Shown here piece by piece: positions 1 through 32,000 of a stretch of DNA of 32,000 bases. Made by a program: the position numbers and the translations under genes. Numbering within the stretch: the stretch's first letter is position 1; every line of letters begins with the position of its first letter. The notes beneath the pieces were generated by a model. That model worked only from the letters and a program-made list of their open reading frames with translations. It did no database searches and was not told where the DNA came from. Source of the DNA: Bdellovibrionales bacterium (GTDB lineage Bacteria > Bdellovibrionota > Bdellovibrionia > Bdellovibrionales > UBA1609). The DNA lies in the NCBI GenBank assembly GCA_965247685.1, contig OZ252021.1:1140001-1172000 (forward strand), in the 5' to 3' direction.

Positions 1-1087
1 GACGAATATAATCTGGTTGAATATCCTTATGACCTTTTACAAGTAAGTTCTTTAAAAAAGTTATATCGTTTTCTTGAATATTGACATAAATGCGGGCTGT
101 TTGAAATGAAGGATGTATGTGAATAAGATGCTCTTGATCAATTTTTACTTTTAAAAAATTCTTATCTTTATATAATTGAAGAATTTTTTGAATGCCGTTT
201 TGAATTTTTATAATGTTTAAAATATCTCCTTTTTTTACTTGGAGTGTATCTTTAATTTCTTTTGATAAAATATGTTGATTGCCTTTAACAAGGATTTCTT
301 GAATACGAACTGCAGATCCTTCTTTTAAAATAATATTTAAAGTTACCATATTATCGTTGAATGAAATATCTTGGTGATAAAGTTGAGCTTGGACATACCC
401 TATTTGTCTCAGGTAATGCACAATAGATTGAAGATAAAGTTGAACTTTTTTTTCTTCAAAGTATTTCAGTTTAAATATGGAATTAGGATGATTCTTCAGG
501 AGATTTTTATAAAATTTTGAATCTTGAGACAATGATCCTGAAAAATTAATATTTTGAATAATAAATTTCTTACCTTCTTGAATGCTGAGCCGAATGTAAG
601 CTTTATTTTCACTTATTTGTTTTTTAATATTTGTTTGAATTTGAATTTTATAGTAAGCATTTTTTTTATAGTATTCTTGAATTTTTTTCATAGCTGTTTC
701 AGCAATATAAGGTGTCGCGAAAAAATCATTCTTATGTATTAAAGAGTAAAGGGTTAAAGTATTAACTTTTTGATTTCCTCGAAAAATAAAAAAATACTGA
801 ACAGGGTTTTCCACTTTAAAATTTAAAGCTTTTGAATTTGATTTTTGTATCGTGACCGAAGATTGGAGGTAATGGTGCTGAGTAAGATATTTTGTGATAA
901 CTGTGAGAATTTGCTGCTCATTCACAGTTTTTTGTGAATAGATATATTTTTTTACCATTTGTTGAAGTTCTTTTTGAAGTACTTTGTTAGTTGTTTGAAT
1001 ATTAATAGATTCATATTTTTTTGAGTAAGTGACAAAACAAAACATAACACTCAATAAAAAAATAAAACGAATTATTATTTTAAACAT
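1..1087 (-). CDS. Omp85-family outer-membrane protein assembly factor (BamA/TamA-like), N-terminal part; the C-terminus lies beyond the window start
   Basis: Absent from the supplied ORF track because there is no stop in the window. My translation of the minus strand from ATG 1087..1085 stays open to position 1. It gives MFKIIIRFIFLLSVMFCFVTYS (signal peptide) followed by repeated POTRA-like units (IRLSIQEGKKFIIQNINFSG; LNIILKEGSAVRIQEILVKGNQ; IYVNIQENDITFLKNLLVKGHK). The start lies 3 nt after the tamB-like stop. Confidence 0.7.
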   Translation of the reverse strand, partial: MFKIIIRFIFLLSVMFCFVTYSKKYESINIQTTNKVLQKELQQMVKKYIYSQKTVNEQQILTVITKYLTQHHYLQSSVTIQKSNSKALNFKVENPVQYFFIFRGNQKVNTLTLYSLIHKNDFFATPYIAETAMKKIQEYYKKNAYYKIQIQTNIKKQISENKAYIRLSIQEGKKFIIQNINFSGSLSQDSKFYKNLLKNHPNSIFKLKYFEEKKVQLYLQSIVHYLRQIGYVQAQLYHQDISFNDNMVTLNIILKEGSAVRIQEILVKGNQHILSKEIKDTLQVKKGDILNIIKIQNGIQKILQLYKDKNFLKVKIDQEHLIHIHPSFQTARIYVNIQENDITFLKNLLVKGHKDIQPDYIR

Positions 1088-1090
1088 TTT

Positions 1091-4000
1091 TTAAAAATCC
1101 AATTTATATTCTAATTCAATCCCTAAATTACTATCTTCTTGATTTTCTTCTTTATCATTTTCCCAAGAACCCAGTATAGAAAAATCAGGGGCTAAGTTAT
1201 ATTCGAGCTTAAAACTATTATAATCTTCGTCAATGGATTGTGTGTAAGAAGTATTAAGTTTTTTAAACCATCTTTTATGTAATTCAATTTTACTTGAAGG
1301 GGCGTTTTTCTGACTATTGATGTAGGATGTGATATAAATTTGAACACCCAGTAATTTATTGAGTTCTTTTCCAATAGTATCTTGAAAAAGCATAGAGCCA
1401 ATTTTATAGCCTGAATAACTTGCAATTTGGTTTACTTGCTGTGAAGGGTTGGTAAAACCAATCGATCGAGCTCCTAAAGCCATCATAGATAAAATTTCTT
1501 CTTCAGGCAGGCTAGGTTGGCTATTAAGCTTAAATTCAAAGTCATCTGCTTTTCCAGATACATTGGCCGTAATTTCATAAAGAGTAATTGTCTCTTTTTG
1601 ATTTTCATCTAGTTTTATTTCCTCAAAGTGGGTATTTCCTACGAGTTGAAACTGAGGATCTAATAAGGGCTGTGATTTGTATTGGAGCCACCCAGATTCT
1701 AGTTGAAAATCATACTCTCTTAAGTGAAGAATACTGTTTGGAATAAATCGGATTTCTCCTAATGTGATAGGATTGGTGAATTTGCCTTTTAAATTTAAGA
1801 AGCCATCTATTGATGCAGTAAATAAGGTATTTTCTAAAGAGAAAGGTTGTTGAAAGACGAGATTTATATCCCAATGGAATACATCTTTGCTGTCAGAAGG
1901 TTCAGGGAGTGTTTCTTCTAAAGATTGTAATTCTTCTTTAAAATATCCTGACTGAACAAAAAACTTTCCACTCATTAAATAAGGTATGCGATCTCCATAT
2001 ATTCTTAAACTTCCATATCCAAAACCTTGAATAGACTCATTGATATAAATACCAAAAGAACGTTTCAATTTAAAATTTAAGTCTATTGGAAAAAGATCTT
2101 TATTAAAAAATCCAACCATACCTGTACCTTCAACCTCTCCATTATAAGAGGTTTTAGCTGTCATTTCTTCAATATGAATTTGTTCATTTCGCAAAGATCC
2201 CTCAAGCTCTAGAGACTGTAAAATATCTATGTAGGATGTAATATTGAGTGTGCTATTAGAGATTTTAAAAGTTCCTGTGGGATTCCAATTGTTAAGATTA
2301 TTGTTGAATTTGATTTTTAGTTTTAAATCTCCTGTAACATTCTTGATGAAGGGTAAAAAGATATTTAAAAATTCCAAACGCATCAAACCTTGAACCCGTG
2401 TTTGACTCTTGCCTGAGGTTTTAAAAGAAACTTTTGAATTGTGGCTACTCCACTCTGAAAGAGAATCTTTTAAAAAAAATCTGCCTTTATTAAAGGTGAT
2501 GTAAGAAGGGGAGAGCATCTTTAATGGATAAGTACCATATTGAATATGTAATTTTTTTAAATCGAGATGACCTGTCATCAATTGAGGCTTATTCCAAGGG
2601 AAAGAAAGAGAAGTTTCTCCTGTAACGTTAGAATAAATTTGATTTGAAACAATTTTAGCAGGCCATAGTGAAATAAAATTCCAGTTCTTAAACTTTGCCT
2701 TAAAAGAGATAGGGGAGCTCTTATCCCATAAAGAAAATTGGATATTATCAGCATCTATTTGTTGATTAAATAATTGGGCAGATCCCTTGAACTTTTGAGA
2801 TTTAAAATCAAAGTGAACCTGAGAGTTGCCTAAACTCACAAGTTGATGGCGAAGAGAATCTAATTGGATTTTTATATGACCGACAGGGGATTGAAATGTT
2901 CCATTAATAAGAGATTGAAATTGTAAAGTACCAGAAAGTAAAGCCCAATTTTGTGTGGTTTGAGATTTTTCCAGAAATAAGTTTTGACCATTTATTTTTA
3001 AGTTGAGTTTTTTGGAAAATGTATTGAAACGCCCCGTTAAAGAGATGCGACCTTTAATTTTCTCCAATAAACCTTTGGTAATAGTTGCTCGGCCTTTTTT
3101 AGAATTGATATTTAAAGTTAGGCTTTTAAAAAAATCATCTTGGATTTTAATATTCTTGAATTGAGAGGTTATTTTATAATTCAATTTTTTAGTATTCAAA
3201 GGGCTGTCAATAAAAAGCTTCAAACGACCTTTTCCTACTACAGACAAAGATAGAGGTAGAAAGTGATCAAGAGTTTCAACAATGTCTTCTAAAAATAAAT
3301 ACTTTGATTGCATTTTTGCGTTCATCCATTCTTTTTGTATGAGAAAAGAAATATCTCCTGTATAGCGGCTTTGTCCTTTTTGTGCTTTAATGTTTTTTAG
3401 TTGAACTTGACTAGGAGTGAGATACAGTTGGGTTGTTGCATTTCCGAAATTGATTTGATTCCATTTGAAATTTTTTATTTTTAAGTGAGATTGGATAGAT
3501 AAAGTTTTTTGGTTGTCATCCCATTCTAAAGTTCCCTTTGTTAATTCGGTTTGACCTTGGATTTTTTGATCAAAAAAGTTTTGAAAATTAAAGGTGTCAA
3601 AATTTCCGTGAAAAGAAATGAACAGCTTATTGTTATTAGTCTCACTTCCTTTAAAATAGATTTGAGACTTATAACCTTTGACAACTCCTTGAGTGAAAAA
3701 TTCATCATTAGATGCATTCCAAGACCAATCACCCTTTATTTGAAGGGGATATAGAGTGATATTCAAAGTATTTTTTTCAATAATAGAAAAATTATCAAGC
3801 TTTGCATCTATGGAACATTTTATTTGTAAATTTTCAAGTTCTCCTTTGCACTTGCCTTCTAAAGGGGTTGTAAATTGAAAAGAAGTATTCCAATTAAAAA
3901 TAGCTTCTATGTCTTTAAAATTTTTAATATGAGAAAAATGATTAAATTGAAAACTCTTCTTAGAGTTCCATTCTAATTTTGCATCTTCTATAAAACTCGT

Positions 4001-4957
4001 CCATCCATCTTTTTTTTCTAAATGAATAAGGTTCCACTGTGCACCTTTTTGATCGATTTTTCCTTGAGCTTTCATTTGAGATAAGAAGAGATTTTTAAAA
4101 CGAAGATTTTGAATTTGTATATCGAAACCTCCTTCCCATTTCTTTTTTGTACTGTAATTCATTTGAGCTCGAATGTTCCAAACACCTTCTGTAGAAAGTG
4201 GAGTGTCTTTCCATAAGGATATCCAAGGTAAAGCAGATTGAATGTCCCATTTTGTTTCTATATTGAGTGAAATGTTTTGCATTAAAGGCCAATCTTTCCA
4301 CTCTCCATTAATGGAAGCACTCGATTCATTATCTGTGAGTTGAAGGGCGGCAAAATGAATCTTTTGTTCTGTGATGAAAAAATGAGATTGTAAATGAAGT
4401 TTGGATTTTTGAAATCGTAGATCAGAATCTACCTTCACTTGAATTTTTTCAGAATAGTTAGTGGCATGAAATCGAGTTATAGGAGATGAAATAGAGCCGC
4501 GAGGAATATATGCTTTCCACTGGAGACGTTCAACGACAAAATGATGGATAGGTAGGTTTTGAACAAAATTAAAAATTTCCTTCCATGCCATTTGATCACG
4601 ATCTTTTATTTTTGCAACATAGTTCAAATTAGAGATGCTTATATTGATAAAGATTTTTCTTTTAATTAAAGAAGTCCATGGAGCTACTTGAAAAACAATT
4701 TTTTGCGGGTGAAAGTTTTTTTGAATTTCTGGATATTGTATCTGAACCTGATGAAGTTCTGCCTTAAGTAGCCAAGATTGTACATTGAGTTTTTCCCATT
4801 GAATTTTTGTATCCGGAATATTTTGAAGAGAAGAAAGTACTTGCTGATGAAACCATGGATGAAACCATATTTTTGAAACTGAGATCGCAATCACAAAAAT
4901 TGAAACAACAAGAGCAATGTAGACTTTGTTCTTCATAAGTGATTCCTTATTTTCCAC
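1091..4957 (-). CDS. tamB: TamB-like translocation and assembly module protein (AsmA-like/DUF490 family), 1288 aa
   Basis: N-terminal membrane anchor (VYIALVVSIFVIAISV). The long body is beta-rich and low in complexity. The C-terminus is typical of DUF490 (ILSMMALGARS ... LGIELEYKLDF, ending in Phe). It sits directly upstream of an Omp85 gene. Confidence 0.75.
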   Translation of the reverse strand: MENKESLMKNKVYIALVVSIFVIAISVSKIWFHPWFHQQVLSSLQNIPDTKIQWEKLNVQSWLLKAELHQVQIQYPEIQKNFHPQKIVFQVAPWTSLIKRKIFINISISNLNYVAKIKDRDQMAWKEIFNFVQNLPIHHFVVERLQWKAYIPRGSISSPITRFHATNYSEKIQVKVDSDLRFQKSKLHLQSHFFITEQKIHFAALQLTDNESSASINGEWKDWPLMQNISLNIETKWDIQSALPWISLWKDTPLSTEGVWNIRAQMNYSTKKKWEGGFDIQIQNLRFKNLFLSQMKAQGKIDQKGAQWNLIHLEKKDGWTSFIEDAKLEWNSKKSFQFNHFSHIKNFKDIEAIFNWNTSFQFTTPLEGKCKGELENLQIKCSIDAKLDNFSIIEKNTLNITLYPLQIKGDWSWNASNDEFFTQGVVKGYKSQIYFKGSETNNNKLFISFHGNFDTFNFQNFFDQKIQGQTELTKGTLEWDDNQKTLSIQSHLKIKNFKWNQINFGNATTQLYLTPSQVQLKNIKAQKGQSRYTGDISFLIQKEWMNAKMQSKYLFLEDIVETLDHFLPLSLSVVGKGRLKLFIDSPLNTKKLNYKITSQFKNIKIQDDFFKSLTLNINSKKGRATITKGLLEKIKGRISLTGRFNTFSKKLNLKINGQNLFLEKSQTTQNWALLSGTLQFQSLINGTFQSPVGHIKIQLDSLRHQLVSLGNSQVHFDFKSQKFKGSAQLFNQQIDADNIQFSLWDKSSPISFKAKFKNWNFISLWPAKIVSNQIYSNVTGETSLSFPWNKPQLMTGHLDLKKLHIQYGTYPLKMLSPSYITFNKGRFFLKDSLSEWSSHNSKVSFKTSGKSQTRVQGLMRLEFLNIFLPFIKNVTGDLKLKIKFNNNLNNWNPTGTFKISNSTLNITSYIDILQSLELEGSLRNEQIHIEEMTAKTSYNGEVEGTGMVGFFNKDLFPIDLNFKLKRSFGIYINESIQGFGYGSLRIYGDRIPYLMSGKFFVQSGYFKEELQSLEETLPEPSDSKDVFHWDINLVFQQPFSLENTLFTASIDGFLNLKGKFTNPITLGEIRFIPNSILHLREYDFQLESGWLQYKSQPLLDPQFQLVGNTHFEEIKLDENQKETITLYEITANVSGKADDFEFKLNSQPSLPEEEILSMMALGARSIGFTNPSQQVNQIASYSGYKIGSMLFQDTIGKELNKLLGVQIYITSYINSQKNAPSSKIELHKRWFKKLNTSYTQSIDEDYNSFKLEYNLAPDFSILGSWENDKEENQEDSNLGIELEYKLDF

Positions 4958-5970
4958 TGTGATAAAAGTTCTTGAGCGAGTCGATAACGAGGTCTAACTT
5001 TAACTAAATCTTCTAATGTTTTTTGAGCTTTGTCGTACTCTTTTAATCCATAATAGGCTTGAGCTTTAGCATATATTAAAGAGAAGGTTTCTTCTGATGA
5101 AAGAGAATTTTTTGAAAAAAGTTGGTCCACAAAAGTCAGACAGAGAAAAAATTGTTTAGATTCTAAAAGAAGCTCTAGGTAAAGCCATTTTCGATCTCCT
5201 GTATTCAGATGCTCTTTTAAAAATTCGATAGCTAAATCGTTATACCCTGTAGAAATAAGAATGATAGCCATGTCATTGATATGTTCTGGTTTTGTTTGAG
5301 CTAAGTTTTTAAAATGCTCCATTATTTTTTGAACTTGTTGTTTCATCTCTTTTTGTGAAGGTTGCATTCGATAGGAATCATAGAGATAATGGGTGTTGGT
5401 CGTTTTATATTCATTGAGAGTGTCTATAGCTCGCTTTCTTTCATATTCTTTTTTTAATTTTTGAAAAAATAGATTCTTACTATCCATTTTTAAAAGCTGA
5501 TCAATGATTTGTTTTTCTTTTTTAAGTAACTTTTGAGAATGAGCAATTTGAAGTTCTTTTTCTAGATCCAATTGAAGATTCTCGTGATTTTGATAATAAT
5601 TTTTTAGATGAGTATTTTGTAATTCTAGTAATTGCTCATCTTCTTTTATACATGAAGATCCAAATAAATACATCCAATCATCTTCGGATGAGTGAGAAAT
5701 AAAACTTTCTATCATTTCTGACTGCATTTCTGTTTGATATTTATTGATGATGAAAAAAAAATAATACCAAGAAATGTGTTCTTCTTTTCTTAATTGTTGA
5801 GCTAAGGATTGGACTAGTGTTTTGTAAAGTCCGACAGAAACCAAAAACTGATAATATGCATGATAATCTTGAAAATTGTTCAACTGTGATTCTAATTTTT
5901 TTATGATCTCTTTGATGCCAAGACCTTGCTTGGAGAGTTGGACAATAGTTTTATCTAGCTGTGTACTCAT
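4933..5970 (-). CDS. Hypothetical helical-repeat protein with a TPR-like C-terminus
   Basis: 345-aa ORF. The C-terminal AQAYYGLKEYDKAQKTLEDLVKVRP resembles a TPR unit. It overlaps the tamB-like start by 25 nt, so it probably belongs to the same operon. Confidence 0.5.
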   Translation of the reverse strand: MSTQLDKTIVQLSKQGLGIKEIIKKLESQLNNFQDYHAYYQFLVSVGLYKTLVQSLAQQLRKEEHISWYYFFFIINKYQTEMQSEMIESFISHSSEDDWMYLFGSSCIKEDEQLLELQNTHLKNYYQNHENLQLDLEKELQIAHSQKLLKKEKQIIDQLLKMDSKNLFFQKLKKEYERKRAIDTLNEYKTTNTHYLYDSYRMQPSQKEMKQQVQKIMEHFKNLAQTKPEHINDMAIILISTGYNDLAIEFLKEHLNTGDRKWLYLELLLESKQFFLCLTFVDQLFSKNSLSSEETFSLIYAKAQAYYGLKEYDKAQKTLEDLVKVRPRYRLAQELLSQWKIRNHL

Positions 5971-6074
5971 TATTTTTTAATTTAACATAAAATATAAATG
6001 AATGAGTAATAAATTTCTGCCCCATATTCTATTGTGAAGAATATGTTAAGATGGAATCTTAAAAGTTTTGCGAA

Positions 6075-6275
6075 TTATTCGGCAGATGGAGTAGACTCAG
6101 GATTGCTCGTGACTTGGTTTCCTTTGTACCAACCGCATGAGCGGCATAGGCGGTGAGGCATCACTGTACCTCCACAATTAGAGCAAGTGCTAAAACTGAA
6201 GTGGTTGATTCTTAAGTGAGAACGTCTCATTCTTTTCTTAGAACGACTAATCCTACTCTTAGGAACTGTTGCCAT
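6075..6275 (-). CDS. rpmF: 50S ribosomal protein L32 (Zn-ribbon, C+ form)
   Basis: MATVPKSRISRSKKRMRRSH N-terminus plus CSNC...CRSC cysteine pairs. Confidence 0.9.
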   Translation of the reverse strand: MATVPKSRISRSKKRMRRSHLRINHFSFSTCSNCGGTVMPHRLCRSCGWYKGNQVTSNPESTPSAE

Positions 6276-6331
6276 AGATAACCTCTGTTGTAGGAATCGA
6301 AAATGACACGAAATGCATAAGGAATCAAGAA

Positions 6332-7672
6332 TTATTCTAGCGAATGAGCTGGAGGAGACCCCAGAAAAGCTCTTGTCAATAAAGAAGGATCGACTAAAAA
6401 TTCATTAAATTCTTCCACTGAAGCAGGAGTTCTTGTTTTTTGTGGTAATTTTTGGACTGGTTTCTGGATTTTTTCTTTTTTAGAGAGATCTTTTTGAAGT
6501 TGAAATAAGGAGTAAGAGTTTTCTTCATCAGAATGCATCACGTAGCCGGCTTGCTGATCACTGGTTTGTCCAGAAGCAGTGCTATATTCTATTTTTCTTC
6601 CGTTCACAGCCACCCGGAAATCTTCTAAACTCAAAGCTTTGTAAAAGTTCGCTCTCCCCCCTGTTTTGCTTTTGTCTTTTAATGAGAATTTAAAGTCTAC
6701 ACTTTTTGTTAAATATTTAATAATTTCTGAAGGGCGGCGGATATTCTTATGATTTTTCAAAAGCACTGCTCCGCCTGAAAAGATAGGGGTGGATTGAGAT
6801 GTTCCTGTCAAAAATCCACATCTATTATGAGGCAGAGTTGAGTAAATTTTTGTTCCAGGAGCATGTACTTGTACAGTTTTTCCTCGATTTGAAAACTTAG
6901 AATGATGATCGGATTGATCGGAAGAGCCTACAGATAAAATATTGGGAAGGTTATAACTAGCAGGGTAGTAGTGCTTTTGATCAATATTAGAGCCTTGATT
7001 TCCTGCCGCCGTGATAAAAAGTATGTTTTGTTGGAATGCTTGATAAATAGAATTTTTTTCATCCTCGTTAGGGTAAGAGCCGCCTCCGGAGAAATTAATA
7101 ATATGAGCTCCATTATTTACAGCATATTGAATAGATTTAATTGTATTTTTTAAATTAGAAGATCCTCTTCCTTTTTTTGCAGAGTAATACTTTAAGATCA
7201 TCAAACTCACATTAGGAGCAATTCCAGGTTGGCAGATTTTTCCTTGACCTCCAATGATACCCGCCACATGTGTGCCATGCCCATGATAATCCATTACTTG
7301 AGAATTATTATCTGCAAAATTCCAACCGTGAATATCATCCACAAACCCATTGTTATCGTCATCAACACCAGCTTTTCCGTTTTTTTCTTTGGAGTTCACC
7401 CATAGGTTTTCTTTTAAATCGATATGATGAGTGTCCATTCCTGTATCGATAATAGCCACAATAGTATTTTTATTTCCTTTAGAAATTTGCCAAGCTTTTT
7501 CGGTTTGAGTCACCTTAAGATGCCATTCTAAATTATCTTTTTGAGGGAGAGAGTGTGTTTTTCCAAGACGGATAATACGGCTTTTTTTCCTCTGATTCAC
7601 ATGACGTTCTTCTAAATGAAAACAGGAGATTAAAAAGAAAGATATTAATAAGATGGAGAGCTTAAAGTTCAT
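6332..7672 (-). CDS. Subtilisin-like (S8) serine protease, probable lipoprotein
   Basis: Catalytic triad motifs AIIDTGMD (Asp), HGHGTHVAG (His) and GTSQSTP (Ser), plus AAGNQG (oxyanion Asn). Lipobox FLISC follows the signal peptide. Confidence 0.9.
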   Translation of the reverse strand: MNFKLSILLISFFLISCFHLEERHVNQRKKSRIIRLGKTHSLPQKDNLEWHLKVTQTEKAWQISKGNKNTIVAIIDTGMDTHHIDLKENLWVNSKEKNGKAGVDDDNNGFVDDIHGWNFADNNSQVMDYHGHGTHVAGIIGGQGKICQPGIAPNVSLMILKYYSAKKGRGSSNLKNTIKSIQYAVNNGAHIINFSGGGSYPNEDEKNSIYQAFQQNILFITAAGNQGSNIDQKHYYPASYNLPNILSVGSSDQSDHHSKFSNRGKTVQVHAPGTKIYSTLPHNRCGFLTGTSQSTPIFSGGAVLLKNHKNIRRPSEIIKYLTKSVDFKFSLKDKSKTGGRANFYKALSLEDFRVAVNGRKIEYSTASGQTSDQQAGYVMHSDEENSYSLFQLQKDLSKKEKIQKPVQKLPQKTRTPASVEEFNEFLVDPSLLTRAFLGSPPAHSLE

Positions 7673-7832
7673 ATTTCATCCTTAAAGTGATTAACTATCT
7701 TTAAATCGGTATAAATAACATTATAGTTAAAAACTAACCATAAGTCTAGTTTTAAATACAGACTGAAATCTTAGTTAAAAAGTCCTAAGACTTTAAGCTG
7801 ATTTTTCCGTTTATAAATTGAAGGAATAGAAT

Positions 7833-9461
7833 ATGAAAATCAGTTTATCTTTATTATTTGTTTTTACATTGGCCTTAAGTTCATGTCAGGGGCTTTTAAA
7901 TGAGAATAATCTAGGCTCACTTGGATCTCCTCATACTTTTTCTGATTTGACACCACTTTATTGTTCTAACAGGGTTTCATCTTTTCATGATACAAAAGTA
8001 TTGTTTGTTATTGATAAAACTTTCAATAACAGAAGAGTAGACCCAAAAGGACTTCAAATAGAAAATATAAAAAATCTAGTTCAAAATAATAAAGAAAACA
8101 TTTATTATGGCGTTCTTGCTTTTTCAAAGGGGAAGGTATTGAGTCCACTGTCTACTTATAATGTTCCTATTTTTACCTCTGATCGTGAACAAGTCATTCA
8201 AGCTTTATCTCATTTAGAAAAACAAAAAAATGCAGGAAGAGTGAACTACTCTCAGCTTTTTAAATCTATAAAGAAGGCTTTAGATTATGATGTTCGTATG
8301 AATGGAAAAACAGTCATCGATTATCATGTACTATTTGTTTCCGGAGATTCTTTAAAAGCTTCAGAAAAAGAAAAAGAATTTTTTGCCCACCAGCTAAGTG
8401 AAATGAGCACAAATTCACCAATCAATAATGTTTATGTTCACTCTTTTTATTATGGTGAAAATAAAGAGAGTTCTTCTACGAAGGGCATAGTGGGCGAAAT
8501 TTTTAGAAAAGGAACGAATATTACACTACAAGCCTATCTCATTGCTCAGGGTGTATGGATTCCGGTTTCTAGAGTCTTTGATCAACCTTCTGAAGAAGAA
8601 GAGCCAGAAGATAATCAACATGTAGAGTTTTTAAAATCTATTTCTTCATCAGGCCAATATATCGATCAAAAAGAATTTTCAGAGTGGAATTTTAAATGGA
8701 CTAAACCTTGGAAAATTAAGCATTTTATGGTTTACAACGTGAATGCTTCAGAGTGTTTAGATGGAGTGATGGGACTTGATTCTGATCGAGATGGATTGTG
8801 TGATATGGACGAAATTTCTATGGAAGGTTTTAATCCTCAGAGTCGATTTAGTTTTAAAGATGGTTATAGTGATGCTTTTCATTTTTTAGCATTATCTAAG
8901 AGTTTCATATTGCCAGACTGCACAGATAAATTGGATTTGGATCATGACTTGCTGACTCATTGTGAGGAGCAATATATTAATTCTATTGAAAGTTCTTTTC
9001 CTCCTCTTCAAGTGGATAATCCAGATTCTGACGAGGATGGAGTGATTGATGGAGTAGAAACTCTTCTATTTTTAAGGACTCAGTTTTTAGCGGCCCGGGA
9101 TCCTCATAATATTTCAAACAGTGAAGTTAATATCAAAGAACAAGTGGCTTTAACTCATCCACATAATGATCAGTTGCAATACGAAACAGAGCTCATTGCT
9201 CTCAAAGGCGATCAATCTAGTTGTTATGCGTTAAAGCAAGAAATTATGCCTGTTTATTCTGAAAATGACGACTATGAATCAGCAGGAAGTTACGAAAATT
9301 TGATTTTAGTTTACTTTTTAAGAGAGCAGCAAAACTCAAACAAGCGTATTTATCAATTTAAGTATGAAAAAGTACAATCTGAGGAGTCCTTTACCACTCA
9401 GCCTTTTTATTCTTCAGTGCAGGATGACCAGCTGAAGCATTATTCTTTTTCCAGTCGCTGA
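7833..9461 (+). CDS. Hypothetical lipoprotein with a possible vWA-like N-terminal region and thrombospondin-type-3-like Ca-binding repeats
   Basis: Lipobox LALSSC. VLFVIDKTFNN resembles a degenerate MIDAS strand. DSDRDGLCDMDE and DSDEDGVIDGVE fit DxDxDGxxDxxD/E. A GAAGGA SD precedes the ATG. Confidence 0.55.
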   Translation: MKISLSLLFVFTLALSSCQGLLNENNLGSLGSPHTFSDLTPLYCSNRVSSFHDTKVLFVIDKTFNNRRVDPKGLQIENIKNLVQNNKENIYYGVLAFSKGKVLSPLSTYNVPIFTSDREQVIQALSHLEKQKNAGRVNYSQLFKSIKKALDYDVRMNGKTVIDYHVLFVSGDSLKASEKEKEFFAHQLSEMSTNSPINNVYVHSFYYGENKESSSTKGIVGEIFRKGTNITLQAYLIAQGVWIPVSRVFDQPSEEEEPEDNQHVEFLKSISSSGQYIDQKEFSEWNFKWTKPWKIKHFMVYNVNASECLDGVMGLDSDRDGLCDMDEISMEGFNPQSRFSFKDGYSDAFHFLALSKSFILPDCTDKLDLDHDLLTHCEEQYINSIESSFPPLQVDNPDSDEDGVIDGVETLLFLRTQFLAARDPHNISNSEVNIKEQVALTHPHNDQLQYETELIALKGDQSSCYALKQEIMPVYSENDDYESAGSYENLILVYFLREQQNSNKRIYQFKYEKVQSEESFTTQPFYSSVQDDQLKHYSFSSR

Positions 9462-9561
9462 GCTCAAAACTCAAAAAAATGGAGCTGATGGGTTGTGATT
9501 ATTTCAAAAATAATAATACTTTACATTGACCATCTAATGATCTACTTTTAATCTCTATAAT

Positions 9562-9888
9562 ATGGACTTCATGGGTTTACACATGGCTTTAGAAACTCAA
9601 TTATCTTCAAAAGTATATGATATTCAAATTAGCGGCTGTTCGCTGAAGATCAAAAGTGATCAAGATACAGGAAAAGTAAAGCACCTTATTCAAATGGTTG
9701 AAGAGAAGGTGCAAGAATCTTTGAAAAACAACAGCAGTGCTTCTGTTCAAAAAGCATTGATTTTATCCTGTCTCAATTTTGCAGAAGATCACCATACTTT
9801 GAAGGAAAATGTATTAAAAGAGCTTTCTTATATGGAGTGCAAATTGCAATCCATTGCCTCCCAGTTGAAGTCTAAACAGTCTTTATAA
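9562..9888 (+). CDS. zapA: Cell division protein ZapA-like
   Basis: About 100-aa protein. YDIQISGCSLKIKSD is followed by a helical region and LILSCLNFAEDHHTLKE, a ZapA-like pattern. It lies directly upstream of a 5-formyl-THF cyclo-ligase gene, as in the E. coli zapA-ssrS-ygfA locus. The true start may be the ATG at 9574 or 9583. Confidence 0.6.
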   Translation: MDFMGLHMALETQLSSKVYDIQISGCSLKIKSDQDTGKVKHLIQMVEEKVQESLKNNSSASVQKALILSCLNFAEDHHTLKENVLKELSYMECKLQSIASQLKSKQSL

Positions 9889-9922
9889 TTTTTTAATTAT
9901 AAAGACTATTAAGGAGTTCATA

Positions 9923-10519
9923 ATGGAGCGGCAAAAGTCGGTTTTAAGAAATCAATTTAATAAAAACATTCAACAATTTGTTCAAAAATATTCCACAAAA
10001 TTTTTATCTCAAAAAATTTTACAGTTATTAGATGCTTTGAACTGGAATTCTTTTCAAACGGTGGCTGTCTATGCTCCTCTTTTAACTGAAGTCCCTTTAA
10101 CTCCTTTAGTTCATAAATACCCTCACATTTCGTGGGTATATCCTCGTCTTTTTAAAGATAAAAAATTTGTTTTTGTACGGACTCAAAAAGAAACCCTATT
10201 TAAAATATCTTATAAAAGTTTTCAAGAGCCAGAAAGTATGGATATTTGCCCTATTCGTGATATCGATCTTTTCTTGGTGTCAGGTCTATCTTTTGATCGT
10301 CAGATGAGGAGATTGGGTCGTGGTTTAGGTTTTTATGATCATGTTTTAGCTCAAGCTTCAAATGCTGTAAAAGTGGGAGTGTGCTGGAGTGTGCAAGTCA
10401 GTAATGAATCTTTACCACAAGAATCACATGATCAACTTATGGATATTTTAGTGACAGAGAATTGGCTTCTTTATTCTCAAAATTTTTTGAAACAAACAAT
10501 AAATAAGAAAGTGAGTTAA
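9923..10519 (+). CDS. 5-formyltetrahydrofolate cyclo-ligase
   Basis: GLSFDRQMRRLGRGLGFYDHVL matches the family signature (G-x-AFD-x-G-x-RLG-x-G-x-G-YYD). An AAGGAG SD lies 6 nt upstream. Confidence 0.85.
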   Translation: MERQKSVLRNQFNKNIQQFVQKYSTKFLSQKILQLLDALNWNSFQTVAVYAPLLTEVPLTPLVHKYPHISWVYPRLFKDKKFVFVRTQKETLFKISYKSFQEPESMDICPIRDIDLFLVSGLSFDRQMRRLGRGLGFYDHVLAQASNAVKVGVCWSVQVSNESLPQESHDQLMDILVTENWLLYSQNFLKQTINKKVS

Positions 10520-10523
10520 AATT

Positions 10524-12104
10524 ATGAATTACAATACTGTTGAACTTCTATTAGCAATATTTACAGGAGGCTTAGTAGGGAGTGGTACTCTTATCATTTA
10601 TCAATTAATACTCAGTCAGCAACGAAAAAGGAAACTCGACCGAGAAGTGAACCGTGTTATTAATAAAGCTCAATCTGAAGCTACACGTATTAAGAAAACA
10701 GCTGAAATTCAAGTTAAAGATATGGAAATTAAAGCTCAAAAAAAGATTGAGCAAGATTATGTAGAGGAAAAAAAGAAAGTTGAAATTGCAAGTGAAAAGT
10801 TACAACTTATGCAAACTAAGCAAGAAGATGAATATAATAGGCAAATAGAAATTTCAGAAGAACAGCAAAAAGAAATTGAGAAGCAAAAGAAAAAATTAGA
10901 AGAGCGTCAAGTCGAGCTTAAATCGTTGGAAGAAGAACAAGCAGAAGGTTTGAAGCAGCTCAATAGTCAATTGGAAAAAATTGCTCAGCTTAGTCAAAAA
11001 CAGGCTGAACAAGAACTTAAGGAGCTTTTGATGGAAGAAGTGAGATTAAAGTTAGTTCCTCAAATTCAAAAGATGGAAGAAGAAATGAGACAAGAAAGCG
11101 AAATAAAAGCAAAAAATATTTTAGCTCGATCTATTGCAAGGCAGGCCTCTGTAGTTACAACAGAACAAACTATCACTTCTATTCCTGTGGAAGAAGATGA
11201 TGTGAAAGGTAAAATTATCGGGAGAGAGGGACGAAACATTCGAGCTTTAGAGCAGGCCTGTGGTGTGGATGTTTTGATTGAAGAAGGTCAGGATGCTATT
11301 ATCCTATCATGTTTTGACCCTGTCAGGAGATCGATTGCTGAAACAGCGATTCATCGATTAATCAAAGATGGCCGTGTTCATCCTGTTCGTATTGAAGAAG
11401 TTGTAGAAAAAGTAAAAAGTGAAATTTTTAATCAAATGAAAGAGGATGGAGAGCAGGCCTGTCTTGATCTGAATATTCATGATGTGCATCCAGAAATTTT
11501 GCAAACATTAGGAGGGTTAAAATTCAAAACTCTCAAAGGACAAAATGCATTAAAAACTTCTGTTGATTTAGCTTTCTTAGCAGGACACGTTATGTCTGAA
11601 ATCGATGAAGATGAACTTTCTGCTCGAAGAGCAGCTTTATTTCACTGCATTGGCTTGAATGTAGATCATAGAGTAAAGGGCAATTACGCTCAAGTGGGAG
11701 CAGATTTTATAAAAAAATATCGTGAGAAACCTCATGTGATCCAAGCAGTGAGATGTCATAATTCTAACATTCCTGCAGAAACCGTACTTGATCATGTGCT
11801 ACAAACCAGTTTCAATCTTTATCAATCTTTGCCAAGTACAAAAAAGTTCAATGTTGAAGGGTTTATTAATCGTATGAAACACATTGAATCCATTGCCAAT
11901 AGTTTTTCAGGTGTGATTCGAAGTTATGCTATTCGTTCAGGGAAAGAGGTTCGTGTCATAGTCGACAGCTCTAAAGTCACCGATGATCAAACAATTATGT
12001 TATGTTCTGATATTGTCAAAAAACTAGAAAAAGAACTGGATATGTCTTATTCTTTAAAAGTGAGTGTTATTCGAGAATCTAGAATTGTAGAACATGCAAG
12101 ATGA
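10524..12104 (+). CDS. rny: RNase Y homologue (TM anchor, coiled coil, KH domain, degenerate HD domain)
   Basis: N-terminal TM (LLLAIFTGGLVGSGTLIIYQLIL) and a long E/K/Q coiled coil. KH motif GKIIGREGRNIRALE. The C-terminal region is collinear with the RNase Y HD domain and tail (RSGKEVRVIV ... SVIRESRIVEHAR), but the HD-motif residues are substituted (see findings). Confidence 0.85.
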   Translation: MNYNTVELLLAIFTGGLVGSGTLIIYQLILSQQRKRKLDREVNRVINKAQSEATRIKKTAEIQVKDMEIKAQKKIEQDYVEEKKKVEIASEKLQLMQTKQEDEYNRQIEISEEQQKEIEKQKKKLEERQVELKSLEEEQAEGLKQLNSQLEKIAQLSQKQAEQELKELLMEEVRLKLVPQIQKMEEEMRQESEIKAKNILARSIARQASVVTTEQTITSIPVEEDDVKGKIIGREGRNIRALEQACGVDVLIEEGQDAIILSCFDPVRRSIAETAIHRLIKDGRVHPVRIEEVVEKVKSEIFNQMKEDGEQACLDLNIHDVHPEILQTLGGLKFKTLKGQNALKTSVDLAFLAGHVMSEIDEDELSARRAALFHCIGLNVDHRVKGNYAQVGADFIKKYREKPHVIQAVRCHNSNIPAETVLDHVLQTSFNLYQSLPSTKKFNVEGFINRMKHIESIANSFSGVIRSYAIRSGKEVRVIVDSSKVTDDQTIMLCSDIVKKLEKELDMSYSLKVSVIRESRIVEHAR

Positions 12105-12116
12105 TGAAGGCGATTT

Positions 12117-13319
12117 ATGAATGAGGCAAAAAATCAACTCCAGAAAATTGTAAGACATTCTTCGGATTGTATTTCTCAGGAAGAACTTTTAAAAAAACTT
12201 CAAAAAAGCCTTTTAACTCGAAAGCCTTTATACATAAAGGCAGGCTTTGACCCCACTTATCCTGATTTACATCTGGGGCATATAGTTCTTTTAAAGAAGC
12301 TTAAAGTATTTCAAGATTTAGGGCATTCAGTGGCCTTTTTAATTGGGGACTTTACAGCTCGCATTGGAGATCCGAGTGGACAAAATGAAACTCGCCCTCC
12401 ACTCACAGAAGAAATTATAAAAAAAAATATGCGCACTTATAGTGAACAAGTTTATAAAATTTTGAATCCAAAGAAAACCAAAGTTTTATATAACTCAAAA
12501 TGGCTTAAAAAAATCTCTCCATTTGATTGGATTAAAATATGCAGCACAACAACCATTGCTCGCATGATTGAAAGAGATGATTTCGCTAAAAGATTTAAAG
12601 ACCAAAAGCCTATTTATATTCATGAGTTTCTTTATCCTATTATTCAAGGGTATGATTCTTATGCTATGAAAGCAGATATTGAAGTGGGCGGCACAGATCA
12701 AATTTTTAATTTAATTATGGGTCGTGAAATACAAAGGTTTTATCAAGAAGAGCCTCAATGTATTCTTACTTTTCCTTTGCTAGAAGGAACTGATGGAACG
12801 AAAAAAATGTCTAAAAGTCTGAACAACTTTATTGCTTTGAACGATACTCCTAAAGATATGTACGGAAAAGTCATGAGTATATCGGATGATTTACTTTTAA
12901 AGTATTATGAACTTTTAACAGATTATGATGATTTTAAATTCTTGAAGCAGCAAATTCAAAAAGAACCTTATCAGTATAAAAAACAACTTGCCGAACAGCT
13001 TGTGAGGCAATTTCACTCTGAGTCTGAAGCACAAAAAGCTCAAGAAAATTTTGAATCTGTGTTTAGCCAAAGGGGAGTCCCCACAGATATTCCAGAAATA
13101 AAGGTGTCGGCAAGTCGAGGGATGTGGATTTGTCATTTGCTTAAACAAACTCAACTCATCCCTTCTACAGCAGAAGGAAGAAGATTGATTCAAAGTGGAG
13201 GAATAAAACTGGACTCCGAAAAGATATCGAATCCAGATTTTAAATTGAATCTCACTTCTGGAAACAAATTTCTCTTGCAGGTGGGAAAAAGAAAATTTTT
13301 AAAAATTAAAGTGAAATGA
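12117..13319 (+). CDS. tyrS: Tyrosyl-tRNA synthetase
   Basis: HIGH-type motif (DLHLGH), KMSKS motif (KKMSKSL) and a C-terminal S4-like domain (AEGRRLIQSGGIKLD). Confidence 0.93.
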   Translation: MNEAKNQLQKIVRHSSDCISQEELLKKLQKSLLTRKPLYIKAGFDPTYPDLHLGHIVLLKKLKVFQDLGHSVAFLIGDFTARIGDPSGQNETRPPLTEEIIKKNMRTYSEQVYKILNPKKTKVLYNSKWLKKISPFDWIKICSTTTIARMIERDDFAKRFKDQKPIYIHEFLYPIIQGYDSYAMKADIEVGGTDQIFNLIMGREIQRFYQEEPQCILTFPLLEGTDGTKKMSKSLNNFIALNDTPKDMYGKVMSISDDLLLKYYELLTDYDDFKFLKQQIQKEPYQYKKQLAEQLVRQFHSESEAQKAQENFESVFSQRGVPTDIPEIKVSASRGMWICHLLKQTQLIPSTAEGRRLIQSGGIKLDSEKISNPDFKLNLTSGNKFLLQVGKRKFLKIKVK

Positions 13320-13750
13320 AAAATATGAAAAATAAAATTAAATTTATACCTCAAAATGTAGAACTTGAAATATCTTCTGAAAAAAATGTGATGGAGATAG
13401 CTCATGAGAATGGCATTCTCATTCAATCGAGCTGCAAAGGACAGGCTAATTGTGGTGAATGTCGAGTCATCGTTGCAGAAGGAGAAAGCCAAATGTTACC
13501 GCCTACTTCACATGAACTTTCTCTTATTGGGCAGGCTTATCATATTGATCAAAGAAGGCTTTCTTGTCAGCTTTATTGTTTTGGAAATGTAACCATTGAT
13601 GTCAGTGAACATTTGAAGAAAGAAGGGGATGCTGTCACTCAAAAGTTCTTGAAAAGAATTAAAAAAGATCATCGGCAAAAAATCCATTCTATTAGAGATA
13701 ATCTTATTGAAGTGGATAAAGAAATAAAAGAATGGACAAAAAAGTCTTGA
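13316..13750 (+). CDS. [2Fe-2S] ferredoxin, adrenodoxin/Fdx-like, with a charged C-terminal extension
   Basis: Cys pattern C-x5-C-x2-C (SCKGQANCGEC) followed by RRLSCQ. ATGA overlap with the tyrS stop suggests translational coupling. Confidence 0.75.
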   Translation: MKNMKNKIKFIPQNVELEISSEKNVMEIAHENGILIQSSCKGQANCGECRVIVAEGESQMLPPTSHELSLIGQAYHIDQRRLSCQLYCFGNVTIDVSEHLKKEGDAVTQKFLKRIKKDHRQKIHSIRDNLIEVDKEIKEWTKKS

Positions 13751-13764
13751 ATTTAAAACGAAGG

Positions 13765-14967
13765 CTAAGGCAAATTTTCTTGAGAGAGTTCTTTAGTAAT
13801 ATTTTTTTCTAAAGCTTCAATAGTTCCTCCGCCAATTTCTAATAACTTCGAATCCCGCCAAAGTCTTTCCACAACATAATCACCCACATAACCATAGCCG
13901 CCCATCACTTGTATCGCTCGATCTGCAATTTGCTTTCCAATTTGTGATGCCAAAAGTTTTGTTGCATCTGTCTCTATTCTTTTTATAGTTTTTTCTGAAC
14001 TGAGTCGATGAGCTACATAATAGACATAAGAGCGGCAAGATTGTAATTCTGCATAGCTTTGAGCCAAGTGTTTTTGAATTTGCCCAAAGTGTCGGATAGG
14101 TTTTCCAAAAGCTGTTCTTTGAGTTGCATATTTATTCATTTCATTTAAAGCTCTTCGAGCAATACCGACACTCATAGCTGCTAATGTCAGTCTTTCAATT
14201 TCTAAATTTTTCATCATTGGACTCAAAGCTTTTCCTGCTTCTCCAATAAGATGAGACTCCGGTACTCGACAATTATCAAATACCAATTCAGATGTATAAG
14301 AAGCTCTCATACCTGTTTTATTTTTAATTAACTGACCTGCTTTAAAGCCTGAAAAATTTTTCTCAACCATAAATAGACATATACCTGGACGATCTTCAAG
14401 CCTTGTATAAACAAGGCAAGCGTCGACTAGATCTCCCTGATCTGTAGTGACACCATTGGTAATCCACATTTTACGACCATTAAGAATATAGAAGCCTTTG
14501 TTGTCATACCGAGCTTTTGTTTGCATGGATAAAACATCTGTACCGGCGTCGGCCTCTGACATAGCCATAGCACCCACCCATTCACCAGAGCAGAGTCGAG
14601 GAAGCCACATCTTTTTTTGAATTTCATTTCCATGCTCATAAAGGTTATGAGCGCATAAAACGGCATGAGCTAAATAAGCTAGACAAAAGCCAGGATCAGA
14701 ATAGCTTAATTCTTCATGGACTAAGCAGGAAGCTGTCGCATCTAAGCCGACACCACCTAATGACTCTTCTTTAATAGTTATTCCTAATAGACCTAAATTA
14801 CCGGCTTTTTTGAATAAATTTAAATTAAACTGCTCATTTTTATCATGTTCTAAAGCTTGAGGCTCGACCTCGCTTTTTACAAACTTTTTAACCATTTCTC
14901 GCAAGAGTTGATGTTCAGGAGTGGGGTTTAATAAATTAACGTTATCCATGAGATCGTTTCTTTTCAA
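13765..14967 (-). CDS. Acyl-CoA dehydrogenase (isovaleryl-CoA dehydrogenase-like)
   Basis: Full-length ACAD pattern: GAMAMSEADAGTDV, KMWITNG and GGYGYVGDYVVERLWRDSKLLEIGGGT (catalytic Glu region). The track start is TTG; the ATG at 14949 (MDNVN...) is an alternative start. Confidence 0.9.
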   Translation of the reverse strand: MKRNDLMDNVNLLNPTPEHQLLREMVKKFVKSEVEPQALEHDKNEQFNLNLFKKAGNLGLLGITIKEESLGGVGLDATASCLVHEELSYSDPGFCLAYLAHAVLCAHNLYEHGNEIQKKMWLPRLCSGEWVGAMAMSEADAGTDVLSMQTKARYDNKGFYILNGRKMWITNGVTTDQGDLVDACLVYTRLEDRPGICLFMVEKNFSGFKAGQLIKNKTGMRASYTSELVFDNCRVPESHLIGEAGKALSPMMKNLEIERLTLAAMSVGIARRALNEMNKYATQRTAFGKPIRHFGQIQKHLAQSYAELQSCRSYVYYVAHRLSSEKTIKRIETDATKLLASQIGKQIADRAIQVMGGYGYVGDYVVERLWRDSKLLEIGGGTIEALEKNITKELSQENLP

Positions 14968-15019
14968 AAAGAGTTATATTTGGTAGTATAAGTATAAACC
15001 GTAACTAAAGAGAGGACAA

Positions 15020-15343
15020 GTGATTCAAATTTCAGATAAAGCAGCTCTGCAGATTCAGCACCTTCAAAAGCAAGAAGAGCCGGAAACTTCTTTTCTTCGT
15101 ATTTCTATTCAAGAGGGAGGCTGTTCTGGATTTTCTTATAAACTGGATTTTGATGAGCAAAAAAATACTCAGGATAAAGTTTTTGAATGTAGAGGAGTTC
15201 AGGTAGTTGTGGATTCTAAAAGCCTTCTTTATCTGATGGGAATGATTCTAGATTTTGATGGAGGACTTAATGGCAAAGGCTTTGTATTTTCCAATCCTAA
15301 TGCCAAAAAATCTTGTGGATGCGGTTTTTCTTTTGGTGTGTAA
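15020..15343 (+). CDS. HesB/IscA-family iron-sulfur cluster insertion protein
   Basis: RISIQEGGCSGFSYKLDF plus the C-terminal CGCGFSF signature. GTG start preceded by a GAGAGGA SD. Confidence 0.9.
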   Translation: MIQISDKAALQIQHLQKQEEPETSFLRISIQEGGCSGFSYKLDFDEQKNTQDKVFECRGVQVVVDSKSLLYLMGMILDFDGGLNGKGFVFSNPNAKKSCGCGFSFGV

Positions 15344-15355
15344 AAGGCATTTTTT

Positions 15356-16879
15356 ATGAGTAGAAAATTCATTATTTTGGATTTTGGCTCTCAGTATACT
15401 TGGCTTGTTGCTCGTTGTTTGAGGGAACTAGGTTACTACTCTGAAGTTCGAAATTTTAATGAATCTATAGAAAATATAAAAAAAGAAGATCCATATGGAA
15501 TTATTTTAAGCGGAGGCCCTCACTCAGTATTTGCCTCCAAGGCACCCTATCGATCTATTAAAGAGTTATTACAAATAGCGCCGTGTCTTGGAATTTGTTA
15601 TGGGATGCAGCTGATATGTCATGACTTAGGAGGGGATGTCCAAAAGTCTTCATCTGGAAGCTACGGTAAAACTGCTATTACTTGGAAAAAACCACTCATC
15701 AAAAATTTAAAAAATCAAATTGTATGGATGAGCCATGGAGATATTGTGAATCAAGCTTCTAAAGATTTAGAATTAATTGCCGTGACTGATGCAGGAATAC
15801 CAGCGGCCTATCATAGCCCTCAACTGAGACTGTGGGCTTTTCAATTTCACCCTGAAGTCTACCACACCGAACGTGGTAAAGATTTATTACAGTCATTTGT
15901 GCAGGATGTTTGTAAGGTGGAAAAAACCTCTTGGAATACAAACAATATGCTGCAAACTGTAGAACAGTATTTAAAAAATACTATTCCAAAAAATGAAAAA
16001 ATACTTTGTGCTTTGAGCGGGGGAGTGGATTCTACTGTCACAGCTACCTTACTCACACGTTTTTTGGGAGCAAAAAATGTTCAGTGTGTATTTGTAGATA
16101 CAGGGTTTCTCAGAGAAAATGAATTTGAGAATGTGCTCAATCTTTATAAAAAAATAGGTTTGAAAGTTCAAGGAGTCAATGCTCGTTCTGCTTTTTTGGA
16201 TGCATTAAAAAATGTTACAGATCCAGAACAAAAAAGAAAAATTATAGGACATACTTTCATTAAAATTTTTCAACAACAGAAGGATTCTGATGTTCAGTGG
16301 CTAGCTCAAGGAACTCTTTATCCTGATGTCATTGAAAGTGAGTCTCATCAAACCAGTGCCACTATTAAAACTCATCACAATGTAGGAGGATTACCTAAAG
16401 AACTCAATCTAAAACTTGTGGAGCCTCTCCGGAATCTTTTTAAGGATGAGGTAAGAAGTTTGGGAGAAAAATTGGGTGTTCCTCGATCGGCTTTATATCG
16501 ACATCCTTTTCCCGGTCCAGGGTTAGCTATCCGTATATTAGGTGAAGTGGATGAGGAAAAACTGAATGTACTTAAAAAAGCAGATTCTATTTTTATTCAA
16601 GAATTAGAAAATCATGATCTATACGATAAAATTTGGCAAGCCTTTTGTATTTTACTTCCTTGTCGTTCAGTGGGTGTTCAGGGAGATGATCGAACTTTTG
16701 AAAAAACTTTAGCTCTTCGAGCTGTTCACTCCAAAGATGGTATGACTGCGGATTGGTATCCTTTACCTTATATGTTTTTACAAACAGTATCCAATAAGAT
16801 AACAAACCAAGTGCGAGATATTAATCGTGTGGTTTATGATGTCACATCCAAACCTCCAGCAACCATAGAGTGGGAGTAA
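15356..16879 (+). CDS. guaA: GMP synthase (glutamine-hydrolysing)
   Basis: GATase motif GICYGMQL with FQFHPE, ATP-PPase loop SGGVDSTV, and the C-terminal dimerisation domain ending IEWE. Confidence 0.95.
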   Translation: MSRKFIILDFGSQYTWLVARCLRELGYYSEVRNFNESIENIKKEDPYGIILSGGPHSVFASKAPYRSIKELLQIAPCLGICYGMQLICHDLGGDVQKSSSGSYGKTAITWKKPLIKNLKNQIVWMSHGDIVNQASKDLELIAVTDAGIPAAYHSPQLRLWAFQFHPEVYHTERGKDLLQSFVQDVCKVEKTSWNTNNMLQTVEQYLKNTIPKNEKILCALSGGVDSTVTATLLTRFLGAKNVQCVFVDTGFLRENEFENVLNLYKKIGLKVQGVNARSAFLDALKNVTDPEQKRKIIGHTFIKIFQQQKDSDVQWLAQGTLYPDVIESESHQTSATIKTHHNVGGLPKELNLKLVEPLRNLFKDEVRSLGEKLGVPRSALYRHPFPGPGLAIRILGEVDEEKLNVLKKADSIFIQELENHDLYDKIWQAFCILLPCRSVGVQGDDRTFEKTLALRAVHSKDGMTADWYPLPYMFLQTVSNKITNQVRDINRVVYDVTSKPPATIEWE

Positions 16880-16882
16880 AGA

Positions 16883-19800
16883 TTGTCTTTTGTTCATTTA
16901 CATACTCACTCTCAGTATTCATTGCTTCGAGCAACCCCCACGATTGATGCCTTAGTTCAAAAGTGCAAAGAAGATAAAATGTCCTCCATTGCTCTAACGG
17001 ACTATGGTAATTTATTCGGAGCTTTAGAGCTGTACTTTAAATGCAAAGAAAATGATATTAAACCTATCATAGGCTCAGAGTTATATCTTACAGATAATAG
17101 ATTAGAAAAAACAAAAAAAGTTACTCATGAGCAGGGTTCCACTCTTGTATTTCTAGCTCAAAATGAAGAAGGATATAAGAACTTATGTCGATTAAGTACA
17201 ATAGGCTATCAAGAGGGGTTTTATTACCTTCCAAGAATTGATTACGAAGTGTTAAAAAAATACTCAAAAGGCCTTATCGTTTTATCCGGCGGCTCCATAG
17301 GCTGCATTCATCAATTATTTAAAAATTCTGAAGAAGAAAAGGCTTTAGAACAGGTTCGATTTTTAAAAAACATTTTTCATGATCGATTTTATCTAGAATA
17401 CGCCTCTTCATGTTCTAAAGAGTATTTAAGTTTTTTAAAAAATGTTTCGCAAATAACTTCTACTCCATTAATGGTCACTAATGACATTCACTATATAGAA
17501 CAGCAAGATTATATTATTCAAGATGTACTCGTTTGTATTGGAACTAATAATATTTTAAACAATCAATATGATACTGATCGACCTGATCTTCATTTTACAT
17601 CTACTGATCAAATGAAAAAACTATTTGAAAATGAAGATTCCTCTTTACTGGACCGCACTGGAGAAATTGCAGAACAATGCCATTTGGAATTTAAACTCAA
17701 AGATCAAAACAATCAGCCTATCTATCATCTTCCTCAACCACAACTTGAATCTAAAAAGAATTTAAAATCAGAACTGAAATATCTATCTGAAGAGGGTTTA
17801 AAGGGTAGATTGAAAGAGGAATCATCTCATCAAAATAAAGAGAAAGTTGAACAGTATCAAGAAAGATTAAAAACAGAATTAGATATCATTTATTCTATGG
17901 GTTTTACAGGTTACTTTTTGATTGTTCATGAATTCATTCACTGGGCTAAAAAAGAAAATATTCCTGTAGGGCCTGGAAGAGGATCAGGAGCTTCGTCACT
18001 TGTGGCTTATTGTTTGGGAATTACTGATCTAGATCCTATGTCGCAAAACTTACTGTTTGAAAGATTTTTAAATCCTGAACGTATCAGTATGCCTGATTTC
18101 GATATCGATTTTTGCCAAGAACATCGAAATCGTGTTATTCATCATGTGCTTGATAAATATGGAAGTGATTATGTGGCTCAAGTGATCACCTTTGGTCGAT
18201 TACAAGCTCGTGCAGCTCTTCGAGATGTTGGTCGAGTGCTTGCTATTCCTTATTCTGAAGTAGATGCTATTGCTAAACTAATACCCGAACAACTGGGTAT
18301 TACTATTCAAGAAGCTTTAGATCAAAATAATGCATTACAAGAATTGAAGCAAACTGATTCTCAAATTTCTACTTTGATTGATCTCGCTCAACGTATTGAA
18401 GGACTGGTTCGTCATGTCAGTGTTCATGCTGCGGGAGTGATTATCGCTGATCAGCCTATTTTGGATTACGCTCCCTTGTATCGAGGAAATGAAAGTGAGA
18501 ATGTCATTCAATATGATCTCAAATATGCAGAAAAAATAGGATTAGTAAAATTTGATTTTTTAGGACTTAAAACTTTGACTCATATACAAAAATCTTTTGA
18601 ATGGATACAAAAAAATCAAAAGAAAAAAATTGATAAACATAGCATCTCACTCAATGACCCAGGAATATATGAGATTATGTCCAAAGGGGATACTCTAGGT
18701 ATTTTTCAATTTGAAGGCAGGGGAATTACCGACCTGATTCAAAAAGCTTGTCCGACTTGCTTTGAAGATATTATCGCCATCAATGCTTTATTTCGCCCTG
18801 GTCCTATGGATATGATTCCTGTTTATCTTGAAAGAAGAAAATCTAAAACAGCAGAATATATTTTTCCTGAGCTGGCTCCTGTGCTTAAAGAAACACATGG
18901 TATTGTTGTATATCAAGAACAAGTACTTTTAATTTCAGCGTTAGTGGCAGGGTATAGCTATGCTGAAGCGGATGTTCTTCGTCGTGCTATGGGGAAAAAG
19001 ATCTCATCTGAAATGAAAAAACAAAAAACTCGTTTTATAGAAGGAGCGAAAAAGAACAAATACGATGTTAAAAAAGCTGAAAAATTGTTCGATACTGTTG
19101 CAGAGTTTGCTAAATACGGATTCAATAAAGCTCATGCTGCTGCCTACTGTGTGTTGGCTGCACAAACGGCATGGCTCAAGAGATATTACCCTGTAGAATT
19201 TTTTGCAGCTTTAATGAGTACTGAAATTGGCGATCATAAAAAGCTTACTAAGTATATTCAAAACGCTAAAGATCATAATATTAAAATTCAAACACCTCAT
19301 GTGAATGAGTCAGGGTATGATTTCATAGTCAAAGGGCAGCAGATATTTTTTGCACTTGGAGCTATTAAAGGAGTGGGGCAGTCTGCGGTGGAGAGTATTA
19401 TTTTTGCTAGAGAAAAAGTAAAAAAATTTGAATCTTTTGATCATTTTTTGGAAAGCATAGATTCTAAAAAAATAAATAAAAAAACAATTGATGCTCTTAC
19501 AAAGGCGGGAGCTTTTGACGGTTTAGGATACGAAAGATCAGATATTCTTTCTCAATTTGATTTATTAATTCAAAGAGTGGAAAAGAAAAAACAAGATCAA
19601 AAAATAGGGCAAACAAGCTTATTTGCTATTTTGGATGAAGACCAACCCATTCACCTAGCACATACAAAACCTTGGTCTTATTTAGAAAAACTACAAAATG
19701 AAAGGAAAGTTATTGGATTTTATCTTAGCCAACATCCTCTTGAGCATTTCAGACCGTATATTAAAAACATTCCATCTTATACCATACAAGAAGTGAAATC

Positions 19801-20290
19801 TAAGAATCCAGAAATGATAAAAACTTGGGGTATGATTGAAAATCTCAGAGAGGCTCGAACTCGAAAGGGGACTACGATGGCATTCGGCACATTAGAAGAT
19901 CACACAGGCCATCTGGATTTGATATTTTTTTCGACTATTTACTTGGATAATGAAAAATTAATCAAAAAAGATGAACCTTTATACATTACAGGGCGTATAC
20001 AGCAGTCTGAATCTTCTCACAGGTGTATTGTTGAGCAAGTTCAACCTTTTAGCATCTATTTAACTCAAGTGAATCGATTGGAAATTACACTTCCTGATCA
20101 AGTTAAGGATCAAGAGTTAAATCAACTTCAAGAAATTATGAAAGAAAATTCTGGAAAAACTCCTGTTGTGTTCAAATTAAATACAGGTTTAAATATGAAA
20201 ATTCAAGAGCCGTCAGGGTTGAACCTTAATATATCTGTTTTAGAAGATATGAGAAAGATTATTCCAGCAGAAAAAATTCAACTTGTTTAG
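16883..20290 (+). CDS. dnaE: DNA polymerase III alpha subunit
   Basis: PHP domain FVHLHTHSQYSLL, palm/fingers motifs (GPGRGSGASSLVAYCLGIT, PDFDIDF, FNKAHAAAY) and a C-terminal OB region. TTG start with a GGAG SD 6 nt upstream. Confidence 0.95.
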   Translation: MSFVHLHTHSQYSLLRATPTIDALVQKCKEDKMSSIALTDYGNLFGALELYFKCKENDIKPIIGSELYLTDNRLEKTKKVTHEQGSTLVFLAQNEEGYKNLCRLSTIGYQEGFYYLPRIDYEVLKKYSKGLIVLSGGSIGCIHQLFKNSEEEKALEQVRFLKNIFHDRFYLEYASSCSKEYLSFLKNVSQITSTPLMVTNDIHYIEQQDYIIQDVLVCIGTNNILNNQYDTDRPDLHFTSTDQMKKLFENEDSSLLDRTGEIAEQCHLEFKLKDQNNQPIYHLPQPQLESKKNLKSELKYLSEEGLKGRLKEESSHQNKEKVEQYQERLKTELDIIYSMGFTGYFLIVHEFIHWAKKENIPVGPGRGSGASSLVAYCLGITDLDPMSQNLLFERFLNPERISMPDFDIDFCQEHRNRVIHHVLDKYGSDYVAQVITFGRLQARAALRDVGRVLAIPYSEVDAIAKLIPEQLGITIQEALDQNNALQELKQTDSQISTLIDLAQRIEGLVRHVSVHAAGVIIADQPILDYAPLYRGNESENVIQYDLKYAEKIGLVKFDFLGLKTLTHIQKSFEWIQKNQKKKIDKHSISLNDPGIYEIMSKGDTLGIFQFEGRGITDLIQKACPTCFEDIIAINALFRPGPMDMIPVYLERRKSKTAEYIFPELAPVLKETHGIVVYQEQVLLISALVAGYSYAEADVLRRAMGKKISSEMKKQKTRFIEGAKKNKYDVKKAEKLFDTVAEFAKYGFNKAHAAAYCVLAAQTAWLKRYYPVEFFAALMSTEIGDHKKLTKYIQNAKDHNIKIQTPHVNESGYDFIVKGQQIFFALGAIKGVGQSAVESIIFAREKVKKFESFDHFLESIDSKKINKKTIDALTKAGAFDGLGYERSDILSQFDLLIQRVEKKKQDQKIGQTSLFAILDEDQPIHLAHTKPWSYLEKLQNERKVIGFYLSQHPLEHFRPYIKNIPSYTIQEVKSKNPEMIKTWGMIENLREARTRKGTTMAFGTLEDHTGHLDLIFFSTIYLDNEKLIKKDEPLYITGRIQQSESSHRCIVEQVQPFSIYLTQVNRLEITLPDQVKDQELNQLQEIMKENSGKTPVVFKLNTGLNMKIQEPSGLNLNISVLEDMRKIIPAEKIQLV

Positions 20291-20292
20291 TT

Positions 20293-20922
20293 TTATTTTC
20301 TAATTTGTATTTCTTGAGCGGTTTGAATCCATAAATCGAATACTTTCTTTAATGAAATTTGAGGATGATAATCAGAAACTTTATCATGAGGGCGATGAGT
20401 AGTTCCACAGCTGCGGATATAAGAGAATAGCTCCATATCGTTACAAATATTTAAAGATAAACCATGTTGACTAATACCTTGAGTGACATGAATACCGAAG
20501 AATGCTATTTTTCCTTTAGAAGTAAAGAGTCCTGCCTGATCTTCTTCTTTATGGGTTTCAATATTCAGTTTTTTTAAAGTACCTTGAGTGACTGTTTCTA
20601 CAAATTGAATAAAGTCTCGTACTCTCATTTTATTTTTTTTAATATCAATAATAGGATAAATCACCAACTGGCCAAGAGAATGAAGTGTTGCTTGTCCTCC
20701 TCTTTGTATATTAATAATAGGAATATTTTTTTTCTGATATTCTTTTTCATTGAGCAGTAAATCTTCTTTTGTTCCTCGAAGACCTAAAGTGATTGTTGTA
20801 GGGCATTCAAAGCCTAAAGCAAAATTTTCAGGCTTTTGCAGACAAGAATTTTTAAGCTCCTCTTGAGTTTGAAGACTTTCTAAATAAGGGATTTTATTTT
20901 TCCATAGAGGGGTAAAATGCAT
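20293..20922 (-). CDS. lipB: Octanoyltransferase (lipoyl(octanoyl) transferase)
   Basis: RGGQATLHSLGQLVIYP, GKIAFFGIHV and HGLSLN motifs. The start overlaps the stop of the upstream gene (TAATG). Confidence 0.88.
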   Translation of the reverse strand: MHFTPLWKNKIPYLESLQTQEELKNSCLQKPENFALGFECPTTITLGLRGTKEDLLLNEKEYQKKNIPIINIQRGGQATLHSLGQLVIYPIIDIKKNKMRVRDFIQFVETVTQGTLKKLNIETHKEEDQAGLFTSKGKIAFFGIHVTQGISQHGLSLNICNDMELFSYIRSCGTTHRPHDKVSDYHPQISLKKVFDLWIQTAQEIQIRK

Positions 20923-22067
20923 TATTTTTTCTTAGTTTGAATGATAATATAATTTTCAGATTTTAAATAAGGAGAGAATTTAAAGTCTAAAAATTTCCAA
21001 TTCTTAATCTTATTCAGAACTTCTTGATCTGTGCCTTCTACGTCTGCCTTATATCTCTCTTTTTGTGCAGAGATATAGTGAGTTTTTAAGTTTTTAATGT
21101 TTGGAATATCTTTAATTAAGGCTTTTCGAATATGATCTCTCTCTAAATATGTTAAATTTCCAGAAATCTCTATATTAAATAATTGTGTGGATAAAGATCC
21201 TGTTTCGTATATATCTTTAATTTGCAGAATAAAATTTTTAGCCCAATAACTAGAACGTTGACTAAGTCGTGACCAAGATTTTTTTTGCAACTCAATTCTA
21301 GATTTATAAGAATCTAATTTTCTAAGATGTGGTGTACTATATAAAGTTAAATTCCATACAGATTGATACTGTTGATCAGAAAGTGAAGTGATTTTAATTT
21401 TACCTAGTATGAAGAATTGAGCCTCAAAATGTTGAGCAATTTTTTGAGCTTTTTTAGGATTGATATAATAAGCATTGAGCTCTTTAGGAAGATGATGAGC
21501 ATATTGACTGAATAAAGGATCGATTAAGAAGAAACCATTTTGTATAAATAATTTTTGAATAGGGGAGTAAAAATCTTGAATGTGAACCGAAGTGGACTGC
21601 TCAGAAGCACTTGGAGTCCACCATGCATTTTTATTGTCTTCTTCGATAAATTGAATCAATGGAAGAATTCTATGAGCTCCCTGATTGGCATAATAGATAC
21701 CTTCTTGAATTAAAACATCTTTCAATGTGTCTTTAGAATATTTAATGAAGATTGAATATATGAATTTTTGAACTTCATTGTCAGAATCTTGATTCTGTTC
21801 TTGCTCCTTTTTATCCAGTATTTTTGTTAATAAAATAAAATTTTTGGTTTTAGGTAAAATCTTTTTCTCAATAGAAGTTTTTATTTTTTCTGTATTAGCT
21901 TCTCCTAGAATTTCTGTTATAAGTGTTTGAGTGAACTCATCTTCAGCTTCTTTTAAAATAGATTGAACCTGAAAGCTTTCACTCACAAGCTCAATAGTTG
22001 TTTCTTCTATTTGAGCCTGAGCCCATCCTAAAAAGAAGAGTCCAAAAAGAAAAGAAATATGTTTCAT
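20922..22067 (-). CDS. Hypothetical secreted protein
   Basis: 381-aa ORF with signal peptide MKHISFLFGLFFLGWAQAQ. No motif recognised. Translationally coupled to lipB. Confidence 0.5.
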   Translation of the reverse strand: MKHISFLFGLFFLGWAQAQIEETTIELVSESFQVQSILKEAEDEFTQTLITEILGEANTEKIKTSIEKKILPKTKNFILLTKILDKKEQEQNQDSDNEVQKFIYSIFIKYSKDTLKDVLIQEGIYYANQGAHRILPLIQFIEEDNKNAWWTPSASEQSTSVHIQDFYSPIQKLFIQNGFFLIDPLFSQYAHHLPKELNAYYINPKKAQKIAQHFEAQFFILGKIKITSLSDQQYQSVWNLTLYSTPHLRKLDSYKSRIELQKKSWSRLSQRSSYWAKNFILQIKDIYETGSLSTQLFNIEISGNLTYLERDHIRKALIKDIPNIKNLKTHYISAQKERYKADVEGTDQEVLNKIKNWKFLDFKFSPYLKSENYIIIQTKKK

Positions 22068-22178
22068 TTATAACCCTTTAAAATAACTAAGTATTTTCAA
22101 AGGCTATTTTTTTATAATGAAAATTATTAGTCAATGAAAATAACTATTTATTTAGACTCAAAAATCGAGTAATTTAAC

Positions 22179-22184
22179 TATAAT
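22179..22184 (+). promoter_or_regulatory. Possible -10 box (TATAAT) for tRNA-Val
   Basis: Perfect TATAAT 5 nt upstream of the mature tRNA 5' end. No good -35 at 17-bp spacing. Confidence 0.25.
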
Positions 22185-22189
22185 TTCAA

Positions 22190-22263
22190 TGGGACATAGC
22201 TCAGTTGGTTAGAGTGCTACCTTGACATGGTAGAGGTCGGCGGTTCGAGTCCGCCTGTCCCAA
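22190..22263 (+). tRNA. tRNA-Val (anticodon GAC), CCA not encoded
   Basis: Folded by hand. Acceptor TGGGACA/TGTCCCA, U8, D-stem GCTC/GAGT, and anticodon stem CTACC/GGTAG with loop TTGACAT. T-stem GGCGG/CCGCC with loop TTCGAGT; discriminator A. Confidence 0.9.
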
Positions 22264-22304
22264 TACGTTGTAAAAGGGAGCAATTTTATTGATTCTACAG
22301 GACT

Positions 22305-22370
22305 ACTCGATAAGCTACGGCGAGTGCTTTCGTTTATCTCCGATCGGCGGTTCGAGTTCGCCTTCTGTCA
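22305..22370 (+). pseudogene. Decayed tRNA copy (tRNA-Val-like remnant with an intact T-arm)
   Basis: 22344-22369 tcggcggttcgagtTcgcct[tc]tgtc matches tRNA-Val 22237-22259 tcggcggttcgagtCcgcctgtc. Upstream ataagcta-cgg-c-gagtgct resembles the D-arm region atagctcagttggttagagtgct. The anticodon arm and the 5' acceptor strand are not conserved, so it cannot fold. Confidence 0.5.
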
Positions 22371-23835
22371 AAATTTCTTTCAAAAAACCATAACAAGCGA
22401 CAAGCAGTAAAATCGTAAAAGGAAAAGCTGTAATGATAACCAAAAGTTCTAAAGATCGAAGACCGCCAGATAGAAGTAAAATAATAGCAAGCACTCCTTC
22501 TAAAAGGGCCCAATAGGTTTTTCCCATTTGAGTCACTCTCTTTGAAGATATATGATGAATGACATAAGAAGCAGAATCTGAAGATGTGATAAAAAATAAA
22601 GCTACAGTAATAATTCCAATAATCGAAGATATTTTAGCAAAGGGAAAAGCTTCCAAAAATTTAAATAATGTCAGAGTATACTCCGATTTTAATAAAGAGC
22701 TAAGATCTATTAAACCGTTCATCTGATAGTAAATGGCAGTACCGCCAAACACTGTAAACCATAAAAAAGAAATCGTACTTGGAATCAAGATTGTTCCTAT
22801 AATAAAAGTTCGTAAAGTTCGTCCTTCAGAAATTTTTGCAATAAATATACCAACAAAAGGAGACCATGCAAACCACCAAGCCCAATAGAGTATAGTCCAT
22901 TGAGATCTCCACTCCGAAGATCCTAAAGAGCGAATCTGCGTTAAATTGGAAACTAGATTTTGTAAGTATGCTCCAGATTGTTCTACAAAAGAATTAAATA
23001 TATGAATAGTAGGTCCTAAGGATAGAATGAAGATTAATAGAGCAAAACAAAAAATAATATTAACTTCACTCAGTCTTCGAATACCTTTGTTGAGACCCGA
23101 TAATACAGAAATGGTTGCGAATGCTGTAATTCCACAAATAATAGATATTTGTTGAATTTGCTCAGAAATAGGGAAGTGAAATATGTAACGTACTCCAGAA
23201 GATATTTGTAAGGCTCCTCTTCCTAGGGAACATGCCACTCCAAACAAAATAGCAACAACAGCAAAAATATCAATCATATAACCTAAAGGGCCTTTTATTT
23301 TATCTTTAAAAATAGGGTAAAGCATATAAGATAAGCGAAAGGGGAGTTTTTTATAAAGACAAAAGTAAGCAAACATCATCCCCATAGAAGCGTAGATGAT
23401 CCATCCTGAAAAACCCCAATGAAGAAAGGTCAATTGGTAAGAAAGATTAAAAGCCTCTTCAGTCAAACCTTTCCCCGTCGGAGGATAAATATAGTGGTGA
23501 AGAGGTTCATATACTGCAGAAAATAAAAGCCCTGTTCCCATGCCTGCACTAAACAACATAGAGATCCAAGTGAAGTTATTATATCGAGGTTTAGAAATAG
23601 CTCCTAATCTAATGTTTCCATGTCGGCTAAAAATAAGATATAGACAAAGAGAAAATAATAAAAAAATAGCGAGTATATAAAACCAAGAAATATTGATGAC
23701 GAATATACCTTGAATCCAAGATAAGGTTTTAAATAGAATCTTTGGAAAAAAGATAGATAAGCTTAAAATAAAAAAAACAAATAAAGAGCTTCCAATACTT
23801 ATCGGATTGAGAAAATTATTTTTACTATCATTCAT
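22315..23835 (-). CDS. BCCT-family (betaine/carnitine/choline) transporter
   Basis: Twelve-TM-type hydrophobic profile and the BCCT signature WTILYWAWWFAWSPFVGIFIAKISEGRTLRTF. Confidence 0.9.
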   Translation of the reverse strand: MNDSKNNFLNPISIGSSLFVFFILSLSIFFPKILFKTLSWIQGIFVINISWFYILAIFLLFSLCLYLIFSRHGNIRLGAISKPRYNNFTWISMLFSAGMGTGLLFSAVYEPLHHYIYPPTGKGLTEEAFNLSYQLTFLHWGFSGWIIYASMGMMFAYFCLYKKLPFRLSYMLYPIFKDKIKGPLGYMIDIFAVVAILFGVACSLGRGALQISSGVRYIFHFPISEQIQQISIICGITAFATISVLSGLNKGIRRLSEVNIIFCFALLIFILSLGPTIHIFNSFVEQSGAYLQNLVSNLTQIRSLGSSEWRSQWTILYWAWWFAWSPFVGIFIAKISEGRTLRTFIIGTILIPSTISFLWFTVFGGTAIYYQMNGLIDLSSLLKSEYTLTLFKFLEAFPFAKISSIIGIITVALFFITSSDSASYVIHHISSKRVTQMGKTYWALLEGVLAIILLLSGGLRSLELLVIITAFPFTILLLVACYGFLKEILTEGELEPPIGDKRKHSP

Positions 23836-23853
23836 GAGAAAATAAAAGGGAGT

Positions 23854-24159
23854 TTACCAACTCGCCTTTGTGACTCCAGGTAAGAATCCTTGGTGTGCCA
23901 TTTCTCGAACGGCAATACGGGACAGTCCAAAATGTCTCAGATGACCTCGTGGACGTCCTGTCATCTGGCAGCGACGAACAACTCGAGTGAGGCATGTGGA
24001 CTTAGGTAATTTTTGAAGCTTTAAAAAAGCGTCTTGCCGTTCGTCATCAGAAAGTTTCGTATTAATAGATGTTTTTCTAAGCTGGCGTCGAATACTCAAA
24101 AATTTCATAGATTTTTGAAGCTTTTTATCATTTTTAACTATAGAGCTTTTTTTTGCCAC
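23854..24159 (-). CDS. rpsN: 30S ribosomal protein S14 (long, 101-aa form)
   Basis: Collinear with E. coli-type S14: [43 protein letters not shown] start. It is not embedded in an spc-type ribosomal operon. Confidence 0.9.
24134..24152. repeat. 19-bp direct repeat, copy 1 (inside rpsN codons 2-8)
   Basis: ttaactatagagctttttt is identical to 24508-24526. Confidence 0.85.
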
Positions 24160-24190
24160 TTATTTCGCCTTTTTTAAACAGTTTTTTCAC

Positions 24191-24220
24191 TATTAAGCGT
24201 ATTAGGGGTTATAAAGTCAA
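24191..24220 (-). promoter_or_regulatory. Candidate sigma70-type promoter for rpsN
   Basis: Read on the minus strand: TTGACT (24220..24215), an 18-nt spacer, then TTAATA (24196..24191), about 30 nt upstream of the GTG. Confidence 0.3.
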
Positions 24221-24507
24221 GCAGAATTCTTGTAATGGATTGTAAATTGTACAGCTAAGAACCAAAAATATATTCATATTTTTTTATATCAAAGCAAAAA
24301 ATTGAAGATTTCTTTTGAATATAGTGGCAACTAGTGAAGAGGTTTATAGTATGCAGAATCCTATAGCTTTGCCTGAGTTTTTCTTATTTGAGAAGAAGAG
24401 AAAATTTTTTCAAAAAATTATTAGTCCTCGCGTATAGGATAGATTGGAGTGGAAAAATAACATCAAAAATCTCATCAATCTCGAATCAGAAAAAATAATT
24501 TATATTC

Positions 24508-24526
24508 TTAACTATAGAGCTTTTTT
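24508..24526. repeat. 19-bp direct repeat, copy 2 (intergenic, about 350 bp upstream of the rpsN start)
   Basis: ttaactatagagctttttt is identical to 24134-24152. Confidence 0.85.
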
Positions 24527-24650
24527 AACTATAAAATATTTCATCTAAGTGCCATTAAATATACTGAAATTAAGGGATTGCTATTAACAAGAGTGAATAA
24601 CTGTCGAATTACTTGTCACATTAACAATTATCAAGTAGGGTCATTTTCTA

Positions 24651-25940
24651 ATGAAGAAAATTATTAAAGTTTTAATTATCTTTTCTATTTTATTTTCACA
24701 AAATCACATCTTTGCTAAATCTTTTTACGATGAATCTGTTCCTCTGTCAGAAGTCAAAAAACATGCTTATGATTCACTTATGTTAAGAAAAAGAATATCT
24801 GATGGTGATGATCGTCATTGGGGAGGCGACATACCTGCAAGTTTTACTCGGAAAGGGTACAAATATGACCTTCCGTTATTGTCTTCACCAAGAGTTGTTG
24901 ATGTAAATGAATTTGATGTTTTAGGATTTTTTGAAGTTTGGGATACCGAGTTTGATCTTCATTTTGACAAAGATTTATATAGAAAGATCGATTTTGAAAA
25001 ATTATATATATTATCCAAGCAAGGAGATCACACATCCCGAGATTTTTTATTGGGTAGTTTTTCTTTAGAAATTGTTGCCCATCTAATGAACAATGATGTG
25101 AGATTTAATAATGGATATAAAAATCCATTGCCTAAATTTAGTGAATACAATCATTTTGTCGTTGAAATTGTTCGACATGTATATAATAATTGGATTACAT
25201 CTACAACATATTCATACTTTCTTAGAAGATTTTATATACATTTGTATCAAAGTAATATGTTAGGGTCAGACACCAGCGAATTATTAGAAAAATTTGACAC
25301 TAATTGTTGTGATCAGCAGCATTGGTTTGAAGGAAATACTCAAGGATTAAAGTCAATTTCTTCTATGGATGCAGATAACGGCTGGATAAACCCTTTTGAC
25401 TGGTTTGGTTTTCATGAACAAGAAACAATAGACGAAGAAATTATTATACAGGATATAGTAAAGAAAATTCATATTTTACATGAGAATAAAGATAGTGTGC
25501 TCCGAGAGCTTAAATGGAAGGAAAGTACAGCTGCTTGGGAAGCAATGGCAGGAGTCGCAGTTATTGCAACAGCTATTGCTGGAGGAATTATTGTTGGAGG
25601 AATTTTTGTTCCAGAAATTATAGCAGGAATAAGTTCACTTCCAATTGGCCTAACAACCACTTGGAGCGAACTTTTTGGGTTTTATGTAACAGGACAAGGT
25701 GTTACTATTGCTATGAACCCAGGAGTTGTTATCGGTCTTGTTAGTTTATGTGCGACAGGTGTCGCTATGGTAATGAATGAATGCAAGAGTCAAAAAAGAG
25801 AAAAACAAGAAGAAGAGAAGCACAAAGAAACAAAAAAATGGCAAAAAGAAGTGAAAGAGGGGCAAAGACAAGCAAGCGAGGAGCGAAGGCAAATACAAGA
25901 AAATCAAAAAAAACATGAACAAAAGCATTATAAGAAGTAA
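24651..25940 (+). CDS. Orphan secreted/membrane protein: signal peptide, about 270-aa unknown domain, Gly-zipper hydrophobic region, K/E/Q-rich tail
   Basis: Signal peptide MKKIIKVLIIFSILFSQNHIFAKS. Hydrophobic Gly/Ala-rich block AMAGVAVIATAIAGGIIVGGIFVPEIIAGISS ... GVVIGLVSLCATGVAMVM (about 25530-25785). The charged tail WQKEVKEGQRQASEERRQIQENQKKHEQKHYKK is shared with the downstream small ORFs. Confidence 0.6.
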   Translation: MKKIIKVLIIFSILFSQNHIFAKSFYDESVPLSEVKKHAYDSLMLRKRISDGDDRHWGGDIPASFTRKGYKYDLPLLSSPRVVDVNEFDVLGFFEVWDTEFDLHFDKDLYRKIDFEKLYILSKQGDHTSRDFLLGSFSLEIVAHLMNNDVRFNNGYKNPLPKFSEYNHFVVEIVRHVYNNWITSTTYSYFLRRFYIHLYQSNMLGSDTSELLEKFDTNCCDQQHWFEGNTQGLKSISSMDADNGWINPFDWFGFHEQETIDEEIIIQDIVKKIHILHENKDSVLRELKWKESTAAWEAMAGVAVIATAIAGGIIVGGIFVPEIIAGISSLPIGLTTTWSELFGFYVTGQGVTIAMNPGVVIGLVSLCATGVAMVMNECKSQKREKQEEEKHKETKKWQKEVKEGQRQASEERRQIQENQKKHEQKHYKK

Positions 25941-26194
25941 TGAGAAGTGGGAAAATGTTAAAGAAAGATAAAAAAAATCAAGTGTTATATGGCTTCTGTA
26001 TTTTTATTGTTTCAATTTATTTTATTCATTCTTATTATATTTTTCGAAGTAATGAAAATCGATCAGCAAAGATGCATAAAGAAGTAATGGAGTGGCAAAA
26101 AGAAGTGAAAGAGGGGCAAAGACAAGCAAGCGAGGAGCGAAGACAAATACTAGAAAATCAAAAAAAACATGAACAAAAGCATCATAAGAAGTAA
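25940..26194 (+). CDS. Small single-pass membrane protein, paralogue 1
   Basis: 84-aa ORF. Lys-rich N-terminus, TM VLYGFCIFIVSIYFIHSYYIF, then a charged helical tail. TAATG overlap with the upstream stop. An internal ATG at 25955 (MLKKDKKNQ) matches the start of paralogue 3. Confidence 0.55.
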   Translation: MRSGKMLKKDKKNQVLYGFCIFIVSIYFIHSYYIFRSNENRSAKMHKEVMEWQKEVKEGQRQASEERRQILENQKKHEQKHHKK

Positions 26195-26430
26195 TGAGAA
26201 GTGGAAAAATGTTAAAGAAAGATAAAAAAAATCAAGTGTTATATGGCTTCTGTATTTTTATTGTTTCAATTTATTTTATTCATTCTTATTATATTTTTCG
26301 AAGTAATGAAAATCGATCAGCAGAGATGCATAAAGAAGTAATGGAGTGGCAAAAAGAAGCAAAAGAGGAGCGAAGACAAATACTAAAAAATCAAAAAAAT
26401 CATGAGCAAATGCATCGTAAAATTAATTAA
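26194..26430 (+). CDS. Small single-pass membrane protein, paralogue 2
   Basis: 78 aa, near-identical to paralogue 1 through the TM. The tail lacks GQRQASE and diverges at the end. TAATG overlap with paralogue 1. Confidence 0.55.
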   Translation: MRSGKMLKKDKKNQVLYGFCIFIVSIYFIHSYYIFRSNENRSAEMHKEVMEWQKEAKEERRQILKNQKNHEQMHRKIN

Positions 26431-26439
26431 GAGATAAAA

Positions 26440-26673
26440 ATGTTAAAGAAAGATAAAATAAATCAAATATTGCTTAGTTTATTAATTTTTATTATGTCAG
26501 TGTATGTTGTTTATTCTTATAATGTTCGATTAACAACAGAGAGGCAGATAGATGAGCATTTGAGACAAATAAAAGAGGAGCAAAAAAAGGGAAGTGAGGA
26601 TCTCAAACAAATAAAAGAGGAGCTGCAAAAGAGAAATAAGGATCTCAAACAAATAAGAGAAAATCAAAAATAA
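26440..26673 (+). CDS. Small single-pass membrane protein, divergent paralogue 3
   Basis: MLKKDKINQILLSLLIFIMSVYVVYSY has the same architecture. Its tail contains its own internal repeat (DLKQIKEE / DLKQIREN). Confidence 0.5.
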   Translation: MLKKDKINQILLSLLIFIMSVYVVYSYNVRLTTERQIDEHLRQIKEEQKKGSEDLKQIKEELQKRNKDLKQIRENQK

Positions 26674-27001
26674 ATAATAGAAAATAAAAATCATAAAATT
26701 AATTTCTTATAAAGTTTTTATTAATTAGTTTTTGACTTTCCTTTAAAAAATAAAGAATTGATAAATCCTTAAAATACCTCCAATAAGAAATCCTTTTTCA
26801 GGAAGGGCAGAATAAGAGAATACCTTCTCCCACAAACATATAATCACAATGTAACATAATATAACTTATCAGATCATTAGGTATATATCAGATTTAGCTC
26901 AAGTTTTAAGGGTTTAGGTTATTAGTGAGTTTTGTGTATCATATAAATCACGAAATTTAAAAAAGGACTTATAATTTGAATACAATAGAATCCATTCCAT
27001 T

Positions 27002-30000
27002 TTATAGAAAATCACCCAACAGATCTATTTGAATTATAGGAAGAGCATTAGAATCTAAATCATTAATATATTGAGAAGGCATTAAATAATCTGTTACTAT
27101 ACATCCTTCAATAGAGTCGATAGCTGGAGTGAATCCAACAATATGATAAATGGATTGGTAATTATTTTTTATCCAATTTAGACGATTAGTATGTTTTTTG
27201 CGAATTTTTTTCATTCTTTCTAAACTGTTAAATATTTCATTAAGATTTCTAGATAATTGAAGTCTTTTGGATTCAATGATTTTAACACGATTATCTTTCC
27301 ATGCTAATACATCTATGTCTCCTAAACTTTTCGAAGCTCCTAATGTAGACATTTTTAAATTTAATTTCACTTTCCAATGTGATTCTTGTACTTTATCAGC
27401 AACCTTTTGATTAAATTGCTCTCCCTTTTGCTTATTAATATTTCCACACAAACTTTTCATTTCATTTGATTTAAAAAAATGTATTGGAAAATTCCCCTCT
27501 TCTATCTGATCAAATAAGTAACATATAGATCTCTCAAAATTCCCCATTCCATAAAAAACATTGCCATCATTAGATCTTTTTGTTGCTAATAAAGGTCTAA
27601 CATTCAAGGCAAGTCTACGGTTATATTTAGAAGGTAATATATCTCTGTTTTTAAAACCTACAGGGGGGATGTTCCAGTCATCACGAGAAAAAATAACAAA
27701 TGAGTTCATAAAATGTTGAATAGTTTCACATGATATCCCTTCCTCTTTACATTTTTTCTTAATTTCTCCAATTGTTGTTTTAACAACTACACTAGATTTT
27801 TCATTAGCTATTTGAAATAAAAGCTTATAAATTTGTGCCATATCCTTTGTGGAAATTCCAAATTCAGCCTTGAAAGCGTTCTCTATTCTAGAAAATTCAA
27901 ATTCAGTTTTGAAAGCGCTCTCTATTTCATTTCTTGATTGTGTATTATTATAAAATTCTTTATAATTTTGACTTTGATCTTTTTGTTGAGAATACCGTAT
28001 CCCTTGCATAAAGGGTAATACTCCAGTATACAGAAACTCACGATCAATAGAGTACAGACCATCTCTTTCCCTTTTAATTTCTTTTTTACTGAAATTATAT
28101 TCTATTAAATCAGAATCAAATGATACTTCTAATAAAAACAAAGACTCTTCTAACAGTTCTTCCATATCCCATTCAGATAAAATTTTCCCCCCATCTTCTA
28201 AGCATTCACATATTGACATTTCTAGTAGAATTTGAATAGATTTTTTTATATTATCTCTATTTCTACTTTTTTCTTCTGCCACATTTTTACTTTCTTCAGC
28301 GTAGGACAGAAAAGCTCTCATTATCCTCCTCCAGAAAGAGTCTTCATGAATTTGAGACTCATATATTTCCATTAGCTTATGTATCACATCCGATTTATTA
28401 AATAATTTTAGCTTTGATTTAATATGTGAACGAATATATTCAAATAAATCATGTAAGAATTTTTGAACTTCTTGCTCGATTAAAGGAAAATTATAATTAT
28501 TGATTTGAAAATCTTGTAAAATTTTAAATCTTACAAAGTGATTATCAGCAATTGTCCTTTCAAAATTGAAGTTAATATTTTTGTTTTGAACAAATTTAAA
28601 AACACTTCCATCATCTGGAAACAAATGCAAAATTTTATTATCTGATTGAACTATTTTATTCACAATAGAATTGACTCGACTATCCGATGATTTTTCTTTT
28701 TTCTCACATAAACTTATGAGTGATGAAACTATATGCTTAGCAATCTCTCTCTCCCCTTTATTTATAGTAGTGTTGAAGTTAAGAAAAAAATTATATGGAA
28801 ATTTAATTTCTGCTCTATTTTTCGAAAAATCAAAAATAGTTTCTGTCTTCTCAATTTGTAGATGTTCATCAAATACTTTTTGATCTAATTTAATATTCTC
28901 AAAATTTAAACAAATCTCCAGTGTGATGTGAGACTGATCTTTCAAAATATTTTCAATTTCATGGACTATTTTGTAGTATAATACATCTAATCCTGAAGAA
29001 AGGAGCGTACATGCAATTTTCATAAAATTTGAAGCACATTTAATAGATAGCCATTTAGGAGTATTATTTTCTACAGAAATTCTTAATATATTCCTATAGA
29101 ATAAGGGATATAAATCTGTGCAGATTGGTAATTTTCTAAATTCTCTGTGATAAGAAGATGAAATAGACTTTAAGACAGGAAAATACTTTCCATCTATGTC
29201 TTTAGTGCAATGAATATCTAAGAGCTTTCTAATATCCTTATTTAATGGAAAAACAATATCAGGACAACATATGAATAAAGATTGATTATGATCCATGATT
29301 AGAGTACAGTTTGTGTGCCACGAGCAATATAAAGCATAATCTCCATTTATGGAAGAAAACCCCCTTCCTTGATTTTCAAAATATTTTTTTTGATCTAAAA
29401 ATTTTAAGTAATTTTTTAATGACCACTTTGTCTTGTCAATTGGAGCACCTAGTTTAAGAAAATCTTGTGTTTTAATGCATGAGTAGCACCATGAATTATC
29501 TGCTAAATCTGGTATCTCTTCAATTATCGTATTTAAACCGTCGCAACTAGGTAGGATTAAAACTGTTCCTGAAACAAAATCATTTTGAGATTTACAAAAA
29601 TCTCTCATTTTTTTTATTTCATTTGAAATTTTATCAGTATTATTAATCAAAGGTTCTTGTTGTACAGATATATGAAATAATAGTATGCAAAGATATTTAT
29701 CAGAATCGTACTTTAATATCCAAGACTTAACAAGTGAAGAAGATCGTTTATCTTTTTGCTCATTAGGGTTTCTTACTACATTAAAAGCACGAAGAGGACT
29801 GAGTAGGCCTTCAATCATATTAATTTCATTTTCAAAAAAGATTTCATCAAATTTGTAAGTATAGTTAGTTTTTTTAAATTCAGAAATTATATAATGTCGT
29901 ATTGCTGCTCCAATTGCATTAGGCAAAGCTACAATAATTTTACCCTCAATGCAGATAAAAGGCTTTTTTTTCAATTCAGAGCATCCATGGTTTTGATTAT

Positions 30001-30601
30001 CTGATGTTTTTATATCATTTTTTGTAAAGAAAAAAGGCTTAAGAAGGTCGATATGAATGTTTAAATCAAATAATTCATTCGCATCAAATACTACTCTGTT
30101 AATCATTTCATGTGATAATTTTGATATTTTGATATTTTGTTTTGGAGATGTTTCTTCTGAGTAATCCCATCTTTTTAAACCAGATCTTTGGACAACTTCA
30201 TCACTTAATCTAAGTAAGTTAAAAATATGTAGTAATAACTCTTTATAATTTTCATTTTTTAAGAACAAAGATTCTATAGTTTTTTGAACATAAAAATCAT
30301 TTGATTCCCATAATCCTTCGAAAATTCTAAAACTTCCTTGAAGAGTTATAATATTTGTTACAAATACATCTTCTATAGGATCTTCCTGGGATTTATATTG
30401 ATCTAAATCTTTGTTCAGAAAAATTTCAATTTCTTCCTTTTCTGGAGAAATTGAAGATTTTTTACAATTAGATACTACAAGATGAATAAGCTTTTCTATG
30501 CGATAGGAATTAGAAGCTAAAGAAGGTATAGTAAGTAGAGATGAAATTTTTGAAAGAGTTAAGAATAAATCATATTTTTTAAGTTTTTCATCTATAGACA
30601 T
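27002..30601 (-). CDS. Orphan 1199-aa protein with a C-terminal NERD/PD-(D/E)xK-like nuclease motif
   Basis: Uninterrupted 3.6-kb ORF. Residues about 1060-1112, KGEQFNQKVADKV ... LGDIDVLAWKDNRVKIIESKRL, fit the E...D...ExK restriction-fold core. I could find no Walker A (GxxxxGK[ST]), helicase or methyltransferase motif. Confidence 0.8.
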   Translation of the reverse strand: MSIDEKLKKYDLFLTLSKISSLLTIPSLASNSYRIEKLIHLVVSNCKKSSISPEKEEIEIFLNKDLDQYKSQEDPIEDVFVTNIITLQGSFRIFEGLWESNDFYVQKTIESLFLKNENYKELLLHIFNLLRLSDEVVQRSGLKRWDYSEETSPKQNIKISKLSHEMINRVVFDANELFDLNIHIDLLKPFFFTKNDIKTSDNQNHGCSELKKKPFICIEGKIIVALPNAIGAAIRHYIISEFKKTNYTYKFDEIFFENEINMIEGLLSPLRAFNVVRNPNEQKDKRSSSLVKSWILKYDSDKYLCILLFHISVQQEPLINNTDKISNEIKKMRDFCKSQNDFVSGTVLILPSCDGLNTIIEEIPDLADNSWCYSCIKTQDFLKLGAPIDKTKWSLKNYLKFLDQKKYFENQGRGFSSINGDYALYCSWHTNCTLIMDHNQSLFICCPDIVFPLNKDIRKLLDIHCTKDIDGKYFPVLKSISSSYHREFRKLPICTDLYPLFYRNILRISVENNTPKWLSIKCASNFMKIACTLLSSGLDVLYYKIVHEIENILKDQSHITLEICLNFENIKLDQKVFDEHLQIEKTETIFDFSKNRAEIKFPYNFFLNFNTTINKGEREIAKHIVSSLISLCEKKEKSSDSRVNSIVNKIVQSDNKILHLFPDDGSVFKFVQNKNINFNFERTIADNHFVRFKILQDFQINNYNFPLIEQEVQKFLHDLFEYIRSHIKSKLKLFNKSDVIHKLMEIYESQIHEDSFWRRIMRAFLSYAEESKNVAEEKSRNRDNIKKSIQILLEMSICECLEDGGKILSEWDMEELLEESLFLLEVSFDSDLIEYNFSKKEIKRERDGLYSIDREFLYTGVLPFMQGIRYSQQKDQSQNYKEFYNNTQSRNEIESAFKTEFEFSRIENAFKAEFGISTKDMAQIYKLLFQIANEKSSVVVKTTIGEIKKKCKEEGISCETIQHFMNSFVIFSRDDWNIPPVGFKNRDILPSKYNRRLALNVRPLLATKRSNDGNVFYGMGNFERSICYLFDQIEEGNFPIHFFKSNEMKSLCGNINKQKGEQFNQKVADKVQESHWKVKLNLKMSTLGASKSLGDIDVLAWKDNRVKIIESKRLQLSRNLNEIFNSLERMKKIRKKHTNRLNWIKNNYQSIYHIVGFTPAIDSIEGCIVTDYLMPSQYINDLDSNALPIIQIDLLGDFL
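27861..27938 (-). repeat. In-frame 39-bp tandem duplication inside the 1199-aa ORF
   Basis: aattcagccttgaaagcgttctctattc versus aattcagttttgaaagcgctctctattt. These encode IESAFKTEFEFSR / IENAFKAEFGIST. Confidence 0.7.
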
Positions 30602-30652
30602 TATTTTTCTTTTCTTTAAAAAATAATGTATTTTAGCTATTTTATGGATTCA

Positions 30653-31108
30653 CTATAGACATTTTCCCATCCAATTGGTGGCTACTGTGTGTCCTTCTAG
30701 ATTCATAATTCTTGATTGAACAAATGTTTTTTGTTTTGTATCGATAAGAAATACCACTGTTGCAGAAGTACCCCCACTAAGAAGCCAATAGGTACCATTA
30801 TTTTCATTCAATTTCATCAGGTCAATTTTGTTTGGTAAAAGATTATTTTCTGGAAGCATTTTGGGAGTTTTAGATTTTAAATCTGTAAATATAGTGGGGT
30901 ATTTTGATTTTTCCTTTTTGGCAGAGATTTTGATTTTTTTATTATCTGGTGAGTAGTGAGAGCTAGTTATGTGGGTAAGATTACAAGTTATAGAGTTACT
31001 TGTATCCGGGTATGGTTTTTTTGTTGAAACTAGTTTACCAATAGCTTGATTAACAAAAGATAATTGCGAAAAAACAATTATAAATAAAAACGTTAGTATA
31101 AATTTCAT
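30653..31108 (-). CDS. Small exported hypothetical protein
   Basis: Signal peptide MKFILTFLFIIVFSQLSFVNQAIG. I prefer the ATG at 31108 over the track's GTG at 31117 because an AAGGTGG SD sits 5 nt upstream of it. Its stop lies 51 bp upstream of the 1199-aa ORF, same strand. Confidence 0.6.
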   Translation of the reverse strand: MKFILTFLFIIVFSQLSFVNQAIGKLVSTKKPYPDTSNSITCNLTHITSSHYSPDNKKIKISAKKEKSKYPTIFTDLKSKTPKMLPENNLLPNKIDLMKLNENNGTYWLLSGGTSATVVFLIDTKQKTFVQSRIMNLEGHTVATNWMGKCL

Positions 31109-31601
31109 AAAAACCACCTTCTTTATTAAGAATTTCTTTTAATTGATGTTATTAATTAACTTAATTATAATTAATATTCAAGTTTTTTAAAATTAGCTAT
31201 CATATATGTATCAATTCGTTACATTTTATATCCAATAGAAGAACTTTTTATAAAAAGATAGATATTTTATTCAAAACAGGTATGTTCGAATTTAAAAATT
31301 TTAAATTACATAGCGGATTGTAACCCTATATCTATGAATTTATGAATAATTTCTTTAATTTCATCTAGTCCTCTTAGTTGATTTAAGTAAATCCTCTTAA
31401 TCGTTTTTTGTTAAAAAGAAGGAAAATACTTTAAAGAAAATTAACAAAATATAATAACTTGGACAGGTGAAAATAATAAAAATGTTTTAAAACTAAACGA
31501 TAATGGTAAAAGTTCCTAAAATATGGTTATTGATGCAACTTAGGGTTATCAATAAACAAAATTATCCAAGATCCACTTAAAATCGAAATTCCCGATTTCG
31601 A

Positions 31602-31613
31602 GAATCTAGATTC
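31602..31613. promoter_or_regulatory. Perfect 12-bp palindrome GAATCTAGATTC, a possible operator
   Basis: Located about 60 bp upstream of the serine protease ATG and immediately after a 7-bp-stem hairpin (31583-31601). Confidence 0.2.
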
Positions 31614-31671
31614 CATTTTTAACTGATAAGTTATATTTCAATTTTTTCTTTTTCTATCCGATAAGAGGTAT

Positions 31672-32000
31672 ATGAAAAACTATTTTTCAAAATTATCTAT
31701 ATACTGTTGTTTGATTTTTGCATTTTGCTTTCAAGTAGAAGCAACTCGCATGCAAGAAAAATATGATAAAATACAATCTAACTTTAGAAGACAGTATGAA
31801 AAAAAGTATAATATAAATCGTACTAAAAACATAAATCGTACTAAGAATATAAATTATACTAAAAACAATTATCAATTAAACGAAATGAAAGATTTAGAAC
31901 AATCTACAGTTGTTATTTTTTCCAAAGATAAAACAGGTAAAGAAAATGGACAAGGGAGTGGGTTTTTTATTTCTAACAATCAAATTGTAACTAATTATCA
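31672..32000 (+). CDS. Secreted trypsin-like (S1C/Trypsin_2-type) serine protease, N-terminal part; continues beyond the window end
   Basis: My own translation: MKNYFSKLSIYCCLIFAFCFQVEA (signal peptide) ... STVVIFSKDKTGKENGQGSGFFISNNQIVTNYH. This is the GSGF-x-I...IVTN-x-H pattern around the catalytic His. An AGAGG SD lies just upstream. Confidence 0.65.
   Translation, partial: MKNYFSKLSIYCCLIFAFCFQVEATRMQEKYDKIQSNFRRQYEKKYNINRTKNINRTKNINYTKNNYQLNEMKDLEQSTVVIFSKDKTGKENGQGSGFFISNNQIVTNY
31810..31863 (+). repeat. 18-bp tandem repeat x3 within the protease N-terminal linker
   Basis: aatataaatcgtactaaa / aacataaatcgtactaag / aatataaattatactaaa, encoding NINRTK NINRTK NINYTK. Confidence 0.8.

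Follow-up and report, generated by a model that had tools for sequence, protein, structure and literature searches.

Pore-forming colicins have an N-terminal targeting-like part, a C-terminal hydrophobic helical hairpin and an adjoining membrane-protein gene, traits that recur in the locus described here. They have no signal peptides and are plasmid-borne together with lysis genes, and their immunity proteins are polytopic, with 3-4 transmembrane (TM) segments. IdsD and IdsE of Proteus mirabilis are two membrane proteins with strain-specific variable regions in or near their membrane segments, also a point of likeness, and these regions decide whether the two proteins bind. IdsD is delivered by a type VI secretion system (T6SS), and IdsE is a two-TM protein. 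Tandem paralogs with a conserved N-terminal membrane-targeting part and charged, repeat-built C-termini, again as in our locus, are found in Vlp/Vsa of Mycoplasma and pilE/pilS of Neisseria. Their C-terminal regions change length and type by recombination; in these pathogens the proteins, surface lipoproteins or pilins, act as antigens. Chlamydial Inc-like effectors have a bilobed hydrophobic domain and a T3SS signal. The Cdz system, like our locus, combines Gly-rich hydrophobic segments with a co-encoded small membrane protein; CdzC and CdzD are peptides of ~85 aa with extended GxxxGxxxG zippers that leave the cell through an adjacent T1SS, and CdzI is a three-TM protein (PMC5380434). Finally, the CDI ionophore pair CdiA-CT/CdiI (PMC11630599) is alike in its conserved N-terminal body with an abrupt switch to a variable membrane-inserting C-terminus, in the small membrane-protein genes immediately downstream, which co-vary with it (in our locus by direct sequence sharing), and in strain-specific pairs, orphan-like extra copies and high non-synonymous divergence.

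The window, a stretch of 32,000 nucleotides, holds the locus called W below; L001-L003 and L084-L089 are the other loci compared. Four plus-strand ORFs, one large and three for small single-pass proteins, lie in W where the initial annotation had placed them, and the same arrangement was found in eight other loci. The large gene (24651..25940) encodes a protein of 429 aa, predicted to be exported and membrane-anchored, which is the founding member of its family. Small gene 1 (25940..26194), called as a gene in NCBI/ENA, gives 84 aa from the ATG at 25940, small gene 2 (26194..26430) gives 78 aa and small gene 3 (26440..26673) gives 77 aa. The first two probably start at a second ATG (25955 and 26209), with products of 79 and 73 aa, since the resulting N-terminus (MLKKDK...) matches those of small protein 3 and the L086 homolog and a GAGA-type purine run lies 8-12 nt upstream. 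TAATG stop/start overlaps, described before for the array, are present at 25936-25940 and 26190-26194, but the third junction is a 9-nt gap. A promoter and terminator scan gave counts no higher than in shuffled sequences, and no terminator.

In every locus with context (W, L001, L002, L003, L084/L085, L086, L089 and the decayed L087 and L088, several of them on contigs that are low-coverage long-read assemblies) the large gene is directly followed by small single-pass genes, with 2-7 copies in intact loci and one in decayed loci. This recurrence in eight other loci, together with the 254-nt tandem repeat described below, is a pattern far beyond chance. On these observations the genes are real and conserved and make up a single self-contained module.

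The large protein starts with a predicted Sec signal peptide (24651..24716; aa 1-22, MKKIIKVLIIFSILFSQNHIFA/KS, the slash marking the cleavage position), called by a rule-based reading of the sequence. A Kyte-Doolittle scan places a hydrophobic, signal-like segment at aa 4-22, which bears out the annotated signal peptide. The candidate cleavage site is IFA/K, and small residues at -3/-1 are also found in homologs (YAFS/K, NINA/Q). Next is the N-terminal domain (24717..25526), of ~270 aa and predicted to be all-helical. In alignments A1 and A2 its mean column identity is 54-65%, with clade-specific acidic/aromatic motifs (DGDDRHWGGD, VDVNEFD, EVWDTEFDLHFDK, LMNNDVRF and DGWxNPxDWFGxH); the wider alignment A3 is too divergent for pattern scans. 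The AF2 model has a pLDDT of 56.7 and a pTM of 0.63, with a helical core at pLDDT 85-90. It has no fold match in PDB or BFVD (Foldseek against PDB, best E=4.3, TM<=0.26), and the domain has no PDB sequence-profile match at E<=10.

The N-terminal domain is followed by a Gly/Ala-rich membrane hairpin (25527..25784), with hydrophobic parts at aa 296-332 and 350-378 and a beta-like loop. In the alignment, the conserved elements are GPE[IV]xAG, which follows the first segment, AMNP, which precedes the second, and two Cys residues 10-11 positions apart where the second segment ends. No other structured part of the large protein evolves as fast as this hairpin. The initial annotation had described three hydrophobic segments with GxxxG-type spacing, and neither point held across the family. 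Two robust segments are found in all members, and GxxxG motifs number 0-4 per member at non-aligned positions, with GxxxGxxxG missing from seven of the eight. The protein ends in a charged K/E/Q/R tail (25785..25937) of 51 aa, 10% hydrophobic and with a net charge of +7, a composition that agrees with the K/E/Q-rich C-terminus noted earlier. Two TM segments after a cleaved signal peptide would make this tail periplasmic, while its high K/R content favours a cytoplasmic location.

These features set the protein apart from its closest counterparts. Its hydrophobic part is a two-segment hairpin, whereas the CDI ionophore is a five-helix bundle, and no colicin pore domain (a ten-helix bundle) was found by Pfam, or by Foldseek against PDB on the N-domain model. 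Unlike the Cdz peptides, it has 429 aa, a Sec signal, no zipper in 7/8 members, no T1SS and single-pass partners. The comparison with Inc-like effectors is mixed: two hydrophobic lobes separated by 17-60 aa are present, and the N-terminus looks like a cleavable Sec signal.

The family is very rare and uncharacterised. The large-protein family has 8 matches among 1.84 billion representative proteins, and homologs 46, 38 and 35% identical to the large protein are the sole matches among 5.8 billion proteins; a small-protein profile, likewise run on 5.8 billion proteins, found only members of these loci. Small protein 2 is homologous to small genes of L086, L002 and L001 (E 4e-15 to 6e-5). None of the 185,579 species-representative genomes of GTDB carries the module, and no relative was found in IMG/VR and JGI metagenomes or by sequence search of the PDB. 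Searches by tblastn against 72,556 plasmids and against phages gave no match. In Pfam, NCBIfam, PADLOC and PHROG the four W proteins had no family match, including any toxin, bacteriocin or defence family, and Pfam at E<=0.01 returned nothing except a sub-threshold VIT1. Matches to VIT1, DUF6377, DUF3139, ZorB and PorY are sub-threshold and composition-driven. The PADLOC match of small protein 3 to ZorB (E 0.0015) is at chance level, and apart from it the four module proteins matched no PADLOC defence model. A neighbouring gene of 1199 aa in W matches Upx (PADLOC), and the module thus adjoins a defence gene. The window also encodes TamB, which marks the organisms as diderm.

A 254-nt tandem DNA repeat at 25839..26379 (TRF: 2.1 copies, 96% matches, score 1019) runs from the 3' end of the large gene into the small genes and explains the shared tails of large and small proteins, an origin absent from the initial annotation. 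A repeat search pairs 25800-26053 with 26054-26307 at 93% (families D1-D3), and a degenerate third unit reaches ~26526. One unit consists of an ORF tail, the stop/start junction, and the N-terminus and TM of the next small ORF. The last ~42 codons of the large-gene tail are repeated in small genes 1 and 2. The large-gene tail and small gene 1 are identical at 124 of 141 nt (score 107, against a cross-locus background of 14-25), small genes 1 and 2 at 223 of 255 nt, and the N-terminus/TM DNA of small gene 3 is 78% identical to both.

As annotated, each small protein has a single hydrophobic segment in the Kyte-Doolittle scan. Small protein 1 has a Lys-rich N-terminus, one TM and a tail almost identical to that of the large protein. 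Small protein 2 is near-identical to it, with an in-frame deletion and a diverged end in the tail. Small protein 3 belongs to the same N-terminus/TM family; its divergent tail is built from a 42-nt (14-aa) internal repeat (D4, 26553-26678) and has strong heptad periodicity (heptad test, p=0.001). Copying of the large protein's second TM as the source of the small proteins was ruled out, as the tail alone is common to both. Canonical coiled coils in all tails were also ruled out, heptad periodicity being significant in only some, so homotypic coiled-coil pairing is not general. The sharing of tails and their co-variation in each locus fit the earlier suggestion of a heteromeric membrane complex assembled through shared tails.

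The repeats in small genes 1 and 2, 93-96% identical in DNA and including the large-gene tail, would fit small ORFs without function, left behind when the 3' end of the large gene was recently duplicated in tandem. We consider this most improbable. Small single-pass ORFs follow the large gene in nine loci, including the fully diverged L084, and all copies are intact, including seven in L089. They also detect each other across loci with E down to 4e-15, and their N-terminal/TM part has an omega of 0.2-0.38 between loci. In L084, the most distant locus, the small proteins are fully diverged from each other, do not carry the large protein's tail, and resemble the others only in position and architecture.

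Within a locus, tails show concerted evolution. In six loci the large-protein tail is near-identical to that of the adjacent small gene and diverged between loci; within-locus comparisons of large-tail and small-gene DNA give local scores of 81-151 (88-100% identity), over the same cross-locus background. Nor are tails of different loci unrelated: those of L002, L086 and L088 end in a common H(H)xSRPRxQxEP-like motif, which shows the tails to be homologous, though quick to diverge. Their co-variation with the small gene is direct sequence sharing via the tandem repeat, not complementary co-evolution, and gene conversion together with tandem duplication might have made the tails identical neutrally, as a side effect.

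A switch of tail type is seen between the orthologous loci L003 and L089. The tails of the large protein and small protein 1 are of QINNIQ type in L003 and of DRHRQE type in L089, and the remaining small genes of each locus carry the other locus's type. Furthermore, the L089 tails are mosaics of shuffled modules, and the number of heptad-size repeats varies among paralogs. All this would agree with small genes that serve mainly as a donor library, from which recombination alters the length or type of the large-protein tail, by analogy with antigenic variation from silent cassettes or with surface proteins that vary in repeat length. Such a role appears very unlikely to us. The small genes have their own starts, purine-rich upstream runs and a conserved N-terminus/TM (the omega given above), and are therefore predicted to be expressed proteins and not silent cassettes. 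Cassette replacement would also lack guiding homology in the large gene 5' of the tail, and a tail at the inner membrane of a diderm cell does not readily suggest an antigen. Vlp/Vsa and pilE/pilS differ further from the module, which comes from a diderm cell, encodes no lipoproteins and has its array linked to a conserved large partner.

Selection was analysed mainly on the pair L003 and L089, with simple Nei-Gojobori counts. The flanks of this pair have a dS of ~1 (eight genes, pS 0.42-0.62, omega 0.06-0.41), and the large gene has a pS of 0.13, a pN of 0.14 and an omega of 1.06 (Fisher test against DegP, p=9e-20). Synonymous divergence of the large gene is thus far below that of the flanks, which implies recent exchange. 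The omega of ~1 in the N-domain is indistinguishable from neutrality (p=0.63). The large ORF stays open in only 5 of 5000 neutral simulations, and each of the 7 indels has a length divisible by 3. Nucleotide identity is 88-98% in the N-domain, only 69-77% in the hairpin and lower still, at 57-64%, in the tail, and in this one pair the boundary between conserved N-terminal and variable C-terminal parts is abrupt, at the hairpin. The W/L086 comparison gives an omega of 0.38 for the N-domain and 0.84 for the hairpin.

Genomic position differs in each lineage, even between the 72%-identical relatives W and L086, and an all-vs-all BLAST of flanking ORFs revealed no gene common across loci. Copy number is 3 in one and 7 in another of two close relatives. 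The two decayed copies, L087 and L088, are both in one genome, and each keeps a small ORF. The module is dispensable and mobile, as these decayed copies and the homology of W and L086, which begins only 6 nt before the ATG, indicate. An omega of ~1 with a kept ORF, the sharp boundary, the 2-7 copies, the decayed copies and the differing positions support the view that the locus evolves like a conflict (toxin-immunity-type) locus.

The same data bear on a lineage-specific structural envelope complex, in which the large protein would be a scaffold for small bitopic subunits like FtsB/FtsL or PilN/PilO, with tail identity being neutral. The architecture is kept at great divergence (L084, P0012), the small proteins have a bitopic design with a short N-terminus, a TM and a helical tail, the organisms are diderm, and the N-domain omega between W and L086 is compatible with such a role. 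We nevertheless judge it unlikely. A position that changes in every lineage, decay of two copies in one genome, the omega and low synonymous divergence of the large gene in the L003/L089 pair, the variable copy number and the absence from the species-representative genomes all speak against it. In addition, no DivIC, FtsL or PilN/O family was matched, and unlike FtsB/FtsL/DivIC, which are conserved as single copies among division or cell-wall genes and also gave no Pfam or NCBIfam match here, the small genes are multicopy, with variable number and context.

An antibacterial toxin with an immunity array, the function put forward in the initial annotation, would have a released or delivered large protein whose hairpin makes pores in the membrane of a target, while the small proteins protect the producer and the extra copies act as orphan immunities to toxins of neighbours. 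The layout is like that of polymorphic toxins, with a conserved N-terminal body, a sharp C-terminal drop and co-varying small membrane genes, and polymorphism at the interface is also known from membrane ionophore toxins and their immunities (PMC11630599). Further points in its favour are the omega of ~1 with a maintained ORF, the small ORF kept in L087 and L088, the defence gene beside the module in W, and two co-occurring lineages from one sample, each with small genes bearing the tail type of the other's large protein. An ancestral array common to both would explain this reciprocal pattern just as well. The glycine zipper on which the toxin call was based is not conserved, and no toxin, bacteriocin or immunity family and no colicin-like fold (N-domain model) was matched. 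A Sec signal and its own TM segments should hold the protein in the producer's inner membrane, and the membrane-toxin immunity proteins compared, CdzI and those of colicins, are polytopic and have no sequence in common with their toxin.

A secretion or delivery system beside the family, for which a search had been proposed, was not seen either. The gene tables of the nine loci list no T1SS, T5SS, T6SS, T7SS or lysis gene next to the module, the window likewise has no T1SS, T6SS or T7SS or targeting domain of one, and the Sec-type signal peptide is the only export signal. Compared with CDI, neighbouring machinery and trafficking domains (CdiB/CdiA, Rhs, T6SS or T7SS) are lacking, and the partners are single-pass and carry the large protein's tail sequence. 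Compared with colicins, the module is chromosomal, with no plasmid match and no lysis gene, and its small proteins have one hydrophobic segment each. IdsD/IdsE differ in having no tandem array, shared tail or sequence relation. A toxin/immunity function is plausible, although in its full antibacterial form we rate it as somewhat unlikely.

The reading that we tentatively favour is a self-contained, lineage-restricted, polymorphic membrane module with tail-matched, predicted single-pass partners. In its favour are the conserved layout, the concerted evolution of tails and their switch between L003 and L089, the selection pattern and mosaic boundary of that pair, the omega of the small-protein N-terminus/TM, and the dispensable and mobile nature of the module. 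The large protein, with its helical domain of ~270 aa, would be exported by Sec and anchored in the cytoplasmic membrane by the C-terminal Gly/Ala-rich hairpin, with the charged helical tail following. The small genes would encode single-pass partner proteins bearing a similar tail. As tail, gene junction and next N-terminus form one tandem DNA repeat, recombination in the array keeps the large-protein tail matched to the adjacent small protein; it also alters small-gene number (2-7) and can swap tail type. The docking site of the small proteins may be the large protein's hairpin and tail, partner fit may depend on the matched tail, and extra small genes with other tail types may be spare or non-cognate partners. 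The evolution of the module bears the signature of a strain-specific interaction or conflict system, either self-protection against a membrane-active protein or self/non-self recognition, and not that of a housekeeping envelope component.

A more specific proposal, possible although we are doubtful of it, is a new kind of polymorphic membrane system whose specificity resides in an exchangeable C-terminal 'address tail', with a conserved exported effector and its single-pass partners matched via one recombining tandem unit and without dedicated secretion. Unequal crossing-over would then re-pair the effector with another set of partners and expand spare partners, giving rise to self/non-self or toxin/immunity types, in small-genome, probably host- or prey-dependent, Bdellovibrionota-like bacteria. 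If tails set pairing, recombination in a compact array would be enough to produce specific pairs of membrane proteins, in contrast to the compared toxin/immunity and self-recognition systems, where partners co-evolve by complementary substitutions. A first step towards the function of an orphan family would then be made, in a lineage of which few members have been sampled. Even with a mundane function, the locus is a clean natural case of concerted evolution that couples the 3' end of a gene to a downstream array.

The source organism is a small-genome, Bdellovibrio-like bacterium. Genomes of this lineage are ~1.1-1.3 Mb, and the contigs are chromosomal, 0.6-1.3 Mb in size. An Rfam search found only a tRNA-Val.

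The four ORFs of the module lie at the positions reported in the initial annotation, all on the + strand: the large gene of 429 aa (24651-25940), small1 (84 aa, 25940-26194), small2 (78 aa, 26194-26430) and small3 (77 aa, 26440-26673). The TAATG overlaps described for the array are present at the first two junctions and absent from the third, which is a 9-nt gap. For small1 and small2, the second ATG (25955 and 26209, respectively) is the probable start: it yields the MLKKDK... N-terminus common to small3 and a homolog at L086, a related locus on another contig, and a GAGA-type purine run sits 8-12 nt upstream.

The likeness of the large-protein tail to the small proteins, missed in that annotation, is a tandem repeat at the DNA level. 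It spans 25839-26379, with a period of 254 nt, 2.1 copies and 96% matches. A separate repeat detection gave 25800-26053 and 26054-26307 at 93%, plus a degenerate third unit. A unit runs from an ORF's tail through the stop/start junction into the N-terminus and TM segment of the following ORF. The small3 tail (26553-26678) is also built from an internal tandem repeat of 42 nt (14 aa), EDLKQIKEELQKRN, with strong heptad periodicity; the small1 and small2 tails do not have this structure.

Together, the large-protein tail and the array of small genes make up a single tandem unit that recombines. In the window and in five homologous loci (L001, L002, L003, L086 and L089), the large gene's final 80-190 nt match the 3' end of the small gene next to it at 88-100% identity. 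Local alignment of the tails scores 81-151 within a locus; the background from cross-locus comparisons is 14-25. Between loci the tails have strongly diverged, and only short motifs survive, such as H(H)xSRPRxQxEP in L002, L086 and L088. The number of 7-aa repeats varies among paralogs, with two to four EQRRQT in L001 and one to three AEERDRQ in L086. L003 and L089 are orthologous loci of a single sample, with flanks around 80% identical and synteny across DegP, two M16 peptidases and SSF; their small genes number 3 and 7 respectively. The large protein has a QINNIQ tail in L003 and a DRHRQE tail in L089, each the same as in its own small1, and in both loci the alternative type is found in the other small genes. 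Compared directly, the tails of the two large genes fail to align (score 11); the next-best match of each is among the small genes of the other locus (46-62). A system whose purpose is the variation of tail cassettes would be one reading of this switching, which we consider very unlikely. Just upstream of the module there is an LRR_5 array with 3 copies in L003 (7895-9814) and 6 in L089 (1749-6248), and therefore a second tandem family is expanding beside the small-gene array.

In terms of selection and mosaic structure, the analyses are mainly of this one pair, L003 and L089, with Nei-Gojobori counts. Eight flanking genes have pS of 0.42-0.62 and omega of 0.06-0.41, whereas in the large gene, over 420 codons, pS is 0.131, pN 0.138 and omega 1.06, differing from DegP with p=9e-20. 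For codons 1-300, pS is 0.053, pN 0.072 and omega about 1.4, which is indistinguishable from 1 (p=0.63), yet unlike every flank tested. The large ORF is clearly maintained, since it stayed open in only 5 of 5000 simulations with the 172 observed substitutions randomly placed, and since the length of each of the seven indels is divisible by three. The module remains intact, yet its evolution shows no net purifying selection. A structural scaffold in which duplication is neutral seems unlikely to us. The older pair, the window locus and L086, gives omega of 0.38 for the N-domain and 0.84 for the hairpin. As for the small proteins, omega is 0.2-0.38 in the N-terminus and TM segment (L003 small1 against L089 small2-5, p~0.04), which is modest evidence that they are translated and constrained; that these genes are non-functional duplicates is highly improbable.

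Nucleotide identity between L003 and L089 is 68-81% in the upstream LRR gene, rises to 86-98% from about 170 nt upstream of the ATG through the end of the N-domain, and then drops sharply, the hairpin being 69-77% and the tail 57-64% identical. The highly identical segment covers approximately L003 9830-10927, and flanking genes of the two lineages have dS around 1. This identity, despite such flanks, suggests a recent horizontal exchange between the two co-occurring lineages, confined to the N-domain segment. The C-terminal part is polymorphic, and it would comprise the hairpin, the tail and the small-gene block.

The module is rare, conserved and mobile within genomes. At every locus with retrievable context, small single-pass genes are found directly 3' of the large gene: three in L001, L003, L086 (a 2x-coverage contig with frameshifts) and L084/L085 (whose large protein is distantly related, E 2e-8), two in L002 and seven in L089. 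Two decayed copies, L087 and L088, lie on one 1.16-Mb contig (large-gene remnants at L087 5001-5555 and L088 5001-5499), and each retains one small single-pass ORF downstream. In one of them an in-frame internal deletion fuses the DGDD motif to GLTNPFDWFG, with most of the N-domain lost; the other is truncated N-terminally and abuts metG. Several contigs are low-coverage long-read assemblies, and part of the decay may be sequencing error; the in-frame deletion, in the homolog P0009, and the L088 truncation are atypical of indel errors. Neighbourhoods differ at all loci (r-protein operon, gcvH/T, LRR genes with DegP, and others), and in an all-vs-all BLAST of flanking ORFs only the module was common to different loci. 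Homology between the window locus and its 72%-identical relative L086 begins only at window position 24645, 6 nt upstream of the ATG. The small proteins are one family (small2 against L086 small3, E 4e-15; L002, 3e-6; L001, 6e-5), and the similarity of the L084 ones is limited to position and architecture. In the window the module lies beside a stand-alone S14 gene (rpsN, 23854-24159, -), and in L001 (5802 onward) it abuts the start of the S10/spc operon; ribosomal-protein neighbours, though seen twice, are probably a coincidence. L084 also contains two tandem 54-aa two-TM paralogs upstream of the module (9318-9482 and 9548-9712) and, downstream (13657-14142), a secreted GGGGAY-repeat protein and an HTH-like 276-aa protein.

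Signal peptide and topology assignments are rule-based. A hydropathy scan agrees with the proposed signal peptide of the large protein (aa 4-22, IFA|K) and with one TM segment per small protein, and places two C-terminal hydrophobic segments in the large protein, at 296-332 and 350-378. Features kept across the family are the signal-like start, GPE[IV]xAG behind the first hydrophobic segment, a beta-like loop xLTxQGVxV, AMNP ahead of the second segment, and a Cys pair 10-11 residues apart at its end. The acidic N-domain motifs DGDDxxWGGD and DGWxNPxDWFGxH are absent from the distant members P0011 and P0012, and the residues invariant in 7/7 sequences are aromatic or structural; a conserved catalytic site is therefore unlikely. 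Tails are 8-25% hydrophobic, with significant heptad periodicity in some (small3, p=0.001; small2, p=0.007; L003 large protein, <0.0005). The DRHRQE, EQRRQT and AEERDRQ types gave no periodicity in this test and look like highly charged single helices. A cleaved signal and two TM segments would place the tail in the periplasm, consistent with N-in small proteins, but its K/R-rich start favours the cytoplasm, which would require a third pass.

No protein of the four has an above-noise match in Pfam, NCBIfam, PADLOC or PHROGs. Among 5.8 billion proteins, the large protein has three relatives (46, 38 and 35% identity) and the small-protein profile recovers only members of these same loci; an exhaustive HMMER search with the N-domain profile gave 8 proteins in total among 1.84 billion representatives. 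No relative was obtained from GTDB species genomes, IMG/VR, JGI metagenomes, plasmids or phages, and a PDB sequence-profile search gave no match. The AF2 model of the N-domain (7 sequences) is of moderate confidence only (pLDDT 56.7, pTM 0.63), with a confident helical core, and a fold comparison of this model, of the kind the initial annotation proposed, found nothing similar in PDB (best E 4.3) or BFVD (best E 0.6).

We tentatively favour the small proteins as putative binding partners of the hairpin and tail of the large protein; the tail match would set pairing specificity, and the system may act in strain-specific protection or recognition. The earlier proposal, a pore toxin with an immunity array, agrees with the evolutionary signature but appears rather unlikely: there is no toxin domain, the glycine zipper it relied on is not a family feature, and no delivery system or other secretion machinery is linked to the module. 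Among known systems, the nearest are polymorphic effector/immunity loci with membrane-active tips, for instance CDI ionophores (PMC11630599) and Cdz (PMC5380434); like them, the module combines a conserved N-terminal with a variable C-terminal part and has small membrane genes downstream that co-vary. In contrast to these, export here is predicted to be Sec-only, secretion machinery is not linked, and the partners are single-pass and themselves contain the variable sequence. Given these differences, the module is not assigned to any known family and is best seen as a variant of such loci; that it is something categorically different, a tail-coded pairing system, is possible though doubtful.

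Lastly, the window (GC ~31%, from a 1.28-Mb contig) encodes TamB, so the cell is diderm, along with RNase Y, DnaE, GuaA, a class I tRNA synthetase of the Trp/Tyr family, LipB, a BCCT transporter, S14 and tRNA-Val. Searched against 185,579 species genomes, DnaE is closest to Bdellovibrionales MAGs, with identities of only 46-52%, and we read the host as a small-genome member of a deep Bdellovibrionota-like lineage that is poorly sampled. The right-hand neighbour (27002-30601, -, 1199 aa), in a low-GC stretch (23-29%, 26-32 kb), is related, distantly but over its full length, to the anti-phage dual-nuclease protein Upx (PADLOC 3e-102; NCBIfam E 2e-113, with 380 bits far below the curated cut-off of 1900). 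It is adjoined by a 154-aa ORF (30653-31117, -) with no family match. Three further ORFs have no Pfam or NCBIfam match: 4933-5970 (-, 345 aa), 7833-9461 (+, 542 aa) and 20922-22067 (-, 381 aa), the last having a signal-like N-terminus and a stop/start base in common with lipB.

Follow-up and report, generated by a model that had tools for sequence, protein, structure and literature searches.

Upx, by name an uncharacterised PD-(D/E)xK defence protein, was first reported by Gao et al. (2020, Science 369:1077; reference 17 of PMC13601566). Only SeUpx, HpUpx and PbUpx have been shown to act against phages and to be activated by the phage large terminase, and these three homologues, some of them only 16% mutually identical, respond to diverse large terminases (PMC13601566). 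In its apo form Upx is a monomer (PMC13601566). SeUpx was characterized as a Mg2+-dependent 3'-5' ssDNA exonuclease, its middle domain (MD) was described as a regulatory hub, and its N-terminal domain (NTD) was also reported to be an atypical nuclease (PMC13099982). Substitutions E1176A or E1176A/K1178A in the C-terminal domain (CTD) abolish defence (PMC13601566, PMC13099982), and E1176A removes defence and toxicity alike (PMC13601566). The two studies differ on the trigger, which is gp16 in PMC13099982 and the terminase in PMC13601566, and also on the outcome, described in one as direct immunity and in the other as toxicity or cell death. The evidence that Upx binds terminase comes from genetic screens and from modelling with AlphaFold 3, not from a solved complex.

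The large terminase is also the phage protein sensed by Avs1-3, STAND NTPases which, like Upx, combine a large sensor and a nuclease-type effector in one polypeptide. The protein described below differs from these in having neither a STAND NTPase nor a Walker A motif, and it shows no sequence or structural similarity to Avs3 (Foldseek probability of Avs3 chains 0.02-0.04).

Full-length homology to Upx

The window, i.e. the entire 32,000-nt stretch of DNA that was analyzed, contains at positions 27002..30601 of the minus strand a single uninterrupted ORF with an ATG start, comprising 1199 codons and a stop codon at 27002-27004. The ORF listing thus confirmed the 1199-aa reading frame given in the earlier note. 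The same note had considered the gene an orphan of mostly unrecognisable sequence that matches no named system; both statements proved wrong, since a named family, Upx, was matched along the whole length of the protein. The PADLOC Upx model PDLC02221 (E=2.4e-102) aligned residues 6-1178 with positions 43-1249 of 1271, i.e. 95% of the profile, and the NCBIfam model NF042954 "anti-phage protein Upx" (Upx_antiphage) was matched at positions 25-1223 of 1240 (E=2.1e-113). The score for the latter, 379.7 bits, did not reach the equivalog cut-off of 1900 bits, which delimits a narrow equivalog group corresponding to the curated enterobacterial set and not the whole Upx family. Because of this score (380 bits against a cut-off of 1900) and an identity of 19%, functional equivalence to SeUpx is inferred and not certified. 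The precomputed Pfam annotation PF28173 "Upx-like" was present on 14/14 database homologues, including an identical protein (P0001), and a search of the full-length protein against a Pfam-A model set without PF28173 gave no significant match.

The homology extends to the three-dimensional structure. In a phmmer comparison, the protein matched chain 9wuf_A of the PDB (SeUpx of Salmonella enterica) across residues 13-1130 (E=4.3e-67). An AlphaFold2 (AF2) model (pLDDT 81.4, pTM 0.78) was aligned by Foldseek with 9wuf ("Cryo-EM structure of Upx") over 1296 columns, with E=3.5e-54, TMq 0.77, TMt 0.76 and 19% identity. This was the only significant PDB match, the next one having E=0.026, and the three-domain NTD-MD-CTD fold of 9wuf is present in the model.

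At 50% identity the Upx family falls into 1,755 clusters, and almost all of these are colinear proteins of 1,200-1,270 aa. Like SeUpx, the window protein is the ~1,200-aa product of a single gene; the two are homologous and colinear over 95% of the length and share the NTD-MD-CTD fold (TM 0.77), the GDID...ExK core, and the lack of an NTPase and of a partner gene, the window protein being 73 residues shorter (1199 vs 1272 aa) and only 19% identical. It belongs to a low-GC clade of seven metagenomic members, 45-53% identical among themselves, and shows 19-32% identity to all Upx proteins outside this clade. A scan of 185,579 species-representative genomes recovered 398 loci, none of them from the clade of the window protein (best identity 32%). 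The gene is not new: its product belongs to an already known defence family, distantly but along its full length, and the appropriate annotation for 27002..30601 is Upx-family anti-phage protein, neither hypothetical protein nor novel system.

Domain organization and the C-terminal nuclease core

Domain boundaries were transferred through a HMMER alignment to 9wuf_A and the domain limits given in PMC13099982. The N-terminal domain, a putative sensor of phage proteins, is encoded at 29216..30601 (minus strand, as are all of the following segments; aa 1-462, SeUpx NTD 1-515). It is of mixed alpha/beta structure in the AF2 model, and its N-terminus carries no signal peptide and aligns with the N-terminal helices of SeUpx. 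In this N-terminal part, the motif best conserved across the Upx family is EDPIEDVF (30362..30385; aa 73-80); among 87 full-length homologues E73 is retained in 82, D74 in 78, P75 in 83, E77 in 81, D78 in 83 and F80 in 77. The same motif was also selected automatically as a search pattern. The middle domain (28619..29215; aa 463-661, aligned in 9wuf_A to SeUpx MD 516-714) is the least conserved segment, with ~17% identity to distant homologues (calculated for approximate bounds 479-677). It is followed by the helical part of the C-terminal domain (27425..28618; aa 662-1059, aligned to 9wuf_A), for which the model shows long helices between residues 710 and 935.

The PD-(D/E)xK nuclease core occupies 27005..27424 (aa 1060-1199, SeUpx 1121-1272). 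In the model, a helix (1046-1073) precedes strands 1077-1083, 1095-1102 and 1105-1112, a second helix (1120-1146) and a strand (1164-1170), and the weak Foldseek matches to the tail of the protein were PD-(D/E)xK proteins without exception. The catalytic motif G1094-D1095-I-D1097...E1110-S-K1112 (27266..27322) was aligned with G1158-D1159-I-D1161...E1176-C-K1178 of SeUpx, with D1097, E1110 and K1112 placed exactly on D1161, E1176 and K1178. Its residues are highly conserved in the 87 homologues (G1094 in 86, D1095 and D1097 in 82 each, E1110 in 84, K1112 in 83).

An E / D / ExK arrangement had been proposed for this region in the earlier note. Its D...ExK part is real and under selection (82-86/87), but the upstream glutamate, E1061, is not conserved: the column contains His in 44/87 homologues and Glu in only 3/87. 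The positions given for D1095, D1097, E1110 and K1112 were correct, as was the correspondence of DNA 27266-27424 to residues 1060-1112. The quoted peptide is present, but it starts with K1059-G1060-E1061, one residue before 1060, and its end, IIESKRL, falls at 1114 instead of 1112.

The likeness to NERD domains that had been suggested found weak support. NERD (PF08378) was the best Pfam match of the isolated C-terminal 162 aa (E=0.002, profile 1-91/111), yet its score of 19.0 bits is below the gathering score of 22.1 bits, and the full-length protein gave no NERD match in Pfam. Card1_endonuc (PF09002; E=0.0055, 16.7 bits vs a gathering score of 26.4) and PDDEXK_15 were further sub-threshold matches of the isolated core. 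NERD and the Card1-like endonuclease share the PD-(D/E)xK superfamily with this core; the upstream Glu on which the NERD argument relied is, however, the residue that the Upx family does not conserve.

Neither a Walker A (P-loop) nor an hhhhD[DE] motif was found in the window protein, no Walker A is conserved in the Upx family, and the Pfam search detected no NTPase, helicase, methyltransferase, HEPN, TIR or Sir2 domain. The absence of such motifs, stated in the earlier note, was thus borne out by the motif scan and Pfam, and the architecture proposed there (a large sensor-like body with a terminal PD-(D/E)xK nuclease and no NTPase or partner, acting as a single-protein effector) coincides with the published description of Upx (PMC13601566, PMC13099982). 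The grouping of Upx as a "nuclease-NTPase" system (bioRxiv 10.1101/2025.07.10.664194) was rejected, with no NTPase motif here and none conserved family-wide. No neighbour family occurred more than four times among 143 genes flanking ~70 Upx loci. The window gene is a stand-alone single-gene system, without an NTPase or an obligate partner.

Genomic context of the gene and of its relatives

The gene is carried by a lineage-specific low-GC segment (24160..32000, no strand assigned) that begins right after rpsN and whose right end lies beyond the window. GC content is 0.23-0.29 from 26 kb to the end of the window and 0.336 at 25-26 kb, and elsewhere it is mostly 0.29-0.38. The Upx gene itself has 0.27-0.29, so its placement in the most A+T-rich part of the window holds only roughly, as GC is equally low or lower in 31001-32000 (0.231), 1-1000 (0.263) and 26001-27000 (0.264). 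In the two nearest related (Bdellovibrionota-like) genomes (L087 and L088) the gene order is conserved up to the gene of ribosomal protein S14 and different afterwards, and the low-GC DNA carrying the Upx gene is absent from the syntenic site. The genomic position of the gene is accessory and variable.

The gene had also been described as lying downstream of a tRNA. This is a loose description: tRNA-Val (22190-22263) is 4.7 kb away. We rejected tRNA-Val as an integration site because housekeeping genes, for a BCCT transporter and S14, intervene and a search revealed no direct repeat of the tRNA end at the flanks. A phage origin of the island was likewise rejected, with no PHROG match for Upx or any flanking ORF. 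The other ORFs of 24160..32000 gave no Pfam, PHROG or PADLOC family, and no recognised defence genes adjoin the Upx gene in the window. On the same strand, an ORF of 154 aa with a signal-peptide-like sequence precedes the gene by 51 nt; it was discarded as a candidate partner gene, as it belongs to no family and has no equivalent upstream of Upx in the six close relatives. Since the counts from a promoter and terminator scan were not above those for shuffled sequence, nothing can be said on transcription signals.

The six close relatives (L081-L086, 45-53% identity) each have different neighbours, with restriction-modification (R-M), toxin-antitoxin (TA) and transposase genes adjoining. These neighbours comprise Type III R-M (twice), HinfI with GmrSD_C and Hypoth_Ymh, HsdM with SLFN_AlbA_2 and an NTase pair, KAP NTPase with Transposase_31, and Gp49 with a DDE transposase and HNH. 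Around Upx in general (the 143 flanking genes), R-M, TA and integrase families head the raw neighbour counts, which were made without a background control. An accessory or defence-island context may be common to the window protein and known Upx.

Proposed mode of action and alternative readings

Published work on other Upx proteins suggests how the window protein may act. At rest, the Upx monomer would be inactive. On infection, the large body formed by the N-terminal and middle domains would bind a phage protein, most likely the large terminase through its ATPase domain, and binding would free the Mg2+-dependent C-terminal PD-(D/E)xK nuclease. Once released, the nuclease would degrade DNA that carries free single-stranded 3' ends and would halt the production of phage, probably with some cost to the cell. 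In our analysis, 27002..30601 is best explained as an intact but divergent Upx gene with a stand-alone anti-phage role and a mechanism of the published type, an explanation that we consider likely.

In SeUpx a different mechanism was put forward by Zhou et al., in which the N-terminal and C-terminal sites are both catalytic and the MD auto-inhibits the former. We regard its operation in the window protein as unlikely, and find the second part of that reading, release by a phage ejection protein (gp16-like) leading to direct immunity without cell death, improbable to the same degree. The overall fold and domain order are those of SeUpx, D127A/R129A abolished SeUpx defence (PMC13099982), and three of the five reported N-terminal nuclease residues are kept (R92, E110 and D134 for R129, E147 and D173). 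The other two, D122 and D127, are replaced here by I85 and S90, and owing to this loss the window protein probably has no working N-terminal nuclease site of the kind described for SeUpx. At the position of D122 the 87 homologues vary essentially at random (I/E/L/V/T/N), and at that of D127 56 of them carry Asn, just 18 Asp and 6 Ser, a variation not expected of catalytic carboxylates; because these columns vary across the family, the N-terminal nuclease residues characterize SeUpx and do not define the family. Moreover, gp16 gave no activation in the work of Evans et al., in which terminase was the sole activator (PMC13601566). Conservation of EDPxEDVF and GDID...ExK alongside an unconserved N-terminal site favours the view of a sensor plus one nuclease.

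Two further readings concern the identity and the role of the gene. That it represents a new, unnamed single-protein system, a sensor fused to a NERD-like nuclease and unrelated to described systems, might be suggested by the lack of a significant full-length Pfam-A match (without PF28173), the unreached NCBIfam equivalog cut-off and the absence of a name for the protein in the source databases. This reading is already refuted by the PADLOC, NCBIfam, phmmer-to-9wuf and Foldseek matches: the protein is homologous to Upx in sequence and structure end to end, and the identical database protein is already in PF28173. It is very improbable that the protein derives from Upx but no longer serves in phage defence, as a decaying relic or as a nuclease that a Bdellovibrionota-like bacterium, predatory or host-associated, has put to another use. 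The host lineage, inferred from GuaA homologues, is indeed unusual, the nearest relatives with a name being MAGs of Bdellovibrionales and Pseudobdellovibrionaceae; no known defence genes flank the gene in the window, and the signal-peptide-like ORF lies just upstream. However, the 3.6-kb ORF is uninterrupted and keeps every family-invariant residue, the catalytic set included; in place of a signal peptide the protein has an N-terminus that aligns with the N-terminal helices of SeUpx; the closest relatives reside in R-M, toxin-antitoxin or transposon neighbourhoods; and the upstream ORF is conserved beside Upx in no relative.

As a divergent and intact Upx, the window protein extends the range of the family to an uncultured, low-GC Bdellovibrionota-like lineage, and it provides a sequence that, with 19% identity to SeUpx, is very divergent but retains the fold and the C-terminal catalytic core. 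The low-GC Bdellovibrionota-associated clade could, more tentatively, be a single-nuclease variant of Upx in which the sensor has diverged and responds to something different from the large terminase. The family alignment bears on the disagreement between the two 2026 Upx papers and suggests residues for mutation. With D122 and D127 unconserved family-wide, the dual-nuclease mechanism may be either peculiar to SeUpx or not catalytic at the N-terminal site, in which case the NTD would serve all family members as a sensor and nothing else.

Family identity and fold

The Upx-family gene is a single uninterrupted ORF of 1199 codons with an ATG start, located on the minus strand (27002..30601). The peptide quoted in the earlier note was found in it with small offsets (K1059 opens the "KGEQ" string); DNA 27266-27424 encodes exactly residues 1060-1112, and D1095, D1097, E1110 and K1112 agree with the numbering used there.

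With the Pfam-A version used, the full-length protein gave no significant match. The PADLOC Upx model aligned with aa 6-1178 (E=2.4e-102; profile positions 43-1249 of 1271), and NCBIfam NF042954, "anti-phage protein Upx", was matched over profile positions 25-1223 of 1240 (E=2.1e-113), with a score of 380 bits that is far under the equivalog cut-off of 1900. A database protein search identified an identical entry (P0001), located on a 1.28-Mb contig, along with 13 relatives, six of them sharing 45-53% identity and seven 24-29%; lengths range from 1154 to 1260 aa, and every one carries precomputed Pfam PF28173, "Upx-like". The sole real match in a PDB sequence search was 9wuf_A, the solved Upx of Salmonella enterica (SeUpx; E=4.3e-67, aa 13-1130 of the window protein).

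A confident AlphaFold2 model was obtained from a 14-sequence alignment (mean pLDDT 81.4, pTM 0.78). Foldseek against the PDB returned one significant match, 9wuf "Cryo-EM structure of Upx" (E=3.5e-54; TM 0.77/0.76 over 1296 columns, 19% identity). The second-best match had E=0.026, and the weak tail consisted of PD-(D/E)xK domains (R2 restriction-like endonuclease, VC1899, AF1548, Cdn1, EndoMS, FokI, Hjc). The protein therefore has the Upx fold and adds a divergent new member to a known defence family that was characterised recently. The earlier note had guessed a stand-alone anti-phage effector, which was right in kind, but its description of the gene as an orphan does not survive these matches, and the new, unnamed defence system that it proposed is refuted.

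When 1.84 billion cluster representatives were scanned exhaustively with HMMER, 1,755 relatives were detected at E<=1e-3, of which 1,219 reach 1e-10 and 455 reach 1e-30; almost all are 1,200-1,270 aa long, with colinear matches. Scanning a single genome for each species located 398 Upx loci in many phyla. None exceeds 32% identity to the window protein, whose own clade therefore lacks a species-representative genome. No Walker A motif is present in the window protein, and the six occurrences among 87 family members, each at a different position, are as expected by chance.

A 39-nt tandem duplication lies within the gene (27847-27924, minus strand; aa ~893-918). Its copies, 82% identical, encode IESAFKTEFEFSR / IENAFKAEFGIST and overlap the linker with the lowest confidence in the model (aa 887-902) at its 3' (C-terminal) end.

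The C-terminal nuclease core

Conservation was assessed in 87 sequences, comprising 73 full-length homologues from reference-genome loci, the 13 database relatives and the window protein, aligned along with SeUpx fragments rebuilt from HMMER alignments. In the HMMER alignment, GDIDVLAW...IESK of the window protein pairs with GDIDLLAW...IECK of SeUpx, and D1097, E1110 and K1112 thus correspond to D1161, E1176 and K1178. These residues are kept in 82, 84 and 83 of the 87 homologues, respectively, as are G1094 (SeUpx G1158; 86/87) and D1095 (SeUpx D1159; 82/87). Judged by its residues, the C-terminal active site is intact. The upstream glutamate assigned to it in the earlier note, E1061, aligns with SeUpx H1122 in a column with His in 44 and Glu in three of the 87. 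When the C-terminal 162 residues were scanned alone, NERD was closest (PF08378, E=0.002), followed by Card1_endonuc and PDDEXK_15. "NERD-like" is a fair term for this resemblance, but the match scores 19.0 bits, below the gathering score of 22.1, and does not amount to NERD membership.

Genomic context

The window belongs to an uncultured, Bdellovibrionota-like bacterium. Its GuaA shares 58-66% identity with proteins of Bdellovibrionales or Pseudobdellovibrionaceae MAGs and 79-83% with those of metagenomic genomes. The two nearest genomes share with the window the order Peptidase_S8 - ZapA - RNase Y - TyrRS - ACAD - GuaA - DnaE - LipB - (BCCT) - S14. This synteny ends right after rpsN (S14, 23854-24159), beyond which they carry other housekeeping genes (Redoxin-L17-RpoA-S11-S13 or pseudouridine synthase). 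In the window, rpsN is followed by a low-GC segment of at least 7.8 kb (24160-32000, continuing past the window end) with Upx and ORFs of no known family. This accessory segment resembles a variable hotspot, with its right border beyond the window. The Upx gene is indeed A+T-rich (GC 0.27-0.29 vs mostly 0.29-0.38 across the rest of the window), but 31001-32000 is lower still (0.231). The only tRNA in the window, tRNA-Val (22190-22263), is separated from the ORF by 4.7 kb that include a BCCT transporter gene and rpsN.

The Upx start is preceded, 51 nt away on the same strand, by a 154-aa ORF (30653-31117, minus strand) whose N-terminus is hydrophobic and resembles a signal peptide. This ORF belongs to no known family and is absent upstream of Upx in all six close relatives; it is therefore probably not an Upx partner. 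On the plus strand, a tandem unit of ~254 nt (25800-26693; two copies 93% identical, the third diverged) gives rise to three small paralogous ORFs of 84, 78 and 77 aa (25940-26194, 26194-26430, 26440-26673), each with a single hydrophobic helix and a tail rich in E/K/Q; a 429-aa ORF (24651-25940) ends in the same charged tail. No Pfam, PHROG or PADLOC family was matched here, apart from a weak ZorB/MotB-like match (E=0.0015). Unrelated to Upx, a 1288-aa ORF (1091-4957, minus strand) that ends in a TamB domain (E=2e-29) is followed by a gene for a 345-aa TPR protein; both are housekeeping genes of outer-membrane biogenesis.

The six close relatives occupy different neighbourhoods, all rich in defence or mobile genes: HinfI, GmrSD_C and Hypoth_Ymh in one; HsdM, SLFN_AlbA_2 and a nucleotidyltransferase pair in another; KAP NTPase and Transposase_31, or Gp49, DDE transposase and HNH, in one each; and Type III R-M immediately upstream in two. 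In the latter two (L081 5308-9810 and L082 5499-9939; relatives at 48% identity), Upx is directly 3' of the Type III pair N6_N4_Mtase and ResIII, on the same strand with a gap of 60-190 nt, which could be a recurrent linked arrangement in this clade. Among 143 immediate neighbours at about 70 distant loci, no family occurred more than four times; ResIII, Methylase_S, HSDR_N, N6_N4_Mtase, SWI2_SNF2, PIN, Fic and phage integrase recurred. These counts, which have no background control, do not measure enrichment but show that a conserved partner is lacking.

Probable mechanism and the proposed N-terminal site

The first report of Upx is that of Gao et al. 2020 (ref 17 of PMC13601566). According to Zhou et al. 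(PMC13099982), who solved its structure, the 1272-aa SeUpx consists of N-terminal (NTD, 1-515), middle (MD, 516-714) and C-terminal (715-1272) domains and has Mg2+-dependent 3'-5' ssDNA exonuclease activity, with a canonical catalytic core D1161/E1176/K1178. They proposed a second, atypical NTD nuclease site (D122, D127, R129, E147, D173) that the MD keeps inhibited until phage gp16 releases it, resulting in direct immunity. Evans et al. (PMC13601566) differ on trigger and outcome: of the genes co-expressed in their genome-wide screen, only the large terminase activated Upx, and gp16 failed to do so. They found that three Upx homologues with identity as low as 16% answered diverse terminases via the ATPase domain, and that E1176A abolished both defence and toxicity. 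Their AlphaFold 3 models point to beta-augmentation, by which a partly unfolded ATPase domain would be threaded through the N-terminal sensor.

By analogy with these experiments, the N-terminal and middle body of the window protein would sense a phage protein, most probably the ATPase domain of the large terminase, and sensing would license degradation, by the C-terminal PD-(D/E)xK nuclease, of DNA that carries free 3' single-stranded ends. That the gene is instead a non-defence relic is unlikely, since the 3.6-kb ORF is intact and the conserved residues are retained. A dual-nuclease, gp16-triggered variant, as proposed for SeUpx, is improbable here, because I85 and S90 (segment aa 85-90, 30335-30349) stand where SeUpx has D122 and D127. 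In the alignment of 87 homologues the column of I85 is essentially random, and that of S90 contains Asn 56, Asp 18 and Ser 6 times. The remaining positions are R92 (SeUpx R129; Arg in 62/87), E110 (E147; Asp/Glu in 57/87) and D134 (D173; Asp/Glu in 72/87). The alignment is reliable in this region, where the EDPxEDVF and G.W motifs, both nearly invariant, anchor it; the window protein therefore lacks two of the carboxylates claimed for the N-terminal site. EDPxEDVF, just upstream of I85/S90, is not discussed in the examined sections of PMC13099982 and PMC13601566.

The control mutants K111A/K134A and D135A/N138A, as named in the Fig. 4d legend of PMC13099982, do not match 9wuf_A as aligned (111=D, 134=V, 135=W, 138=A), while D122, D127, R129, E147 and D173 agree; the naming in that legend may reflect a numbering or typographical issue.

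The preferred reading of the window protein is an Upx, probably terminase-sensing, with a C-terminal nuclease. Its only wider value lies in the variability of the proposed N-terminal catalytic residues: D122 and D127 are not conserved across the 87 Upx homologues, which bears on the disagreement between the two 2026 papers (PMC13099982 vs PMC13601566).
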